From positions 1,613,800-1,677,799 of the forward strand of contig CBDFKX010000002.1 in NCBI GenBank assembly GCA_965249055.1: 64,000 nt of DNA. Direction: 5' to 3'. The number at the start of each line of letters is the position of its first letter. The first letter of the stretch is position 1. A model generated the notes under the pieces. The model had not been told where the DNA came from. It searched no databases and saw only the letters and a list, made by a program, of their open reading frames with translations. Positions 1 through 64,000 of the stretch are shown here, one piece after another. The translations under genes were made by a program, and so were the position numbers. This DNA is from Candidatus Aldehydirespiratoraceae bacterium. Lineage in GTDB: Bacteria > Actinomycetota > Acidimicrobiia > Acidimicrobiales > Aldehydirespiratoraceae.

Positions 1-2
1 AG

Positions 3-1073
3 AGCATGGTCAGCAATCCGTCGTATCGGTTCGTCATGCGGTGGCTCAACAAACACATGACGCTGCGCGCGGTTGTTGCCCTCCCCGAGCCGCTGTTCAA
101 AACGAGTGGCAAGGGTGGCACACACACCAAGGTCTGCGTGGTTGTTGCCACCAAGAAGGGCGACGGCGCAGCCTCTCAGCAGAACGACGAGAAGCTGTTC
201 CTCTCCGATGTCCGCTGGTGTGGCCACGACTCTCGCGGCAATCCGACCTTCCGGGTCATCGACGGCGAAGAGCGCCTCCTCGACGAGGTTCCCGACATTG
301 CGCCCTTGTACCGCAAGCATGTTGAGGGCTTGGCTTTGAAGCCGCCGACCCGGCTCGCGCACCAGATGCCCCGCGGTGAGATCCGCTCTGACGTCTTTGT
401 CCCCAAGTATTACGACCCGCGACTCAAGAACAGGGCGAAAGAGCTGCGTGAGACTCATGAACTGATCCAGATCAATGAGCTCACGGAATCCGGCCAACTC
501 GAAATCTCCACTGGGGTCGAGCCTGGAAAGATGGCCTACGGCACTGGTCCAATTCCCTTCATCCGAACGTCCGACATCTCCAACTGGGAAATCAAGGCCG
601 ACCCGAAACACTGCGTCAGCGAGACGGTGTATGAGCAGCACAAGAAGAAGTGCGAAGTGCAGCCCGAGGACATCCTGATGGTCCGAGACGGCACCTACCT
701 TGTGGGAACGTCGGCCATGATCACTAAATCCGACGGTCGACTGCTGTTTCAAAGCCACATTCTCAGACTTCGGCTTCATGGCTCGGAGACTCTCGACCCG
801 TATCTGTTCTTCGCCGCCCTCAACTCTGCATTTGTGTCACAACAAATCCGCGCCTATCAGTTCACCCAAGACATCATCGACACCCTCGGCACTCGAATTA
901 AAGAGATCAAGCTAGCGCTTCCGCGCAATCAGCAAGACCGCACCAGGATCTCCGGGCAGATCAAAGAAATCGTCGAGCAAAGGGCCGAGCTCAGGTTGCG
1001 GTCTGCATCCGTTGCCGCCGAATTCGCAGCCGGATACACGGACGACTCCGATCACAGCACGTCCATCCGCTGA
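3..1073 (+). CDS. restriction-modification N6-adenine methyltransferase fused to an HsdS-like target-recognition domain; C-terminal part only, 5' end outside the window
   Basis: The ORF is open to the window edge. Its first residues (LNKHMTLRAVVALPEPLF...THTKVCVVVATKK) look like the end of an HsdM/Eco57I-type MTase domain. They are followed by a type I S-subunit-like TRD pattern (GPIPFIRTSDI, EDILMVRDGTYLVG, ILRLRL, PYLFFAALNS, coiled C-terminus). Confidence 0.65.
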   Translation, partial: SMVSNPSYRFVMRWLNKHMTLRAVVALPEPLFKTSGKGGTHTKVCVVVATKKGDGAASQQNDEKLFLSDVRWCGHDSRGNPTFRVIDGEERLLDEVPDIAPLYRKHVEGLALKPPTRLAHQMPRGEIRSDVFVPKYYDPRLKNRAKELRETHELIQINELTESGQLEISTGVEPGKMAYGTGPIPFIRTSDISNWEIKADPKHCVSETVYEQHKKKCEVQPEDILMVRDGTYLVGTSAMITKSDGRLLFQSHILRLRLHGSETLDPYLFFAALNSAFVSQQIRAYQFTQDIIDTLGTRIKEIKLALPRNQQDRTRISGQIKEIVEQRAELRLRSASVAAEFAAGYTDDSDHSTSIR

Positions 1074-1506
1074 GCGCTGCCGACACAAGGGCCTTGGTGG
1101 CGCGTTCGGCTGGCGCGTTTGTTGTTTCGGCACGTTCTAAGTCGACGGCTGGGCTACACCGCTGAGCCACCGTCGGAGCTAACAAGACATCCACGGCGGG
1201 TTTGCTGTCGGGATCGTTCGGGGCTCGTGGAGCCGCCGTACAGCAGCTACCGCGGTTCGGGCGGGTGCCAGTGGTCTCTGGTCCATAGCGTGACGTTGAG
1301 GTTTTTTCGATGCGGTAGAGGGTGGGCAGGTCGATCCACGTTTCGCCGCGCAGGATGTTGCGGACCGTCTGCCGGGAGATTTTGGCTTTGCGGGCGGTGT
1401 TGGCTTCGCTGCCGCGGGCTTCGACCATGTGGTGGAACTTTTTGGAGATGTTCTGGAGGACGACGGCCTCGGGGGCGACCCCTCCTCGAGGGGGCTGTCT
1501 GGCCAT
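991..1506 (-). CDS. XRE-family helix-turn-helix DNA-binding protein
   Basis: ATG at 1506 lies inside the 991..1737 ORF. The segment LQNISKKFHHMVEARGSEANTARKAKISRQTVRNILRGETWIDLPTLYRIEK fits an HTH_3 pattern. The C-terminal ~100 aa are Pro/Ala/Arg-rich and overlap the convergent MTase 3' end, so the extent is uncertain. Confidence 0.45.
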   Translation of the reverse strand: MARQPPRGGVAPEAVVLQNISKKFHHMVEARGSEANTARKAKISRQTVRNILRGETWIDLPTLYRIEKTSTSRYGPETTGTRPNRGSCCTAAPRAPNDPDSKPAVDVLLAPTVAQRCSPAVDLERAETTNAPAERATKALVSAALSGWTCCDRSRPCIRLRIRRQRMQTAT

Positions 1507-1852
1507 GTGCCTCCGTTGGCGAGGTAGGCTCTTGGGTTGGTTCGCAGGCCTTTGCGGGGAGGCATCGGCAGCGATACTAGCGCCGCGGCTGATGGGCTGT
1601 CTTCGGCGGGGCTGTCTGTCACACCCCTTGCGTAGGTTGTGTCGTACAAGATAGGTGTCGTACGGAACAGGTCTTCGGGGGTGTGGCAAACGAGATGCGT
1701 CGAATGAGCGAGCGATTTCACCGTCGTCCCCAGTCACGGCCGGATTCTTTGCTTCTGGCAGCGAGCATCCAGTTCTCCGTCAATCCCGAACTCTCTGTGC
1801 TGCACTTTTTGAACCAAGCAACAGACACCCGGCTGAGCGTCGGGGAGGAGTC

Positions 1853-2872
1853 ATGCACAGTTCAGGACAGCCAGAGCATCCAGACGGCGGATATCAGCCG
1901 ACGCTGCGGCTGTTTGACCTGCAGAAGCCAGTCGGTGTTCTGGTGTGGGTGCGACTGGTGCAGACCGCATCGGAGTTGGTCATGAGCGGCAGCCTGCAAT
2001 TGGAGCAGTGGCAGCCGGTGGTGTTTGAGGCTGTCAGGGCCCGCTACCAGAACGCACGCACCGCTGAGAAGGTTGCTGCTGAAGCAACCCGGCTGTTCCG
2101 GTTCCTGGCTGCTTGCGGGGCTGAGTGTTGGAGCGACGTGACTTCGGCACTCGTGTTGGAGTGGTGCTGGGCGGCGCGGCGTGACCGCTCGGGGGTTCAT
2201 CGGCGCACCGCTTCAGCGACGGCCCGCAACCGCCAGTGGACAGCCCTCATCGCGTTCCGGGAGGCCGCGGCCTTGGGAGTGCCGATAGACCCCGAGGCGT
2301 TGGCGGGGGAGCGCGTCCCGCGTCCCAAGAAAGCGGAGTCGGCGCGACCGCTCACCGAGGAGGAACTGGCTTTTGCTAGAAGTCACGCCGACCCGGGCCT
2401 TGGGTTGTCGCGGAGGCCGCTGCTGTTGGCGTTGGCGTCTGCGGGGGGCACCGCGTCGGAAATTGCCGCAGTGCGGTGGAGCGACATCAACCTTGACGCG
2501 GAAACGGTTGCTTTCGGCGGGTCGGCGGCGCGGACATGCCCACTGGATGAATGGGGCATCGCCACGGTGCGGCGGTTCGTGCAGAACCGTCCTGTGGAGG
2601 CCGACGAATTGGAGCCCGACGAATTGGTGGCAGTGACCGCTGGCAGCATCCCGGAGCGAGCCGCGCACTCAGTGACTGTGCGTCTTGGGCAGATTCTCCG
2701 AGACGCGGGCATATCGGACCGAGTTGGCGTGACAGCCCGGTCTTTTCGTTTGACCACCGCCCGCAGGATTCTTGACGGCGAGAGCATTGAGACCGCAGCA
2801 CGGTTCCTCGGCGCGGTGTCGCTGGACACCGTCGCCGACGCGCTCGGCCACCACTGGCGCAACGATGGCTAG
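1853..2872 (+). CDS. tyrosine-recombinase (phage-integrase) fold protein, catalytic residues apparently degenerate
   Basis: ATG at 1853 is preceded by GGGGAGGAG. The layout is integrase-like: RPLTEEELAF, LLLALASAGGTASEIAAVRWSDINLD, ARSFRLTTARRIL, FLGAVSLDTVADALGHH. By-eye alignment to the R-K-H-R-H-Y pattern gives T for Arg-I (tGlRxsEl vs AGGTASEI), A for His-III and A for the Tyr nucleophile. Confidence 0.6.
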   Translation: MHSSGQPEHPDGGYQPTLRLFDLQKPVGVLVWVRLVQTASELVMSGSLQLEQWQPVVFEAVRARYQNARTAEKVAAEATRLFRFLAACGAECWSDVTSALVLEWCWAARRDRSGVHRRTASATARNRQWTALIAFREAAALGVPIDPEALAGERVPRPKKAESARPLTEEELAFARSHADPGLGLSRRPLLLALASAGGTASEIAAVRWSDINLDAETVAFGGSAARTCPLDEWGIATVRRFVQNRPVEADELEPDELVAVTAGSIPERAAHSVTVRLGQILRDAGISDRVGVTARSFRLTTARRILDGESIETAARFLGAVSLDTVADALGHHWRNDG

Positions 2873-4595
2873 CAGCACGTCGCGTCGCAGGATTTGGAGG
2901 CCGGGCTGTGAGCCGCTGCCCGCCCGAGAGGTCGCGGCTGTGGTGGGCGACACCAGCGTCGCGCCGCGAGCGGACGGCCCGCAGTCCTTGTCCTTTGCAG
3001 AAAGCACCGGGAGCCGCAGCACTCGCTCAGTCAATGGGGAGGGCTTGGAATGGTCGACTGATGAGATGCTGGTGTTCGCAGTGTCCTTCAAGCCGCTGTG
3101 GGAAGCGGCCGAGTCTGAGGAGCGGCGCATCAACGCCGCGTTCATGCCTTCCGCTGGCCGCAAGCGGCTTCACAGCATCTTTGAAGCGCACCTGTTCGCG
3201 ATTGCAGCCAAGGTCACGGGTGGTTACCGCGCCGCTGATCGAACTCTCAGCAACCCGGAGCTGTGGCAGCGTCTCGCGCGCGCCGTCGAGCGCGCTTATC
3301 CCGATAACCCTGACCGCAGGCTGTCATCGCAGCCGATCAGGCGTCACCACTACAGTTGGCTGCGCAAGCACCATCTCGGCGAAGAGGCCACCGCAGAACT
3401 GGCGGATCGCATGACCCATGCAGCCTTTGAGGCGATAGTCCACATGGGCGGGTTGGACCCCAAAGCCGGTTCGGTGACCCATCTGGACACTACCCAGATG
3501 CTCACCGGCGACGGCACTTGGATACCTGCCCTCTACAAGGCAACAAAACGCAAACGCATTGAAGCCGCCCATGCGGGAAGGCAACTGCGCGGCGACCCTG
3601 ACGCGGTGGCGTATCACGACGAGAACTCTCCGGGCGGGTCGCGAGGGTTCCCGGCCGTGATGGGCTCTTGGCGCAGCCCCCACCGCCAAGAACGGATTGT
3701 GACGTTCGCCGACATCAAGCCCCGCGGCAAAACCGACACCACCGTCTTCACTGACATGACCCTGCAAACCAAAAAGACCCACCCCGACCTCACCAAGGGG
3801 CTGAACGGCATCGCCTATGACATGGCGCTGTCATCACGGGACTGCGACGCGCTCCTTGACGGAGGCATCAACCCCATCTTTAAAGTGTCAAGAACACCCA
3901 CCGGGCACCTGGCCGCGGCGAACCTCGGTGACCACATCTTCCATCTTGCCTCCGGCCCCGGACAGCAGACCTCCATACAGGTCGTCGCCGTTGACGGCCC
4001 GCCCACCATCAAGACAGTGGACTCAGACGGCATCGCATATTTCGTGCCGCTGTCCAGAGTGCGAACCAATGCGCGCAAGCACCCGCGCCGCTGCACCTAC
4101 TACAGCGACTACGCAGTTCCCGATCATCCGCTGGTGCCGCGCCACCTCGTCGGGGCCACCACCCGCATCCGCCACAACAGCACCCGCGAAGAACGCGAAA
4201 TGACACCCCGCCACCAGCGGCGGACCCTCGCCCTGAGAATCGTTTCTGAGGCCGACCCCGACTTCGACTCTCTGTACGGACTGCGCGAGGACTCAGAATC
4301 CAACAACTCGCAATACAAGCAGACACTACATCACGGACGCGCCCGCACCGTAGGAGCTAACAGCCTCCGCCTGGACCTGCTCGCCTACCAGTGCGTAACC
4401 ATCATCACCGCGCTAGTAGCGCCCCACCGCCGCGTCAATTCCAGTTTGAAGGGCTGGTTCGGGGACTCGCCGCCACCGAGGCAACCCCACCGGCTGAGCC
4501 ACATCCCGGCGACTAGAACCCCAACCTCACGCGGACGCTTCACCGCCAAACAGTCCCGAACGCTTCCCCGCGCGCTCATAGACCCTCTGCAATAG
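2865..4595 (+). CDS. 576-aa protein with a DDE-transposase-like Y(2)R(3)E(6)K signature (family not recognised)
   Basis: ATG at 2865 overlaps the upstream stop (ATGGCTAG), implying translational coupling. An exact Y-GL-R-EDS-E-SNNSQY-K motif lies near the C-terminus. Candidate upstream acidic residues are MLTGDGTW and IAYDMALSS. The ORF is long and uninterrupted. Confidence 0.45.
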   Translation: MASSTSRRRIWRPGCEPLPAREVAAVVGDTSVAPRADGPQSLSFAESTGSRSTRSVNGEGLEWSTDEMLVFAVSFKPLWEAAESEERRINAAFMPSAGRKRLHSIFEAHLFAIAAKVTGGYRAADRTLSNPELWQRLARAVERAYPDNPDRRLSSQPIRRHHYSWLRKHHLGEEATAELADRMTHAAFEAIVHMGGLDPKAGSVTHLDTTQMLTGDGTWIPALYKATKRKRIEAAHAGRQLRGDPDAVAYHDENSPGGSRGFPAVMGSWRSPHRQERIVTFADIKPRGKTDTTVFTDMTLQTKKTHPDLTKGLNGIAYDMALSSRDCDALLDGGINPIFKVSRTPTGHLAAANLGDHIFHLASGPGQQTSIQVVAVDGPPTIKTVDSDGIAYFVPLSRVRTNARKHPRRCTYYSDYAVPDHPLVPRHLVGATTRIRHNSTREEREMTPRHQRRTLALRIVSEADPDFDSLYGLREDSESNNSQYKQTLHHGRARTVGANSLRLDLLAYQCVTIITALVAPHRRVNSSLKGWFGDSPPPRQPHRLSHIPATRTPTSRGRFTAKQSRTLPRALIDPLQ

Positions 4596-4688
4596 GCTCA
4601 GAGCGTGAACATCAACCCCAGACCATCCAGAACGAGCATCAATAACTAAAACTCCGCCACATAGTCTTCCAAACCCCGCCCCCGTAGC

Positions 4689-4761
4689 TCAGTGGATAGA
4701 GCGTCGGTTTCCTAAACCGTGCGTCGTAGGTTCGATTCCTGCCGGGGGCGCTCTGTGATGT
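4689..4761 (+). tRNA. tRNA-Arg (anticodon CCT), copy 1
   Basis: A 73-nt cloverleaf was read by hand. The acceptor is GCCCCCG/CGGGGGC, the D arm GCTC-AGTGGATA-GAGC, the anticodon loop TTCCTAA, and the T arm GTAGG-TTCGATT-CCTGC (one G:T pair). No CCA is encoded. Confidence 0.9.
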
Positions 4762-4804
4762 GTCAAGACATGTGCAAGGTGCGAACCTGCGCGGGACGGG
4801 GTTT

Positions 4805-5305
4805 TTAGGGTTGGTGTTGGGGTTGGTAGTCGCGGTTGGGGTTGAGGGTTAGGTGTCGGAGGAGTTCACCGGTTTGGGTTGCGATGACTCTGATGTCGAG
4901 GTCGGCGACTAGCAGGGTTACGGGGGTGTGTTTGTGGGCTCGGCCGATGCCGATGTGGTGGAGTCGGCTGTTGTGGCGGAGTGTGACGGAGCCTGTTTTG
5001 TCGACGCGGTCGTGGCGGACTCTGAAGTGGATGTCGGCACCGTTGTGTTCAGGACCGGTTTTGGGTAGTCGGGTGTAGGCGGCTGCTGGGGTTGAACGTC
5101 CGAGGGATCGGTGGGGGCGGTGGTGGTTGTAGGTGTCGACGAATTCGTTGAGGAGCGCCTGGAGTTCGTTGAGGTTGTTGGCGCAGGGTTGGGCTTTGAG
5201 CCATTTCTTGAGGGTTTGTTGGAAACGTTCGACTTTCCCGCAGGTGGTTGGGTGGTTGGGTGCAGAGTGCTTTTGGGCACCCCGACTGCGGCCGCGCCAG
5301 CCCGC
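4805..5305 (-). pseudogene. IS481-family transposase, C-terminal fragment only
   Basis: Hand translation of the minus strand gives HSAPNHPTTCGKVERFQQTLKKWL...LNEFVDTYNHHRPHRSLGRSTPAAAY...VDKTGSVTLRHNSRLHHIGIGRAH, ending at TAA (4805-4807). An in-frame stop lies just upstream at 5306-5308. There is no N-terminal or catalytic-core part, and the ORF track does not list it because it has no start codon. Confidence 0.8.
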
Positions 5306-5598
5306 TCACCGCGACCTGTTTGCCGCGCCGTGACAGCCGCGAGCAGATGCCTGGGCCAAGTTGCAAACCAGTTACTCGTGACTAGCCGCATCGTCCTCGG
5401 CATAGCGAACGCCTAGCCGCTGTTGTGCCGATCTGCCCGGCAGGGTTGGTCCGTGTCAACAGTCGGCCAATGATGAAGCTAAGTGTCATGTTGCACCATA
5501 CATGAGCCTGCGCAGAGCGCCGCATCACACCAACGAACGGGTAGAAGCGATAGCAGCGGGTCGCCCGATACGAAGATCGCTAAAGCCCCGCCCCCGTT

Positions 5599-5671
5599 GC
5601 CCCCGTAGCTCAGTGGATAGAGCGTCGGTTTCCTAAACCGTGCGTCGCAGGTTCGATTCCTGCCGGGGGCG
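5599..5671 (+). tRNA. tRNA-Arg (anticodon CCT), copy 2
   Basis: Identical to copy 1 except for one base in the T stem (GCAGG/CCTGC, fully paired). The anticodon loop is the same, TTCCTAA. Confidence 0.9.
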
Positions 5672-5734
5672 CTCTTGTGATGTGTCAAGACATAGGAACT
5701 GTTGTGGTTCAGGACATAGGAACCTTGTGAACCT

Positions 5735-7127
5735 GCGCGGGGGACTGTCAGACGCTCCCTTGTCAAGCCGCTAGTGGGTGGGGCTGTTGTCGGGCGGTCT
5801 CGTCGCGCCACATTCGGCGGATGATGCGGTTGGCGAGTTGGTGTTTGTGGGCTCGTCGGGCTTCGCGTCGGGTCTTGCCTTCGGTGGCTTTGCGGGCGAG
5901 GTAGGCGGCGGCGTCGGGCTGGCTGCGCTGCTGGGTGACCGACGCGATGTAGAGCACGCTGTTGATGCGCCGGTTGCCTCTGAAGTCGAGCCGGTGCTTG
6001 ATGGGGTTGCCTGCTCCTTCGCCCGATGACAGCGCCACGGCGCCGGTGCCGCTCCAGCGGGCGAACTTGGATTCGCGGTCGAACCGGCGGGGATCGCCGA
6101 CCTCGCACAGCAGCGTCGCTGCTGCGATCGGCCCGATGCCTGTTTCGTCGCGCAGGGTGGTTCCGTGTTCGTCGAGCAACTCGTCGATGAGGCGTTCGAG
6201 ACGGCGTATCTGGCGACGCGCTGTGCGGTCCTGGTCGATGAACGCCTGGAGCCATTCGAGCCGGTACGCGCCGGCGGGCGTCGTGTCGGTGTCGGTGGCG
6301 ATGCCTTCGAGGCGGCGCAGCCGGCCCTCGATCTTGCCCTTCGAGTTGAGCTGGTCGCGGATCTCAGCAGGGAGTTTCGCGATCTGGTCCCCGACATGGT
6401 GCAACAGCAGTGTGCGGGCCGCGACCAGGGCGCGACGGTGCTCGAGCACTGCTTCGATCTCAGCGACGAGCGGATCGTAGATCTCCAGCGTCTGGGCGGG
6501 CCCCAGCGTCGGCTCGGCCAACAACGCCCGCGCCGAGGCGACTGCGTCGACGGCGTCGGTCTTGTCCAGCCGCCGCGAGCGGCGCTGAGCTGCCGAGCGC
6601 GACGGCGGGACCTCGCGGGCGTCGAAGCCCACTGCGGCCAGCGCGACCGCCACATGCGCTCCCCACTTCGCTGACCCCTCGACGCCGATCTGGCGAACGC
6701 CGTGAGCGTCGAGCAGACCGATCGCGCCGAGGTAGCCGGCTGCTGTGTTGGCGAACGTCTCGTGGGTGATCTCGACGCCGTGGGCGTCGACGATCCCGAC
6801 GGTGAAGGTGCCCTGGTGAGGGTCGATACCCCCGACTGGTGGTGTCATGCTGTGCTCCTGCTGGAAGTGATGCTCCGGTGGGTCCGGGATCGGCAGGGGC
6901 GCTTCGTCACAACCGAGTCGAGACAGTCAGGCTCCCTTCAAGACAGGAGCGCTCCTGCCGGCCCCACACTCGACGCGACAGGTCTGACAACAGGCACAAG
7001 GCCACGAATCTGGTGGAGTCAACGTCGAGCATGGAACCGGACCGTAACCCCCTGGCTGAGGGCCCCGGCAGACCCAACAGTGACACTCGGAAACTTTGTG
7101 TAAGCGGGAGTGATGGTTTTCATTTGA
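5735..7127 (-). mobile_element. IS110-family insertion sequence (ends approximate)
   Basis: The transposase gene is followed upstream by ~280 bp of non-coding leader. The right limit is inferred from where GH4 homology begins (~7128). The left limit is inferred from the end of similarity with the tRNA copy-1 flank (gaacctgcgcggg). No IR or TSD is expected for this family, so the ends are unverified. Confidence 0.5.
5763..6848 (-). CDS. IS110-family (DEDD) transposase/recombinase
   Basis: The 361-aa ORF has an N-terminal GIDPHQGTFTVGIVD...IGVEGS pattern. Its C-terminal part reads GIGPIAAATLLCEVGDPRRFDRESKFARWSGTGAVALSSGE...HRLDFRGNRRINSVLY, typical of Transposase_20/IS110. Confidence 0.9.
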   Translation of the reverse strand: MTPPVGGIDPHQGTFTVGIVDAHGVEITHETFANTAAGYLGAIGLLDAHGVRQIGVEGSAKWGAHVAVALAAVGFDAREVPPSRSAAQRRSRRLDKTDAVDAVASARALLAEPTLGPAQTLEIYDPLVAEIEAVLEHRRALVAARTLLLHHVGDQIAKLPAEIRDQLNSKGKIEGRLRRLEGIATDTDTTPAGAYRLEWLQAFIDQDRTARRQIRRLERLIDELLDEHGTTLRDETGIGPIAAATLLCEVGDPRRFDRESKFARWSGTGAVALSSGEGAGNPIKHRLDFRGNRRINSVLYIASVTQQRSQPDAAAYLARKATEGKTRREARRAHKHQLANRIIRRMWRDETARQQPHPLAA

Positions 7128-7560
7128 TTCGGCGCCGAGCAATCGAGGGTGCCGACTACGTCGTCACCATGTTCCAGGTTGGTGGCTACGAGCCCTCCAC
7201 GGTGGTCGACTTTGACATACCGGAGAGATACGGCCTCCAGCAAACAATCGCCGACACCATTGGCGTTGGGGGCATCATGCGAGGTCTTCGGACCGTGCCG
7301 GTTCTCGTCGACGTCTCCAACGAGGTCAGCGAGGTCGCTGGGGACGCAATTCTGCTGAACTATACCAACCCGATGGCCATCAACATGTGGGGGCTGGCCT
7401 AGTTCGGAAGTCATCCCAGGTATGGGTTACGCCACTCGATTCCCCACACCGCAGCAGAGCTCGACCTCGAGCAGATTCAGAGATTGGTGGATGACCTGTT
7501 CAGAGCCCACGGTGACTACATCCCGGCGCCTTGCGCAGCGACAGGATCTAGTTGGAGACC
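7128..7560 (+). pseudogene. glycoside hydrolase family 4 (alpha-glucosidase/galactosidase-like) remnant
   Basis: GADYVVTMFQVGG...IPERYGLQQTIADTIGVGGIMRGLRTVP...LLNYTNPMA is GH4-like. The N-terminus is missing and abuts the IS110. There is an in-frame TAG at 7400-7402, the conserved GLCH reads GLRH, and most of the C-terminal half is deleted. Confidence 0.7.
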
Positions 7561-7744
7561 GGCAATGGCCCCTAGTCTGGCCAGCGGCCGATCGAAATCG
7601 AAAATCTCTTCGTTGTGTCTTGACAACATCGAGCTTTGATCTGTATTTTAGCAATATGAAGGATGCAAAACTGCAAAATAAGGCTTGATCGGAGCATATG
7701 TCCCATAAGAACATGTGACACACAAGCGATATGCCCGGATCTAC

Positions 7745-8850
7745 AGATTTCGGAGGCACGGAAGCGGCTCTGGTCGATCGATGATCCGCACCTCTACGAC
7801 CTTGAGCTGCGGTTGGTCGATGACGACGGGGAGGTCGTTGACTCCGCGGAGTCGTATGCCGGGCTGAGGAGTGTGGGCATTTTCGGGAAAGCAATCAAAA
7901 TCAATAACAAGGTCGTCTTTCAGCGTCTGGTCCTCGATCAGGGTTGGTACCCCGAGAGCGGGATGACAGCACCTTCCGATGAGGACTTCACCCGTGATAT
8001 CGAGTTGAGCAAGGCAGCCGGGTTCAACGGTGCTCGGCTGCACGAGAAGGTGTTCGAGGAACGCTTCCTCTACCACGCCGACCGCCTGGGCTACATCGTC
8101 TGGGGAGAGTTCGGCGACTGGGGTTGCAGCAAGAACGGTGCACTTTCCGTCGAGCACCAGATGACGGGGCCTGAATATATCACGCAGTGGCTCGAATGTC
8201 TCGAGCGCGACTACTCCCACCCCAGCATCATTGGCTGGTGCCCCCTCACCTGGCAGACCCTGACCGACCGAATCACCGCCCTCGATGATGCCACGCACGG
8301 TATGTACTACGCGACAAAGGCGATGGACGGGACGCGGCCGGTTCTCGACGCCTCGGGATATTCGCATCGGGTCCGTGGCGCAGACGTGTACGACAGCCAC
8401 GATTACGAACAAGACCCCGAACAGCTTCGTGAGAACCACGCCGGGCTGACCGACGGGAAGCCATATCTGAACGACGGCCGGCAGTGGGCGGCAGATGACT
8501 TCCTGACCGGTGGATCCCAATGGTCAGTCCCGTTCGCAGGCCAACCATTCTTCGTCAGCGAATTCGGAGGTATCTAGTGGAATCCGGATGCGCGGGATGG
8601 CGATGATTCTTGGGGCTATGGCGAACGTCCGGAGAGCGTTGAAGCCTTCTACGAAAGCTTTGATGGTTTGGTGTCGGTGCTTCTGGACAACGAAAACATG
8701 TTCGGATACTGCTACACGCAGCTCACCGACATCTTCCAAGAGCAGAACGGTATCTACCGTTTCGATCGCTCCGCTAAGTTTGATCTTGAGCGACTGCGGA
8801 AGTCTCAGTCACGAGCCGCAGCGATCGAGATCGCACACGGGGACGCCTAA
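7745..8850 (+). pseudogene. glycoside hydrolase family 2 (beta-galactosidase/glucuronidase-like) remnant
   Basis: LWSIDDPHLYDLELRL...FNGARLHEKV...YIVWGEF...HPSIIGW...VSEFGGI is GH2-like. The N-terminal sugar-binding domain is absent, with an AT-rich junction at 7600-7740. An in-frame TAG at 8575-8577 splits the same reading frame into 7663..8577 and 8668..8850. Confidence 0.75.
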
Positions 8851-8853
8851 GAC

Positions 8854-9807
8854 ATGCAGATCAACAACAACAACGAGCCCCGACGCACAAGATTCGTCAA
8901 TGTTGGCCAAGACGAGAGCGACGAGATCGTTTTGGTTGCGAAAGCACTCAGTTCCCCTGCACGAATCCGAATCCTCGAATTCTTGCAGGACAAAAATGCC
9001 AACGTCTCCGAAATCGCTCATGGCCTGGACATGCCAAGAGCGACCGCAGACCAGCATATCTCCATCCTTGCGGATGCTGGATTCTTGGGTTTTGAGACCA
9101 TTCCAGCGAAACGTGGCGTCCAGAAGATGTGTATACGGAATCACGACATCGTCGTGTTTCACGTGCCGAAGAGCCGGGTGAGAGAGGGTCGCGACGCTGT
9201 CGTTACCGACATGCCGATCGGGAACTTTGTTGACTACTCGGTCAGCGCGACCTGCGGACTCGCGAACGAAGAGATGCTCATCGGTTATTCCGACGATGTT
9301 GCGTCCTTCCATGAGCCGGAACGGGTGACGGCTCAGATCATCTGGTTCGCCGTGGGTTACCTTGAATATCGTTTTCCATTCCGTCCCAAAGAGGGTCGCC
9401 TGCCGAAGGCGCTCGAGTTGACCATGGAAATCTGTTCAGAAGCGATAGCACATCATCTTGACTGGCCTTCCGACATCTTTCTCGAAGTGAACGACGTCCC
9501 TCTCGGCGTGTGGACATCTCCCGCAGATTTCGGCGGGAAGCGTGGAATCCTGACGCCCTCCTGGTGGGGAATTGAGAATAGCCAGTTCGGTGTGCTCAAG
9601 ACTTGGAGTGTTACCTCAGAGGGAACGACTCTTGATGGAGATCGGCTCTCTGATGTCACGCTGAGCGACCTGGCTCTGGACAGCTATCCATACGTCAAGG
9701 TTCGGCTGGGTGTCCGACCGGATGCCGTGAATGTTGGTGGGCTGAATCTCTTCGGAGAGAAGTTTGGAAACAGCGCGCAAGGGATCGTGCTCAAGCTGGA
9801 ATTCTAG
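8854..9807 (+). CDS. ArsR-family winged-helix regulator with a ~220-aa C-terminal domain
   Basis: LVAKALSSPARIRILEFLQDKNANVSEIAHGLDMPRATADQHISILADAGFL is an ArsR/SmtB HTH pattern. The ORF is intact at 317 aa and its GC is lower than the neighbours. Confidence 0.75.
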   Translation: MQINNNNEPRRTRFVNVGQDESDEIVLVAKALSSPARIRILEFLQDKNANVSEIAHGLDMPRATADQHISILADAGFLGFETIPAKRGVQKMCIRNHDIVVFHVPKSRVREGRDAVVTDMPIGNFVDYSVSATCGLANEEMLIGYSDDVASFHEPERVTAQIIWFAVGYLEYRFPFRPKEGRLPKALELTMEICSEAIAHHLDWPSDIFLEVNDVPLGVWTSPADFGGKRGILTPSWWGIENSQFGVLKTWSVTSEGTTLDGDRLSDVTLSDLALDSYPYVKVRLGVRPDAVNVGGLNLFGEKFGNSAQGIVLKLEF

Positions 9808-9874
9808 GGCTACCCGGGTCATCGGCCGCCCGTTCTTACACGAACGAAAACCTCGAGAAAGTTGGAATGCTCAA

Positions 9875-10850
9875 ATGCCGTTATTCGATATGCCGCTGGA
9901 AGAGCTGGAGCGCTATCTGCCTTTCCGTGGCGAACCCAAGGACTTCGACAACTTCTGGAGCGAAACGCTCAGCGACGCGAGTACGGTGTCGTTGAATTCG
10001 GTGTTTACCCCCCGTCGACGCCGGCCTCCAAACAGTCGACGCCTACGACCTTGAGTTCTGCGGCTACGGCGGACATCCGGTCAGGGGTTGGTTCTTGTTG
10101 CCAAAGACGGCGCGTGGACCTCACCCGTGCGTCGTTCAGTATCTCGGGTACACGGTAGGTCGGGGCTCCTGTTTCGATTGGCTCTTGTGGCCCAGCCTGG
10201 GGTTTGCGTGCCTAGTGATGGACACGCGGGGGCAAGGGGGGTCCAACCATCATCCGGGCTCGACATCAGATGTCGCTCCGGCGGAGAGCGGCTCCTACGT
10301 GCCCGGGTTCATGACGCAAGGGATCTTGGATCCGCAGGCGTACTACTACCGACGCGTCTTTGTTGACGCGATTCGGGCGGTGAAGGTCGCGCAAGAGCAC
10401 GTTGCGGTGGATCCAGAACGCATTGCGGCGCTGGGTGCGAGTCAAGGTGGTGGAATCGCGTTGGCGGTTGCGGGTCGTGATCATTCCCTCAAGGTCGTTC
10501 TTCCGGACGTTCCCTTCCTCTGCCATTTCCGACGGGCAACCGATCTTGTCGATACGAAGCCGTATGCGGAAATAACGGAGTACTTGGCCGCTCACCGTGA
10601 TGCATCAGACGACGTCTTTCGGACGTTGTCCTATTTCGATGGGATGAATTTTGCATCTCGCGCTACGGCTCGAGCCGCCTTCTCCGTACGGCTAGCAGAC
10701 ACCACATGTCCGCCCAGCACCGTCTATGCAGCATTCAACCATTACGCCGGACCCAAGGAGATCGTCGTCTATCGCTACAACAACCATGAAGGTGGAGGGC
10801 CAGCCCAACGAGATTTGCAAGTCAAGCTCCTCCGCGAGGAGTTGCTCTGA
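9875..10850 (+). pseudogene. CE7 acetyl xylan esterase / cephalosporin-C deacetylase, frameshifted
   Basis: The N-terminus MPLFDMPLEELERYLPFRGEPKDFDNFW is in one frame. The remainder (GWFLLPKTARGPHPCVVQYLGY...MDTRGQG...GASQGGGIA...VPFLCHF...TLSYFD...CPPSTV...HEGG) is in another. The switch occurs at a C6 run (10008-10013), and removing one C restores VFTPVDAGLQTVDAYDLEFCGYGGHPVRGW. Confidence 0.85.
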
Positions 10851-10970
10851 ATCTATGAGCTTTGGCAATGTCTTGTGCCCGCCTCGGCGCAACGTCACAA
10901 ACCCACCGACCGGTTCGGAGAGGTGTTGGGCGAGAACCGCGCAAAAGGCCGCTGGCGATTCCCGTAGAGG

Positions 10971-12242
10971 TCAGGAAGTGGTCCAAAGACATGAGATCGG
11001 TAGGGCCAATATGCGGTCTTCGAGCCGGTAGGCACGTTCGCCGGTATGCAGGACCACGCCGCAAACGAAATCGTCGGACACCTTGTCGCGAAGCCAGCGC
11101 AAGTGCCGGGCATCAGATCTATCGACGGCAGGCCCCGACTTGATCTCAACCGCTACCAGCCGTCCGTCCGCCGCCTCAGCGACGACATCAATCTCCACGC
11201 CGCCACGATCGCGGAAATGATGCAGCGTGATGGCGCTGCGATGCCAGGACGCTTGGCGGTACATCTCATTGACGGCGAACGACTCGATGATCTGGCCACG
11301 AGCAGGGTCGGTAGGACGCGCCAGTGACTGCGGCGACTTGCCGAGGATGTGAGCAGCGAGTCCGCTGTCGGTGATATGCACCTTCTGTCGGCGGGTGGCC
11401 TTGCTAGTGAGATTCCGCGACCAGGCGGGCAACTGCAGCACCAGATAGGTCATCTGTAGGTACCCGAGGTATGCCTCGGTGGTGTGACGACTCCCAAACC
11501 CGGCGTCGTCGTGCAGGTTCTTCACCACCAACTCGCCCGCTGTACGCGCCGCTAGCAACTTCAGCAGTTTGGGCAGATCTTGCGTGCGCCGGGCACCGGA
11601 TAGATCCTTGATGTCGCGCTGGATGACGGTCCGCAGATAGTCGCGGAACCATTGCTGGCGGGCCTGCGGCGGCATGGAAATCGCCTCGGGGAAGCCACCT
11701 GTGCAGGCCCGCTCAAGGTAATCGCCCGTGCTCAGAGGCGAGGCTCCGCCTTCGATGAGGCGGTCAGGGTCTGAGAAAGCCGCTTCGATGAACCCATCAG
11801 GCTCATGGTGCATCTCGCCTTGAGTTAACGGCCACAGCTCCAAGAACGCAGCCCGCCCAGCGAGAGATTCTGAGATGGTCGGAACGGTCAGGAAGTCTGC
11901 CGACCCATTGAGCAGGAACTGGCCGCGTCTGGCGTCGTCGTCCACGACGCTCTTGATCGCCCGTATCAGAGGCTCCCCGGCGCGTTGCACCTCGTCGAAA
12001 GCCCGCGGGGTCTCTCCGAACGCTGCGAACCCATCCGGGTCGGCCAGCGCGGCTTGCAGTGTCGCGGCGCGGTCAAGCCGTGCAAAGGTGCCTGCACCGT
12101 CCAACACATGACGCACCAGGGTGGTCTTGCCCGCTTGTCGCGGCCCGGTGACCACCACGACTCGGAAATCACCCAACGCCCGGCGTGTGATCGGTTCGAG
12201 CCTCCTCGACAGTATGTCCACAACTCTCCCTGCTGCCATCAT
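10971..12242 (-). CDS. AAA+ ATPase with DUF4143-type C-terminal domain
   Basis: Walker A is VVVTGPRQAGKTTL. The overall pattern (FDEVQR, LLNGSA, WFRDYL...IQRDI, HFRDRGGVEIDVV) is that of the AAA_14/DUF4143 family. Confidence 0.85.
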   Translation of the reverse strand: MMAAGRVVDILSRRLEPITRRALGDFRVVVVTGPRQAGKTTLVRHVLDGAGTFARLDRAATLQAALADPDGFAAFGETPRAFDEVQRAGEPLIRAIKSVVDDDARRGQFLLNGSADFLTVPTISESLAGRAAFLELWPLTQGEMHHEPDGFIEAAFSDPDRLIEGGASPLSTGDYLERACTGGFPEAISMPPQARQQWFRDYLRTVIQRDIKDLSGARRTQDLPKLLKLLAARTAGELVVKNLHDDAGFGSRHTTEAYLGYLQMTYLVLQLPAWSRNLTSKATRRQKVHITDSGLAAHILGKSPQSLARPTDPARGQIIESFAVNEMYRQASWHRSAITLHHFRDRGGVEIDVVAEAADGRLVAVEIKSGPAVDRSDARHLRWLRDKVSDDFVCGVVLHTGERAYRLEDRILALPISCLWTTS

Positions 12243-12276
12243 TGCGCGCGATCTAGTGCAACTATCGTCCCTATGT

Positions 12277-12311
12277 TACTGCCATTATTATCTGCTTCCT
12301 ACTGCCATTAT
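12277..12311. repeat. 12-bp direct repeat TACTGCCATTAT x2 (23-bp period) upstream of the ATPase gene
   Basis: The copies at 12277-12288 and 12300-12311 are identical and lie in an AT-richer intergenic region. This may be an operator or iteron, but its function is unknown. Confidence 0.4.
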
Positions 12312-12545
12312 CGTCTCTCCTGTGGCTGACAGCCCGGGTCTCCCGTGGCGTTGGCAGACTATTAAATAACCCCAGGTCAGCAAGGGTGCGTTCGGAAGGG
12401 ACGGAACGGTCAAACCTCAAAACCAGAACGGTTTTTGGGCCTAACCCCCAGTGCCCGGGGACTCCCGCTGGTGCTAACCGTCTTTGTCGTCAGCACCGTG
12501 AGATGTTGACACCGGGTGGCGACCCCATGATGTCGCCCTACGCGG

Positions 12546-12551
12546 TAGAAT
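12546..12551 (+). promoter_or_regulatory. -10-like hexamer TAGAAT positioned for a leaderless transcript
   Basis: TAGAAT ends 6 nt before the ATG at 12558 and there is no SD sequence. Actinobacterial leaderless mRNAs typically start at the A of the start codon. Confidence 0.35.
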
Positions 12552-12557
12552 GGGTCC

Positions 12558-12836
12558 ATGAGTAGAGTCAATTTGAGATCAGTCAGCGTTACCACCGGAC
12601 CACCTGCCTTTGATGGCGCTCTATGCGACAACCGCGGGTGCGCGTCAAAGGCGGAGGTGCAACTCACGTTCCGAACCCGCCGGAAGCATGCCTGTGAGAG
12701 ACACAAAGAAGAAATGGCGCAGGAACTGGTCAGGCCAGAGGCGGAAAAGCGTGCGTTTCAGCACGCAGAGAAAGAAGTCGAAAAAATGCTGGACAAGACA
12801 CTGGGCCGTACCCGCACCATCAATATCAAGTTCTAG
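12558..12836 (+). CDS. small Cys/His-containing hypothetical protein (92 aa)
   Basis: ATG ORF. The N-terminal part has C-x5-C...C-x2-H (CDNRGC...ACERH), and the C-terminal part is a charged helix. No family was recognised. Confidence 0.4.
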   Translation: MSRVNLRSVSVTTGPPAFDGALCDNRGCASKAEVQLTFRTRRKHACERHKEEMAQELVRPEAEKRAFQHAEKEVEKMLDKTLGRTRTINIKF

Positions 12837-13052
12837 CGCTGGAATAGCGCCTGCGTCTCAGAGGGCGACGGTGCCCTTGGGTTGGCTGTAACGGATTTCT
12901 CGAATAGCGAAACGGATCGCGGCTTCGGCCGGGTCGGGGTGTCTCTCCGAACGCTGCCGTACAGGATGCTTCCTAAGGTCGGACCGGCGCGCCTGTGGGG
13001 CCTGGTGTCGGGCTGCTTATTGCGCAGCGCAGCCGACAGATGGAGGAGGTAA

Positions 13053-14666
13053 TTACCCCCGAGAGTCGTCCGGCCCGGTCAGTATCGCACCGAGGGAATC
13101 CAAGAAAGAGATTGCATCTTCAAAGATGTCGGCTATCGCCCTCTGCCTGTCGTCGATTGAATGTTTCTGGAAAACTTTTGCTCGCTTAGCTCCCGCTCGA
13201 TGTTGGCAGACATTGCGGAGGTCGTTGATCTTCCGCAGGAAGCTGATGTTCTGCGTTAGTTGTTGATGGCCTTTTTGGGCGAGCCATCGTTCGAGTAGGT
13301 CGATGGACTTCTCGCCGGTTTCACCCTTCGCCAGTTCCGATTTCATCTGTGCGGTGTTGAGGCTTTCGACCAGTAGTTTGTGAAGAGCGTGAACTTGATT
13401 GCAGAACTCCGCATCGCTCCCTCGGGGTGGGACGCGGAGGCTTGCGAGGAGTCCAGGTTCGTCCTCGTCGGGGTCTCTGAGCAAGTCCCAACTCCAGGTT
13501 GCGGACCATCTGTCCCGGAACCTCTCGTATGCCTGTTGGAGCCGCCACGCTGGGGAGTCGGCTTCGGCCCATTCCCCCAAGATGTCACGCCTGACAGCGG
13601 TCTGGCTTGGAACCCCCTCGGGCACGACTATGTTGTGGGCGAGCCAGTGGTGGCGTTCCCGTTCGGGTAGGCAGCGTCCTAGGTCGCCGAGCCACACCGT
13701 CACATGGTCGGGATGGTTGTTGTCCAGCCGCATGTCCCAAAGCCCACCGCAGGCGAGGTGTCCGTCGCTCACGTCGTATTTCGAGTCGGCGTGGTAGCGG
13801 TCGAGCACATCTAAAGCGAAGTACACGGGCGTGACATAGTTCAAGGCATCGGGGTTGCGGCCGAAGTAATCGCCCAGCGCATCGGGATCGCAGGTGCTCT
13901 TGATTGGTTCACCCGCCGCTGTTTCGCCGACGACGAACTCCGGGTAGCCAACATCCTCCTCACGTCCGAACGGCCCTTCTCCGCACTCTGATCTGGGTGG
14001 GGGCAATATCAGCTTCTTGCCCAGAAGCAGAGACGACCAGTCGCCTGTTCGTGCGTTCCCCCGTACCGACAAGTGTAGGTAGTGGTTGTCGCCTCTGTAG
14101 TCGTGCTCCAGCACAGGATCGCTGCAAAAGGGGGCAGTGGTGATCACCGAATCCACGTATCGGACCAGCGCGACCTGTGCAGCCGCTTGAAACTGCCGCA
14201 ACAGCTTCGTGCGGACCCGGACGAGCGAGTCGCTCACCTCGCAGGCGACCTCGTCAGTACCGTCCTCATATAGCTTCTTGTATTCCCCGCAATCGGCGTG
14301 CCACAGGTTGTGGTGGAGACTGAACTCTTGAAGCAGGTGCGGAAGCATCTGCGGGAGGACCCCTAGGTGGTCTTGGATGATGGCGATGGGCTCGACTCCG
14401 TTGTCGCCGAAGGAACGGTCGTAGCCAACCTCGCCATCGCTAGTCCACCAAAGCGATGGCCCGCCACTTGCTATATGGATATCCCATTTGTAATCCTGCA
14501 AAATGGCAGGCACCGAAGATAGCGGAGCAAATCCGGCAAACAGTCCAGGGTCGCCACTGCGGTACACGATGGTCCAGGACCCCTCGTCGCCAGCGAGGAA
14601 CTCTTGCACCACTTCCCCTTGCCAGAATTCATCGGGAGGCTTCTGTCCCGTGGAAGGCACTCGCAC
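13053..14666 (-). CDS. 537-aa hypothetical protein with a C-terminal HEPN-like Rx4H motif
   Basis: Long clean ORF. The C-terminal ~70 aa (NISFLRKINDLRNVCQHRAGAKRAKVF...IFEDAISFLDSL) contain R-NVCQ-H in a helical-looking context. The N-terminal ~450 aa were not recognised. Confidence 0.6.
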   Translation of the reverse strand: MRVPSTGQKPPDEFWQGEVVQEFLAGDEGSWTIVYRSGDPGLFAGFAPLSSVPAILQDYKWDIHIASGGPSLWWTSDGEVGYDRSFGDNGVEPIAIIQDHLGVLPQMLPHLLQEFSLHHNLWHADCGEYKKLYEDGTDEVACEVSDSLVRVRTKLLRQFQAAAQVALVRYVDSVITTAPFCSDPVLEHDYRGDNHYLHLSVRGNARTGDWSSLLLGKKLILPPPRSECGEGPFGREEDVGYPEFVVGETAAGEPIKSTCDPDALGDYFGRNPDALNYVTPVYFALDVLDRYHADSKYDVSDGHLACGGLWDMRLDNNHPDHVTVWLGDLGRCLPERERHHWLAHNIVVPEGVPSQTAVRRDILGEWAEADSPAWRLQQAYERFRDRWSATWSWDLLRDPDEDEPGLLASLRVPPRGSDAEFCNQVHALHKLLVESLNTAQMKSELAKGETGEKSIDLLERWLAQKGHQQLTQNISFLRKINDLRNVCQHRAGAKRAKVFQKHSIDDRQRAIADIFEDAISFLDSLGAILTGPDDSRG

Positions 14667-15124
14667 AGCCTAGGACTTCACGCACCGTCGTCTCGTCCAT
14701 GCCACCACGAAACAATACGCGGTGAACAGTTCAATCCGGTCACAGCGAAGTCCATGTGATGCGCTAGGGATCGGGATCGGTGGAAGGCGACAGTGCCGGA
14801 AATGGTCTTTCACGCTGGGTTGTCTCTTCCCCCGAATCGGTCGATGAGTTGCTGCGTTATCTCGGACGTGCCGAACTTCGTTTCATGTTTGCGGCATAGC
14901 GGGACGGTCACCGACGCTTCACTGGCCCGGTCGGGAGCCGCATCCGCAGGAACGTTGTGCTCTTGAACCGACACCGCACGCCGACGAAGCAGATTCGCGA
15001 GCAGGATCAGCGAGTCCCCTGCGATCCCAGCATCCCTGCTTACGTGTGGGTGTCAACCCAACCGTGGTGACCACGATCCACCACTAGGGTGGTGTTGTTG
15101 CGACAGAGAAAGGGCCTCACAACC

Positions 15125-15430
15125 ATGGCATCATCCAGTTCATCAGGTGTCTCTCAATACCATCTGCTCCGCTTCAACGAGCAGCAGGATCTGCTATTCA
15201 TCAGGGTTGGCATGGACAAGCAGCAGACCATGCCAGAAGCTGCGCTCCAAACGGCCCCTGGCGGCGTATGGGTAGGTGAGTATGCCGCTAGTGAAGACGA
15301 CGAGACTGTGCAAGTTCTTGTATTCGTAAACGCGATGAAGGACAGTGGTCTCAAGCGCGGAGAGGTTGTTGATGCGCTCAACCGTGCGGTGTCGCGTCTT
15401 ACGCGGAGACTAGAGGCGCAGGTCAACTAG
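15125..15430 (+). CDS. small hypothetical protein (DUF2283-like pattern)
   Basis: ATG at 15125. The pattern YHLLRFNEQQDLLFIRVG...GVWVGEY...VQVLVFVNA loosely resembles DUF2283, which is weak support. Confidence 0.4.
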   Translation: MASSSSSGVSQYHLLRFNEQQDLLFIRVGMDKQQTMPEAALQTAPGGVWVGEYAASEDDETVQVLVFVNAMKDSGLKRGEVVDALNRAVSRLTRRLEAQVN

Positions 15431-15980
15431 GTGCCCGGCCTTCTCGGCTATCTTCTCCAACGTCTTGTCTGCTATGTGTTTGCGGAGCCGGACAGCAAGC
15501 GCCGCAGCTAGGTGTTGGCTATCGTCGCTTCTTGAGTTCTCGTTTGATGCGTTCTCGTAGGTGTTCGGTTCCCCATAGTTGCGTTTCGCCTGGTTCTGTC
15601 CGGCGGCCTGTCCTGTTTCATCAATGACATGGGTGCTCGTATTGTTGGCGCTCATTCGTCGGGGGCGGGTCTGACTCGTGACATGGTTGGCCCTTGGTGT
15701 CTTGGAGGTGACCTGTCGGTTCGTTTCTGGTGGGAGGGCTCGTGATGTCCTGATCAAGGCCACACCAATGACCTACGTACACCCGCACCTTCCGTTTGGG
15801 GTCATCGGAAGGGAGCAAGCTCGAGGTCTGAGTGACCATCACGATGTCACACCCACTTAGTACGGTACTTTCATGACACAAACAGCACGCGGCATTCACC
15901 AACGCCGACGCCCAATCTCCATCCAAATTTTTGTTATGTTCTCCAATACTGAGCTTCCCCCTGTTGGCTGGACACTTGGT

Positions 15981-16874
15981 TTATGCTGCTTGTTCTAGTC
16001 GTTGTTGTTGGTGGTTCTCCCATTCTGTGGGGGTCAGGTAGTTGAGGGTGGAGTGGATTCTGTGGGTGTTGTAACGGCCGATCCAGGCGAAGATCTCTCG
16101 TCGTGCTTGGTTTCGGGTCGCGAACCGGGTTTGTGTGACGAGTTCTCGTTTCAACGATGAGAAGAACGACTCGGCGATGCTGTTGTCCCAGCAGTTGCCG
16201 ACCCGGCCAACAGATTGGCGCATGCCGTGTCGGCGTAGCGCGGAGGCGAAGTCACCGCTGAGGTATTGCGAGCCGCGGTCGGAGTGGAAGATAACCCCGG
16301 TAGTGCGGCCGCCTCTGGATGCGGCGGCTGTGTTGAGAGCGTCGATGACGAGACGGGCAGGCATATCCGCGGCCATGGAGTAGCCGATGACCCGCCTGGA
16401 CCCGATGTCTAACACGACAGCAAGGTGCAGCCAGCCCTGGCCCGTTGCGATGTAGGTGATGTCGCCCGCCCACACCGTGTCAGGCCGGCCGGGACCGAAG
16501 TCGCGGCGCACCAGATCATCAGGCGTCGAACACACACCAGCGGCTGGTCTGAAGCGGGGTTTGCGCCGCTTATAGATACCGCAGATCCCGTTGACCCGCA
16601 TCAACCGCTCAACACGTTTGTGGTTCACCCGCCGGCCCTGCCGACGCAGCACGGCGGTCACCCTCGGCGACCCGTAAGCCCCACCGGAGTCGCTGTGGAT
16701 GCGACGTATCTCATCGACCAGTTCGGCTGTGGCCAACTCTTTGAGGCTAGACCCCCGCGCTTGGCGGTCAGACCAGTCATAAAACGCCTGACGGCCCACA
16801 CCAGCGATCCGACACGACACTACAGTCGGGAACCCTTCGGCCTTCCGAGAAGCGACCCACAAATAGCGGGTCAC
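15981..16874 (-). CDS. IS3-family transposase OrfB (integrase core, DDE)
   Basis: The ORF contains WAGDITYI, HSDRGSQY and WDNSIAESFFSSLKRE...YNTHRIHSTLNYLTPTEWE. Confidence 0.95.
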   Translation of the reverse strand: MTRYLWVASRKAEGFPTVVSCRIAGVGRQAFYDWSDRQARGSSLKELATAELVDEIRRIHSDSGGAYGSPRVTAVLRRQGRRVNHKRVERLMRVNGICGIYKRRKPRFRPAAGVCSTPDDLVRRDFGPGRPDTVWAGDITYIATGQGWLHLAVVLDIGSRRVIGYSMAADMPARLVIDALNTAAASRGGRTTGVIFHSDRGSQYLSGDFASALRRHGMRQSVGRVGNCWDNSIAESFFSSLKRELVTQTRFATRNQARREIFAWIGRYNTHRIHSTLNYLTPTEWENHQQQRLEQAA

Positions 16875-17188
16875 TGCCCCGACTCCTGCACCCAGAAGGC
16901 CGTCGCTCGTTTGAGCAGTTCACGCTCCATCCTCAGCTTCGCGTTCTCCCGACGCAACCGCGTCAGCTCCACACGCTCCTCAGTGGTGAGACCTGGTTTG
17001 TCGCCTCGGTCAATACGGGCCTGACGAACCCAGTTCCCCAGATTGTTCGCACCGATCCCCAAATCACGCGCGACTCCAGCGATCGGCCTTTCCCCGTCCA
17101 ACACCAACGCCACAGCGTCAGCCTTGAACTCTCTACTGAACCGCCGCCGAGTCCTAACCGACAGCTTGTCTTGTTCCATCAATGACAT
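16871..17188 (-). CDS. IS3-family transposase OrfA (HTH)
   Basis: The ORF contains RRFSREFKADAVALV...IAGVARDLGIGANNLGNWVRQ...LRRENAKLRMERELLKRATAFW and overlaps orfB by 4 nt. Confidence 0.95.
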   Translation of the reverse strand: MSLMEQDKLSVRTRRRFSREFKADAVALVLDGERPIAGVARDLGIGANNLGNWVRQARIDRGDKPGLTTEERVELTRLRRENAKLRMERELLKRATAFWVQESGQ

Positions 17189-17373
17189 GAATACCTCCTA
17201 ATCGAGGTGTCCGGCCAAAGGGGGGATGCTCATACCGACACTGCTGAGGAATGGTTCATCGACCGCAATTGGTCCAGCGGTATGCGGTGCGGGGTCAGCG
17301 GCAACGTGGGAGTGCGTAAGGCGGCAAGGCAAATAACCGGAAGGCGATTCTCCCGCCTGGATCTCATTGCGCC

Positions 17374-18348
17374 ATGAGAGCCGCCGAGTTCTTCGCTGGC
17401 ATGGGTCTGATGAGAGCAGGTCTAGAACGGGTAGGAGTGACGACAGTCTTCGCGAACGACATCGACACGACCAAGGCCGCTCTCTACCGCTCCAACTGGG
17501 GCGACAACGAACTGATTGTAGAGGACATCCGCACACTGCGAGGCGATGACATCCCCGACGCCGAGATCGCCACTGCCTCGTTCCCGTGCGTAGACATGTC
17601 GCTGGCCGGCAACCTTGCGGGTCTCGACGGCGAACAGTCCGGTCTCATCACCGAGTTCTGCCGCATCCTCACGGAAATGGGCGAACGCCGACCTCGGGCT
17701 GTGATCGTCGAGAACGTGCCGGGTTTCACCACGGTGAACGATGGCCGAGACTTCGCCTTGGTCGTCGAGATGCTCGAAGCGCTGGGCTACACGGTGAACA
17801 CAGTGGTCGTCAACGCGTCGGCCTTCGTGCCGCAGAGTCGAGCCCGCGTGTTCCTACTAGGAGCGCTTGGTGAACAGCCGCTTCTTCCGGAAGTCCCGAC
17901 GGCGGCACCGCTGCGGCTGGTTGATATGGCCAGATCCGACGGCGACTGGTGGCTCCCCGACCGACGCGACGGTTTCTTGGAGACCCTGTCACCGTTGCAG
18001 CGCGACCGGGTCGAGTCTTGGCGCGGCGACGACCGTGTGCGGTTCCTCGGCGCGTTCCGTCGCACTCGCAACGGCCGCGCCGTGTGGGAGGTCCGAAGCG
18101 ACGAAATCGCCGGGGCGCTGCGCACCACAAGAGGAGGGTCATCGCGACAAGCCCTGGTACGGGTGGGGCGCGGCGGCTTCGATGTACGCTGGATGGACGT
18201 AGACGACTACGCCCTCCTACAAGGAGCCGAGACATTGACGTATGACGCGGTGTCGGAGCGTCAGGCCATGTTCGCGCTGGGCGATGCGGTGTGCGTCCCG
18301 GTCATCGAATGGCTAGGAGAGAATTGGCTGATGAGGCTGGCGGCTTGA
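17374..18348 (+). CDS. DNA (cytosine-5)-methyltransferase
   Basis: The motifs read EFFAGMGL (I), SFPCVDMSLAG (IV), IVENVPGF (VI), QSRARVF (VIII) and GDAVCVPV (X). Confidence 0.9.
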   Translation: MRAAEFFAGMGLMRAGLERVGVTTVFANDIDTTKAALYRSNWGDNELIVEDIRTLRGDDIPDAEIATASFPCVDMSLAGNLAGLDGEQSGLITEFCRILTEMGERRPRAVIVENVPGFTTVNDGRDFALVVEMLEALGYTVNTVVVNASAFVPQSRARVFLLGALGEQPLLPEVPTAAPLRLVDMARSDGDWWLPDRRDGFLETLSPLQRDRVESWRGDDRVRFLGAFRRTRNGRAVWEVRSDEIAGALRTTRGGSSRQALVRVGRGGFDVRWMDVDDYALLQGAETLTYDAVSERQAMFALGDAVCVPVIEWLGENWLMRLAA

Positions 18349-18588
18349 CTTCAGACTCGCCGCCGGAAGTCGACGCTCTCTACGACGGAGTGACACGACT
18401 GCTTGACGCCCCCGACCCGTCAGGTCGCAAGGTGGGCGACTGCACCTGCGGCGTGTACCTGTTCATCGACTACGACGGCGAGCCGATCTACGTCGGCCAG
18501 ACCAAAGAGAAGCTCCGCGTCCGAATCCGCCGACACCTGACCAACCAGCGCACGGACGCCGTGGCCATGCGGGTGCTCGACCCGTTAG

Positions 18589-20238
18589 CCTGGATCCACC
18601 GGTGCGGTGAGGTTGTGGGGGTTGGCGCGTCCACCAGAAAGGCCTCCTGACGTGGGAGAATGCTGTTTGATGTAACGGTCATTCTGGCCACGAGAGGAGG
18701 CACTTCCTGTGAGGAGCGTAGCTGGTGGGATCGACGGGTTGGGGGCGGTGTTCGATGATGGGTCTTTGGTGGCTGATGCGGGGTTGTTGCTGGCGGGCAC
18801 GGTGATGTCGAGGCTGGGTTTGGAGGCGTTGATCGACGACACGGTGCGTCCGGGCGGGTCGGCGGGTTCGGGGGCGGGTCACAAGGTGCTGTCTTTGGTG
18901 GCGTCGATGCTGGTGGGCGGGTGCTGCATCGACGACGCGCAGCGGCTGCGGTCGGGCTCGGCGGCGGCGGTGCTGCCGTTCGCGCCGTTGGCGCCGTCGA
19001 CGCTGGGGACGTTTTTGAGGTCGTTCACGTTCGGGCATGTGCGCCAACTCGACAAGGCTCTGGAGTCAGCACAGATGCGGGCGTGGTCTGTGGGCGCCGC
19101 GCCGAGCGTGGCGGAGATGACGGTGGATCTGGACTCCACGGTGTGTGAGGTGTGCGGCAAGGCCAAGCACGGCGCCGCGTACGGCCACACCAAGGTGTTG
19201 GGCTATCACCCGCTGGTGGCGGTGCGCTCAGACACCGGCGAGGTGCTGCACTCGCGGATGCGGTCGGGATCGTCTCAGCGCGGCAACGTGCACTTCGCTC
19301 GTGAGACCCTGGCGAGGGTGCGGCGCCTGGCGGCGCACGCGGCGGTGACGGTGCGCGCCGATGCGGGGTTCTTCTCCTATGACATGATCGCGGCCCTCGG
19401 CGCCCACGGTGCGTCCTACTCGATCACGATCCCGCAGAACGCCAAGGTCAAAGCAGCCATAGCGGCCATAGACGACGACGACTGGGCACCGATCGCCTAC
19501 ACCCGCGGCGGCGAGGCCCAAGTCGCTGAGACCACCATCGAAGCCGGCCGCCGCGGCGACAAGCTCCACGGCGACGACGCCAAGCCCGCGAAGCTGCGGC
19601 TCATCGTGCGCCGCACCCGCCTGCTCGGCGCCCAAGGCGAGCTGTGGCCCAACTGGCGCTACCACTGCTTCGTCACCGACAGACACGACCTCGACACCAA
19701 AGCCGCCGACACCTACCACCGAGCCCACGCCACCGTGGAGCTCGCCATCAGAGACCTCAAAGAGAGCGCCGGGCTCAGCCGCTGCCCCTCAGGACGATTC
19801 CCCGCCAACGGCGCCTGGCTCGCCTGCTGCGTGCTCGCGCACAACCTCGCCCGCTGGACCGCCCGCCTCGGCCGCGCCCACCCCACGCGCCAACTCACCG
19901 TCGCAGCCACCATCCGCAACCGGCTCCTCACCGTGCCAGGCCGCCTCGTCAACCACAGCGGCCGCCACAGACTGCGCCTGCCGCTCAACTGGCCCTGGCA
20001 GAACACCTTCACCACCGCCCTGCAACGAATCCGCAACCTCCCCCTGCTCATCTGAGCCGCCGCTCAGCGCCCCGCGCAGCGCAGCCCAACCCCAAGCGCC
20101 ACCAACCCGCCACAGCCCCGCACTCCAGTCCCGCACGCCCCAAAACGCCCCAAAACGCGCCAGCCCGCACACACGCACCAGCCCAACGACCACCCGGCCC
20201 CAAACCGACGATCCCACAAACCCGTCGGTGGATCCAGG
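18589..20238 (+). mobile_element. IS1380-family insertion sequence, complete (1650 bp)
   Basis: There is a 13-bp perfect terminal inverted repeat, CCTGGATCCACCG. A 5-bp target duplication GTTAG lies at 18584-18588 and 20239-20243. Confidence 0.9.
18709..20055 (+). CDS. IS1380-family DDE transposase
   Basis: The 448-aa ORF has a GTG start and contains VDLDSTVCEVCGKAKHGAAYGHTKVLGYHPL, VRADAGFFS and YHRAHATVELAIRDLKE...PSGRFPANGAWL. Confidence 0.9.
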   Translation: MRSVAGGIDGLGAVFDDGSLVADAGLLLAGTVMSRLGLEALIDDTVRPGGSAGSGAGHKVLSLVASMLVGGCCIDDAQRLRSGSAAAVLPFAPLAPSTLGTFLRSFTFGHVRQLDKALESAQMRAWSVGAAPSVAEMTVDLDSTVCEVCGKAKHGAAYGHTKVLGYHPLVAVRSDTGEVLHSRMRSGSSQRGNVHFARETLARVRRLAAHAAVTVRADAGFFSYDMIAALGAHGASYSITIPQNAKVKAAIAAIDDDDWAPIAYTRGGEAQVAETTIEAGRRGDKLHGDDAKPAKLRLIVRRTRLLGAQGELWPNWRYHCFVTDRHDLDTKAADTYHRAHATVELAIRDLKESAGLSRCPSGRFPANGAWLACCVLAHNLARWTARLGRAHPTRQLTVAATIRNRLLTVPGRLVNHSGRHRLRLPLNWPWQNTFTTALQRIRNLPLLI

Positions 20239-20887
20239 GTTAGAGGTCGCGGAAGTCGAAATGTGGCCGTTCTGGGACTTGGAACCCAAAGACGCGGGCG
20301 ACCTCCTCGACCGCGCGGAATACACCGTCTATCAGCAAGCACTCTCCAGATCTAAGTTCAACGCCGTTCTCAACGAGGCGGAGATCGCCGAGACCGAGCC
20401 CATGGTCCTGCCGCCATCGGTGCGGGGAGCGATCCTGCCCAACGAGGCCCGCGAAAGACGTGAGCATCCCGACCTGCGGCTAACCCGCCGAGCGCGCACC
20501 ATCGCTGACCTCGCCAGAGTCATCAGCGAGCGACGGGTAAGCAACGGCATCAGGCGGACGCTTTCGGTTCAGGCTCGACGCCTCGAGCACCTAGCCCGGA
20601 AGCGACTCGAAGAACTGGACGGCCACAACGAGAACACGCCAGAAGAGCTCTGATCACCAAAACCCGAGACGGGTCCCAACACGCTCCATGGGACCTCGCC
20701 AGATTGAGCCGAATACCCCTTGCAGTACGACACCCGAGAAATGTCTATGTAGGCATAGCCCATAGTCTCGCTTCCTAGCTTGAGACCCGCCAGCCATACC
20801 GATGCGGCTCAGATCTCTACCGGTTGGGCCACCTCGGAGCTGCTGCGTTTGGGCATTCGCGGTCAGATTGCTGGAATAGGAACAGGA

Positions 20888-21829
20888 TCAGCCGAGGCAA
20901 CGTCTCAACAGATCGGTTAGCGGCTGTTGTAATGGATCTCTCCTAAATGCCCTCTCTGGTCTATGCGGGGGCACAGCCATTCTGAGTCGACGACGCAACT
21001 CGACAAGTGCGAGCAGATGCTCGGTTTGGATGTCACCGACGGCGACAATGAATGAGTCCTTCTTGTTGCTCGAAGTTGTCCAGGCGATCTGGAGGCTGAG
21101 CATCGTTGCCATCCACGCCGCACCTGACAAGACAGATACGCCTGTTTCAGCTACGCTCCATGCGCTGATCAGTATCAGCACAGCAGGGAACGTCAGGCGA
21201 CGTGCTGTACGTGACAACCACGACCTCCAGGTAACGACTCCGAGTGCGATGATGTGTCTGTGCAATCGGAGGTCAGCTAGCAGAATTGCCTTCCAAGCTC
21301 GGTTTACGTGGTTGTCGCCAGACGGCGGGTCTGGCAGTCTGAAGTCATCGCCAGATGCCGAGTCGAAGCCGCCGGCCGCGTCGATTTTGTCGAGTTCTGC
21401 TGCAAGCATGACAATGTCTTCTCGGCGATCGGCTCTGCACTTGTCTTGGCCGAACACCCAATGCCGTTCAGATCTCTTGCGAGGAACAATGCGAGACGTT
21501 TCAGCAATGAAATACTCGTTTGCGAGTTTGTCAAAGAAAGTACCATCTCGATAGATGGTCAGATCCTTTTTGAGTTGCTCCTCCAGAACCGCGTAGTTCT
21601 CTCTCTGCCGATATCTCTCTCGTTTTTGAACAAGTGCCTTTCGATTCGCGGCCCTGAGCTTCATGGGTGCCTCGACATACCGCTTCGATGCTTCTGCTGC
21701 GGCACGAATCTGCTCGGATGCGGAAGGCCATTGAGACGACGGACTTGGGGGTTCACCCGATAGGGCTGGACCGTCTGCTGCATCATCGCTAAAGGTAGCG
21801 TCGAAGGGATCTTCATTCTGCTGTGTCAC
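20888..21829 (-). CDS. hypothetical protein with two predicted C-terminal transmembrane helices
   Basis: The 313-aa ORF has lower GC. Its N-terminal half is charged and coiled. The hydrophobic stretches are FPAVLILISAWSVAETGVSVL and AAWMATMLSLQIAW. No family was recognised. Confidence 0.55.
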   Translation of the reverse strand: MTQQNEDPFDATFSDDAADGPALSGEPPSPSSQWPSASEQIRAAAEASKRYVEAPMKLRAANRKALVQKRERYRQRENYAVLEEQLKKDLTIYRDGTFFDKLANEYFIAETSRIVPRKRSERHWVFGQDKCRADRREDIVMLAAELDKIDAAGGFDSASGDDFRLPDPPSGDNHVNRAWKAILLADLRLHRHIIALGVVTWRSWLSRTARRLTFPAVLILISAWSVAETGVSVLSGAAWMATMLSLQIAWTTSSNKKDSFIVAVGDIQTEHLLALVELRRRLRMAVPPHRPERAFRRDPLQQPLTDLLRRCLG

Positions 21830-22103
21830 TCGAGCAGCATAGGTTCCCGACGGAGATCAGCCATTCGCACGCAGCCGACCGATATTGGCGGGAGTGGCCT
21901 GCGCCGAACAGGGCAATCGCGAGGATTTGGATGCCGACGAGCCCACCGAGTCGTTCCGACTTCGCAAACCAGCTCAAGTGTGGGACGCGTCGACGATCAA
22001 GATCTCGTGTGTGGCCTGACCTGGGTAAACAATTCGTTTTGAATCCGCGCGAGGATGTTGGACACAGCGAGGGTCGAAGCGAACGCCATTGAAGGGAGCG
22101 GGT

Positions 22104-22874
22104 ATGAGACTCGAAGGCAAGGTGGCGCTTATCACCGGTACGGCCAGCGGTATCGGACGGGCCACCGCGCTGCGCTTCGCAGAAGAAGGCGCCCGGATCG
22201 TTGCAGTCGACATCGTTGCAGCCAATCTCGAGACGGTCGAGTTGATCAGAGCGGCCGGGGGCGAGGCCACCGCGGTCCAGGCCGACGTGTCCAACGATGC
22301 CGATGTCGCCTCGGCCGTGAAGACCGCGGAGGAGACCTACGGGCGGCTCGACATCGCCTTCAACAACGCCGGGATCATGCTGGCCAACGACTCGGACTCC
22401 ATCGCCACGTCCGAGGAGACCATCGACAAGACCCTGGCCGTGAACCTCAAGGGCGTCCTGTACGGATGCCGACATCAGATCCCCGCAATGCGTCGGGCGG
22501 GCGGCGGTTCGATCATCAACACAGCGTCTTTTGTGGCGTCGGTGGGCGCGGCCACCCCGCAAATCGCCTACACCGCCTCCAAGGGGGCGGTGCTGTCGAT
22601 GACCCGGGAGCTGGCCGTGATCCACGCCAGGGAGAACATCCGGGTCAACGCCCTGTCGCCGGGGCCGTTGCGCACTGAAATGCTCATGTCGTACCTCGAC
22701 ACCGACGAGAAGCGCCAGCGCCGGTTGGTGCATGTGCCCATGGGTCGGTTCGGCGAGGCCACCGAGATGGCCTCGGCCGCGCTGTTCCTGGCCTCGTCTG
22801 ACTCGTCGTACATGACCGGAGCCAACCTACAGGTGGACGGAGGCCTGACCGCCGCCTACGTCACGCCGGAATAG
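22104..22874 (+). CDS. SDR-family oxidoreductase
   Basis: ATG at 22104 follows AAGGGAG. The ORF contains TGTASGIGRA, NNAGI and a YTASKGAV catalytic YxxxK. Confidence 0.9.
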   Translation: MRLEGKVALITGTASGIGRATALRFAEEGARIVAVDIVAANLETVELIRAAGGEATAVQADVSNDADVASAVKTAEETYGRLDIAFNNAGIMLANDSDSIATSEETIDKTLAVNLKGVLYGCRHQIPAMRRAGGGSIINTASFVASVGAATPQIAYTASKGAVLSMTRELAVIHARENIRVNALSPGPLRTEMLMSYLDTDEKRQRRLVHVPMGRFGEATEMASAALFLASSDSSYMTGANLQVDGGLTAAYVTPE

Positions 22875-22902
22875 GACTCATAAAACCAGCACGCTATCGG
22901 GG

Positions 22903-24132
22903 GTGTTATGTCGGGGCGCCGGGGATCGGGGCGCTACCGTTGCGGGGGTGTTTCTCTACGACACAGCGCGTAACTCGATAGTTCCCTTTGAACCGGGCGA
23001 AGAAGTATCGATTTATGTCTGCGGTATCACACCGTATGACTCGACTCATCTGGGCCACGCCAACACCTATCTGACCTACGACCTGCTGATCCGACGGCTC
23101 GAAGAACTCGGCCACACCGTGAAACTCGTCCGCAACATCACCGATGTCGACGACAGCATCCTTGGCAAGGCACGGGAGCTCGGCGTCGACTTCTTAGAGT
23201 TGGCGGCCGCCGAAACCGCACGCTTCCACGGTGACATGGCCGCGCTCAACACCCGACCCGTCACGGCCGAACCCCACGCCCGCGTATGGGTACCGGAGAT
23301 GATCGAGCTGATCACGACCCTCGAAAAAGGCGGCCACACCTACACCGTCGAAGGTGCCACATTCTTCGATGTGACGACCTTCGATACTTTCGGTGCGGTC
23401 TCCGGCTACGACGAGGCAACCATGATCGAACTGGCGGCCGAACGCGGCGGCCATCCCGACGACCCCCGCCAACGCAACCCCCTCGACTTCGTGCTGTGGC
23501 AACCGTCGCTGCCCGACGAACCCGCATGGCCCTCACCTTGGGGGCCGGGCCGCCCAGGATGGCACATCGAATGCAGCGCCATGTCGATGGGTCTGCTCGG
23601 CACCACCCTCGACCTTCACGGCGGCGGAAGCGACCTGATCTTCCCGCATCACGAATGCGAAAGAGCGCAAAGCGAAGCCGCCACCGGCACCACCTTCGTG
23701 CGGCACTGGATGCACTGCGGGATGGTCGCCTACGAAGGCACAAAGATGTCGAAATCGCTCGGCAACCTCGTCTTCGTCAGCGAACTGTCGAAGCTCGCCG
23801 ACCCAAGAGCGATCCGGCTAGCCCTGATGGCCCACCACTACCGCGACGACTGGGAATGGTTCGACGATGACATCGCCGAGGCCGCGGCGGGACTTGATTT
23901 GCTGCTCGCGGCAGCTAACACCAGCGCAGGACCCGACCCGGCCCCCTTCGCAAGCCGCATGCGCGCCGCCCTTGACAACGACCTCAACGCCCCCCAAGCA
24001 CGAAATGAGTTGCTTGGACTCGCCACAGCCATTCTCGCAGGAGGCGACGACCCGACAGCACCAGCCGTGCTGGGAGAATTGGCCGGTGTGTACGGCATTG
24101 AACTAGATACCCCGGCGGCTCCGGTCGCCTAA
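22903..24132 (+). CDS. mshC: cysteine--1-D-myo-inosityl 2-amino-2-deoxy-alpha-D-glucopyranoside ligase (mycothiol ligase)
   Basis: This is a CysRS paralogue lacking the anticodon-binding C-terminus (~409 aa). It contains YVCGITPYDSTHLGHANTY, GRPGWHIECSAMS, FPHHECERAQ and KMSKSLGN, and ends with a HYRDDWEW-type tail. The start codon (GTG 22903) is uncertain. Confidence 0.8.
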   Translation: MLCRGAGDRGATVAGVFLYDTARNSIVPFEPGEEVSIYVCGITPYDSTHLGHANTYLTYDLLIRRLEELGHTVKLVRNITDVDDSILGKARELGVDFLELAAAETARFHGDMAALNTRPVTAEPHARVWVPEMIELITTLEKGGHTYTVEGATFFDVTTFDTFGAVSGYDEATMIELAAERGGHPDDPRQRNPLDFVLWQPSLPDEPAWPSPWGPGRPGWHIECSAMSMGLLGTTLDLHGGGSDLIFPHHECERAQSEAATGTTFVRHWMHCGMVAYEGTKMSKSLGNLVFVSELSKLADPRAIRLALMAHHYRDDWEWFDDDIAEAAAGLDLLLAAANTSAGPDPAPFASRMRAALDNDLNAPQARNELLGLATAILAGGDDPTAPAVLGELAGVYGIELDTPAAPVA

Positions 24133-24178
24133 CCGACCCCCCGACCCAACCCGATCTGACCCCCGATCCGATAGTCCC

Positions 24179-25585
24179 TTGATCCGCTTATACGACACGC
24201 TCTCCTTGAAGGTTCGGCCCCTGGCCCAGCGAGACCCCGGCAAGGTCTCGTTCTACGCCTGCGGGCCCACGGTCTATGACCACCCGCACCTCGGTCATGC
24301 CCGCCAAGCCCTCACCTACGATGTCTTACGCCGCTACCTCGAATGGCGAGGCGTTGAGGTTCATCACGTCGCCAACGTCACCGATATCGACGACAACATC
24401 ATCAACCGGGCCAACACGGAAGGCCTCACCGAACCTCAAGTGGCCGAACGATGGGAAGCGATCTACATCGAAGTGATGGACGAACTCAACATTCTGCATC
24501 CCCACGACCGACCACACGCCACCGAATTCGTCGACGAAATGGTTGCGTTCATCGAGACCCTCGTAAGCAACGGATCGGCCTACACCACCGAATCCGGTGT
24601 ATATCTGCGGGTGCGTTCCGTGCCGGGATACGGCGACCTCGTACACCGCAGCTTTGACGAACTCGCGGCAGGTTCAGGCGCACGAGTTGAAGTCGATGAG
24701 TTCAAAGAGGATCCGCTCGACTTCGCTCTCTGGAAGTCGGCCAAGCCCAACGAACCAACCTGGCCCTCACCGTGGGGACCCGGACGCCCGGGCTGGCACA
24801 TCGAATGCGTGGCCATGAGCCTCGGTCTCCTCGGCGACGGATTCGACCTCCACGGCGGAGGCGATGATCTCGTCTTCCCTCATCACACCAACGAACGGGC
24901 CGAAGCGATCGCCGCGGGTCGGCCGTTCGCGCAGCACTGGCTGCACAACGCCATGCTCAACGTCGGCGGCGAGAAGATGGCCAAGTCGCTCGGCAACTTC
25001 CGCACCGTTCGCGACCTGCTCGACGAACACCCCCTCAACGCCCGGGCCTTGCGCCTGCTGCTGCTACAGACTCATTACCGCAAGACGATGGAGGTCAACG
25101 CCGAGGTGATGACTCAGGCCCGGGCTGGCATCGAGCGCATCGACGCCATGGCTCGCAGGGCCAACGCCGCTGGCATTTCTCTTGACGGAACCAAGCGAGC
25201 TACCGCGTCGCTTGAGGCGTTTCAGGCTGCGATGGCCAACGACCTGGGTACCCCCGAAGCCATCGCCGTCATCTTCGACACGGTTCGGAAAGCCAACACG
25301 GCCCTCGATGCAAGCGGCACCTGCGATACCGCAGAAGCTGCTTCCTTGGTCGCCACTGTGGTCGATCTGGCTGGAGCGCTCGGTATCGGAGTCGGCGGAC
25401 CTCGTGGCACTGGAAGCGCTAATGGTTCGGCTAGCGATGATGAGATCGAGGCGTTGGTTGCGGCTCGTTCTGCAGCACGAGAAGCCAAGGACTTCGCCCA
25501 AGCCGACCGAATTCGCGAAGAACTTACAGCGTTGGGCATCGCGGTAGAAGACACCCCCAGCGGCTCCGGTTGGCACCGGCCGTAG
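24179..25585 (+). CDS. cysS: cysteine--tRNA ligase
   Basis: The 468-aa ORF has a TTG start. It contains YACGPTVYDHPHLGHAR, GRPGWHIECVAMS, FPHHTNE and KMAKSLGN, plus a C-terminal DALR/anticodon domain ending ADRIREELTALGIAVEDTPSG. Confidence 0.95.
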   Translation: MIRLYDTLSLKVRPLAQRDPGKVSFYACGPTVYDHPHLGHARQALTYDVLRRYLEWRGVEVHHVANVTDIDDNIINRANTEGLTEPQVAERWEAIYIEVMDELNILHPHDRPHATEFVDEMVAFIETLVSNGSAYTTESGVYLRVRSVPGYGDLVHRSFDELAAGSGARVEVDEFKEDPLDFALWKSAKPNEPTWPSPWGPGRPGWHIECVAMSLGLLGDGFDLHGGGDDLVFPHHTNERAEAIAAGRPFAQHWLHNAMLNVGGEKMAKSLGNFRTVRDLLDEHPLNARALRLLLLQTHYRKTMEVNAEVMTQARAGIERIDAMARRANAAGISLDGTKRATASLEAFQAAMANDLGTPEAIAVIFDTVRKANTALDASGTCDTAEAASLVATVVDLAGALGIGVGGPRGTGSANGSASDDEIEALVAARSAAREAKDFAQADRIREELTALGIAVEDTPSGSGWHRP

Positions 25586-25651
25586 TTCGCCCAAGGCTCG
25601 GCCCCGATTAACCGCAGCCGCGTGGCTTGCCAGCGTGCATCGCCGGTGAGC

Positions 25652-27187
25652 TCATCCGACAGCGAAGATCTGTCCAGCGCGGGTGCCGACGAAGATCCTG
25701 CCACCCCATACAGCCGGGGTTGACTCGATGCACCCACCGAGGTACACCTCCCACAGCTGCGACGGTTCAACGGCTGTGTCTGACACATCAAATCCCCGCA
25801 AATAACCGGCGCAATCCCCTTGGATCCACACGTCATCGACGATCACCGGGGACGACCAGGTTGGTCCTTGGAGTTTGATCGACCAGCGCTGTGCACCGGT
25901 GGCGCGGTCGAGCCCCAACACGGTGCCTGTGTCGGTGGGCACGATAACGATGTCCTTGTACAGCCCCGGTGTGGCCCAAACGCCGGCACCGAGATAGGGA
26001 CGCGCGTCGACTCTCCAGACGAGCGGATCATCCGGGCGCGAAGGGTCGAGCTTGAAAATCTGACCGACTTCTTGACTGCGAGCATTGCCCCGCTCGTATT
26101 CGGCCGCCGCGTAGATCATTTGGTCGCTGTCGATCACCAAGGAGGCGTCGACATCATCGCCGGCCCAGAAGCGGAACACTCGTGTCGGATCGACGCCATT
26201 GGCCAGATCGGTGATGTCCCACCCCTGAATCAACCCCCCAGAATTCGCGAAATAGACCAGGTTGGCTGAAATAGCCACCGAGTTCTCGATCGAGACGTTC
26301 TCGCCGACGGCTGCAATCAGTTCGTCGTCCCATCCCGGGGCGTTGAACACTAGGTGCGGATCAACTGTGACCCTGCCCTCGGTGTCATAGTCCCGGTCTA
26401 GTTTGACGATATGGAACCGAGAATTTTCGCCGCCAACAAAGAGGTAATCGTCAAGGACCAGCCCCGCCCCGTCCCAATCGTCGTTCCACATGATCGGAAA
26501 GACATCGCTGGCAGACAGCTTCCAGAGTTCGACGGGTTCGTCGCGGTCGAAGGCGAGGACTCGGTAGTAGCCGTCGCGACTGCCGGTGTAGAGCAGTGGG
26601 AATCCGTCGGGGTCGATGGTCACGGATCCTTTGATGATGTCGCCTGTGGCGAAGTCGGAGAGGATCTGGGAGCCATCGGCGAAGTTGAGGAAATGGACGT
26701 TGCCGCTGTAGCTACCCAGTGTCACCCAGGTTTTGTTGTGGTACTCGAAGACGGCAGGTTGGCCCGTCCACCCTGATCCACACCAGGTTGTGGTCACACC
26801 GCCGGATGTGGAGGGCGAACACAAAGAACCTTCTGTTGGGAACTTCCAGAGTATTTGTGGCGCAGACGGCACCGGACCCTCTCCGTAGTAGGTACGAGTT
26901 GGATTGCCGCGAAATGTCAGCAACCCCCGAACCGCGGTACCCCAGGCTGTCCCGGACGATTCGGGATCCACCCACCCGGAGTATTCAGGGATCGTGGTGG
27001 TGGTGGTCGTCGTTGTGGTGGTCGTCGTTGTGCTTGTGGCGTTCACGTCACCAGCGAGATTGTCGGTCGGCTCGGCCAACAAGGCGGTGGTCAACAACAG
27101 CATTGCCGACGCGGCTAAGACCACGCTGATGCGAACTCGCATCTTCAGACCGAAGAACAGCGGCAGGATGTCGCGAACAGTCTTCAA
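25652..27187 (-). CDS. secreted PQQ-like beta-propeller repeat protein
   Basis: It has a signal-like N-terminus (an alternative start at 27142 gives MRVRISVVLAASAMLLL) and a 13-residue poly-Thr linker. Repeated W/G-rich propeller blades end in GTRAGQIFAV. Confidence 0.75.
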   Translation of the reverse strand: MKTVRDILPLFFGLKMRVRISVVLAASAMLLLTTALLAEPTDNLAGDVNATSTTTTTTTTTTTTTIPEYSGWVDPESSGTAWGTAVRGLLTFRGNPTRTYYGEGPVPSAPQILWKFPTEGSLCSPSTSGGVTTTWCGSGWTGQPAVFEYHNKTWVTLGSYSGNVHFLNFADGSQILSDFATGDIIKGSVTIDPDGFPLLYTGSRDGYYRVLAFDRDEPVELWKLSASDVFPIMWNDDWDGAGLVLDDYLFVGGENSRFHIVKLDRDYDTEGRVTVDPHLVFNAPGWDDELIAAVGENVSIENSVAISANLVYFANSGGLIQGWDITDLANGVDPTRVFRFWAGDDVDASLVIDSDQMIYAAAEYERGNARSQEVGQIFKLDPSRPDDPLVWRVDARPYLGAGVWATPGLYKDIVIVPTDTGTVLGLDRATGAQRWSIKLQGPTWSSPVIVDDVWIQGDCAGYLRGFDVSDTAVEPSQLWEVYLGGCIESTPAVWGGRIFVGTRAGQIFAVG

Positions 27188-27214
27188 GACGCTACGAGGA
27201 AGTCGAATACGATC

Positions 27215-27595
27215 GTGTTGAACATGAGACGATTAGAGGGACCTGAAATCCAATCGTACGATGTTCTCCGCCGTAAATTGGCTGAACGGGTGCGAATAGT
27301 GCGAGTGCCGGTGCTTCCGTTCGGTTCGAATGGAACGACGATCGGCAGGTTCGTACTGCTGCGGACCGACAATGACCGTAGCGGCAACCGCAAGCTGTTG
27401 GCACACGAACTCATCCACGTTCGACAATGGCACGAGGCGGGTTGTTGGGCGTTTCTCTGGGCTTATCTCGGGGACTATTGCCGTGGACTGAAGCACCATC
27501 AACGCCACCGAGACGCCTATTCGGCCATCAGAGCTGAGCGGGAAGCCTTAGCGGAAGCTGACGATTGGCATGCACGCAAGGCAGCGGCTCAGTAG
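27215..27595 (+). CDS. small HExxH (HELIH) metallopeptidase-like protein
   Basis: The 126-aa ORF has the LLAHELIHVRQW motif, as in DUF4157-type domains. The start is TTG 27215 or ATG 27221. Confidence 0.5.
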   Translation: MLNMRRLEGPEIQSYDVLRRKLAERVRIVRVPVLPFGSNGTTIGRFVLLRTDNDRSGNRKLLAHELIHVRQWHEAGCWAFLWAYLGDYCRGLKHHQRHRDAYSAIRAEREALAEADDWHARKAAAQ

Positions 27596-28440
27596 TCGTA
27601 GAAGCCCTTGCCGGACTTGCGTCCCAGGTGACCTGCAGACACCATCCGCCGAAGTAGCGGTGGGGGAGCCAGAAAGCGTTCGTTGTATTCGTCGTACAAC
27701 GACTCGGCTGTCCACAACATCACGTCAAGACCAATCATGTCGCACAACGCCAGCGGGCCCATCGGGTGACCTGCCCCGAGTTTCATCGCCTCATCAATGT
27801 CCTCGGCTGAGGCATGGCCTGCCTCAAACATGGCGATGGCCTGACAAAGAAAAGGCACCAGCAAGGCGTTCACAACGAAGCCGGCCCGATCCTTGCAATG
27901 CACGACCCGCTTTTCGAGCACATCGGTAGCGAAACCCGCAGCGGCCTGTGCCACAGCAGCATCGGTGCGTTGCGTGGAGATGACTTCCACGAGCCGCATG
28001 ACCGTTGCCGGGTTGAAAAAGTGCATCCCACATACTTGCTCGGGCCGCTCGGTCCCCATGGCAATGTCAATGATCGGTATCGACGAGGTATTGGTCGCCA
28101 TAATCGCCCCGTCGGGCAATATCTCATCGAGTTGCTTGAAGATGTCGAGTTTGAGCTCAAGGATCTCCGGTGCCGCCTCAACGGCTAGTTGGCATCCGTT
28201 CATGTCTGCGAGGTCGATAGTCCAAGTGATTCTCGCGGTAGCGCTGTCGCGGGCGCTTTCGTCGAGTTTTCCCCGCGTGACCGCCTTGTCCAGCGATCCC
28301 TCCACCCTCGTCTTGCCTGCCTCGATGGCTGCGGCGTTGATGTCGTGGGCAACGACAGCGACTCCCGCCTTAGCCGCAACTTCGATAATTCCACTGCCCA
28401 TCGCGCCGGTGCCGATTACGCCGATTGTCTCGATAGTCAT
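27589..28440 (-). CDS. 3-hydroxybutyryl-/3-hydroxyacyl-CoA dehydrogenase
   Basis: The ORF contains IGVIGTGAMGSGI (Rossmann), NTSS, HFFNPA, DRAGFVVNA and GRKSGKGFYDY. ATG 28440 is preferred over GTG 28455. Confidence 0.92.
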   Translation of the reverse strand: MTIETIGVIGTGAMGSGIIEVAAKAGVAVVAHDINAAAIEAGKTRVEGSLDKAVTRGKLDESARDSATARITWTIDLADMNGCQLAVEAAPEILELKLDIFKQLDEILPDGAIMATNTSSIPIIDIAMGTERPEQVCGMHFFNPATVMRLVEVISTQRTDAAVAQAAAGFATDVLEKRVVHCKDRAGFVVNALLVPFLCQAIAMFEAGHASAEDIDEAMKLGAGHPMGPLALCDMIGLDVMLWTAESLYDEYNERFLAPPPLLRRMVSAGHLGRKSGKGFYDY

Positions 28441-28441
28441 G

Positions 28442-29002
28442 TCAGTCTGTCTCACTGATTGTGACCGATGAGATGACCAGATCGGTCAAAGGGCGGTCGT
28501 TGCGGTCGGTTTGGACCTGCTGCATCTCGTCGAGCACATCAAGACCGGACACGACTTTGCCGAACAACGAGTACTGCGGTGGCAAGCCCACGCCGCTCGC
28601 CCCCGACACGATGAAGAACTGACTTCCGTTGGTGTTGGGACCGGCGTTGGCCATCGCCAAAGAACCGATCTCGTAACGCCCGGGGCGGGGCAGTTCATCC
28701 TCGAAGCGGTAACCGGGGCCACCACGACCCGTACCGTCGGGATCACCACCCTGGCACATGAAACCGTTGATGATGCGGTGGAAGGTGACTCCGTCGTAAT
28801 AGTGGTAGCGCGACAAGGTCACAAAGTTGTTGACGGTCTTGGGCGCGGCCGCGGCGTCGAGGTGGATTTTCATCGTGCCAAGCGAAGTCTCCATCGTTGC
28901 TGTGTAGGTCTTGGTCGTGTCGATAAACATTGCCGGCGGTTCATCGAACCGCTGTTGTTTGGGACTCGAGCCATCGCTCTCTGGACGGGGGGTTGGGGCC
29001 AT
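28442..29002 (-). CDS. peptidyl-prolyl cis-trans isomerase, cyclophilin type
   Basis: The ORF contains FHRIINGFMCQGGDP, GGPGYRFEDE, LAMANAGPNTNGSQFFI and LFGKVV. The likely start is ATG at 29002. Confidence 0.92.
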   Translation of the reverse strand: MAPTPRPESDGSSPKQQRFDEPPAMFIDTTKTYTATMETSLGTMKIHLDAAAAPKTVNNFVTLSRYHYYDGVTFHRIINGFMCQGGDPDGTGRGGPGYRFEDELPRPGRYEIGSLAMANAGPNTNGSQFFIVSGASGVGLPPQYSLFGKVVSGLDVLDEMQQVQTDRNDRPLTDLVISSVTISETD

Positions 29003-29059
29003 GGAAATCTCCTGATTCTGCTCAACGCAGGCTAGAGCGCCAGGCTCAAAATCCGACAG

Positions 29060-29284
29060 GTGGCTGGGGATCACCCCCTTGTCATGGTGGGTGTGCGTAG
29101 TGTGACATCTGTGAGCGATTTAGCTTCAGTCTCCCCGGCGATCCACGGAGTCGAACGGCGACTGCGCTGCATTCGTTGCGATGTCACGTGGAGAGGAACC
29201 AGCGCGGATGCTTGCTGGAATTGCGGCGTCCCCGGAGTGCCCCTTGGCAACGTGCGAATAGTTGAAGACGAATCGGCTGCCTGA
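29060..29284 (+). CDS. small putative zinc-ribbon protein
   Basis: The ORF has two CxxC pairs (C-IR-C ... C-WN-C). The start is uncertain and GTG 29111 is possible. Support is weak. Confidence 0.3.
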   Translation: MAGDHPLVMVGVRSVTSVSDLASVSPAIHGVERRLRCIRCDVTWRGTSADACWNCGVPGVPLGNVRIVEDESAA

Positions 29285-29311
29285 GGACCGCTCCGCCGCT
29301 ACGATCTCGGT

Positions 29312-29950
29312 GTGACTCCGTCGGCTCCAACACCGTCTGCTCCAACACTGCACTGGTCTGATAGCCGGGTTGAGGTGCACCGCCTCGTCGTTGGTCCCGT
29401 CGACAACAACGTCTTCGTAGTCCGGTGCCGCGAGACAGGAGAAGGTGTGCTGCTCGATGCAGCCAACGAACACGAGCGACTGCTGGAACTGTGCCGTGCA
29501 CTTGATGTGCGCACCGTGCTAGAGACTCATGGCCACTGGGATCACATACAGGCTGTGCCGGCCGTGCGTGATGCCGGCTACAAAGTCGGTGTCACCGCTG
29601 AAGACGCTGCCATGCTGCCGAGCTACGACTACCTCCTCACCGATGAATCGGTGATCGAGATCGGCAAGCTGCGAATCCACACCCATCACACACCGGGCCA
29701 CACACCGGGATCCATGTCATTCAGCGTGCAAGACACGCCCTTGCTGTTCACCGGCGACACGCTCTTTCCCGGCGGACCCGGAGCCACCAGCTTTGAAGGC
29801 GGAGACTTCCCGACCATCCTGCGCAGCATCGAAGACCGTATGTTTCGGGTATTCGACGCAGACACGATCGTGCTGCCGGGCCACGGCGCCGACACAACCA
29901 TCGGCAACGAAGTCCCGAGTTTCGATGAATGGGTATCCCGCGGCTGGTAA
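29312..29950 (+). CDS. MBL-fold metallo-hydrolase (glyoxalase II-like)
   Basis: The ORF contains ETHGHWDHI, HTPGHTPGS and LPGHG. Confidence 0.88.
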   Translation: MTPSAPTPSAPTLHWSDSRVEVHRLVVGPVDNNVFVVRCRETGEGVLLDAANEHERLLELCRALDVRTVLETHGHWDHIQAVPAVRDAGYKVGVTAEDAAMLPSYDYLLTDESVIEIGKLRIHTHHTPGHTPGSMSFSVQDTPLLFTGDTLFPGGPGATSFEGGDFPTILRSIEDRMFRVFDADTIVLPGHGADTTIGNEVPSFDEWVSRGW

Positions 29951-30088
29951 CCGGCCGACACCATCTCAGAGGCGAGTTCCACTCCGGTTGCGTGCGGAGG
30001 TAGTCGTTTGGCGTTGAGCGTGGCACGCTAACGATCGTTAACTTTAACTTCCTGCTGAGTTTTGGCAGGTTCTAACCCCGGAGGGGAT

Positions 30089-31024
30089 ATGGGCAAGCTT
30101 CTTGAGGGCAAGGTCGCTCTCATCACCGGCGCAGGCCGCGGCATCGGCCGCGACCACGCCATCATGATGGCTGGACACGGTGCCAAAGTCGTCGTCAACG
30201 ATCTCGGTGGCGACGAGTTCGGCGGTCCCGGCAGCTTGACCCCGGCACAAGAAGTCGTGTCCGAGATTGAGGCGATGGGCGGCGAGGCCGTTGTCAATGG
30301 TGGCAACGTGGCTTCCTTCGACGATGCGAAAGCCATGATTGATCAAGCGATCGACACTTACGGCGACATCAACATCGTCGTCAACAACGCCGGAATCTTG
30401 CGTGACCGCATGGTGTTCTCAATGAGCGAAGACGACTGGGACGCGGTGATCGCGGTACACCTGAAAGGCACATTCGGACCGTCGCATCACGCCGCGGTGC
30501 ATTGGCGGGCCCAGGTCAAGGCTGGGGGCGAGGCATATGGCCGCATCATCAATACTGCTTCGCCGTCAGGCATCTACGGCAATGTCGGCCAGTCCAACTA
30601 CGGTGCAGCGAAAGCTGGTATCGCAGCCTTTTCGATCATTACCGCGCAGGAACTCGTCAGGTATGGCGTCACGGTGAATTGTCTGGCCCCCACCGCTGTC
30701 TCCCGACTCACTCTGCCGTTGATGGGTGGCGCGGAAAACCTCTCCGAGTCGGCTATGGAAGCCATGTCACCGCGCTGGATCGCGGTGCTCACTACCTGGT
30801 TGGCCAGCCCCGAGGCCAGCAAGGTCACCGGCCGGGTTTTTGATATTCGTGGGCGTCACCTTGGCATCGCCGAAGGCTGGCATCTGGGCCCGACCGCCGA
30901 GCAGCCCGACGATCCGACCCAACTCGGCTCGGTGATGGCTGAGTTGATGGGCAAGGCTCGTCTCAATGCCGGTATGGACGGACTTGATCACGAAGGCCCC
31001 GGATTCCCGAGCCAGTCGATCTGA
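30089..31024 (+). CDS. SDR-family oxidoreductase (MFE-2-type)
   Basis: The ORF contains MGKLLEGKVALITGAGRGIGR, NNAGILRD and YGAAKAG. The ORF is open from 30062, but ATG 30089 follows GGAGGGG. Confidence 0.9.
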   Translation: MGKLLEGKVALITGAGRGIGRDHAIMMAGHGAKVVVNDLGGDEFGGPGSLTPAQEVVSEIEAMGGEAVVNGGNVASFDDAKAMIDQAIDTYGDINIVVNNAGILRDRMVFSMSEDDWDAVIAVHLKGTFGPSHHAAVHWRAQVKAGGEAYGRIINTASPSGIYGNVGQSNYGAAKAGIAAFSIITAQELVRYGVTVNCLAPTAVSRLTLPLMGGAENLSESAMEAMSPRWIAVLTTWLASPEASKVTGRVFDIRGRHLGIAEGWHLGPTAEQPDDPTQLGSVMAELMGKARLNAGMDGLDHEGPGFPSQSI

Positions 31025-31054
31025 TCGTCCCTTGGCCCCTAGCCCCGCGGGGCG

Positions 31055-31687
31055 TCAGGCGTAACTGACTTGACAGACCCCGTGATTGCAGTATCCGCCC
31101 GGGTTCCGGTGGAGATACTGCTGATGGTATTCCTCAGCAAAATAGAAGACCGGTGCGTCCACCACGGTGGTGGCGATCTCGCCGTATCCGGCTCCGTTCA
31201 GTAGCCCTTGGTATTTGTCGAGGCTGGCCGCAGCCGCGGCTCTCTGAGCCTCGTCATAGACGTAGATCTCGCTGCGGTACTGGGTACCGATGTCGTTGTG
31301 TTGACGCATGAACTGGGTGGGGTCATGCACCTCCCAAAAAACCGCGAGCAGATCTTCATAGCTGACGACTTCGGGGTCGAACACGACGAAGACAACTTCG
31401 TTGTGCCCGGTGCGCCCAGAACAAACTTCTTCGTAATACGGGTTCGGTGTGTAGCCGCCCGCGTATCCCACAGCGGTGGTGTACACGCCGTCGAGTTGCC
31501 AATAGAAACGCTCTGCACCCCAGAAACAGCCGAGTCCGAACATGGCGGTCTCGAACCCTTCCGGATATGGACCCTCCAGCGGTGTGCCAAGAACGAGATG
31601 TTTGTCCTGCACAGGTAGTGGATCGGAACGCCCCTCAAGCGCCTCTTCGGGCCTGGGCATTGTTTGCTTGTCTCGTCGAAACAGCAT
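31055..31687 (-). CDS. msrA: peptide-methionine (S)-S-oxide reductase
   Basis: The ORF contains [39 protein letters not shown] and HDPTQ...[11 protein letters not shown]. Confidence 0.95.
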
Positions 31688-31779
31688 TGGTCAGTTCTCC
31701 TCGGTTAGATCCTACGCTTTCAGAAACACCGTCGCTTCCCGTCGCGTTCCCCGAGCCCCCAAGATTGTTGCGCAAGCGG

Positions 31780-34347
31780 TTATGTATCTAGGCGCGTCGC
31801 ATCACCCGTGAGAGTAAGCACCGCTGTACCCGAGAAATCCCGGGAAGATCGACCAGACACGATCCGGTACTCACCCGGGTCCACATACCAACCTGCCTCG
31901 GTTCGATGAAACCCCTCTCCCTCGGCGGGCACCGGACCAGCGTTCCTCAACTCGTCCCAGATCGGGTCGCCGATGTCGTAGTAGGCAAAGGCACGAGCGT
32001 CCAGATCAAGTCTGACCGTCGCCGTCTCGCCGGGATCAAGGGCTACCTTCTGGAATGCCTTCAGCTCGCGTACAGGCCGAATAATCTTAGGATCCAGCGG
32101 CTCGACATACACCTGCACGACCTCAGAACCGTGCCGATCACCGGTATTGGTCACATCAACTTCAACCTCGACCGTGCTTCCTGTGGAGGTACTACACCCA
32201 GACACAATGCGAGGCTCAGACATTGCAAAAGTCGTATACGACAAACCAAACCCGAGTTCCACCGCTGGTTCAAGTCCCAAAGCGTCGTGGAAACGGTGAC
32301 CCATGAACAAACCCTCGCCGTAGCGAACAATCGAATTGTCACCCGGATAGTTCAGGTAAGCACCGAAATGCTCGTAACGAGTCCCGACAGTGGTCGGTGC
32401 CCGCCCGCTCGGCTCAACCTCGCCGAGCAACATGTCGACGATGGCATCGCCGAGTTCCTGACCAGCAAAACCAACTGACAGCACCGCGGCGGGGTCATCG
32501 AGCCAACCCAGATCGTGAGGCGAACCAACATTGAGGATCACGATTGTTCGCTCGTTTGCCGCGGCCACACGGCGAATCAACTCGGGCTGATCACCCGGGA
32601 GTTCCCACAGGTCACGATCTCGCCCCTCGGTCTCCCAATCATCGTTGGTACCAACCACCACGACTGCTACGTCACTGTTGGCAGCCAGTGTCACGGCCTG
32701 ACCGAGGAGATCCTCTTCCTTGGTTGAAAGCAGACCCAGTTTCATGCCCGACAAGAGCGTCGAATCGCGGTTTGAGAACTCGGCGGTCACCTCAATCGGT
32801 TGTCCCTCGACCAGATCGATCGTGGCGGGGAGCTCCTCGGTACCAAATCCAAAGAAAGCGCCACCTCGCGGATAGTCGCCAGTGGTTGCGTCGAGCACCA
32901 CCTCACCGTCAACCAACACACGAGCCCGTCCGCACTGAACCAGGCGGAACTCATATCGCGCGGTTGATGTTGGCACAACCGTTGCTGTTGCTCGGAATGA
33001 GTAAGTCTCGCCAGAAACCCCTGGCGCGGGTGATCCGAAAGCCATGAAATCGAAGCTGCCGGCTTGGATCGTCGCCTTGGCTTTGTTTGCTCGGCCTCCG
33101 GTTTCGGCGTCGCCGGGGTGGTCTAGATCAAAGCCGTCGAAGTACTGAACGGTAACGGGCCCCTGCACCAGCGGTTCCGTCAAGGCCGGGCAAGTGCGGT
33201 CAATGTCGCAGCCCCTCTCCCAGACAACCTCGGCATCGGGCAATCGTGCGCTCAGAGCATCCACTGGTGAGGTCGCGCGGTAAGCCTTGACCTTGGCGGA
33301 ACCGCCGCCCATCACCTTGGCGTTGAAAGCATTGGGACCGATCACGGCCAACTTGGTGATCGCGGCGGGATTGAGCGGCAGAACCCCGTCGTTGCGCAAC
33401 AAAACCGAACCGGACGCCGCGGCACGACGAATCAAGGCCCGGTCCTCGGCTCGGTCCAGTTCGGTCTCGGTGAAATCGTTGTCGTGGTCCAGCGCGCCAG
33501 TACGTTCCATCAGTGTCAAGACGTCTGCGGCGATGCGATCAAGGGCGCTGGGGGACACCTCACCGTCGTTGACCGCAGCGGTGAGCAGATTGCCATACCA
33601 GCGACCCTCGCCGGGCATCTCCAAACTCAACCCGGCGTTCGCCATGTCGACTGTGGAACGAGCCCCGAACCAGTCGGTCACCACGAAACCGTCAAAACCC
33701 CACTCCTCACGCAGCACGGTGGTGAGCAACCAATGATTGTCCGCACAGAACGTGCCGTTGAGCCGGTTATAGGCCGACATGATCCCCCAAGAACCGCCAT
33801 CTTTGACGGCGTGCTCGAAGGGCACCAGATACAGTTCGCGCAGGGTTCGCTCATCGACTTGGGTGTCGATGCTGTTGCGTTCAAACTCAGAATCGTTGCC
33901 GACATAGTGTTTGGCGGTTGTAGCTACGCCACGCGACTGAACACCGCGCACAAAAGCTGCAGCCATACGCCCCGTAAGGATCGGATCCTCGCTGAACGAC
34001 TCAAAATTGCGTCCGCCTTTGGGGGAACGGTGCAAGTTGATCGTGGGGGCCAACAACACTTGTGAACGTTTTGACAGGGCTTCGTCGCCCAACAGCTCCC
34101 CTAATTCCTCTACGAGACCCGGATCCCACGTTGCGCCCAGAACAGCACCGCTCGGTATGCATGCCGTGCGGCTGCCGGTACCCATGAGTCCGTCGCCGCG
34201 AGCACCGTTGGGACCATCGGTCACCTTCAGTTTCGGAACCCCGAGTCGCTCAACGCCTCGCGTGTGCCACATGTCGCCACCCGTGACCATGGCCACCTTC
34301 TCTTCGGTAGTCATCGCCGCGAGGAGTTCATCAATCCGTCTGCTCAT
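31780..34347 (-). CDS. glycoside hydrolase family 3 beta-glucosidase
   Basis: The 855-aa ORF contains TEEKVAMVTG, VTDGPNGARG, SPKGGRNFESFSEDP and VVTDWFG. It has an inserted PA14-like segment and a C-terminal fibronectin-like domain. Confidence 0.93.
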   Translation of the reverse strand: MSRRIDELLAAMTTEEKVAMVTGGDMWHTRGVERLGVPKLKVTDGPNGARGDGLMGTGSRTACIPSGAVLGATWDPGLVEELGELLGDEALSKRSQVLLAPTINLHRSPKGGRNFESFSEDPILTGRMAAAFVRGVQSRGVATTAKHYVGNDSEFERNSIDTQVDERTLRELYLVPFEHAVKDGGSWGIMSAYNRLNGTFCADNHWLLTTVLREEWGFDGFVVTDWFGARSTVDMANAGLSLEMPGEGRWYGNLLTAAVNDGEVSPSALDRIAADVLTLMERTGALDHDNDFTETELDRAEDRALIRRAAASGSVLLRNDGVLPLNPAAITKLAVIGPNAFNAKVMGGGSAKVKAYRATSPVDALSARLPDAEVVWERGCDIDRTCPALTEPLVQGPVTVQYFDGFDLDHPGDAETGGRANKAKATIQAGSFDFMAFGSPAPGVSGETYSFRATATVVPTSTARYEFRLVQCGRARVLVDGEVVLDATTGDYPRGGAFFGFGTEELPATIDLVEGQPIEVTAEFSNRDSTLLSGMKLGLLSTKEEDLLGQAVTLAANSDVAVVVVGTNDDWETEGRDRDLWELPGDQPELIRRVAAANERTIVILNVGSPHDLGWLDDPAAVLSVGFAGQELGDAIVDMLLGEVEPSGRAPTTVGTRYEHFGAYLNYPGDNSIVRYGEGLFMGHRFHDALGLEPAVELGFGLSYTTFAMSEPRIVSGCSTSTGSTVEVEVDVTNTGDRHGSEVVQVYVEPLDPKIIRPVRELKAFQKVALDPGETATVRLDLDARAFAYYDIGDPIWDELRNAGPVPAEGEGFHRTEAGWYVDPGEYRIVSGRSSRDFSGTAVLTLTGDATRLDT

Positions 34348-34447
34348 CGCCGGAAACCTACATGTTTGTGCAGGGGGGTTCCTAACGGACCGAACAAATC
34401 GGCGAAAGATTCTCAGCCCTCGTGAACTGGGAAGCTAACTTTCGTTG

Positions 34448-34999
34448 CTAGCCGTCGTGTTCACCGTCGGATTCGCCTTCGGTGCCATGTTCGTCACGTC
34501 CGACCTCAGGGTGGGCGCTCCAGGTCTGGAAGTCTTCGCCTTCGGCCGAGAGGCTTATATCGGCGCTGTCGCTCGGTGCTATAGAACCGGGTGCGGTGGG
34601 GCCGAGTTCTACTCCGTTGGAGAGGTGGACTTCCACTCGAACATTTTCGAGCGTTTCGGTGGTTGTGTTCTCGACGGTACCGACGAAGGTGTCGGTGGCG
34701 GAGTCATAGCGCAGCAAGAGCCGTGCTCCCCGACGGGTTTCGTCGTAGGAATCAGCCTTGGCGTATTCGATGCCCGACTCTTCATCACCGTCGGCGATGA
34801 CCGATCCTGACTCGTCGCTCTCAGAGCCTTGGCTAGTTTGGTGCTCGCCACCACCCTCCGATTCACCATTGTCATGTTCGCCCGACGACTCGTTGGCACC
34901 GTGTTCTCGGCCTTCGTCACTGTCGCTGTCGCCGCAACTTGCGAAGAGCAAAGCGAGGCAAGTGAAAACGGCGATAGCAAGGCTGTAGGGTCGGATCAT
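34448..34999 (-). CDS. acidic lipoprotein of unknown function
   Basis: The signal peptide plus lipobox reads LALLFASCGD. Long Asp/Glu/Ser/Gly-rich segments flank a small beta-rich core. Confidence 0.65.
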   Translation of the reverse strand: MIRPYSLAIAVFTCLALLFASCGDSDSDEGREHGANESSGEHDNGESEGGGEHQTSQGSESDESGSVIADGDEESGIEYAKADSYDETRRGARLLLRYDSATDTFVGTVENTTTETLENVRVEVHLSNGVELGPTAPGSIAPSDSADISLSAEGEDFQTWSAHPEVGRDEHGTEGESDGEHDG

Positions 35000-35155
35000 C
35001 TTGAAGCTCCATTTCTGTGGACGGGGACCGCTCCAGGTGGCGATGGGTCTGACTATGGCGGAACGTTCCTTTAATGGAGGTTAGAAGCAAGGCGACCGGT
35101 GCCCCCGTTGGGGTTTCTCTAAGTTTCGTTTAACCAATGATCGGCGACGATGAAC

Positions 35156-35690
35156 CAATGCGGATCTTGCTGACCTGTTAGATCTTGCGCGGCTTGATGA
35201 GGATCGTCATCAGCGTGAGATCGCGCCCGTCGAGCTTGTGTCTATGTGTCGGGAGACTATCGAGCGGATCGATTTCTCGGGCATTGAAATCGATTTGCAC
35301 GCCACTGGCCCCATTGCGGTTGAAGGTGTCGGCTCGCTACTTGAGCGAGCAGTTTCCAACTTGATTGACAGCGCGACAACCCACGCCGAACGTTGTATCC
35401 GCGTCCACGCAAAAGAGACAGCGACGGCGGTTGAGATCGTAGTTGAGGACGACGGTCCTGGAATCCCCGAAGTCGACCGACTTCGCGTGTTTGAACGCTT
35501 CACCCGACTCGACGAATCTCGCGAACGCAACACTGGTGGAAGCGGACTCGGTTTGGCTCTGGTGAGAGCGATCGTCGAACGCCACAACGGCAATGTCACC
35601 GTCGGTGAGTCGCTAAGCCTCGGTGGCGCTCAATTCAAGATCGAACTGCCCGCGGGCCTAGTCACGCGCTCGTTTTCAACTAGGCGGTAA
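35156..35690 (+). pseudogene. sensor histidine kinase, C-terminal (HATPase_c) stub
   Basis: The ORF contains LADLLDLARLDE, NLIDSATTHA, VEDDGPGIP and GGSGLGLALV. An in-frame TGA lies immediately upstream, and there is no HisKA His box, sensor domain or partner response regulator nearby. Confidence 0.7.
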
Positions 35691-35760
35691 CGGGCGACGG
35701 ACAATAGCATGAAAGCTCTACGGCATTTCAGGTCGCGTTCCAAGCCAGGAGGATGAAGCG

Positions 35761-37488
35761 ATGCTCGACATGATTATCAAAGGTGGGTCCATCGTTGATG
35801 GGACGGGTGCGGCACCAGCGGTGGGTGACATCGGCATTAGCGATGGCCGCATCGTCGCTGTCGGGCAGGTCGATGAGCCGGCAGCGGAGATAGTGGATGC
35901 CAGCGGCTTGGTGGTCTGCCCTGGATTCGTCGATCCCCACACGCACTACGACGCACAAGTCTTCTGGGACCCGCACACAACCCCGTCGAACCTCTTTGGC
36001 GTCACCTCAATGATCGGCGGTAACTGCGGTTTCACCCTGGCACCGCTCGGCGACGAATCCGACGGCGAATATCTGAAAAAGATGATGGTCAAGGTGGAAG
36101 GAATGGCGCTTGAGGCGCTGGAGTTGGGAGTGCCGTGGAACTGGCGCAGTTTCGGTGAATATCTCGACCGTGTCGCCGAAAACGGCTCGGCCATCAACGT
36201 TGGTTTTCTTGTGGGCCACTGCGCCCTGCGCCGACTGGTTATGAAAGATGACTCGGTGGGGCACGAAGCCAGTGCTGAACAAGTCGAACAGATGCGGGAA
36301 CTGCTCAAAGAATCCATCGAAGCGGGCGGTCTTGGTTTCTCGACCGGCCGGTCCTTCACCCACAACGACTGGGACGGCAACCCCGTGCCGAGCCGTTGGG
36401 CAGCCTGGGACGAAGTGCTGGAACTCTGCCGCGAAACCTCAGCCCATCCTGGTACGACCCTTGAATGGGTGGCCGACGGTTGTCTCAACGGATTCGAGGA
36501 CGATGAAGTCGAGTTGATGACAAGAATGTCGGTTGAAGGCCAACGGCCGCTCAACTGGAATGTGCTTACCATCGACTCGGCACGCCCCGAGGCCTACCGT
36601 AACCAAATAGCGGCTTGCGAAAAAGCCAACTCACAGGGAGCGAAGATCGTCGCTCTCACCATGCCGATCCTGGTCGGCATGAACATGAACCTCGGCAGCT
36701 TCTGCGCGTTGCATCAACTCCCGGAGTGGAAAACAATCTTCAGCCTCGACTACCCCGAGCGGATGGCGAAACTGCGAGACCCCGAGGTGGTCACCTGGCT
36801 TGAGAATCAGGCGGCTCTTCCCGAAGCGGGTGTGTTTTCTCGCCTTACCGGCTGGGACAACTATCTAGTCGGCGACACCTACTCGGCTGCAAACGAAGGT
36901 CTCAAGGGCCGCACGGTCGGCGACATCGCCCGTGAGCGGGGCAAACGGGCATTCCACACGATGGTCGAGATTGCACTCGAAGATGATCTCGCCACGGTGT
37001 GGTGGCCGCTGCCGACCGATGATGATGCCGAGAGTTGGCGGCTGCGGGCCCAAGCATGGGAACACGAGGCGGTGATGATCGGCGGCTCGGACGCGGGCGC
37101 ACACCTTGATCGCATGGCCGGTGCTACCTATACCACCGCTTGGCTCGCCGATTGTCTGCGCGGCCGACAGCTCACCAGTATGGAGAATGCAATCCGGCAT
37201 CTCACTGACGTGCCCGCCCGGCTCTTCGGTTTGCGAGACCGAGGGCGTGTCGCCGAAGGGTATTTTGCCGACTTGGTGGTGTTCGACAGCGAAGAGGTTG
37301 GGGCCACTGACGTGGAGTTGGTATTCGACCTGCCAGGTGACAGCAAGCGCCTCTACTCCGAAGCCACCGGTATCAAACGGGTGATGGTGAACGGTGTCAC
37401 AACCGTGCTTGACGGTGAGGCGACCGACGAACTCCCCGGCAAGGTGCTGCGCAGCGGCGCCGACACCGTCACTGTTCCGGTCCCCTAA
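35761..37488 (+). CDS. N-acyl-D-amino-acid deacylase family amidohydrolase
   Basis: The ORF contains IIKGGSIVDGTG, DIGISDGRIVAVG, PGFVDPHTHYD and SDAGAH. Confidence 0.9.
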   Translation: MLDMIIKGGSIVDGTGAAPAVGDIGISDGRIVAVGQVDEPAAEIVDASGLVVCPGFVDPHTHYDAQVFWDPHTTPSNLFGVTSMIGGNCGFTLAPLGDESDGEYLKKMMVKVEGMALEALELGVPWNWRSFGEYLDRVAENGSAINVGFLVGHCALRRLVMKDDSVGHEASAEQVEQMRELLKESIEAGGLGFSTGRSFTHNDWDGNPVPSRWAAWDEVLELCRETSAHPGTTLEWVADGCLNGFEDDEVELMTRMSVEGQRPLNWNVLTIDSARPEAYRNQIAACEKANSQGAKIVALTMPILVGMNMNLGSFCALHQLPEWKTIFSLDYPERMAKLRDPEVVTWLENQAALPEAGVFSRLTGWDNYLVGDTYSAANEGLKGRTVGDIARERGKRAFHTMVEIALEDDLATVWWPLPTDDDAESWRLRAQAWEHEAVMIGGSDAGAHLDRMAGATYTTAWLADCLRGRQLTSMENAIRHLTDVPARLFGLRDRGRVAEGYFADLVVFDSEEVGATDVELVFDLPGDSKRLYSEATGIKRVMVNGVTTVLDGEATDELPGKVLRSGADTVTVPVP

Positions 37489-38624
37489 CCGTCGCGCAGT
37501 TGGCTGCCGGCATCGTGAGCGGCAAAGATCACACGGCCAGCCCTCATACCGCCGACCACGTCAGACATCATGCGATTCATGGCGTAGCAAACGGTGAGTG
37601 AGTTCTCGACATCTACCACAGCCATCGAACCACCCCACCCGGCCCAGAACAGGGTGCGATCATTGATCCCGAGCGGCATTGCTGGCGTGCTGAGCCCGTA
37701 ACCAATACCGAAGGTCATGTTGTGACCGATTATCAGGTCGGGTCCGGATGCCTGCACTTCGAAAATCCGCTCGATCGTGTCCTGACCAAGGAAACGAACC
37801 CCGTGTGATTCACCGCCTTGGCCCAGGATGGAGACAACTTGAGCAACCGAGCGGGCGTTACCGTGGCCGTTGGAAGCAGGGAATTCGGCTCTGCGCCAGC
37901 GGTCAGTGTTGACGAACTGAGTATGTTTAGCTTCTCCTTGAGCCTGACGGGCCGGGATCGGGTCGCTGTGGTTACCGATGCCTTCAGCTTCATCGGTGCG
38001 CATTTCTGCTACACGATCGAACTCCGCATCATCGAGTCCGATGTGAAAGTCGGCACCCAGAGGGCCAGCGATCTCTTCGCGAAAAAAGGTGCCGAGTGTG
38101 CGCCCTGTCACCCGTCGTACTACCTCACCGAGTAACCATCCCTGGGTGGATGCGTGGTAGCCCGAGGCTGTGCCCGGTTCCCACCAAGGAGTCTGAGCCG
38201 CCAGGTTGGCGCAGCAGTGGTCCCAGTCATACATCTCTTCTTTGGTGATCGGCGGATCGAACCCAGGCACGCCAGCCGTGTGGCTCATCAAGTGACGAAT
38301 GAGCACTCCCTCTTTGCCGGCGGCGGAAAACTCGGGCCAGTGTGCCGCCACAGGATCATCTACCGAAAGCATCCCGCGGTCGTGCAGCACCAACACGCAC
38401 AGCGCGGCGATCATCTTGGTGGTTGACCAGACATTGACGATCGTGTCGTGTTGCCACGGTTTCGTTTCGGCGACGTCTCGATGCCCGCTCCACAAATCGA
38501 CTACCAACTCACCCTGGTAGACCACAGCACACGAAGCACCCAGGTCGCCTTCATCAAAATTGGTCGAGAAAGCCTCCCGCACGCCTTCAAATCCAAGCTC
38601 ACAAGTCCCATGTATCTCAGCCAC
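37485..38624 (-). CDS. serine hydrolase, beta-lactamase/esterase family
   Basis: It has an SxxK motif (WSTTKM) and family-typical patterns (LMSHTAG, WGGSMA). Confidence 0.85.
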   Translation of the reverse strand: MAEIHGTCELGFEGVREAFSTNFDEGDLGASCAVVYQGELVVDLWSGHRDVAETKPWQHDTIVNVWSTTKMIAALCVLVLHDRGMLSVDDPVAAHWPEFSAAGKEGVLIRHLMSHTAGVPGFDPPITKEEMYDWDHCCANLAAQTPWWEPGTASGYHASTQGWLLGEVVRRVTGRTLGTFFREEIAGPLGADFHIGLDDAEFDRVAEMRTDEAEGIGNHSDPIPARQAQGEAKHTQFVNTDRWRRAEFPASNGHGNARSVAQVVSILGQGGESHGVRFLGQDTIERIFEVQASGPDLIIGHNMTFGIGYGLSTPAMPLGINDRTLFWAGWGGSMAVVDVENSLTVCYAMNRMMSDVVGGMRAGRVIFAAHDAGSQLRDG

Positions 38625-38642
38625 AGCCGTACCGTATCGGCT

Positions 38643-40289
38643 TCAGCGGGCGTGGTGGGGTGTTGATGTTTCGGGTACTTTGGATGCTTGGGCACGGGTA
38701 GCCCAGGGGAGATCGAATCGGGTTGGCGTGCGCGGGCCGTTGAGAATCCAACCAATAGGCGTGTAGCGGACGAACAACTGATAGCTGGCCAGCAGAATCG
38801 CAGTGGCGACCACGCTGATCCCAAGGAACTTGAGTGACGCCGGGAGGTCCCAGTCTCGGACCCAGTCCTGACCTGCGATTACCAGCGGCAAGTGCATCAG
38901 ATACAGCCAGTAGGCCGAGTCGCTCAGATAGCGAACGCCCGGTCGTTCGACCGCGAGGAAGCGGCGGGATAGTCCCATCAGGCCGACGATCATGGCCCAG
39001 GCGAACGTGACCTGAAGCGCTGCGGCCACAGGCCAGATCGGGTCATCTGCGTAGGTGACGCCGAGCGCTATGGGCAACACAATGATGACCGTCAGTGGTA
39101 ACAGGACTGTCCAGTGGCGTCCGATTGTGTCAACAAGCAGCTCACCTGCGTGGTTACGTCTGTTGTACATGAGCGCCCCGAACCCAAAAAAGACGGCGTA
39201 GTAGGCAAGGACGTGAAAGTCGGGTACGAGGGCGGTTGACGTGTCGGGTCCGAACACTCGGAATTCGCCCCACTCACCCATTCGGAGTTGCGGAAGGAAC
39301 GTGAATGGGACGAGCAACCACATAACCGTCCAAGCGACACGATCAAGCGGGATTCGATCCGCGAAGGAGCGTTCCAAGAGCTCGACGATTCTCGCCACTA
39401 CGACGAAGCCGACCACGAACAAGCACAGGAACCACAGGAACCACAAGTGGTGGAAGCTCGTAATCCATGTTTCGGGCCCCTCGAAACCGTCGTCGTCGGC
39501 AGCCTCGTCCGTTTTGGGCGCGTCTTCGGCGCCGAAAGCCCACCATGGGACATCGTCCCAGTCCTGGCCCCCCACCCGCGGGTCGGGCGCTTCCGCCGCG
39601 ACGAGCAGGTCAGCGGCTTCCTCGTTGCCGAACACGAAGGTTGAACCCACAGGCGTGTTGCCGGCGTAGTCGACAACGGTCGGGTCCGCCCCGGCTTCCA
39701 ACAGCAGCCTCACCACCTCCGGATCACCCATGAACGCCGCCCAGTGCAGGAAGGTGCCGCCGTCCTCGCCGCGGCTATCAAGGTCGGCTCCGGCCTTGAT
39801 AGCCCTTAGCGTCGCTTCGGAATCACCTTCCGCGATCGCAACGAAAAGGGCAGTCCCCGGGTCGTCCGGTCGATCAACGGCCCGCTCGACGACCCAGTCG
39901 ACCAGCGGCACGATCGTCACAACTCCGATCGCCAACGGCACGGCGATCCGCTTGACTCTTTGACCCAGCAGTGATGACATGCCCCGACGACGCCACACCA
40001 TCACGGTGAAGAAGCCAGACAGCAAGAAGAACAAGGGCATGCGGAAGCCGTGTACGGCGAGGAAGAACTCGTCGTAGCCCGCGTCGAGGTCGGCCTTGTT
40101 GTCGGTTACCGCCCAGAAACCGGGAAAGAAAGACAGCGACGCATGCAGTCCGATTCCCAACAACATCGCAAACCCGCGCAAAGCATCGAGGTCATGGCGT
40201 CGTTTTCCACTTGCTGGTGTCGCATCGGGCGAGGTCATGGTGTCGGCCGCGATGGGCTGTGTCATCGAGTGTTTGTCTAGCATAGACAC
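38643..40289 (-). CDS. acyltransferase family 3 membrane protein with an inserted ankyrin-repeat module
   Basis: The acyltransferase_3 N-terminal signature is DALRGFAMLLGIGLHA...FRMPLFFLLSGFF, with several C-terminal TM helices. Residues ~148-232 (39594-39848) match the ankyrin consensus (GGTFLHWAAFMGDPEVVRLLLEAGADPTVVDYAGNTPV). Confidence 0.8.
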   Translation of the reverse strand: MSMLDKHSMTQPIAADTMTSPDATPASGKRRHDLDALRGFAMLLGIGLHASLSFFPGFWAVTDNKADLDAGYDEFFLAVHGFRMPLFFLLSGFFTVMVWRRRGMSSLLGQRVKRIAVPLAIGVVTIVPLVDWVVERAVDRPDDPGTALFVAIAEGDSEATLRAIKAGADLDSRGEDGGTFLHWAAFMGDPEVVRLLLEAGADPTVVDYAGNTPVGSTFVFGNEEAADLLVAAEAPDPRVGGQDWDDVPWWAFGAEDAPKTDEAADDDGFEGPETWITSFHHLWFLWFLCLFVVGFVVVARIVELLERSFADRIPLDRVAWTVMWLLVPFTFLPQLRMGEWGEFRVFGPDTSTALVPDFHVLAYYAVFFGFGALMYNRRNHAGELLVDTIGRHWTVLLPLTVIIVLPIALGVTYADDPIWPVAAALQVTFAWAMIVGLMGLSRRFLAVERPGVRYLSDSAYWLYLMHLPLVIAGQDWVRDWDLPASLKFLGISVVATAILLASYQLFVRYTPIGWILNGPRTPTRFDLPWATRAQASKVPETSTPHHAR

Positions 40290-40341
40290 GGCTATAGCAA
40301 AATGATATCATGATGCTAATCGACAATATAGAAAGAAACCC

Positions 40342-41232
40342 ATGGATCAACTCAAAGAAACCTCTAGCCGGTCCCGGTCAGGCGTGCTGTGGCTCGCCGC
40401 TGACCTGCTGATGCTCATCGCGTCGGTCCTGCTCTACATCTTCGGCGGAATCGCCGCCAGCCTCTGGATGATTCTCCTGGCGGTCCTGCTATCGATCACG
40501 GTGTTTGTTGTCTCGTTCAGTTTCTTCATGGTGCAACCCAACCACGGGGCTGTGCTGATGTTCTTCGGGGACTACCGCGGCACAGACACAAAACCGGGGT
40601 TGCGAATCGCAAATCCGTTATACGTATCGAAGAAAGTGTCGCTGCGGGTCCGTAACTTCACGACCCAGACCTCCAAGGTAAACGACGGCCGCGGCAATCC
40701 GATCGAGATCGCTGCGGTAGTTGTGTGGCGCGTCGTCGACACCGCCCGAGCGATGTTCGGAGTCGACAACTTCACCTCCTACGTCCACACCCAGTCCGAG
40801 TCAGCGGTCCGGCAACTGGCCCGCTCCTACCCTTACGACGCATTCGACGAGACTGACGTGACCACCCTCATCGGTGCCACCAGCGAAGTCAACGCGCACC
40901 TGCTAGTCGAACTGCAAGAACGAGCCGACGACGCCGGCGTTGAAATCCTCGAAGCCCGAATCACCGACCTCGCGTATGCACCAGAGATCGCCGAAGCCAT
41001 GCTTCGCCGCCAACAAGCGGCTGCGATCGTCGCGGCCCGCAAAGAAATCGTCAACGGCGCGGTGTTGATGGTGCGCGATGCGGTGCGTGGACTCGAAGAG
41101 GGGGAAGATGGCGAGAACACCATCCCCCTCGACTCCGACCGTAAGGCCACATTCGCCTCGAATCTCATGACGGTGATCGCCAGCGACAGTCCAACCAACC
41201 CTGTCGTAAACGTCGGCACGCTGAACCGATAG
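40342..41232 (+). CDS. SPFH/Band 7 domain membrane protein
   Basis: It has N-terminal TM helices, then VQPNHGAVLMFFG...GLRIANP...VNDGRGNPIEIAAVVVWRV...AEAMLRRQQAAAIV. Confidence 0.85.
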   Translation: MDQLKETSSRSRSGVLWLAADLLMLIASVLLYIFGGIAASLWMILLAVLLSITVFVVSFSFFMVQPNHGAVLMFFGDYRGTDTKPGLRIANPLYVSKKVSLRVRNFTTQTSKVNDGRGNPIEIAAVVVWRVVDTARAMFGVDNFTSYVHTQSESAVRQLARSYPYDAFDETDVTTLIGATSEVNAHLLVELQERADDAGVEILEARITDLAYAPEIAEAMLRRQQAAAIVAARKEIVNGAVLMVRDAVRGLEEGEDGENTIPLDSDRKATFASNLMTVIASDSPTNPVVNVGTLNR

Positions 41233-41252
41233 TCCTTGGGTAGAGGGACATC

Positions 41253-41501
41253 ATGGCCCGGCAACGAAAGCAATACCTGCTGCGGATACCTCAGGATCTA
41301 TACGACATCTATGAGACCTGGGCCGGCGACGAGTTCCGGTCGGTCAACGCGCAGATCGAAGCTACCCTTGTTGACGGTGCACGCCGCGCCAACCGCCTCA
41401 AACGACTCACGCCCGAAACCGGCGAAGACCGCCACCGAGAGGACCGCCACCGAGAGGACCGCGACACAGCGCCTGCTAAACCGTCTTCGAGGTCCGCTTG
41501 A
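41253..41501 (+). CDS. Arc/RHH-like small DNA-binding protein
   Basis: QYLLRIPQDLYDIYETWAGDEFRSVNAQIEATL is a ribbon-helix-helix pattern. The tail contains a 15-bp tandem repeat encoding EDRHR-EDRHR-EDR. Confidence 0.6.
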   Translation: MARQRKQYLLRIPQDLYDIYETWAGDEFRSVNAQIEATLVDGARRANRLKRLTPETGEDRHREDRHREDRDTAPAKPSSRSA

Positions 41502-41547
41502 TGTCTGTCACATGGCGAGGGAAGAGTAGCCGAGAGAAGGGATCCCG

Positions 41548-42505
41548 ATGAGACGACTGCTGATGGTGTTGTGCGCGCTGGTGCTCGGTGCGGTTGCTTG
41601 CGGAAGCAACGACGCTGAGCCAATAGCAGCCGAAGCAGCCGATACCGCGCCGAACGCAACAGTCAAGACGATCCGCATCGGGGCGGCGCTCAGCGAAACG
41701 GGAAGGTTCTCAGTGGAAGGCAAAGACTCCTGCCAAGGCTACGACACCTGGCTTCGCTGGGTGAACGAAGAGTATGGCGGGATCGAACTCCCCGATGGGC
41801 GCTACGAGGTCGAGATCATCTACTACGACGACGAGTCCGATGCCGACACCGCTGCCAGTCTCGTCCAACGGCTGATCGATGAAGATGACGTCGACTTCCT
41901 ACTCGGCCCATATTCAAGCGGCCTGACAATGGGCGCGTCAGCTATCAGCGAAGCAGCCGATGTGATCATGGTGGAGGGCAACGGAACTTCCAACTCGATC
42001 TTCGAGCGGGGCTTCGACAACCTCTTCCTCGTCGCCACGATCGCCAGTGACTACACCAAGAGCGGCATTGAGACATTCGCGGCGCAAGGGGCAACTACCA
42101 AAGCTCACCGAGGAACTAGGCGATTTCGCTGAACTTGTCGTCGGCCCCACTCAGTGGGAAGCGACCATGGACTACGAAGGCCAATGGTTCGGCACCGCTT
42201 CTGATTATGCGGCGCGCTACGAGTCTTATTGGGGGGAGCCACCGGTGTATCAGGCGGCATCGGCCACAGCCTCCGCGTTAGCCTTGCACATAGCCATAGA
42301 GCAGGCTGGCACTATCGAAACCGAAACGGTGAAGTCAGCGCTACGCCAGATGGAAGTCGAGACGTTCTACGGTCCGATCGGATTCGACGAACGAGGCGTC
42401 AACACATTGAAACCCATGGGCACAGTGCAGGTTCAGAACGGCGCGATCAACGTGGTCGCCCCTCCCGCAGCCGCCGTTGCCGAATTCGTGTTCCCCCGTC
42501 ACTGA
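41548..42505 (+). pseudogene. ABC-transporter substrate-binding protein (LivJ/Peripla_BP_6-like), internally deleted and frame-shifted
   Basis: A lipoprotein-like signal (LGAVACGS) and the N-terminal lobe lie in frame 41548..42132. The C-terminal lobe (AELVVGPTQWE...FYGPIGFDERG) lies in frame 42047..42505. The junction is near 42095-42105, and about 100 aa of a typical family member appear to be missing. Confidence 0.65.
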
Positions 42506-42526
42506 ACCCGTAGGCCGGTAGCGTGG

Positions 42527-43735
42527 CTACAGCGGCGGCGCGATCGTGTCGGCGACGAGTGCGTCGACGACGGCTTTGAGCGCCTCGTCTTCGCTGGCAC
42601 CCTCTTCGAGGGCAGTGTGGTAGACCGCCAGTTGGCGATCCGCGGAGGAACCCCGCTCACAGATTGTCAGCGCATGCTCCACTTCGGCAACGCAGTCCAA
42701 GACCTCGGCGTCGGGCCTGACCAATTCGACCAGTTCCGTTACCAGATCCGAGAATGGCACCAGTTCGCCTTTCCCAAAGTCGATCAACTCGCCGCCAATC
42801 CCGTAGCGCTGGGCTCGCCACAGGTTCTCCGACAGCAAGAAGTTGGAGTAGCTGCGCCAACGCCGATTCTCCGATTTGAGCCTCCAGAGCATCCTCAACA
42901 GACAGACGTACAAAGCGGCGACGGCGATGGTGTCCTCCATCTTCGTGGGCAGGTCAGCGACCCGCATCTCAAGTGTGGGGTAGCGCTCCGACGGGCGGAT
43001 GTGCCACCACACCTTGCTGGAGTCCTCGATGATCCCGGCATTCACCAACACGTCCACATGGCGCCTGAATTCGGACCACGAGTCGAACTTGTCTGGGAAC
43101 CCGGTGCGTGGCAAGGTCGCGAACAGCGTCGTGCGGTAGCTCTTGAGGCCGGTGTCGCTACCCTCCCAGAAAGGCGACGAGGTCGACAGGGCCAAAAGAT
43201 GCGGCAAGAAGTACGTGGCCTGGTTCATTAGATCGATCCGCAAGTCGGGATCCTCGATACCGACATGGACGTGCAACCCAGAGATGACCAACTGCCGGGA
43301 TACCCCCTGCAGATCCTCAACCAAGGCTTGGTAGCGCTCTCCTTCGGAGTACTCAAGTTGGTTCACCCGCGCGAACGGATGAGTCGAGGCGGCGATCGGC
43401 GCCAACCCGTACTCGGCAGCGGCCTCAGTCACAGCTAGGCGCAGCAGTCCGACATCGGCGCGAAGGTACTTCATATCGGCGCAGATGCCTGTGGCGATCT
43501 CGATTTGCGAGCTGAAAAGCTCCCTGGCCACCAGACCGTGGCGCAGGTCGGCCACCTTCTCTAGCAGGCCGGGAGGCTGCTTGGCGACCATAACTCCGGT
43601 CTCGCGCTCCACCAGCAGATACTCCTCTTCGACACCCATCGACCAGGTCGGCTCCTCGGCCACTGCTGCTCCTATCTGGTAGTCGCAGTGAGCATAGTGC
43701 CGCAATGAACGTCCGAACGCCTCCGGCCAACCCAC
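42527..43735 (-). CDS. carboxylate-amine ligase (YbdK/GCS2 family)
   Basis: The ORF contains MGVEEEYLLV, SSQIEIATG, ISGLHVHVG, LLALSTSSPFW and WWHIRPS...PTLEMRVAD. The exact start is uncertain. Confidence 0.88.
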   Translation of the reverse strand: MGWPEAFGRSLRHYAHCDYQIGAAVAEEPTWSMGVEEEYLLVERETGVMVAKQPPGLLEKVADLRHGLVARELFSSQIEIATGICADMKYLRADVGLLRLAVTEAAAEYGLAPIAASTHPFARVNQLEYSEGERYQALVEDLQGVSRQLVISGLHVHVGIEDPDLRIDLMNQATYFLPHLLALSTSSPFWEGSDTGLKSYRTTLFATLPRTGFPDKFDSWSEFRRHVDVLVNAGIIEDSSKVWWHIRPSERYPTLEMRVADLPTKMEDTIAVAALYVCLLRMLWRLKSENRRWRSYSNFLLSENLWRAQRYGIGGELIDFGKGELVPFSDLVTELVELVRPDAEVLDCVAEVEHALTICERGSSADRQLAVYHTALEEGASEDEALKAVVDALVADTIAPPL

Positions 43736-43775
43736 TGTCGCCCGCCCAGTGCTGCAGATTCACCTGCGCAGAGAA

Positions 43776-44606
43776 TTACAACAGACTGTGGTCGTGAGTG
43801 AGTTTTTGGGCTAGCACGATTGAGCCACGGTGTTGCTCAGCAGCGGGGTTGGTGCATAACCAGGCTACGGCCGCGCCGATCTGCTCTGGAGTGCCAGCGG
43901 TGAAGTTGCGCTCGTATTGTTTGGCTCGACCGGACGCGATCTGTCGTTCGGTAGCTACATGTCCGGGATCAATGTTGAAAGCTCGAATCCCATCGTCGGC
44001 GTGTTCAACCTCAAGCATCGGTGCCACACGCTCGAAGGCCGCCTTGGTCATGGCGTAGCCCATTCCCCAACCCCCAGAACCGATCCGGTTGGTAGGAGTC
44101 GTGTAGGCGGTGGCCGAGATGATGTTGACAACGATGCCTCCGCCCGCCGCAATCATGGTTGGCAAGGCTGCATGGAGCACTGCTAGATGAGCGAACAAGT
44201 TGCCTTCAAACAGCTTTTGGATCTGCTCATCAGTCAGATCCATGAACTCCAACATCGCACCGGGCCCTTGGTAGATGGCATTGTTCACGACAACGTCAAG
44301 GCGCTCAAAGTACGCAACCGTGTGGTGTACCGCGGCTTCGACAGTGGCCCGATCGAGAACGTCCATGTACAGCGACAACGCCCGCCCGCCAGCGGATTCG
44401 ATCCCAGCCCCGGTCGTGTCGAGCCCACCCGGCACAATAATGCTGTCATCGCCTTCAAGGCGACGATCACCGTCGACAAGAGTACGGGCCGTGATTGCGA
44501 GGTCGTAACCAGCATGAGCCAACGCCAAGGCGATGGCCTTGCCGAGACCACGGCTGGCCCCAGTAACCAAGGCAACTGGCCGAGACTCAGCAGTCGAGTC
44601 AGTCAT
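43776..44606 (-). CDS. SDR-family oxidoreductase
   Basis: The ORF contains VALVTGASRGLGKA, NNAIYQG and YAMTKAA. Its start overlaps the lysC stop (TGATG). Confidence 0.88.
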   Translation of the reverse strand: MTDSTAESRPVALVTGASRGLGKAIALALAHAGYDLAITARTLVDGDRRLEGDDSIIVPGGLDTTGAGIESAGGRALSLYMDVLDRATVEAAVHHTVAYFERLDVVVNNAIYQGPGAMLEFMDLTDEQIQKLFEGNLFAHLAVLHAALPTMIAAGGGIVVNIISATAYTTPTNRIGSGGWGMGYAMTKAAFERVAPMLEVEHADDGIRAFNIDPGHVATERQIASGRAKQYERNFTAGTPEQIGAAVAWLCTNPAAEQHRGSIVLAQKLTHDHSLL

Positions 44607-45841
44607 CAGATGTGGCTGCGGTCCTCGGGGGCTATATGAAGCTCGAAAGCGGCGTGAAGTTTCGCCACCGCCTGCTCAACCTGGGCCTCACGAACCACGC
44701 ACGACACCCGAATCGCCGATGTCGAGATCATCTCGATGTTGATGTCGTTGTCAGAAAGAGTCTCGAACATGGTGGCCGCAACTCCCGGGTTGGTCTTCAT
44801 ACCAGCCCCGACAAGGCTGACTCGAGCGATTGCGTCGTCGGCCACAACGCCGGCCGCGCCGAGCGACCCGAGAATAGAGTTGACCGCCCCTAAGGCTGCC
44901 TCAACCTGATCATGGGGCACAGTGAAGCTGATATCGGTATGACCCTGCGCCGACACGTTTTGCACGATCATGTCGACGTTGATATCAGCAGTCGCCAATG
45001 TGCGAAACAGCAACGCCGCCACACCGGGACGGTCAATAACCCCCGAGACGGTCATCTTCGCCTCGCTGGTGTCATGCGTTACCGCGGAAATCAGTGCACC
45101 TTCCATGGGACCCTCCTTGGTTACCCAGGTACCGGGAACCCACGAGAACGCGCTGCGCACATGCAACTTCACTCCGTAGGCCCGGGCCAACTCAACTGAC
45201 CGCATCGCCGGCTTGGGGCAGCCGGTAGCGGTCATCTCGAGGAGTTCTTCGTATGAGATTTGATCGATCCGTTGAGCGTTGGTCACCAGCCGCGGATCGG
45301 TGGTGAACACGCCGGGAACATCGGTATAGAGCTCGCAGGCGTCGGCATCCAAGGCGTGGGCGAGCGCCACTGCGGTGGTGTCAGAACCACCGCGGCCCAA
45401 AAAAGTGACATTGTTATCGGTCGAAACTCCCTGCGAACCCCCGACTACAGGTACACGACCAGCTTGGAGCGCCTCGCGGATACGGTCGGGACGCAGCTCA
45501 AGGATCTTGGCGTTTTGGTGGGTTGCGTCGGTAAGGAAACCCGCCTGGCTGCCAGTGAACGAATCGGACTCAACCCCCAGATCGTGTAAGGCCATCGAAA
45601 CCAGCGCGCAGGCTTTGCGCTCACCTCCGGTGATGAGCATGTCCATTTCCCGCCCCGGTTTTGTGCCGGATACCTGATCGGCGAACCGCAGAAGCTCGTC
45701 GGTTTCTTTGCCCATCGCCGAAGCGACCAGCACGATTTGGTCGCCTCTCCTGTGGCTACGAGCCACATAGTCAGCGACCTCACGGATGCGATCGGGGTCG
45801 CCCACCGAGGTGCCGCCGAACTTCTGAACAAGGAGTGCCAC
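44606..45841 (-). CDS. lysC: aspartate kinase
   Basis: VALLVQKFGGTSV with a GTG start at 45841 is preferred over the longer ORF to 45910. The ORF also contains ASAMGKETDEL, GRGGSDTTAVALA, YTDVPGVFTTDPR and tandem C-terminal ACT domains. Confidence 0.93.
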   Translation of the reverse strand: MALLVQKFGGTSVGDPDRIREVADYVARSHRRGDQIVLVASAMGKETDELLRFADQVSGTKPGREMDMLITGGERKACALVSMALHDLGVESDSFTGSQAGFLTDATHQNAKILELRPDRIREALQAGRVPVVGGSQGVSTDNNVTFLGRGGSDTTAVALAHALDADACELYTDVPGVFTTDPRLVTNAQRIDQISYEELLEMTATGCPKPAMRSVELARAYGVKLHVRSAFSWVPGTWVTKEGPMEGALISAVTHDTSEAKMTVSGVIDRPGVAALLFRTLATADINVDMIVQNVSAQGHTDISFTVPHDQVEAALGAVNSILGSLGAAGVVADDAIARVSLVGAGMKTNPGVAATMFETLSDNDINIEMISTSAIRVSCVVREAQVEQAVAKLHAAFELHIAPEDRSHI

Positions 45842-45896
45842 GACCAGTAAGGCTACCGTCGGCCAAACCGCTCTCGCTCGTGAGATACTGACCGCT

Positions 45897-46313
45897 GTGG
45901 CTTCCCCCAACGCCGAAGGTGTTTTTCTGCGGATTCCTGCGCTTCAGCCGTACGCGCCAATCGTGCGAGTGGGAGCGGCCGCACTGGCTATCCACCTTGG
46001 CATGAGCTTTGTGGAGATCGATGATCTGAGATTGGTGATCGACAAGGCAATGATCATGCTGCTCGACGGGTTCGAAAGCACACCGGGCGCGCAAGGCAAA
46101 GCATCAGGAGAAGCGGACCTTTACATCGACGTGGTCTTTCGTATCGCGGAGAACCGCTTCGAGTTCGAAGCCACTCGCAGCGTTACCGCAGGTGTGTCTG
46201 AAACGGCGGTACGTCTCTTCGACGACACCGCTCGTGAACTTGTCGACGAACTGCGCGTCGACGTCGATACCGGAGCGATCTGGCTGGGTAAGGCTCTCGC
46301 CGACGTACGCTGA
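45897..46313 (+). CDS. hypothetical protein (anti-sigma-regulatory-factor-like pattern)
   Basis: The 138-aa ORF has a GTG start. IDDLRLVIDKAMIMLL resembles the N-box region of RsbW-type proteins, which is weak evidence. Confidence 0.45.
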   Translation: MASPNAEGVFLRIPALQPYAPIVRVGAAALAIHLGMSFVEIDDLRLVIDKAMIMLLDGFESTPGAQGKASGEADLYIDVVFRIAENRFEFEATRSVTAGVSETAVRLFDDTARELVDELRVDVDTGAIWLGKALADVR

Positions 46314-46317
46314 GACC

Positions 46318-46854
46318 ATGCTGGCCTGGATGGATCTGGAAATGACGGGGCTCGATCCCGACCAAGACACGATCTTGGAGATCGCAACGCTTATCACCGA
46401 CGACAACCTTGAGTTGATCGCCGAGGGACCAGACTTGATCATCCATGCCGGCGAAGAGGATCTGACCGGCATGGACGATGTTGTCGTCAAGATGCACACC
46501 CGAAGCGGGCTGCTGTCTGAGGTTCGAGAGTCGACCGTGAGCCTTGCCGAAGCGGGAGCACAGACTTTGGCCTTTTTAAAGCAACACATCGACCAAGCGC
46601 GCACGGTTCCGCTATGTGGCAACTCAATCGGTACTGACCGTCGTTTCCTGGCCAAACACCTCACCGAGATAGAGGAGTTTTTCCACTACCGCTCAGTTGA
46701 TGTGTCGACCATTAAGGAACTCGTTCGCCGCTGGAATCCTGAAGTCTTGGCGTCTGCCCCCCAAAAGGCCACGGGCCATCGGGCCATGGACGATGTTCGA
46801 GAGAGCCTGGAAGAACTACGCCACTATCGCGCGACTGTATTTCGCCTGTCGTAG
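46318..46854 (+). CDS. orn: oligoribonuclease
   Basis: ATG at 46318. The DEDDh motifs read WMDLEMTGLD, CGNSIGTDRRFL and GHRAMDDVRESLEELRHYR. Confidence 0.92.
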   Translation: MLAWMDLEMTGLDPDQDTILEIATLITDDNLELIAEGPDLIIHAGEEDLTGMDDVVVKMHTRSGLLSEVRESTVSLAEAGAQTLAFLKQHIDQARTVPLCGNSIGTDRRFLAKHLTEIEEFFHYRSVDVSTIKELVRRWNPEVLASAPQKATGHRAMDDVRESLEELRHYRATVFRLS

Positions 46855-46981
46855 CTGTGCTTTCGCCGGGCGTAGCCGGAGCCGCGGGAGGGCTGTGCTT
46901 TTGCCGGGCGTAGCCGGAGCCGCGGGAGTCCTAAGGGTGCCAGGGTGGCTGTGCTTTCGCCGGGCGTAGCCGGAGCCGCGG
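46855..46981. repeat. three copies of a 33-bp intergenic direct repeat CTGTGCTTTCGCCGGGCGTAGCCGGAGCCGCGG
   Basis: The copies lie at 46855-46887, 46893-46925 (one mismatch) and 46949-46981. The gaps are 5 and 23 bp. The array lies between the orn stop and the MBL-hydrolase start. Confidence 0.85.
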
Positions 46982-47001
46982 CAACGCTCTAGGGTTCGGG
47001 G

Positions 47002-48072
47002 GTGATCTACCGCAAACAAGAACAGGAACCTGCCTCGACGGAAGTTCGTGAAGTAGCCTCTGGGGTGTTGCGGATGCAACTGCCGATTTCTATGCCAGGG
47101 TTGGGTCATGTGAATTGCTACGCCCTCGAAGACTCCGATGGTGTCGCCCTGGTTGACCCGGGTCTCCCCGGTGAGGAGTCTTGGCAGGCGCTGATGGATC
47201 GCTTGGCGACGGCGTCGATACCCGTCGAGCGTGTCCACACGGTGGTGGTGACTCACAGCCACCCAGACCACTTCGGGGGGAGTGACCAACTCCGAGAGGT
47301 CGCCGGGGCCGAGGTACTGACGCATGAGGCGTTCCACAGCCGAATTCTGGAGGCCGGAGACGACTTCGACCTGGAACTGCTCGAAATGGACAACGAGGAG
47401 ATTGTCGAGCTCTGGAAACAGCGGATCACCGAATCCGAACGAACCCCGTGGGGTGAGATCCGTCAACCGCCACCAGACGAAGTGATGCTCAAATGGTTGC
47501 ACATGGACCCCGCAGGTCACCGCCGTTTTCTCGCACCTCACCCAACAATCCGGGTAGCCGACGGCGATCCCGTTCGGCTCGCCAATCGTGACTGGTTTGC
47601 TGTTCACACCCCCGGCCATACCTTCGACCACCTGTGTCTGTTTGACCCGGAACATGGAGTGCTGCTGTCCGGGGATCATGTTTTGCCCACGATCACCCCT
47701 CACATAGCCGGAAACCCGAATCTAGGCGACCCCTTAGCTACCTTTTTTGCTTCGCTCGACAAGGTGGCCGGCTTGGATGGTCTCACCTGTGTATTGCCAG
47801 CTCATGGACATCCTTTCGAGGATCTAGCGGGTCGCTGTGATCACATCCAAGAGCATCACGCGGATCGCTTGCAGTTGTTGCGCGACGCTGCTGCTGCTCA
47901 CCCTGACGCACCGGTTGAAGCTTGGATGAAGGTGCTTTTCAAGGAGCGTTCTTGGGGGGAGATGGCTGCCAGCGAAACCTTTGCCCATCTCGAACATCTG
48001 CGTCTCATCGGCGACGGTGACGTTCGCCGCGACGAAGACGGTCTGCTGCGCTTCACGTTGTCGTCTCGGTGA
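47002..48072 (+). CDS. MBL-fold metallo-hydrolase
   Basis: The ORF contains VTHSHPDHFGG, HTPGHTFDH and PAHGHPF, and has a GTG start. Confidence 0.88.
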   Translation: MIYRKQEQEPASTEVREVASGVLRMQLPISMPGLGHVNCYALEDSDGVALVDPGLPGEESWQALMDRLATASIPVERVHTVVVTHSHPDHFGGSDQLREVAGAEVLTHEAFHSRILEAGDDFDLELLEMDNEEIVELWKQRITESERTPWGEIRQPPPDEVMLKWLHMDPAGHRRFLAPHPTIRVADGDPVRLANRDWFAVHTPGHTFDHLCLFDPEHGVLLSGDHVLPTITPHIAGNPNLGDPLATFFASLDKVAGLDGLTCVLPAHGHPFEDLAGRCDHIQEHHADRLQLLRDAAAAHPDAPVEAWMKVLFKERSWGEMAASETFAHLEHLRLIGDGDVRRDEDGLLRFTLSSR

Positions 48073-48091
48073 CGTGACGACTAGTTGGATC

Positions 48092-48853
48092 TCAGCGGGT
48101 TGGGGGTTTGAGGGGCCGGACGCGGGCGACGCTACCGGCTATGCCGTTAGTTGTGAGCCAGGTGTCTACGCCTCCGTCAAAAGCCAGCCAACGCAGGTGC
48201 ACTTCGCTGTCGGACTCGACGCCGGGTCCGTGCTCAAGCTCAGCGCAGATTGATCCGGGAGTCCATCCAGAAAGGTGAAGAGCTTGTTCCACGGGGGCCC
48301 ATTGGGCGGCGTTGTTCACATGTCCGAGCAGGTCAATATCGGTGAAGCGCAAAGGCCATAGGTCGTCATTTGCATTGTCGGGCCAAGCCGTCGGCAAAGT
48401 CGTGCGGGCCGAGACCCGGCGATTGCCCGCGCTCTCACCCCAGATCTCAAAGAAGTCGTCGTTGAGCCTTGCGGGTCGCAAGGTTTTGCGATCGATGTGG
48501 ACCCAGATAGTGACAGCCTCGACGTCGGCGCCCTGCTGACCACGGACTTGGGTGCGCCGCTCGGCCCAGCGACTTCCATAACCGCTGCACCAGGTCGACA
48601 ACTCGATCCATTCTTGGAAGACAGGCGCGGTGCGAACCTCAACCATTGTGCGCCGCACGATCCAATTCATCGGGTTCGCCAGGTTGCTGTCGGTGGAATC
48701 GTCGCGGGCGACATCTTGTAGATGCCGCACCAGCGCGTCCAGGCGACATCGTCCCCGAGGATCGACATCAGCGAGTCGCACCCGACGTCCGCGCTCAAAA
48801 ACTCGTCCGCTCTTTGGGCGAGGCGTGATCTCTGTAGCCCCTGGCTCAGCCAC
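48092..48853 (-). CDS. acyl-ACP thioesterase family protein
   Basis: The ORF has a double hot-dog pattern: RVRLADVDPRGRCRLDALVRHLQDVA, WCSGYGSRWAERR and FTDIDLLGHVNNA. It has a GTG start at 48853. Confidence 0.8.
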   Translation of the reverse strand: MAEPGATEITPRPKSGRVFERGRRVRLADVDPRGRCRLDALVRHLQDVARDDSTDSNLANPMNWIVRRTMVEVRTAPVFQEWIELSTWCSGYGSRWAERRTQVRGQQGADVEAVTIWVHIDRKTLRPARLNDDFFEIWGESAGNRRVSARTTLPTAWPDNANDDLWPLRFTDIDLLGHVNNAAQWAPVEQALHLSGWTPGSICAELEHGPGVESDSEVHLRWLAFDGGVDTWLTTNGIAGSVARVRPLKPPTR

Positions 48854-48856
48854 TTG

Positions 48857-48930
48857 CTATTCCCATTCGCCCTATTCCCATTCGCCCTATTCCCATTCGC
48901 CCTATTCCCATTCGCCCTATTCCCATTCGA
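48857..48930. repeat. 15-bp tandem repeat (CTATTCCCATTCGCC) x4 plus a 14-bp partial copy, overlapping the guaA stop
   Basis: The units lie at 48857, 48872, 48887 and 48902, with a partial copy at 48917. On the minus strand each unit reads GGC GAA TGG GAA TAG, which reiterates the last codons (E-W-E-stop) of guaA. Confidence 0.95.
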
Positions 48931-50482
48931 TAGTGCCGGGCGGCTTTGAAGTGATGTCGTAGGCAACACGGTTTACGCCGGGCACTTCGTTGATAATGCG
49001 GCTGCTCATCACCTCCAACACTTCGTGTGGGATACGCGCCCAGTCTGCGGTCATGGCATCCTCACTGGTGACCGCGCGGATGATGACGGGGTGGCCGTAG
49101 GTGCGCTCATCGCCCATGACGCCCACAGTGCGGATATCTGGTAGCACAGCAAATGACTGCCAGATCCTGCGTTCAAGACCGACGTTGCGCAACTCCTCGA
49201 GCACAATGAAATCCGCCTGTTGAAGGGTGGCAACCTTGTCGGGAGTGACCTCGCCGATAATGCGGACACCGAGGCCTGGACCGGGAAATGGTTGGCGTTC
49301 AACGATTTCATCGGGGAGACCCAGTTCGCGGCCCACCTGGCGAACCTCGTCTTTGAACAGGCTCCTCAGCGGTTCAACCAAAGAGAATTCGATGTCGTCA
49401 GGCAGTCCGCCGACGTTGTGGTGGCTCTTGATCGTGGAAGCATGCTTCCCTCCCGACTCAATGACATCGGGGTAAAGCGTTCCCTGAACCAAGAAACTGG
49501 CCCCTCCCGCCTGAGCTTGTGCTCCTTCAAAAACACGAATGAAGAGCTCGCCAATGGCCTTTCGTTTCGCCTCAGGTTCGGTGATACCCGCTAGAGCAGC
49601 GAAGAAACGATCCTGTGCCTGCGCATGCACGAGTCGAACCCCGAAGTTGCGTTCGAACGTCTCAACCACCTGGTCGCCTTCATTGAGCCGCATCAGACCC
49701 GTATCGACAAAAACGCAGGTGAGTTGATCACCGATCGCTCTGTGCACCAGCGCGGCGGCGACCGCCGAGTCGACCCCTCCACTGAGCCCGCAGATAGCGG
49801 TCTGGTCACCGACCTGTTGACGGATCTGGGCGACAGCGGTGTCGATGATCGAGTCCATCGTCCAAGAGCCAGAGCTCCCGCAGGCGTCGGTCAAGAAACG
49901 CTCAATCACGGCTTGGCCGTGCGTGGTGTGAATCACCTCAGGGTGGAACTGCACGCCGTAGAGCTTCTGATCGTGGTCCTCAAAAGCAGCTACCGCAGCG
50001 GCTGAAGTAGAAGCTGTCGCAGTGACTCCATTCGGGGGTTGCACAATCGCGTCGAAGTGGCTCATCCACACCTGTTGGGTTTCGGGAGTGCCCCCGAGCA
50101 GACAACCACCGTCGGCGTCGAGCGACATCGTGGTTCGGCCGTACTCACCGCGACCGCTGTGATCCACCCGGCCCCCGTTCTGCTGAGCGATCATCTGCGC
50201 GCCGTAACAGATCCCGAGAATGGGGACATCAAGGTCGTAGACCTCGGGATCGATCAGGATTGCGCCTTCGACGTGAACCGAGGCTGGACCCCCACTGAAG
50301 ATAATCCCCGTCGGGTTCTTGGCTGCTATCTCCTCCGCGGTGATCGTAGGTGACACGATCTCGCTGTAGACATTGGCTTCCCTCACCCGCCGAGCAATCA
50401 ACTGGGCGTACTGAGCACCAAAGTCGACCACGAGAACCGTCTCAGTTCTCTCCGCTCTTGAGTTCACCGCAACCGCACTCAC
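48917..50482 (-). CDS. guaA: GMP synthase (glutamine-hydrolysing)
   Basis: The GATase domain reads ILGICYGAQ and HPEV. The ATP-PPase P-loop reads [10 protein letters not shown]. The ORF ends with the canonical PPGTIEWE. Confidence 0.97.
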
Positions 50483-51333
50483 CCGAGGACAACCTCAACC
50501 TTGGCTGTGTCATCCGCGTTCGCTGTGTCTTCAACTCCGGTGGCAATGGCCAGCAGTTGACGGAGCATCGCTCCGGTGGCACCCCAGACAGTGTCGCCAA
50601 CCAGTTCAAAAAAGGTGATCGCCCTGGGCCTATCGAACTGGGGCAAAGGCCAGAACTCCTCGCGCCACACGTCGTCTGAGAGTAGTTCGCGAAACGAGAC
50701 ATGACGGATCAGTTCCACTTCGATCGGGTCTCGTTTCAGGGTCGGTTTCTGATCGGTGACTGCCACGAACGGGGTAACCAAAGTTGCCGAACCAACAGTC
50801 ACGAAGCTGTCCAGTTCACCGATCCGTCGAATCGTCGAGGGATCGATTCCGACTTCTTCTTGTGCTTCACGCACAGCAGTTGTCCAAAGGTCGGCATCGC
50901 CTGATTCGCGGCGGCCACCGGGAAACGCGACTTCGTGAGCGTGGTGACGCAAGCGTGGCGAGCGCCTTGTCAAGACCATGTAGACATCGTCTGAGCGTTC
51001 GTACAGCAAACAAAGCACGGCGCTATGGCCGATGCCTTCGCTGACTGTGCCCACCAATTGTGGAGTCCTACTGCGAGAGAATGCCGTGGTGATATCGGAG
51101 AGGGTGACCCGGCGATCTCGGCTGGGGATATGCGCCCAGGGTGCTGGCCCACCCATCTTTGCGCCCTCGGGGCGTGGTATTTCCTGAGGGCCACCCCGTC
51201 CCGCGGGAATCAGAGCAAACGGTTCGGTCTGCGGGGTCTCAAGCGAAGACGCATTGGCGTGATCGGTTGTCACCGCATCGACGCTATCCGCCCAAGCCCT
51301 GTATTGGGCTAGAGCTGCGCGGCTAGACGCCAA
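50479..51333 (-). CDS. Nudix hydrolase (CoA pyrophosphatase-like)
   Basis: The Nudix box is [24 protein letters not shown]. There is a ~100-aa N-terminal extension, so an internal start is possible. The ORF overlaps the guaA start by 4 nt. Confidence 0.8.
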
Positions 51334-51357
51334 ACTGACGAACGTGCATGGCTCCGC

Positions 51358-51703
51358 TCAGCCGGGGATGTCGAGGATCAGGCCCAGGACTTCGCGGATC
51401 TGTGCGAGGCGGGCCGCTCCGACATTGCCGAGTCGGTCCTCTATTCGACCTGTGGCTACCGCTCGGACATGCTGGCACTGGGCCGCCGAGCGGAGATCGA
51501 GACCGTTGGAGGGATCGGCGTCGAACCGTCACCTCCGAGGCGAAGCCGCGCACCCGTGAACTAAGCGGCACCACCTGCACGACGGAGACACCGCCGTCGA
51601 TAACTCGCTGAGCGGTCATGACCACCCCCGGATGACGGAAGCCAGCCTCGTGCCCCGTCGGCGCGCCCAGATCGATCATGACGACGTCACCCGAGGTCAG
51701 CAT
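51358..51703 (-). pseudogene. MazF/PemK-family toxin, frameshifted
   Basis: The N-terminus GDVVMIDLGAPTGHEAGFRHPGVVMTAQ...VVQVVPLSSRVRGFASEVTV lies in one frame. The hand-translated continuation RFDADPSNGLDLRSAAQCQHVRAVATGRIEDRLGNVGAARLAQIREVLGLILDIPG-stop lies in the +1 frame. The switch is near 51524-51530. Confidence 0.75.
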
Positions 51704-51893
51704 CGAGCCATGCAGTCTCGGCTTCGCTCAGATCGGCCCGCAGGTCGGCACCCATCCGGTCCTGGCGCAGGCATCGCACCGCGATCGCAACGGTGTCACC
51801 CACGGTGGCTCCCAACTCAGCCGCGAGCCTCTTGAGTTCTTGGTGGGTGGAGACATCTATGCGGACACGCGCGTGAACGCGGAGCGGCCCGGG
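51687..51893 (-). pseudogene. RHH-type antitoxin-like ORF without a canonical start codon
   Basis: Hand translation gives (PGPL)RVHARVRIDVSTHQELKRLAAELGATVGDTVAIAVRCLRQDRMGADL...LDADLG-stop. The 3' end overlaps the mazF-like start by 17 nt. There is no ATG, GTG or TTG between the upstream in-frame TAG (51894-51896) and the RHH strand. Confidence 0.5.
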
Positions 51894-51985
51894 CTAAAGA
51901 CCTAGACCGCTGTTTTGGTTGACACTGGATATTGTTCTTGAGGCTTTGCTTGGTCGCGCTTGAGATCTGGGAGGAGTTGTCAAAT

Positions 51986-54211
51986 ATGAGCACAACGACA
52001 AACCGCGAGTTGTGTCGGCAACTGGTAAAGGCGGAATCAGAGAGCGAAGCGATCCAGGTCTTGCGCGAAGCAGCGCTGTGGGATGACATAGATTGTTGGA
52101 CTCCGCTTGGGGGGATCGATAACAATTACGGAACGATCATCAATCAACAGGCCTCCAGGGAAGCTGCGCTTGCCGAAAAAATCACCAACAGCATCGACGC
52201 GAGGCTCATGGCCGAATGTCGGCGGGTCGGGCATGATCCGGAGGCGTCGCTAACGAAAGTCGGTACTGAGATGCCGACTAACCCAGCTGATGCTGTCGAC
52301 TTGTTCGGTTGTAGCTGGAAGCGTGCAGACGAGACTGTTGACGGGCTGAAGGATAATGCACTGACATCCCATGCCCAGAAAATCGCGCTTGCGGTGACCG
52401 GGAGAAAAGGTTCGCACCCTGCGTGCGTCTCGGTAGTGGACCAAGGAGAGGGTCAGACACCGGATAGCTTCCCAGACACGTTCTGTTCCATCCATCAGAG
52501 CAACAAGAACAAGGTCAAATTCGTGCAAGGCCGTTACAACATGGGCGGCACGGGGACCCTTCGATTCTGCGGTGACCAGGGGATCCAACTAATTGTGTCC
52601 CGACGTGACCCAGCGTTTGGCGAGCATCCTGCCTGGGGATTCACGGTGTTCCGCAAGCTCCCTCCGGCTCCTGACGAGCGCAATCCCTATTGGGCCTATC
52701 TGGTTGCTCCGGCGGATGGCAGGGATGGAACGCCGTCAGGTCGGATAATCCGGTTTGTTGCCGATCGAGTAAAGCTACTGCCAGGAGGTGCCACCGACGG
52801 TGGCCAGCGACGGCCGTGGACCGTGCCGGTAGGCCACGGCACGTTGGTGAAGCTCTACGACTTCATTAAAGCTGGGAACGCTTCCGATACCCGTTCTTCG
52901 GGAAGGTCGATGTCACTGGCTGCCCGACTGGAAATTGAATTGGTAGATCCTGCGCTGCCCTTTCGGGTGCATGAATGCCGCTATCCGGATTCAAAAGGGA
53001 ATTCCACGGTGAATTGTGTAGGGCTGGTCAACAGATATGCACCAAGGCGAAGCCGACAATCGTTGGAGGACAGTTTTCCGTTCACTGCCAAGCTGACAAG
53101 TCCTTCTGGCGTCAAGCCCTCAGGACAGCAATTCAGTGTCGCCGTTTATGCCTTCAAACAGGGACAAGACGGACGTGCACGCGGCGCTGAACGTCGCCGG
53201 GCTGAGCACGCGGTGGCCTTCACCGTCAACGGACAGCTCCACGCAGGCTGGCACTCGCGGTTCTTCAAGAGGAAAGGCGTAGACCTTTCACTCTTGGCCG
53301 ATGATCTACTGGTGGTGGTCGACTGCTCGAAGCTGTCCGATGAGGGGATCAGGCACCTCTTTACCGGGGGGCGAGACAGAATGATCGACGATTCAGCGCT
53401 CAAATCATGGGTCGAAGATGAGTTGATAGATGTGCTCAATACCGACCGGCGACTCCGAAGCCTCCACCACGCTCGACTTGAAGCTAAGCGAAAAAGCGAG
53501 CGGGGCAAACGAGCCGAGGCAGCCGCCGAGATCGTTCAGAAGTTGCTGGCTGCCAACAAGCAGCTGTCCGAATTTTTGGCAGGAGGCGTGCGGCCCTCGA
53601 GCCAAGGGCCGGTTGGACCCGGGCTTGTGAGTGAGCCCAGAGAGTTCCTCGGAAATGACCCTCCAACCTATTTCAAGTTGAGAGGCAAAGACCGGATGAA
53701 CGCCCAGATCAGTAAGCCCTGCTCTGTTTCGTTCACGACCGACGCGGTGAACGGGTACTTCGATCAGGGTCAGCACTGTTTGACGTTGGATAAGCACCCA
53801 ACGCCCCTCATCCGTGAGTCTCTGCACGATGGTCGGGCCAGCGTTCGGTTTGAAATGCCCGAGAGTTCCGCTGCGGGAGATCACATATCCGCTCGGCTCG
53901 AATCATCGGGTCCTGGACTGCTCGATGCTTTCGTCAACGAGTTCACCGTGGTTGCTATTGAGCATAGGGAAACGACTCCCGGACCCGAGGTTCACCCAAA
54001 CCCTCCAGCCGGGTTTGATTTGCCTGACGCTCATGAAGTCCGAAAACGCGATTGGAAAAGGGAAAAATTCACAGAATGGACAGGCGCCCGCCTCATCCCC
54101 GATGCGGATCCCTCCCAGAACCTGTGGCAGTGGAACTACGACCACCCATTCCTAGTAGACGCCTCTCCCGGAGGCCAGGGACAAGCCCCAGGTCCAAGAG
54201 ATGTTGAATGA
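51986..54211 (+). CDS. GHKL (Bergerat-fold, MORC/MutL-like) ATPase with a ~500-aa uncharacterised C-terminal region
   Basis: ATG at 51986 lies 9 nt after GGGAGGAG. The N box reads E-KIT-N-SI-DA, the G1 box VVDQGEGQ and the G2 box GRYNMGGTG. A coiled-coil-like segment (ARLEAKRKSERGKRAEAAAEIVQKLLAANKQL) lies downstream, and the rest was not recognised. Confidence 0.8.
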   Translation: MSTTTNRELCRQLVKAESESEAIQVLREAALWDDIDCWTPLGGIDNNYGTIINQQASREAALAEKITNSIDARLMAECRRVGHDPEASLTKVGTEMPTNPADAVDLFGCSWKRADETVDGLKDNALTSHAQKIALAVTGRKGSHPACVSVVDQGEGQTPDSFPDTFCSIHQSNKNKVKFVQGRYNMGGTGTLRFCGDQGIQLIVSRRDPAFGEHPAWGFTVFRKLPPAPDERNPYWAYLVAPADGRDGTPSGRIIRFVADRVKLLPGGATDGGQRRPWTVPVGHGTLVKLYDFIKAGNASDTRSSGRSMSLAARLEIELVDPALPFRVHECRYPDSKGNSTVNCVGLVNRYAPRRSRQSLEDSFPFTAKLTSPSGVKPSGQQFSVAVYAFKQGQDGRARGAERRRAEHAVAFTVNGQLHAGWHSRFFKRKGVDLSLLADDLLVVVDCSKLSDEGIRHLFTGGRDRMIDDSALKSWVEDELIDVLNTDRRLRSLHHARLEAKRKSERGKRAEAAAEIVQKLLAANKQLSEFLAGGVRPSSQGPVGPGLVSEPREFLGNDPPTYFKLRGKDRMNAQISKPCSVSFTTDAVNGYFDQGQHCLTLDKHPTPLIRESLHDGRASVRFEMPESSAAGDHISARLESSGPGLLDAFVNEFTVVAIEHRETTPGPEVHPNPPAGFDLPDAHEVRKRDWKREKFTEWTGARLIPDADPSQNLWQWNYDHPFLVDASPGGQGQAPGPRDVE

Positions 54212-54431
54212 AAGGTTTAAGCACTCGATGCTTGTAATCGGCCTCTCCGCCTTGAGCGCATACGCAGCTGCGCAAGACGAGGCGAAGAAGTCCGAAAACG
54301 AAGAGTCTTCAGCGCAACTCGGGCCTGCCGATTGGGTTGCCGTAGCAACCGATGCACTTGCCCCAGTGGTGTTCGCGATAATCGAGTTCGGCGAGGCGAT
54401 CACTGAGACACACTTGGAAGCTGGTGACTAG
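54201..54431 (+). CDS. 76-aa hypothetical protein with two hydrophobic segments
   Basis: The ATG overlaps the ATPase stop by 11 nt. The hydrophobic segments are MLVIGLSALSAYAAA and WVAVATDALAPVVFAIIEF. Its stop shares a CTAG tetranucleotide with the convergent gene's stop. Confidence 0.35.
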   Translation: MLNERFKHSMLVIGLSALSAYAAAQDEAKKSENEESSAQLGPADWVAVATDALAPVVFAIIEFGEAITETHLEAGD

Positions 54432-55216
54432 TCAGATTTGTCGGCCTGCTCGGGTAGCACGGCCATCCAGCAGACCACGCCGATGTCGTCCTCGGTTATC
54501 TCCGGGGTTGGCGCGGAGGTGTCGATGTCGCGCAGGCCGTAGAACTCAACCAGGTCGATGATCTGCCGGGCTGCTTCGGTCGGGTTCATGGCTTCTCGAT
54601 CGGTTTCACGCCTGATGTTGCCGAGGGCTCGCCGAATCTGGCTCCCTCGTTCGATTTCTAGGGCTTCATATGCAGCGCGGGCCGCTGCGATTGAGGACAC
54701 GTCGGGGTGGTCGAGCACTTCGCGGGCCCACTGCTGGGTTGAGCCGAGCGAGTGTCCAGCGAGGTGATCTGCATCGTCGTTGTGCTCTTGGATGATCGAT
54801 GCAGCCGCAGCCGACCAAGCAGCCTCCAAGTCGATGGGAGGGTCGCTCACTCCGGATGCCTGTCCAGGGTTGATGCGACGCAGGATCACCGGCGGTGCCG
54901 AGGCGATGTCGCCTCGGTTGGTGATGTAACGCCAGTGTCTTTCGCTGTCACGGGTTCGGCAAGCGAAGAACACGCCCGCTGGTCCGACTGATGGGACGTC
55001 AGGTCCCTGGACGAAGGCTGCGCCCACACCCCAGGGCAGTTCTCGAGCCCTGTTCAGCTCACCCTCGGCACCGGCTCGGCGCAGTTCCGCTCTCAGCAAC
55101 TCCGCGCTAAGGGCTTGCGGCATTCCCGCCGCGCCGGATTCATCGATCAGCGAGATGTCGCCCTCAGCCAATCGACGGGCGTAGGACTGGATCTCCTCGT
55201 CTACGTCCCCCTCCAC
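54428..55216 (-). CDS. 262-aa protein of unknown function (a separate gene, or the detached C-terminal domain of the helicase)
   Basis: The GTG start at 55216 overlaps the helicase stop region by 16 nt inside a GTGTGG context. No motif was recognised. Confidence 0.5.
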   Translation of the reverse strand: MEGDVDEEIQSYARRLAEGDISLIDESGAAGMPQALSAELLRAELRRAGAEGELNRARELPWGVGAAFVQGPDVPSVGPAGVFFACRTRDSERHWRYITNRGDIASAPPVILRRINPGQASGVSDPPIDLEAAWSAAAASIIQEHNDDADHLAGHSLGSTQQWAREVLDHPDVSSIAAARAAYEALEIERGSQIRRALGNIRRETDREAMNPTEAARQIIDLVEFYGLRDIDTSAPTPEITEDDIGVVCWMAVLPEQADKSD

Positions 55217-57605
55217 ACTTCTATCTCCATCCCGTAGGGGCGGGCCGCCACGATCTTGCGGCGGATGGCTACTTCGAGACGTAATAACCTCTCCAAGTCG
55301 CCCTGCTCAGGCAGCATGGTGATTAGCGACACCTCCCGGTGAGGACTCTTCAACCTGACCACACGGCCATACCGCTGCACCACCCGTTGAGGGTTCCAGG
55401 GCATGTCGTAGCTGATCACCGCGGCAGCCTGTTGAAGGTTCTGCCCCTCGGAGAGGACGTCGTTGCCCAGCATCAGGTCCACTTCGCCGTCGGTCGGTTC
55501 GTAGCCTGGATGAACCACCGTGTCGGGACAGAAGCGCGCCAGTAGCCGGGTGCGCTCATCGGGGTTCGTCTCAGCACCGATCACCGTAACCCGGTCGCGA
55601 CCGTTCACTCGATCGGGCAAGTGATCGTTGATGTAGCGTACGGTGTCGGCGAACGCGGAAAAGACGAGCACCTTCTCCGACGGGGTCTCTTCGAGCAGGC
55701 ACCGCAGCAGGGCGAGTTTGGGGTCGTCGGCGTTCTGGAGCGAACCCAACGCCTCCGCGACCGCTTGCAGGCGTCGGCGGTCTGCATCTACACGGTCACG
55801 GTAGCCGGGTTTGAACCGGCTGACCGGTTCGCTGTCCTTCTCGTCCAGGCTCTCGGACAACCATTCGCTCAATCCGGTCTCGTCGAGGTCGGCTGATGCT
55901 GCCTCGGTGAGCGCATCTCCGCTGAGCACCCGACCCTGATCCCAAGCGTTGAGAAACGCATCGTGGGCGGCGATCATTCGATCGATGGTGAGTAGGCAGG
56001 CATACCAACATGACTCGAACCGCTTGAGCACCGCGGATTGCAGCAGCGCGCTGAGGCTTGCCTCGCGCCCAGCGGTCTGCTCGTCGAGCGGTAGGAGCTG
56101 GGCCGGTAGCGGGCCATGGTCAGATCCTCGATGTTGGTGGTGATGGCTCGGACCAAGCCCGGGTAGGACGCATCGAGGTCGTACCGCTCGGTGGACAGAA
56201 CCGGGGTTGGGAACGCCACCTGAGTTCCGTCGGGGAAGAATTCGTTGCTGTAGTGCTGTTCGATGAAGCGTCGATCTCGTCGGACGCTCACCATGTCGGC
56301 CAGGGAGAACAGCACATCTGGATTGAGGTTCTCGGGGTCGCGTTCGTTTGCTCCGGCCCGGAGGAACAAGCGGCTCAGCGAGGGAATACCGTGGGAGGCG
56401 AACGCCCGGTCGTGGTGGGCGAAGGACATGACCAGGTGGTAGAGGTCCCACAGCCCGTTGTTGATGGGGGTGGCGGTCAGCAGGGCAAGGTCCTTCTGCT
56501 GCCCACCGAGCAGCCTCGCCGCTGCCCGGTACCAGGTCGTGTCCGGGGTGCGCAGAGCGTGCCCCTCGTCCATCACAACCAACCGGTACACATCCTTGTC
56601 GCTGTTCAGGTGGCGACGGGCGTTGGCGGTACCAGGCCTCACCAGTTGCTCATCGGCGGCCAGTTGGTGGTAGCTGACCACCTGGGCGGGTAGTCGAGCT
56701 TGATCCAGTCGCCGCTGCCAGTGGCTGACGAGCTGGGCGGGTGCCACCACTAGGGCATGGGAGCCCCGGCGCAGGGTGTACTCCTCGATGAGGGCGAGTC
56801 CGATCTCGGTCTTGCCGGTGCCCACTCCGTCGGCGTAGATCACTCCATGGTGCGCTTCGATGATCTGAAGAGCCCGATGAAAGCCGTCTCGTTGAAAACT
56901 GGTCAGCTCCACGGCATCGGGTATCGGCCCTTCGAAGTGGTCGTTTTCGGGGCCCAGCAACTCCAGCAGTGCTAAGAGGTAGACCTCACGGGGGCTCAGT
57001 AGACCCACGGATGGGAACAGAAGGTCCTGTAGGTCGGATTTGAAGTCTTGGGCGTCGTTCCAAAGGCGATCGAACCATTCGATGGCTTGCTTTGCCACCG
57101 AAGGGTCGTACTGCACTAAACCCAATTCCAAGTTGCTGAACAGGCCTGCGCCTGTGAGGTTCGCCGAGGTGACCAATGCGGCGCGGGCGTCGTTCCGGTT
57201 GCCGAACAGGTACGCCTTGCCGTGGAGGAACCGGTCGGTGTAGCGCCGCACCTGCACTTCGGGCCGTGCCAGCCACTCGTCGAGGCGGGCCAGTTTGGCC
57301 GCGGACCGGCTGGGTGGGAATCTGGCCAGGTCACGGTCGGCGCGTAGCCCCGCTAGGGCCAGTTCGAAGTGGGAGATTGGAATTTGGGCACCCAGGCCGG
57401 GCGCTGGTGCAACTCCGAGCAGAACGCGGACAGTGCGCTCGTCGGCCACCGCGGTTGCTGTGTGGTGGAGGCCCTCGAGGTTCACATACCCGGTGGCGAT
57501 GGACAACCCATGGCGGACGGCAAAATCGTCGAACAGATAGGAGAGAGCGCCGGCGTGCCGGTTGCCGTCGCTCAAATTGTCGATCAAGTGCGGGCGACCG
57601 GGCAT
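55201..57605 (-). pseudogene. PLD(HKD)-nuclease::SNF2-family helicase fusion, frameshifted
   Basis: The N-terminal PLD-like module reads FLHGKAYLF...LVTSANLTGAGL. The helicase motifs read DGVGTGKTEIG, VVMDEGHALR and LLTATPINN. The C-terminal lobe, in a second frame, reads VLVFSAF, GNDVLSEGQNLQ and VISYDMPWNPQRVVQRYGRVVRL. The frame switch lies near 56095-56110, between MARYRP and QLLPLDEQ. The ATG at 57603-57605 overlaps the MTase stop (TGATG). Confidence 0.8.
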
Positions 57606-60600
57606 CAAGTCAGCTCGCGGAAGTGGTTGGTGATGGCATCTCGGTACGCCGGAGGCACTGCGTCGGTGGTGAAGTCCTTGAACATGATCTGGAGGTCATC
57701 GACGGTCAGTTTCCAGGCCAGGGCTACTCGGGCGTCGATTTCCACCAAGAGTCGCTGACGTTCTTGCTCGGAGAGTGGCCCGTATTCGACGCCAGTAGCA
57801 GCAGCGAAATCAGCGAATCGCTCGTCAACGGCCGATAACCGAGCAGCGGATTGCGCGATCTCGGCGAAGCCCTCGTCCTCGAGATCGGGGACGATCAGGG
57901 ATTCTAGAATGAAAAAATTGAGGTGTACCTCGACGAAACGCCGGGCCTGCCAGTCGAACGGCAGGCTGTTCATGATGCCCAGACATGTGGCTTGTGTTTG
58001 CGCATCTCCGTCAACGAAAGCCAGGTACGGTGCGGTGTTGGTCAAGAACACCTCGGGGGCGACCAGGCAGGCTCTTACCGTCCTGCTGTCATCGGATCGG
58101 GAGACATCTCGAAAGGCCACCCGAGCCCTATCGAGCTCAGCCATAACCGCTTGGCGACGATGTTTCCTCAGTGCGGACTTTGCCAGCATTGACGACTCTC
58201 CTGGCCGCGGTTTGCTGACCTTCTTCCGGACTGCGTCGCTGGGTGGGCACAGTCTGGCTCCGGCACCGTGGGGGTCGTACTGGTCGAAGCTCTCGCCCTT
58301 CCACAACGGCCAGCCGTCAGATGCATCGCTCCACAGGTGCTTGTCGTTGGTCTCATCGAGATCTCGCACCGGGAAGCACCGCCACCGTCCTGGGGACCCT
58401 TGTGTGACAGCTGACCCAAGCGGGAAGGGTGACCCTACTCGGAGCTTGTCCAGAAGGTCGGCCTCGTCCTGCGAACGGAGCCGGGGTGTCATCCAGCCCG
58501 CGCCGAACAGGGTTGGGGCCAACAGGATCCCCGGTGACAACGACTGGTCAGCCCACGACTCGACGGAATAAGCGGTCGCCGCCAGAGCCACTTCATGGTC
58601 ATCGTTGGGAGCGCGTTGTTCGGCCACCACAAGAGCGACGCCGTATTGCGGGTGTGTGTCAAACATCCAGAGTCGCCGATTGATCAAAAAGTCGATCCGC
58701 CGAGCCGAGATGGACTTGAACAGCCACTCGCGGAATCCCTCAGAGCCCTGGTTCACAAACGCCGCCCGAGGCAACACGACGCCTATAGAGCCGTCGGAGC
58801 GAACCAGAGACTTGTAACGCTGACAGAAGTACTTGTACAGGTCAGGGTCGCCCCTGGTGGACTCGTATTCCCCGGAGGCCAGCGCCGCTCGCTCGGCGGA
58901 AGCTCGGTCCTGCTCGCTGTCAAGCCGTGCGACCAACTCGGGACGCTCGCGCTTGAGCTCGGCCACCGCCGTGCCGCGTTCGCTCGCCGACATACCATGT
59001 AGGCCGGGAAGATGCAGTCCGTAGTGGGACAACTCCTCGACCACGACCTCCTCCCATGGGGGATTGCCCACCACCACGTCGAAGCCGGAGGCACGGTCCC
59101 GACCAAACACCCGTGGGAATGTCAACGGCCAGTGCAGGAAGCAGTGGGTGCGGCCCAGTTCTGTGGCGCTCCCAACCAGTGTTCGTCCGATGCGGCCGTT
59201 GGTACCGGAAATCACCTCCGGGCCATGGGTTTCGGCGTGGTCGCGAGCGCCCTTGAGTCCGAATCCCTCCGCAGTCCACAGGTCGAACAGCCGTTGCAGG
59301 CCCTGGGTAGCCTGTTGAGCCTCAAGATCGGCGGCTCTGCTGGCGTTCACCTCGGTCGGGTTGAGGTCGTCGATATCGGCCAACCTGGCCGCCGCCTCGG
59401 CGGCCCCGGCCAGGGCGGTCTGCAAGGCATCAGCTTGGAATGTGCCCTCTGGGATCACAGTCCCGGCACTGGCCACCCCGATCAGAGAATTGCCCACCAC
59501 CACATTGCGGTCCAGGTAGGCCAGCGACAGTCCGGGGACGAACGATGCCAACCACAGCGACAGGGTGGCGATCTCTGCGCCCATGGGACTGCGATCAACG
59601 CCGAATACGCAGTGTTTGAGTACCAACCTTCGTAACAACGCCACGTCGGTGACAGCCGACCCCATCTGGGTGCTTTCGCGGAGCCGATCCAGTGCCTCCC
59701 GCACCGCTGGGAGCGGGTGAGCGGCCAAAAAGGCGACCGTCTGATCGGCCAGTTCCTCGGTGACCTGAACGAGAAAATGAGCGCTGCCGCATGCTGGATC
59801 CAACACCGCGAAATCGAACAGGTCTCGGGCAGCCTGCTCTGGATCGGTGTTGATCTGTCGACGCACCTGTTCAAGGTGGTTCTCGAAAGCGGGCCTCACG
59901 GTGTGGCGCACCAAGTGTTCAACCAACAAGGCAGGGGTGTAGTACACACCGCCGGCCTTTCGGCCTCCTTCATTGGTCAGCCACAACAGTGCCCCGTCGG
60001 AAACCCTGGATTCGTCCCCGTCCGCATCTCGCTTGATGGTTTTGTTGTCGGTCGCTGGTTGGCCTTGGTCTGGAACGTACCGGTCTTTCTTTACGTCGTA
60101 GCGCAACGGCCGGTCAGCTACCGACAGCCGCAGGCTGAGCAGCGCCTCGTAGATGTGACCTAGGTGACCGACCTCCAGCGACGAGTAGTCGACACCGTGC
60201 CCGGTTTCGGTATCACGCCCCACGGCCAACAGCACGCGGGCGAAGTGGGGGTCGGCCAGTTCTAGGCGTTCCAGCAACTCAGCCCCCTCGAAATCGGCCG
60301 CCGCGAACAGGGCGCCGTTGTAAGCAGGCACCCCCCAGGCCGGGTTGCCGTCGCGTAAGGCACCCACCAAGATCATGAAGCTCTTCCACAGAGCCGTTGA
60401 TTCCAGGCTCAACCGGCTCTTGGTTTTGTGGGCTTCGGCCACTAGTTCGGTGAGTGAATGGCACCGGTAGGTCTCGTTGTCGACCGGCAGAAAGTGGGAG
60501 CTCTCGGCGTACAGCACAAACAGCAGCCGAAACAACAGTGTCAATGACGCCCTCTCCAACTCCAGCCGGTGTCCGTCGTCACTGGTGTCGAGGCCACTCT

Positions 60601-61618
60601 GGTGGGTCCAATAATCGAGCCCCTCGGCAAGAGCGGGCAAGGCGTCTTGGCGGATGGTGTGGTCGAGCCGCTTGCGTAGTTCGGCGCCGAAGGCCTCGGC
60701 CTCGGTTTGGAGTTCAGCCAGTCCCCCTTCGGCCAGGTAACGGGGGGAGAGCAGAGCTAGATAGGGGCGGTTCTGTTCGCCGAGCAGGTCTGCGTCGAGA
60801 TCGAGCCACTCCCCCGTGGTGGCCGACGGGTCGCAGTCGAACAGTCGATATCGGTCGCGTGAGACCATGATGCCGTAACGAACGCCGTGTCGGCGACAAT
60901 CCGAAGCCAACAGGCCCTCGGCGGGTCGGCCCATGTCGTCCACCCGAACGAAATTCTCAGGTGTTGCCCAGGGATGGACCATCGCCACAGGCTGATCGTT
61001 GAATCGCAACAGATAGCCCCGTTGGGGGAGCCTGTCGATTCTGTAGCCCATCCCGTCGAGCAGCGTCTGCCAGTGGCCGATGATCGCAAGGTCCCGCGTG
61101 GTCTCCTGAGCGACCCGCCAACGCTCGGGATTGTTTCGGAATCGAGCCTCCAGCGTGTGATGAGTCAGTAGACCGTGAACAACCTTGCCTCGTCCGGCCA
61201 ACCGGACGACCTCACGAGCCAGATGCTTGACTGCATCAAGGCTGTGCATTTCAGCGGTCTCCTCGATGGCTGTGGACGACTTGGCGCAGTCCACCGAACG
61301 GATGGGTTCGTTGAAGGTGCGCGGTCCGAGCGCGCGGACACTGTCGGGATTGGCGGGGTCGTCGATAACCAGCAGGTAACGGAAGTCCATCCGGTCGGCA
61401 TGTTCGCGCCAGCGGGCTCGCAGACTACGCTCGCTGGGCCTTTCGGCGATGGCCACCTCGATCTTGTTGACCCGCACCGACCGTTTTATACCGGACCGGT
61501 TGGGCATCTCCCGTGCGATTCCACGGCCCATCAGCCGGTTGAGCAGGTCGTCGGCGTTCACCGAGTTCAACTGTACCTGTACACGGCGATGTGCGAAGAC
61601 ATCTGTGACTGTGGACAT
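57605..61618 (-). CDS. 1337-aa gamma-class N6-adenine DNA methyltransferase with its own target-recognition domain (Eco57I/PglX/DrmMI-like architecture)
   Basis: The ORF contains GGVYYTP, FAVLDPACGSAHFL (motif I), VFGVDRSPMGAEIATLSLWL and FDVVVGNPPWEEV (motif IV). Its TaqI_C/TRD-like C-terminus reads TNTAPYLAF...LGIMNSLPFDWQARRF. The N-terminal ~330 aa were not recognised. Confidence 0.85.
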   Translation of the reverse strand: MSTVTDVFAHRRVQVQLNSVNADDLLNRLMGRGIAREMPNRSGIKRSVRVNKIEVAIAERPSERSLRARWREHADRMDFRYLLVIDDPANPDSVRALGPRTFNEPIRSVDCAKSSTAIEETAEMHSLDAVKHLAREVVRLAGRGKVVHGLLTHHTLEARFRNNPERWRVAQETTRDLAIIGHWQTLLDGMGYRIDRLPQRGYLLRFNDQPVAMVHPWATPENFVRVDDMGRPAEGLLASDCRRHGVRYGIMVSRDRYRLFDCDPSATTGEWLDLDADLLGEQNRPYLALLSPRYLAEGGLAELQTEAEAFGAELRKRLDHTIRQDALPALAEGLDYWTHQSGLDTSDDGHRLELERASLTLLFRLLFVLYAESSHFLPVDNETYRCHSLTELVAEAHKTKSRLSLESTALWKSFMILVGALRDGNPAWGVPAYNGALFAAADFEGAELLERLELADPHFARVLLAVGRDTETGHGVDYSSLEVGHLGHIYEALLSLRLSVADRPLRYDVKKDRYVPDQGQPATDNKTIKRDADGDESRVSDGALLWLTNEGGRKAGGVYYTPALLVEHLVRHTVRPAFENHLEQVRRQINTDPEQAARDLFDFAVLDPACGSAHFLVQVTEELADQTVAFLAAHPLPAVREALDRLRESTQMGSAVTDVALLRRLVLKHCVFGVDRSPMGAEIATLSLWLASFVPGLSLAYLDRNVVVGNSLIGVASAGTVIPEGTFQADALQTALAGAAEAAARLADIDDLNPTEVNASRAADLEAQQATQGLQRLFDLWTAEGFGLKGARDHAETHGPEVISGTNGRIGRTLVGSATELGRTHCFLHWPLTFPRVFGRDRASGFDVVVGNPPWEEVVVEELSHYGLHLPGLHGMSASERGTAVAELKRERPELVARLDSEQDRASAERAALASGEYESTRGDPDLYKYFCQRYKSLVRSDGSIGVVLPRAAFVNQGSEGFREWLFKSISARRIDFLINRRLWMFDTHPQYGVALVVAEQRAPNDDHEVALAATAYSVESWADQSLSPGILLAPTLFGAGWMTPRLRSQDEADLLDKLRVGSPFPLGSAVTQGSPGRWRCFPVRDLDETNDKHLWSDASDGWPLWKGESFDQYDPHGAGARLCPPSDAVRKKVSKPRPGESSMLAKSALRKHRRQAVMAELDRARVAFRDVSRSDDSRTVRACLVAPEVFLTNTAPYLAFVDGDAQTQATCLGIMNSLPFDWQARRFVEVHLNFFILESLIVPDLEDEGFAEIAQSAARLSAVDERFADFAAATGVEYGPLSEQERQRLLVEIDARVALAWKLTVDDLQIMFKDFTTDAVPPAYRDAITNHFRELT

Positions 61619-61724
61619 GACTTCCCGCTTCGGTCTAGATCAAATAGGGGAAGCTGAAACCTAATATAAAGGTATGAAAACCAATTGCAACTGTTGATTA
61701 TCACCGTGTTCGATGAACGCGGAA

Positions 61725-61749
61725 CGGTTCGGGCCAAAGACCCGGACCG
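61725..61749 (-). terminator. hairpin downstream of groEL (candidate intrinsic terminator)
   Basis: cggttcggg(cc)aaa(ga)cccggaccg forms a ~9-bp GC-rich stem, including one G:U pair, ~40 nt after the groEL stop. The U-tract is weak. Confidence 0.4.
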
Positions 61750-61787
61750 CTCTTTGAATTACCGCAGCTAACACGCTGGGCCGGGCA

Positions 61788-63735
<1,948 letters not shown>

Positions 63736-63799
63736 TCGATCCTCCGAGATCGGTCTTGAGTTGCTGATGTGTAGGTCTCTGAATCGCGTGGGCTAATCG

Positions 63800-63826
63800 T
63801 TAGCACTCTCGACCAGAGAGTGCTAA
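63800..63826. promoter_or_regulatory. CIRCE operator (HrcA binding site)
   Basis: TTAGCACTC-N9-GAGTGCTAA is a perfect match to the consensus and lies 65 bp upstream of the groES start. Confidence 0.95.
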
Positions 63827-64000
63827 CGATAGGAGCGTCTTGCCACGTGAACAACCCGCGGCAACCCAGTTTTCGAGCGACCAGAATCATCGCCTGTGGA
63901 ACACGCTAGATGACGGCGAGTCGAGAGTTGAGCACTCGTTGCTCCTGAGTAGGTGACTGCCCAACGGTCTGATCCGTCGCTGTCGGTTTCAGCAGCACCG

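What the first reader, a model, noticed from the sequence alone, without database searches (positions are those of the whole stretch)
13053..14666. Orphan 537-aa protein with a C-terminal HEPN-like Rx4H motif in the IS-rich island
This is a single large gene with no recognisable N-terminal domain. It is flanked by small unassigned ORFs, a DUF4143 ATPase and IS elements. The last ~70 residues read ...NISFLRKINDLRNVCQHRAGAKRAKVF...IFEDAISFLDSL. The R-N-x-x-x-H spacing and the RN dipeptide are what HEPN RNase domains of Abi2/AbiD-F-type abortive-infection proteins show. A large sensor-like N-terminus plus a HEPN effector is a common single-gene defence architecture. Nothing else explains this gene.
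Basis: inference. Interest (0 to 1): 0.6.

Follow-up and report, generated by a model that had tools for sequence, protein, structure and literature searches.

The report
Unnamed HEPN-type single-gene defence family
This gene is not an orphan: it belongs to a large, unnamed, horizontally mobile protein family that joins an unknown, highly conserved front part to a probable HEPN RNA-cutting tail, and it most likely acts as a one-gene anti-phage suicide switch, a known type of system with a new sensor part.

Summary
The 537-aa ORF (13053-14666, minus strand) and its C-terminal RNVCQH string are real. "Orphan" is wrong: at least 1,443 50%-identity clusters exist, nearly all about 540 aa, in 12 phyla. 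No Pfam, NCBIfam, PADLOC or PHROG model matches.

Six Rx4-6H strings occur in the protein, about what chance gives. Only R484/H489 is conserved (97% and 99% of 207 members), and these are the only invariant columns of the C-terminal domain.

The AF2 domain model (pLDDT 92.8) is a helical bundle, with the motif at a helix end and loop start as HEPN requires. Its best PDB match is the HEPN toxin HepT (prob 0.91, but E 0.14). hhalign puts the motif onto the Abi_2 motif, beating 150 of 150 shuffles, at the low level true HEPN families reach against each other.

Three variants that gained a PNP-type nucleosidase domain have all lost the His.

No partner or antitoxin gene is conserved. Recurrent neighbours are Type I and Type ISP R-M (at least 7 independent associations), integrases and a GMT island.

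It is not ApeA, Abi_2, PrrC or a tested GAPS. This scan met a likely relative before on other DNA (e1-2388279). Function is untested.

The parts
13053..14666 (-). Whole gene (537 codons plus stop): member of an unnamed family of proteins about 540 aa long
   Evidence: ORF list and translation. Family size. dN/dS 0.18-0.33.
13947..14666 (-). N-terminal region, residues 1-240: beta-rich, moderately conserved (W31, W61, P70, Y82, P93, E114-F115, G136, G216-K217). No known family. Putative sensor or regulatory part.
   Evidence: AF2 secondary structure. Conservation. No hits in Pfam, PADLOC, NCBIfam or PHROGs. Not detectable by tblastn in the Rhodococcus and Streptomyces plasmid relatives.
13572..13946 (-). 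Middle domain, residues 241-365: the most conserved block of the family. It holds F283, Y291, W310 and W341 at or near 100%, and D301, D315, N316, D328, E337, N345, S354 and R360 at 90-98%. Putative ligand or trigger pocket, or a second active site.
   Evidence: Mean column identity is 0.65-0.67 for residues 261-340, against 0.57 or less around the HEPN motif. Invariant columns. No fold match for the full-length model.
13056..13571 (-). C-terminal helical domain, residues 366-537: probable HEPN RNase domain. Helix 1 is about 372-391. Helix 2 is about 418-434 and has an acidic residue at 434. A helical insert spans 438-464. Helix 3 is 470-487 and helix 4 is 493-530.
   Evidence: AF2 domain model, pLDDT 92.8 and pTM 0.88. 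Foldseek top hit is HepT, and sacsin HEPN is also listed. hhalign to Abi_2. Position 434 is acidic in 206 of 207 members. HEPN criteria come from PMC3710099.
13200..13217 (-). Predicted catalytic motif R484-N-V-C-Q-H489 (Rx4H; family consensus LRSxxxAHRKG)
   Evidence: The only invariant columns in the 56-sequence domain alignment. R in 201 of 207 and H in 205 of 206 members. Spacing is always 4-6 residues: 35, 150 and 12 members. The His is lost only in the three PNP-fusion variants.
10971..12242 (-). Context only: DUF4143/AAA_14 ATPase, a neighbour and not a partner
   Evidence: Pfam. A relative lies near the target in only 2 of 85 other loci, at 30-35% identity and in different positions.
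15981..20055 (.). Context only: IS3 element, C5 cytosine methyltransferase (17374-18348), GIY-YIG fragment (18291-18650) and an IS1380-type transposase. Together these form the IS-rich, R-M-bearing side of the island.
   Evidence: Pfam. Earlier notes e1-2842106 and e1-2842107.
4678..5672 (+). Context only: two tRNA-Arg(CCT) genes that mark the left end of the island
   Evidence: ARAGORN.

Best explanation
The gene encodes a self-contained, single-polypeptide abortive-infection-type immune protein.

Shown: it belongs to a large, horizontally mobile, accessory family with no conserved partner gene. It has a beta-rich N-terminal region, a very strongly conserved middle domain and a C-terminal helical bundle. 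The only invariant residues of that bundle are an Arg and a His in Rx4-6H spacing, placed at the end of a helix.

Inferred: the C-terminal bundle is a HEPN ribonuclease. As in other HEPN enzymes, two copies would pair to form a metal-independent active site from two Rx4-6H motifs. The N-terminal and middle domains would hold it inactive until they detect a cue of infection, such as a phage protein, a nucleic-acid structure, a small degradation product, or the disabling of a neighbouring restriction-modification system. Once released, it would cut cellular RNA, most likely tRNA anticodon loops as PrrC, ApeA and DARNA do. That would stop translation and abort the infection.

In this window the copy is intact and under purifying selection. 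It sits alone in an IS-riddled tRNA-Arg island beside a broken Dcm/GIY-YIG module, uncoupled from the Type I R-M that accompanies four of its five closest relatives.
For: Family and mobility:
- 1,443 clusters, almost all 530-560 aa and collinear.
- 222 relatives found in a scan of 185,579 species genomes, in 12 phyla.
- Present in 3 of 17 congeners, at only 38-85% identity.
- The tree is incongruent with taxonomy.
- No synteny even with the 85%-identical copy.

HEPN:
- R484 and H489 are the only invariant columns of the C-terminal domain, at 97% and 99% over 207 members.
- Spacing is always 4-6, and the residue after R is polar in about 96%.
- The motif lies at the end of helix 470-487 and the start of the next loop, which is the position PMC3710099 defines.
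- Position 434, at the end of the helix-2 equivalent, is acidic in 206 of 207 members. A helical insert lies between helices 2 and 3.
- Best PDB fold match is HepT 7bxo_G (prob 0.91). 6m6u_H, 3o10_C and 7ae9_D are also listed.
- hhalign puts LRxLQxLRSxaAH onto the Abi_2 motif LrxLvxfRNicAH. The score of 24.3 exceeds all 150 column shuffles, whose maximum is 19.2. Bona fide HEPN families score the same or worse against each other in the same assay.

Effector logic: three variants (P0168, P0237, P0238) keep the scaffold and add a PF01048 nucleosidase-type domain from a clade that is fused to TIR, NACHT and NB-ARC. All three have lost the His.

Context:
- No conserved neighbour or small ORF.
- Recurrent neighbours are Type I R-M in 10 loci and Type ISP/IIG R-M in 6 loci. 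In L026, L030, L034 and L050 the order is hsdM-hsdS-X-...-hsdR on one strand.
- Other recurrent neighbours are Uma2/PDC-S03 and integrases.
- These associations need at least 3 and at least 4 independent changes on the tree.
- One copy is the first cargo gene after gmtX in a catalogued GMT island.

Precedents: PrrC inside hsdMSR, and at least 16 HEPN clades linked to R-M. ApeA and DARNA are single-protein HEPN tRNases switched on by ligands bound to non-catalytic domains.
Against: - No statistically significant fold or profile match. Foldseek E>=0.14 and TM<0.5. hhalign probability is only 4-8%, over 27-36 columns. There is nothing against HepT, DUF4145, Ymh or ApeA profiles.
- No Pfam HEPN-clan model hits any of 48 members.
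- Most members have Ser after the Arg, not the N, D or H that the HEPN survey calls typical.
- The middle domain is more conserved than the putative nuclease domain and carries several near-invariant Asp, Glu and Asn residues. The key chemistry could therefore lie there.
- Most of the 149 immediate neighbours are unrelated singletons, some of them housekeeping.
- The family is absent from 50,697 phage records and from PADLOC.
- The three PNP-fusion proteins probably represent one evolutionary event.
No experiment of any kind.
Confidence: 0.7

Rival explanations
1. The C-terminal bundle is HEPN-like in shape but is not the nuclease. The real activity or ligand chemistry lies in the ultra-conserved middle domain (D301, D315, N316, D328, E337, N345, S354, R360), for example a metal-dependent nuclease or hydrolase. 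R484 and H489 would then serve in binding or regulation. It would still be a defence or conflict protein, working by a different mechanism.
For: Residues 261-340 are the most conserved block (0.65-0.67 mean identity), with a cluster of near-invariant acidic and amide residues. The fold and profile evidence for HEPN is sub-threshold. In the PNP-fusion variants the Arg and the scaffold are retained, so the bundle also has a non-catalytic role.
Against: R484 and H489 are as conserved as any middle-domain residue, and they are the only invariant residues of their domain. The His is lost precisely when another effector domain is gained. The middle domain matches no nuclease or hydrolase family or fold.
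Confidence: 0.12
2. It is a selfish stabilisation or competition toxin of mobile elements (addiction or exclusion of rival elements) and not an anti-phage protein.
For: It lies next to integrases, in a GMT island, on plasmids and in IS-rich islands. One source labelled a homologue 'plasmid stabilization system protein ParE' (P0043).
Against: No antitoxin-like partner or conserved small ORF exists anywhere in the family. The repeated embedding in R-M operons and defence-cargo slots is the pattern of defence genes. The 'ParE' label has no support from any profile.
Confidence: 0.08
3. It is an accessory or regulatory subunit of restriction-modification systems, modulating HsdR or HsdM or acting in anti-restriction control, and has no independent effector role.
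For: It is embedded between hsdS and hsdR in Verrucomicrobiota and Nitrospira loci, and lies next to fused hsdM-S genes in the window's own clade.
Against: About 80% of loci, including this window, have no R-M gene within 5 kb. The slot between hsdS and hsdR also holds unrelated cargo: an AAA plus S8 peptidase pair, DUF3800 and DUF6932. It also associates with mechanistically different Type ISP enzymes.
Confidence: 0.05
4. It is a housekeeping RNA-processing or metabolic enzyme that merely happens to lie in an island here.
For: Some neighbours in other genomes are housekeeping genes, such as a tRNA synthetase, DnaB and S1.
Against: Found in 6 of 61 related genomes and 222 hits in a scan of 185,579 species genomes. 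Copies within one genus are only 38-85% identical. Phylogeny is incongruent with taxonomy, and no synteny is conserved.
Confidence: 0.03

Closest known systems
ApeA (single-gene HEPN anti-phage system; Pfam HEPN_Apea PF18739 plus ApeA_NTD1)
   Same: One polypeptide of about 450-640 aa with a C-terminal HEPN domain whose nearest solved relative is HepT. Large non-catalytic N-terminal and middle domains act as the sensor. Sometimes embedded in R-M operons. It is a tRNA anticodon nuclease, activated when a ligand binds a pocket away from the active site.
   Different: No Pfam or PADLOC ApeA hit at E<=10. hhalign probability is 0.1-0.3%, both full-length and C-terminal. The ApeA motif is RNYYxH, against LRSxxxAHRKG here. 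The ApeA N-terminal and Mid domains are described as predominantly alpha-helical, whereas residues 30-325 here are beta-rich.
PrrC / RloC anticodon nucleases
   Same: C-terminal HEPN RNase regulated by the N-terminal part of the same polypeptide. PrrC lies between hsdS and hsdR of a Type I R-M and fires when that R-M is inhibited. The same gene order occurs in L026, L030, L034 and L050.
   Different: PrrC and RloC have an ABC-ATPase N-terminus, and this family has no P-loop or any ATPase match. Most members, including this one, are not next to an R-M.
Abi_2 family (AbiD, AbiD1, AbiF; Pfam PF07751)
   Same: Stand-alone Abi-type proteins with a C-terminal HEPN. This is the only family whose profile aligns to this domain, and it does so exactly at the catalytic motif. 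The alignment beats all 150 shuffles. The family is described as embedded in R-M operons.
   Different: No Pfam Abi_2 hit for any of 48 members. hhalign probability is only 4-8%. Proteins here are about 540 aa against about 300 aa, and the N-terminal two-thirds are unrelated.
HepT (HEPN toxin of the MntA-HepT toxin-antitoxin pair)
   Same: Best structural match of the C-terminal domain: 7bxo_G prob 0.91, with 6m6u_H and 7ae9_D also listed. It represents the minimal four-helix HEPN with Rx4H at the end of helix 3.
   Different: HepT is about 130 aa and always pairs with an MNT antitoxin that AMPylates it. This family has no partner gene, and hhalign against HepT finds nothing.
DARNA (single-protein HEPN tRNase activated by ssDNA bound to phage SSB)
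   Same: Single-gene logic, HEPN dimers, tRNA cleavage, and a trigger sensed by the non-catalytic domain.
   Different: Opposite domain order: the HEPN is N-terminal and an all-helical domain is C-terminal.

Membership tests
HEPN superfamily | Rx4-6H motif, strongly conserved, with a polar residue after the R | tested here: met
   R in 201 of 207 members and H in 205 of 206. Spacing of 4, 5 or 6 in 35, 150 and 12 members. The residue after R is S, N, D or T in about 96%. Ser is commoner here than the N, D or H called typical in PMC3710099.
HEPN superfamily | Motif located at the end of core helix 3 and the start of the loop to helix 4 | tested here: met
   In both AF2 models, R484 is the fourth-last residue of helix 470-487 and H489 lies in the loop 488-492. 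The criterion is quoted from PMC3710099. This is predicted structure, not experimental.
HEPN superfamily | Four-helix up-down bundle, with solved HEPN domains as the nearest folds | tested here: inconclusive
   The domain is confidently all-helical (pLDDT 92.8). The top PDB hit is HepT (prob 0.91, TM 0.45 by target), and sacsin HEPN and two more HepT entries are listed. All E>=0.14, and TetR, PA28 and vinculin-type bundles are interleaved.
HEPN superfamily | Conserved acidic residue in helix 2, and an insert between helices 2 and 3 | tested here: met
   Position 434, at the end of helix 418-434, is D or E in 206 of 207 members, and E420 is E in 182 of 207. Helices 438-444 and 454-464 lie between it and helix 470-487. 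Spatial proximity to the motif was not checked.
HEPN superfamily | Significant profile-profile match to an established HEPN family (75-98% HHpred probability in PMC3710099) | tested here: inconclusive
   Best is Abi_2, at 4-8% probability and P 0.0045-0.009, motif on motif, beating 150 of 150 shuffles. With the same small alignments, true HEPN families reach only 0.2-4.7% against each other, except DUF4145 against Ymh at 59.6%. No full HHpred database was available.
HEPN superfamily | Metal-independent RNase activity that depends on the R and the H | not testable with these tools
   This needs protein biochemistry. The only indirect evidence is the loss of H in the three variants that gained a PNP-type domain.
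Abi_2 (AbiD/AbiF, PF07751) | Match to the Pfam Abi_2 model above its gathering score | tested here: not met
   No hit at E<=10 for the query and none among 48 members.
ApeA | Match to HEPN_Apea or ApeA_NTD1 (Pfam), or to the PADLOC ApeA models | tested here: not met
   No Pfam or PADLOC hit. hhalign probability against 8 ApeA sequences is 0.1-0.3%.
ApeA | Predominantly alpha-helical N-terminal and Mid domains that form the ligand pocket with the HEPN domain | tested here: not met
   Residues 30-325 are predicted to be mostly beta strands, whereas the ApeA cryo-EM description is predominantly helical.
PrrC/RloC | N-terminal ABC-type ATPase domain | tested here: not met
   No ATPase or P-loop family hits in any library.
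PrrC/RloC | Gene embedded within a Type I hsdMSR operon | tested here: inconclusive
   Met in L026, L027, L030, L034 and L050, and the gene lies next to hsdM in L006-L008, L010 and L021. Not met in this window or in most loci.
HepT-MntA type toxin-antitoxin | Adjacent MNT (nucleotidyltransferase) antitoxin gene | tested here: not met
   No conserved neighbour or small ORF across 85 loci.
Known defence systems (PADLOC 2.0, including PDC candidates) and GMT-island GAPS2, 7, 8, 9, 12, 13 | Profile match to a catalogued defence protein | tested here: not met
   PADLOC gives 0 families at E<=10. The N-termini of these six GAPS candidates score below 0 bits against the family HMM, while control N-termini of distant members score 90-112 bits. 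GAPS1, 3-6, 10 and 11 were not scanned against the HMM.

The most novel reading that the evidence does not exclude
The N-terminal and middle module (about 365 aa, no detectable relative in Pfam, PDB sequences or Foldseek) is a new sensor fold. It carries a conserved pocket that reads a small-molecule or nucleic-acid signal of infection, or the status of an adjoining R-M enzyme. It can drive interchangeable effectors: a HEPN RNase in most members, and a PNP-type nucleosidase in a side branch. That would define a new, phylum-spanning family of single-protein immune switches, and a new trigger-recognition principle alongside ApeA (deoxydinucleotides), DARNA (ssDNA bound to phage SSB) and PrrC (loss of R-M).
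Probability: 0.3. Interest if true: 0.7.

Novelty: new variant of a known kind. Interest (0 to 1): 0.5.

Why it matters
Single-protein HEPN nucleases such as PrrC, ApeA and DARNA currently give some of the clearest views of how bacteria turn an infection cue into RNA cleavage, and each new sensor module has revealed a different cue. This family is large (at least 1,443 clusters in 12 phyla) and completely unannotated. It is missed by Pfam, NCBIfam, PADLOC and PHROGs, and two-thirds of the protein has no known relative.

If defence is confirmed, it would add a widespread system to defence catalogues. That matters most for under-sampled lineages such as Acidimicrobiia sponge symbionts, Verrucomicrobiota, Nitrospirota and Chloroflexota. 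It would also give a tractable case of effector swapping (HEPN to PNP) and another R-M-embedded second-line defence to compare with PrrC.

If it is ordinary, the practical gain is still an annotation for thousands of 'hypothetical proteins'.

Tried and rejected
Searches that found nothing:
- Pfam, NCBIfam, PADLOC and PHROGs on the query and on family members gave nothing meaningful.
- Profile searches against PDB sequences with the full-length and C-terminal alignments gave only chance hits, E>=0.16.
- Foldseek of the full-length model against PDB and BFVD gave nothing, best E 0.07 and TM<0.2.
- hhalign of the C-terminal domain against HepT, DUF4145, Ymh and ApeA gave nothing. The global-mode alignment to Abi_2 was worse than the local one.
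- The phage collection had no match.
- The promoter and terminator scan showed nothing above shuffled expectation.

Ideas rejected:
- A conserved partner gene: the largest neighbour cluster covers 8 of 85 loci.
- A small antitoxin ORF: clusters form only among near-identical loci.
- The DUF4143 ATPase as a partner: it appears in 2 of 85 loci, at different positions.
- Synteny with the closest relatives L006-L010: none apart from that ATPase family.
- Identity with the GMT-island systems GAPS2, 7, 8, 9, 12 and 13.

Corrections made along the way:
- I first flagged L031, L047 and L073 as broken. They merely overshot the natural stop.
- The ApeA-NTD1 lead from the 2013 table ('mostly beta strands, conserved aromatics') looked promising, but neither profiles nor the 2026 ApeA structures bore it out.

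Full report
**1. The observation.** The window holds an intact ORF at 13053..14666 on the minus strand, 537 codons from a GTG. The public gene call for the identical protein starts two codons later and gives 535 aa (P0002). Pfam, NCBIfam and PADLOC return nothing credible at E<=10.

The neighbours are as described:
- a DUF4143/AAA_14 ATPase at 10971-12242
- an IS3 element at 15981-17188
- a C5 cytosine methyltransferase followed by a GIY-YIG fragment
- an IS1380-type transposase
- small ORFs with no family

The island runs from two tRNA-Arg(CCT) genes at 4678 and 5599 to about 22 kb. After that come two class-I Cys-type tRNA-synthetase homologues.

**2. Not an orphan.** A word-indexed search found 94 homologues down to 28% identity, nearly all 520-565 aa and collinear, none with a precomputed Pfam domain and all named 'hypothetical'. 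The exhaustive search of 1.84 billion cluster representatives found 1,443 at E<=1e-3 and 502 at E<=1e-30. A scan of 185,579 species genomes confirmed 222 relatives. The 80 best fall in 12 phyla:
- Actinomycetota
- Pseudomonadota
- Verrucomicrobiota
- Nitrospirota
- Planctomycetota
- Chloroflexota
- Cyanobacteriota
- Bacillota
- Elusimicrobiota
- Armatimonadota
- Acidobacteriota
- Myxococcota

The window's genome is an Acidimicrobiales lineage close to sponge-associated Candidatus Poriferisocius MAGs. Within its own genus, only 3 of 17 other genomes carry a copy, at 38-85% identity, and only 6 of 61 relatives overall. The protein tree conflicts with taxonomy: a gammaproteobacterial MAG sits inside Acidimicrobiales, cyanobacteria inside Pseudomonadota, and Nitrospira inside Verrucomicrobiota. 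Flanking genes are not shared even with the 85%-identical copy. The gene is therefore accessory and horizontally mobile. dN/dS of 0.18-0.33 against four relatives shows it is a functional coding gene.

**3. Is the motif more than chance?** The bare string is not. The protein contains six Rx4-6H strings where about four are expected from its composition. The signal is in conservation. Over 207 members, R484 is R in 201 (K in 3) and H489 is H in 205 of 206. The other five strings are 6-63% conserved. In a 56-sequence alignment of the C-terminal domain built from DNA of fetched loci, R484 and H489 are the only invariant columns. Spacing stays within the HEPN range: Rx4H in 35 members, Rx5H in 150 and Rx6H in 12. 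The residue after R is S, N, D or T in about 96%. The family consensus is LRSxxxAHRKG, and the window's clade has the shorter RNxxxH form.

**4. Structure.** With a 48-sequence alignment, AlphaFold2 gave a confident full-length model (pLDDT 89.1, pTM 0.78). It is beta-rich from about residue 30 to 325 and all-helical from 326 to 535. Foldseek of the whole model against PDB and BFVD found nothing.

The C-terminal domain alone (residues 366-537) folded at pLDDT 92.8 and pTM 0.88 as a helical bundle. Its top PDB match is the HEPN toxin HepT (7bxo_G, prob 0.91, TM 0.45 by target). A second HepT entry (6m6u_H), the sacsin HEPN domain (3o10_C) and another HEPN toxin (7ae9_D) are in the top 50. Every E-value is >=0.14, and unrelated helical bundles are interleaved. 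I rate the fold test as suggestive, not decisive.

Against the structural definition in Anantharaman et al. 2013 (PMC3710099), three features fit:
- The motif lies at the end of one core helix (470-487) and the start of the following loop.
- The preceding core helix (418-434) ends in a residue that is acidic in 206 of 207 members.
- Extra helices are inserted between those two helices.

**5. Profile-profile tests with a yardstick.** I fetched bona fide members of HepT, Abi_2, DUF4145, Ymh and ApeA from genomes and ran hhalign locally.

Only Abi_2 (AbiD/AbiF) gave a signal. It aligns LRxLQxLRSxaAH onto LrxLvxfRNicAH, R on R and H on H, with P of 0.0045-0.009 and a probability of 4-8%. The score of 24.3 exceeds all 150 column-shuffled controls, whose maximum is 19.2.

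The same assay gives true HEPN families no more against each other:
- HepT against Abi_2: 2.1%
- HepT against Ymh: 4.3%
- Abi_2 against DUF4145: 4.7%
- HepT against DUF4145: 0.2%
- DUF4145 against Ymh: 59.6%, the only pair to stand out

The domain is therefore as close to Abi_2 as accepted HEPN clades are to one another, but the assay cannot prove membership.

**6. A natural experiment.** Three proteins (P0168, P0237, P0238, 853-918 aa) match the family HMM over essentially its whole length and carry an extra C-terminal domain. That domain is of the PF01048 MTA/SAH-nucleosidase type (E 1.3e-6 to 4qez). Its closest relatives are fused to TIR, NACHT, NB-ARC and receiver domains, which is the signature of a shuffled immune effector. 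From my own knowledge, domains of this class act as ATP nucleosidases in Detocs and some CBASS systems.

In all three, the catalytic His is gone (K, G, or the motif deleted), while the Arg and the scaffold remain. The His is present in all 205 canonical members. This is what one expects if Rx4-6H is the effector site and the rest of the protein is the sensor. It is probably a single evolutionary event.

**7. Genomic context.** I clustered all flanking ORFs of 85 loci. No universal neighbour exists, since the largest cluster covers 8 loci. No conserved small ORF exists either. The gene is a stand-alone unit without an antitoxin.

The recurrent neighbours are:
- Type I R-M subunits in 10 loci
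- Type ISP/IIG R-M enzymes in 6 loci
- Uma2/PDC-S03 in 4 loci
- tyrosine integrases in 8 loci

In L026, L030, L034 and L050 the order is hsdM-hsdS-X-...-hsdR on one strand. This is the arrangement of the HEPN anticodon nuclease PrrC.

The gap between hsdS and hsdR is shared with other variable cargo: an AAA ATPase plus S8 peptidase pair, DUF3800 and DUF6932. In L018 the neighbour is a Swt1-like HEPN protein.

Among the 149 immediate neighbours from 78 loci, R-M domains, integrases and AbiEii-like AAA_21 are the only repeated families. The rest are singletons, some of them housekeeping.

On the tree, Type I adjacency needs at least 3 changes and Type ISP adjacency at least 4, so the link to R-M recurs and is not one hitch-hiking clade.

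Other contexts:
- Prim-Pol/DUF3987 integrative elements and ArdA/Lsr2 elements.
- A P. syringae megaplasmid, where the gene is the first cargo gene after gmtY, a VPA1269-family gene and gmtX. That island is catalogued in the Gamma-Mobile-Trio study, which showed such cargo to be rich in defence systems.

By my rough estimate, which is an inference and not a computation, about 20% of loci having an R-M within 5 kb is an order of magnitude above what a random gene would show.

The window's copy is the exception in its own clade. Four of its five closest relatives adjoin a Type I R-M, while it lies between a DUF4143 ATPase and an IS3 element. That ATPase recurs in only 2 of 85 loci and is not a partner.

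**8. Comparison with known systems.**
- The family is not Abi_2: there is no Pfam hit.
- It is not ApeA. There is no Pfam or PADLOC hit, hhalign probability is 0.1-0.3%, and ApeA's sensor domains are helical whereas these are beta-rich.
- It is not PrrC or RloC: there is no ATPase.
- It is not a HepT-MNT pair: there is no partner.
- It is not DARNA: the domain order is opposite.
- It does not match GAPS2, 7, 8, 9, 12 or 13.
- It is absent from phage genomes.

It works like these systems. The recent ApeA and DARNA preprints show single-protein HEPN tRNases held inactive until a ligand binds the non-catalytic domains. That is the mechanism I infer here.

What is distinct is the sensor. About 365 residues have no detectable relative, and the middle block (261-340) is the most conserved part of the protein. 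It carries near-invariant D301, D315, N316, D328, E337, N345, S354 and R360. That block is either the trigger pocket or, as the main rival reading holds, a second active site.

My confidence is about 0.8 that the tail is a HEPN-type catalytic domain and about 0.7 that the whole protein is a single-gene anti-phage or conflict effector. The RNA target and the trigger are unknown.

An earlier follow-up in this scan (e1-2388279) met a 'stand-alone HEPN-like protein' beside an R-M cluster in another genome that shares sequence words with this one. The family has therefore been met before on other DNA.

It is a new variant of a known kind, useful to defence-system cataloguing and mechanistic work, but not surprising in principle.

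Noticed in passing
P0168, P0237, P0238 (metagenomic proteins; no window coordinates): A side branch of the family adds a C-terminal PF01048 (MTA/SAH-nucleosidase-like) domain from a clade that is otherwise fused to TIR, NACHT and NB-ARC. This branch has lost the HEPN His. It is a candidate effector swap and worth its own study.
   Followed up: partly
L061:6734-7928, L062:6735-7928, L078:1536-2720, L080, L083: In Psychrobacter, Thiodiazotropha and Pseudoteredinibacter, a gene of about 395 aa sits 73-77 bp upstream on the same strand. It has no Pfam or PADLOC hit and matches only phrog_18195 (unknown function, E 1.6e-25). It may form a clade-specific two-gene variant.
   Followed up: partly
L026:7488-11000 and L027:2023-5535: An AAA ATPase plus S8 subtilase gene pair is embedded with the target between hsdS and hsdR of a Type I R-M. 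This looks like another candidate defence cargo pair.
   Followed up: no
L018:6868-7983: In Nocardioides sp. J54 the gene directly upstream of the target, after a Type ISP enzyme, is a Swt1-like HEPN plus DUF3320 protein. Two different HEPN proteins therefore lie side by side.
   Followed up: no
Plasmid hits H2-H8, e.g. L178:5281-6903: Proteins of about 540 aa on Rhodococcus and Streptomyces plasmids match only query residues ~226-525, the middle and C-terminal domains. The first ~220 residues appear to be a replaceable or fast-evolving module.
   Followed up: no
L029:4279-5715 (Bradyrhizobium MAG): This copy has an in-frame stop inside the C-terminal domain (…EE*KYPY…). It may be a pseudogene or an assembly error.
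   Followed up: no
window 12558-12836 (+) and 14810-14974 (-): The two small unassigned ORFs flanking the gene both contain a Cys-x-[KR]-His string (HACERHKEE and PLCRKHETK). There is no family hit and they are not conserved next to homologues, so this is probably chance.
   Followed up: partly
window 22903-24132 and 24179-25585 (+): Two adjacent class-I Cys-type tRNA-synthetase homologues mark the return to core genome. The second carries DALR and CysS_C domains. This is probably the usual actinobacterial MshC and CysS pair, and ordinary.
   Followed up: no
window 1-4595: The three large ORFs at the left edge (356, 405 and 607 aa) gave no Pfam hit at E<=1e-4.
   Followed up: partly
L006-L010 versus window 13053-14666: Four of the five closest relatives of the window's protein lie beside a Type I R-M, either a fused hsdM-S with or without hsdR, or hsdM alone. 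The window's copy does not, and IS activity in the island may have separated them.
   Followed up: partly

Follow-up and report, generated by a model that had tools for sequence, protein, structure and literature searches.

Two adjoining and probably separable restriction-modification-like modules between guaA and groEL in an Acidimicrobiia genome

The 64,000-nucleotide stretch of DNA from Candidatus Aldehydirespiratoraceae bacterium that was analysed here (the window) harbors, between NUDIX-guaA on the left and groEL-groES on the right, flanks that the original prediction had correctly named, a block of three genes encoding a GHKL ATPase, a PLD-SNF2 helicase and an Eco57I-type adenine methyltransferase, two of them frameshifted (Table 1). 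The earlier count of five or six genes was not borne out, since the supposed 76-aa and 262-aa genes are the C-termini of ATPase and helicase, respectively. Every one of the Bergerat, methyltransferase and helicase motifs quoted is present in the translations, and Pfam recovered the expected domains: HATPase_c_3 in the ATPase, PLDc_2, SNF2-rel_dom and Helicase_C in the helicase pieces, and Eco57I and N6_Mtase in the 1337-aa protein.

The decayed toxin gene predicted at the border was found as a half-length PemK/MazF remnant, which belongs to neither of the modules discussed below. The block had been described as richer in AT than its flanks, which is true of the ATPase gene (GC 0.572, within the lowest 2.3% of equal-sized windows) and of the spacer at 61620-61700 (GC 0.38) but not of the stretch encoding helicase and methyltransferase, which at 0.627 is GC-richer than the window (0.606). 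Exactly the three genes are bracketed by two copies of a 42-nt direct repeat, 83% identical and 9840 nt apart, with two matches in the whole window versus zero expected; in L001, an intact locus 90% identical to that of the window, only the right copy is present. The bracketing suggests that the three genes can be mobilised or retained together.

Table 1. Features of the block and its borders (positions in the window)
Feature	Position	Strand	Basis or remark
MazF/PemK-like toxin remnant	51323..51703	-	Pfam PemK_toxin 7e-6, profile positions 2-60 of 109 only
42-nt hairpin-like direct repeat, left copy	51874..51915	+	repeat comparison within window
GHKL (MORC/Hsp90-like) ATPase gene, frameshifted	51986..54431	+	Pfam HATPase_c_3 2.1e-7
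CTAG, convergent ATPase/helicase stop codons overlapping tail to tail	54428..54431	.	sequence read directly
PLD(HKD)-SNF2 helicase gene, broken	54428..57605	-	Pfam PLDc_2, SNF2-rel_dom, Helicase_C
TGATG stop/start overlap, methyltransferase to helicase	57603..57607	-	sequence read directly
Intact 1337-aa gamma-class N6-adenine DNA methyltransferase (Eco57I/Type IIG-like)	57605..61618	-	Pfam Eco57I 6.1e-16
42-nt direct repeat, right copy	61714..61755	+	directly 3' of groEL

The ATPase gene is split by a 5-nt deletion near 54163 into an ORF for the N-terminal 741 aa (51986-54211) and one for the C-terminal 76 aa (54201-54431). The latter was rejected as a separate gene, homologues of about 816 aa containing its sequence at their C-terminus (e.g. 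MLNERFKHSMLVIGLSAL... in P0001). The AlphaFold model of an intact homologue matches HtpG, MORC3, SMCHD1, TRAP1 and MORC2, and predicts GHKL and middle domains followed by a coiled coil and an Ig-like sandwich, with a helical hairpin at the C-terminus. A nuclease domain was recognisable neither by Pfam nor in this model or its structure matches, and a PADLOC search gave no match for the window's ATPase. The 4-nt tail-to-tail overlap of ATPase and helicase genes is also found in L001, L004, L005 and L009.

The helicase gene is broken into three ORFs of 544, 416 and 262 aa by 1-nt deletions near 56088 and 55215, and is a single 1059-aa gene in L001. The 262-aa ORF, taken for a separate unknown gene, was rejected as such: it is the conserved C-terminal domain of about 260 aa that is intact in L001. 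A frameshift in the helicase had been noticed earlier, but the 76-aa and 262-aa fragments had been misread as genes. In 16 helicase homologues H128-G-K130, S147-A-N149, GTGKT, DExH and motif VI are invariant. No nuclease other than the PLD module, with its conserved H-x-K and S-x-N residues, is recognisable in the block, in agreement with the prediction that this module is the likely nuclease. The best PADLOC match of the N-terminal piece is C3a139 (2.9e-28).

Relative to L001, dN/dS is 0.17-0.18 for all three genes. Neither the methyltransferase, which differs by in-frame indels only, nor the flanking genes (lactamase-B-like, thioesterase, guaA, groEL) have changed in length. From this the helicase with two frameshifts and the ATPase with one, which removes the last ~90 aa, look recently inactivated, and the modules appear to be decaying in this genome. 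It is less likely, if still worth considering, that the three frameshifts are errors of assembly or basecalling in a locus that is in fact intact and functional. The low dN/dS indicates no long period of relaxed selection, and related contigs stem from long-read metagenome assemblies, some of low coverage (L087, in which the ATPase is fragmented too, has 3x). However, one lesion is a 5-nt deletion, none of the three lies in a long homopolymer run, the neighboring genes just named keep their lengths, and although ~15 kb of coding sequence can be compared, all three frame-breaking indels fall within the 5.6 kb that encode ATPase and helicase, which uniformly distributed errors would produce with a rough chance of about 1 in 20.

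The methyltransferase, of which an identical protein (P0121) is present in public data, overlaps with its stop codon the start codon of the helicase, as predicted. Its best PADLOC model is REase_MTase_IIG (PDLC03620, 3.7e-115, residues 267-1317). Identity to L001 falls to 67-80% in residues ~961-1200, and the C-terminal part, the most diverged, is presumably the specificity region. A target recognition domain of the TaqI_C type had been proposed there, which Pfam does not find even at E<=1; the region matches only TIGR02987 (C-terminal part of the Alw26I-family methylase), at 8.5e-18 and far under the cut-off. The N-terminus is a conserved region of ~330 aa. The PADLOC score and a weak, non-significant resemblance of the N-terminal model to PD-(D/E)xK folds (Hjc, the N-terminal domain of HsdR, PvuII) would fit a self-contained Type IIG enzyme with its own N-terminal nuclease, to which PLD-SNF2 would be an accessory or a separate single-gene defence. 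We consider this very improbable: the PADLOC match begins only at profile position 274 (residue 267) and leaves out the N-terminal part, Pfam is blank for residues 1-340 at E<=1, Foldseek gave nothing at E<0.03 with the N-terminal model, and among 25 homologues the N-terminal 330 aa share no invariant lysine. The earlier statement that the methyltransferase lacks a nuclease motif agrees with this absence of a catalytic signature and of a significant fold match. Furthermore, the helicase follows the methyltransferase in every locus examined, mostly with overlapping stop and start codons, over a range of methyltransferase identity from 30% to 87%.

This head-to-tail pair is found in L001, L084, L085, L086, L090 and plasmid loci. 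All the more distant contexts examined (L084, L085, L086, L090, L091 and three plasmids) have the pair without the ATPase, among them L084, L085 and L086 with methyltransferases 69%, 64% and 55% identical to that of the window. These contexts include other Acidimicrobiia and MAGs labelled Gemmatimonadota and Gammaproteobacteria; L090 and L091 are from other phyla. Plasmids of Mycobacterium gallinarum, Halorubrum lacusprofundi and Rhodococcus erythropolis each encode full-length relatives, an Eco57I-domain protein of ~1320-1375 aa directly upstream of a PLD-SNF2 protein. At least 30 clusters pair up between the two top-120 homologue lists by longest contig of equal size.

The ATPase family comprises 1,286 clusters (E<=1e-30) in bacteria and archaea. 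Within 10 kb of the ATPase a helicase or methyltransferase of the window type was found in none of 74 distant loci; 44 of them have an N6_N4_Mtase gene nearby, which in 40 lies at most 181 nt downstream on the opposite strand. Among the neighbors in the remaining loci are seven more R-M-type ORFs (six DNA methyltransferases, one Type ISP enzyme). The family thus has a general affinity for methyltransferase genes. Because it is mostly convergent to a DNA methyltransferase of ~400 aa, the ATPase probably makes up the non-methylase half of another R-M-like pair. In L087, with an ATPase 53% identical to the window's, the N6_N4 methylase is still present. In the Acidimicrobiia clade the ATPase would have lost this partner and now adjoins the methyltransferase-helicase pair.

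While domains and comparison support the R-M-like nature of the genes, the proposal that ATPase, helicase and methyltransferase form one system was not supported, their co-localisation not being conserved beyond one clade, which is an outcome that the original prediction had named as refuting it. In this narrow clade of Acidimicrobiia, the only one in which the ATPase joins the pair, 7 of 10 loci retain the trio (window, L001, L004, L005, L006, L007, L009), in two different flanking contexts and with the 4-nt convergent overlap conserved. In a three-component system the MORC-like ATPase would have exchanged its small methyltransferase for the large methyltransferase/helicase operon and would work with it, for instance by licensing the PLD-SNF2 nuclease as a DNA clamp or looping factor driven by ATP, along the lines of the MORC-SF2 operon proposal (PMC2292703). 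Since the ATPase family is generally tied to methyltransferases, with a DNA methyltransferase linked to it in most loci, the large enzyme could have replaced the lost partner; comparison of the intact loci L009 and L001 shows purifying selection on all three genes (dN/dS 0.12-0.17), the 42-nt repeat brackets the trio in the window, and MORC/paraMORC-SNF2-methylase neighborhoods were predicted earlier (PMC2292703). Such a system is nevertheless unlikely and not supported by the comparison. L002, L088 and L089 have an ATPase 75-78% identical to that of the window but no pair beside it, and in all the more distant contexts the pair lacks the ATPase. A single hotspot, the slot between GFA/IclR and MTTB/RACo, carries the trio in L005, L007 and L009, the ATPase alone in L088 and L089 and the pair alone in L085, and on contig OZ220687.1 the two modules lie 2 Mb apart in one genome (L058, L085). 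The modules also differ in GC content (0.572 vs 0.627), ATPase and helicase genes are convergent rather than co-transcribed, and in L006 and L007 an extra ORF separates them.

As had been stated, no named, experimentally characterised system matches the gene set. Class 1 DISARM (DrmD, DrmMI, DrmA, DrmB, DrmC) likewise combines an SNF2 helicase with a PLD nuclease and a large adenine methyltransferase of the Eco57I type, and the PADLOC profiles of DrmMI, DrmD and DrmC match the corresponding regions. However, the expected absence of DrmA and DrmB (DUF1998) extends to the whole window, PLD is fused to the N-terminus of SNF2, the unit has two genes, and NCBIfam scores are far under the DISARM equivalog cut-offs (DrmD 83.6 vs 610, DrmC 37 vs 133). 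As in Type III (Mod-Res) and Type ISP systems, mod precedes res and is translationally coupled to it, an SF2 motor dependent on ATP is linked to a nuclease, and the methyltransferase bears the presumed target recognition, its C-terminal part diversifying between close relatives. The pair differs in that the motor is of the SNF2 type with an N-terminal PLD nuclease rather than ResIII/Mrr with PD-(D/E)xK, and in that the methyltransferase is a Type IIG-like protein of 1,300 aa with an extra conserved N-terminal region. The same two-gene composition, by which the likeness is judged, was noted in passing for Cj0031-like loci, Type IIG enzymes with an adjacent PLD+SNF gene (Table 3 of Milman et al. 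2023, PMC9881135), and for the 'HKD+Snf2' cluster C3a139 (Shah et al. 2018, PMC6546367), neither report giving it a name, function or mechanism.

Hma and BREX-related (BR) type 2 systems (PMC8565338, PMC11232893, PMC12839542) resemble the block in name, being composed of helicase, methylase and ATPase, and the effector of BR type 2 resembles the helicase of the window in carrying an HKD nuclease at the N-terminus of an SNF2 protein. The ATPase of these systems belongs to AAA+ (DUF499) and the methylase to the DUF1156 type, with DUF3780 added in type 2, whereas the window has a GHKL ATPase and an Eco57I-type methylase. Prokaryotic MORC/paraMORC GHKL ATPases of R-M neighborhoods (Iyer, Abhiman & Aravind 2008, PMC2292703) share with the ATPase family the GHKL plus middle (S5-like) module, the sporadic distribution in bacteria and archaea and the DNA-methylase neighborhood. 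The likeness rests on these features; the family's dominant partner is a small N6_N4 methyltransferase without an SF2 helicase, and its C-terminus is a coiled coil, Ig-like domain and helical hairpin without a nuclease. VcSduA of Shedu type I-D (paraMORC3; PMC12137116) is also a defence protein with an N-terminal GHKL ATPase, but ends in a DUF4263 PD-(D/E)xK nuclease, a domain absent from the window's family.

On balance the block is best read as two adjoining, separable R-M-like modules in a variable defence-island slot, a reading that we consider more probable than not. The first lies on the minus strand (61618 to 54428) and is, judging from domains and gene order, an operon of two genes that would work on the principle of Type III, Type ISP and DISARM systems. 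The gamma-class methyltransferase would read a DNA site via its variable C-terminal part and methylate host DNA. Its coupled partner, which as judged by conserved catalytic residues only joins a PLD nuclease with one HKD motif to an SNF2 ATP motor and a conserved C-terminal domain, would translocate on unmethylated foreign DNA and cut it; since a lone HKD motif makes up half an active site, it would probably do so as a dimer. The decay in this genome appears to be recent, as the dN/dS values and the lengths shared with L001 indicate. R-M systems that decay usually end as an orphan methylase, and the methyltransferase, alone intact, would be one here. Elsewhere the pair is, as far as its sequences tell, a widespread uncharacterised two-gene R-M variant of the Type III/ISP/DISARM kind, already glimpsed in the literature.

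The original prediction took the block at 51986-61618 for a single undescribed R-M-like defence system of five or six genes. The observation behind it was partly right, but its reading as one new system lacks support, because the pair formed by the adenine methyltransferase (MTase) and the PLD-SNF2 helicase recurs without the GHKL ATPase, and the ATPase usually partners an N6_N4 methylase. The block consists of two modules, each an uncharacterised variant of a known R-M-like design, which lie adjacent to each other in a hotspot.

ORF listing and translation recovered every motif quoted in that prediction, and profile searches upheld its domain calls: Pfam gave HATPase_c_3 for the first ORF, PLDc_2 (also RE_NgoFVII), SNF2-rel_dom and Helicase_C for two helicase ORFs, and Eco57I, N6_Mtase and MmeI_Mtase for the 1337-aa ORF. 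The number of genes, however, is three. The 76-aa ORF is the C-terminus of the ATPase, since the homologues of the ATPase have about 816 aa, and the 262-aa product, thought to be a separate protein, is the last of three ORFs (544, 416 and 262 aa) that are all spanned by the single helicase gene of L001. In this locus from another metagenome, 90.5% identical and with the same flanks, one gene encodes the whole PLD-SNF2 helicase (1059 aa); the ATPase there has 816 aa and the MTase 1342 aa. Nucleotide alignment with L001 revealed three frame-breaking differences, a 5-nt deletion at about 54163 and 1-nt deletions at about 55215 and about 56088, none of them at a homopolymer run; the MTase gene differs by in-frame indels only. 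The MTase and the flanking genes are equal in length to their L001 counterparts and dN/dS is 0.17-0.18 for each of the three genes, which indicates that the lesions are either recent or assembly errors. In the window genome the block is apparently decaying. The MTase stop overlaps the helicase start in TGATG, and the stop codons of the convergent ATPase and helicase genes overlap in CTAG.

Features of the block, its borders and comparable ATPase loci
Feature	Coordinates	Remark
Left flank: metallo-beta-lactamase-fold gene, acyl-ACP thioesterase, guaA, NUDIX gene		Pfam
PemK/MazF remnant	51323-51703	half-length; left border of block
42-nt hairpin-like direct repeat	51874-51915 and 61714-61755	83% identical; brackets exactly ATPase, helicase and MTase
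ATPase gene	51986..54431 (+)	frameshifted
PLD-SNF2 helicase gene	54428..57605 (-)	frameshifted
MTase gene	57605..61618 (-)	intact
Right flank of block: groEL-groES		Pfam
Tail-to-tail ATPase (~820 aa) and N6_N4 methylase, examples	L022:10001-13768; L013:10001-13636; L016 (Roseobacter cerasinus AI77)	

The block had also been described as AT-richer than its flanks. This is true of the ATPase gene, whose GC of 0.572 lies in the lowest 2.3% of equal-sized windows, and has to be rejected for the block as a whole: the helicase-MTase stretch (0.627) is GC-richer than the window (0.606; G+C about 60.6%). Thus the two parts of the block are unlike each other. Among 2-kb stretches of the window, GC peaks at 18001-20000 (0.679 versus 0.606 overall). 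The 42-nt repeat has no further copy elsewhere in the window; its right copy, the only one in L001, lies just 3' of groEL, and the two copies may have been left by recombination or an insertion at the terminator of groEL. No tRNA gene was found at the block borders. Two tRNA-Arg(CCT) genes at 4678-4751 and 5599-5672, 921 nt apart and one base different, could be a duplication or mark a former integration site. In L001 the three genes are preceded on the left by an AbiEii-like gene (L001:9245-9972) and followed on the right by an AAA_14/DUF4143 ATPase gene (L001:19759-21033); both are absent from the window (compared with 51473-51985 and 61619-61713, respectively), which has the MazF remnant instead. 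MAGs of Acidimicrobiia stand closest to the window, and several of these (Candidatus Poriferisocius, Candidatus Poriferisodalis) are associated with sponges. A 548-aa ORF at 38643-40289 (-) combines two Acyl_transf_3 stretches (best residues 32-133) with ankyrin repeats at about residues 143-207, and these repeats would be in keeping with life in association with a host, as a sponge symbiont.

Homologues of the MTase (about 1300 aa) are numerous, as are those of the helicase (about 1050 aa). Thirty clusters in the best-120 MTase and best-120 helicase lists agree in the size of the longest contig, and in every context opened the helicase gene directly followed the MTase gene. There was no GHKL ATPase homologue within 7-8 kb of the pair in L084, L085 and L086, where the MTase is 69%, 64% and 55% identical, in L090, where NCBI labels the helicase cluster Gemmatimonadota, or in L091, a Gammaproteobacteria MAG. 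Several pair loci have defence genes nearby: OLD-type AAA_15/AAA_21 with TOPRIM, GmrSD_N, HNH and toxin-antitoxin genes. OLD-type AAA_15/AAA_21 (with TOPRIM or DUF3226), GmrSD_N, HNH and AAA_13 genes stand beside the pair at L086:6142-7874 and 15590-19011 and at L090:687-2640 and 13757-16339, so that its surroundings in these two loci are typical defence islands. Full-length relatives of about 30-34% identity are encoded on plasmids of cultured carriers of the pair: pJCM6399 of Mycobacterium gallinarum JCM 6399, pCRE138 of Rhodococcus erythropolis R138, and a plasmid of Halorubrum lacusprofundi ATCC 49239, an archaeon. On each plasmid the gene for a PLD-SNF2 "helicase-related protein" is directly preceded by one for a protein of 1321-1375 aa, "hypothetical" in RefSeq and Eco57I by Pfam; the 1321-1375-aa protein from Mycobacterium, which was the one aligned, covers the window MTase in BLASTP from residue ~53 onward.

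The MTase, with motifs I (LDPACGSAHF) and IV (GNPPW), matches the PADLOC model REase_MTase_IIG (PDLC03620) at 3.7e-115 over residues 267-1317, and like Type IIG enzymes it is a single large protein that includes both the methyltransferase and the part for target recognition. The N-terminal ~330 aa are conserved and outside the coverage of this profile. They gave no Pfam match even at E<=1, there is no invariant lysine in this region among the homologues aligned, and the structure model (pLDDT 80) found no Foldseek match below E 0.03, its resemblance to PD-(D/E)xK folds being weak and non-significant. A self-contained Type IIG nuclease is therefore unsupported by profile searches, structure model or conserved residues. 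The PLD module had been named the likely effector nuclease, and because the MTase N-terminus shows no profile, lysine or significant fold evidence of one, the PLD domain would, from its sequence, be the only credible nuclease of the pair. Its H-x-K and S-x-N motifs are invariant across the helicase family, as are Walker A, DExH and motif VI, and much of the ~260-aa C-terminal domain of the helicase is likewise invariant. The TaqI_C-type TRD ascribed to the MTase was rejected, as Pfam did not find the domain; a PDB sequence search with the MTase gave nothing useful. Divergence from L001 is greatest at residues ~961-1200 (67-80% identity), and dS is 0.41 for the MTase and 0.15 for the helicase. 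This pattern is the one expected of a specificity region and suggests diversification or exchange of a specificity domain.

The pair has the SNF2 and PLD parts, and perhaps a DrmMI-like one, in common with class 1 DISARM, which was rejected on account of the missing DrmA and DrmB. The absence of these two had already been stated in the original prediction: the three genes account for the whole block, and the other window ORFs of >=450 aa, which are housekeeping or without Pfam match, contain no DUF1998. The helicase reaches 83.6 bits with NCBIfam DISARM_DrmD (cut-off 610) and 37.2 with DISARM_DrmC_I (cut-off 133); DrmC is a separate PLD protein, whereas the PLD of the window is fused to the helicase. 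PADLOC DrmMI (PDLC02643) matches the MTase at 5.5e-68 in the catalytic core only (residues 527-855), far less well than the Type IIG model. Hma, composed of DUF3883/SNF2, DUF1156 and DUF499 proteins, was also rejected, since the PADLOC models for its ATPase and its methylase gave no match in the block. The Hma/BREX-related ATPase (PMC8565338, PMC11232893, PMC12839542) is a DUF499 AAA+ protein (HmaC) and the methylase is of the DUF1156 type (HmaB), as opposed to HATPase_c_3 and Eco57I-type in the window; the N-terminal HKD-SNF2 effector of BR type 2 is also seen in the window as PLDc_2, then SNF2-rel_dom and Helicase_C. Type III systems share with the pair the coupled mod-res operon (TGATG; same order in all related loci). 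Res, however, is an SF2 helicase with a C-terminal PD-(D/E)xK nuclease, whereas the window has a SNF2-type motor with an N-terminal PLD, and Mod is of the N6_N4 (beta) class, whereas the MTase is of the gamma-class Eco57I type. Type IIG-like genes beside a PLD+SNF gene were listed by Milman et al. 2023 (PMC9881135), and Shah et al. 2018 (PMC6546367) catalogued near type III CRISPR loci an "HKD+Snf2" cluster, C3a139, whose PADLOC model is the best match of the helicase; the pair is neither named nor tested in these two papers.

The ATPase has the Bergerat motifs of MORC/paraMORC proteins, and none of E64, N68, D71, D152-x-G-x-G and the lid at G182-G190 varies among 30 homologues. The AlphaFold model of an intact, 97%-identical homologue (pLDDT 79.9) has five parts: GHKL domain, middle domain, long coiled coil, Ig-like sandwich and C-terminal helical hairpin. 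The predicted succession of GHKL and S5-like transducer/middle domain is that of MORC/paraMORC. Foldseek matched HtpG, MORC3, SMCHD1, TRAP1 and MORC2 over ~450-500 columns (E 4e-8 to 1e-6) with low TM-scores (0.29-0.49 by target), as expected because the models are flexible and multidomain; a nuclease domain was not found in the AlphaFold/Foldseek analysis. No PADLOC or NCBIfam model matches the ATPase and Pfam gives HATPase_c_3 only.

The ATPase family comprises 1,286 clusters at 50% identity (profile search, E<=1e-30) from bacteria and archaea; a genome scan of 80 loci found it in many bacterial phyla and in methanogens, and next to a window-type helicase and MTase in only five close Acidimicrobiia relatives. 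An N6_N4_Mtase gene (~400 aa) is present at 44/74 distant loci (L010-L083), and 40 of these have it on the opposite strand, no more than 181 nt downstream. Six of the 30 loci lacking it lie on contigs that end too soon to judge the partner; among the neighbours of the rest are seven further ORFs of R-M type, of which six encode DNA methyltransferases and the seventh a Type ISP enzyme. The window contains no N6_N4 partner methylase anywhere. Upstream genes of the distant ATPases vary, some having an Mrr_N winged helix; as a common feature this was rejected, since an iterative HMM search recovered it in only 4/41, which makes the upstream partner heterogeneous. On plasmids, relatives of the ATPase match only in part (N-terminal ~460 aa), and every one is annotated as hypothetical. 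In the predictions of Iyer et al. 2008 (PMC2292703), R-M neighbourhoods contain MORC/paraMORC ATPases, and a minority of these neighbourhoods have methylases and no helicase. The SF2 helicase/nuclease neighbourhood of MORC/paraMORC is not that of the present family, in which a helicase stands beside the ATPase only in a narrow Acidimicrobiia clade and the conserved neighbour outside it is a methyltransferase. Our literature search found no experimentally studied prokaryotic GHKL-plus-methyltransferase defence. ATPase plus N6_N4 methylase is an unnamed candidate R-M-like module without recognisable nuclease.

Within the Acidimicrobiia clade, 7/10 loci have retained all three genes, some flanked by guaA/groEL and others by GFA-IclR/MTTB. 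The 4-nt overlap of the convergent ATPase and helicase genes is conserved, the 42-nt repeat encloses exactly the three genes in the window, and the tie to a methyltransferase is general across the ATPase family, which makes a partner swap conceivable. That the three function together in this clade is nevertheless unlikely, for the parts also occur singly. ATPases 75-78% identical to that of the window stand alone in L002, L088 and L089, and a 53%-identical one is still near an N6_N4 methylase (L087). L005, L007 and L009 carry all three genes in the slot between GFA/IclR and MTTB/RACo, where L088 and L089 have just the ATPase and L085 just the pair; in the L085 genome an ATPase homologue (L058) lies 2 Mb from the pair. 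The slot, flanked by GFA/IclR/ETF and MTTB/RACo/pterin-binding genes and carrying toxin-antitoxin genes with the pair, behaves like a defence-island hotspot. By analogy with eukaryotic MORCs, the ~816-aa ATPase family might be the effector arm of an undescribed nuclease-free, methylation-guided defence that clamps or compacts unmethylated DNA, its small N6_N4 methyltransferase having been swapped in this clade for the MTase/PLD-SNF2 operon to form a true three-part system; we consider this quite improbable.

As one of two adjacent modules, the pair is a compact, widespread two-gene unit found in Actinomycetota, in further bacterial phyla and on plasmids of haloarchaea, and by its domains it looks like DISARM-like or Type III-like restriction reduced to a minimal core. 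The window locus, judged from its reading frames, is probably a dying R-M system leaving behind an active orphan adenine methylase. The ATPase family, tightly linked to a small DNA methyltransferase and without recognisable nuclease, could be where the role of the prokaryotic MORC relatives shows.
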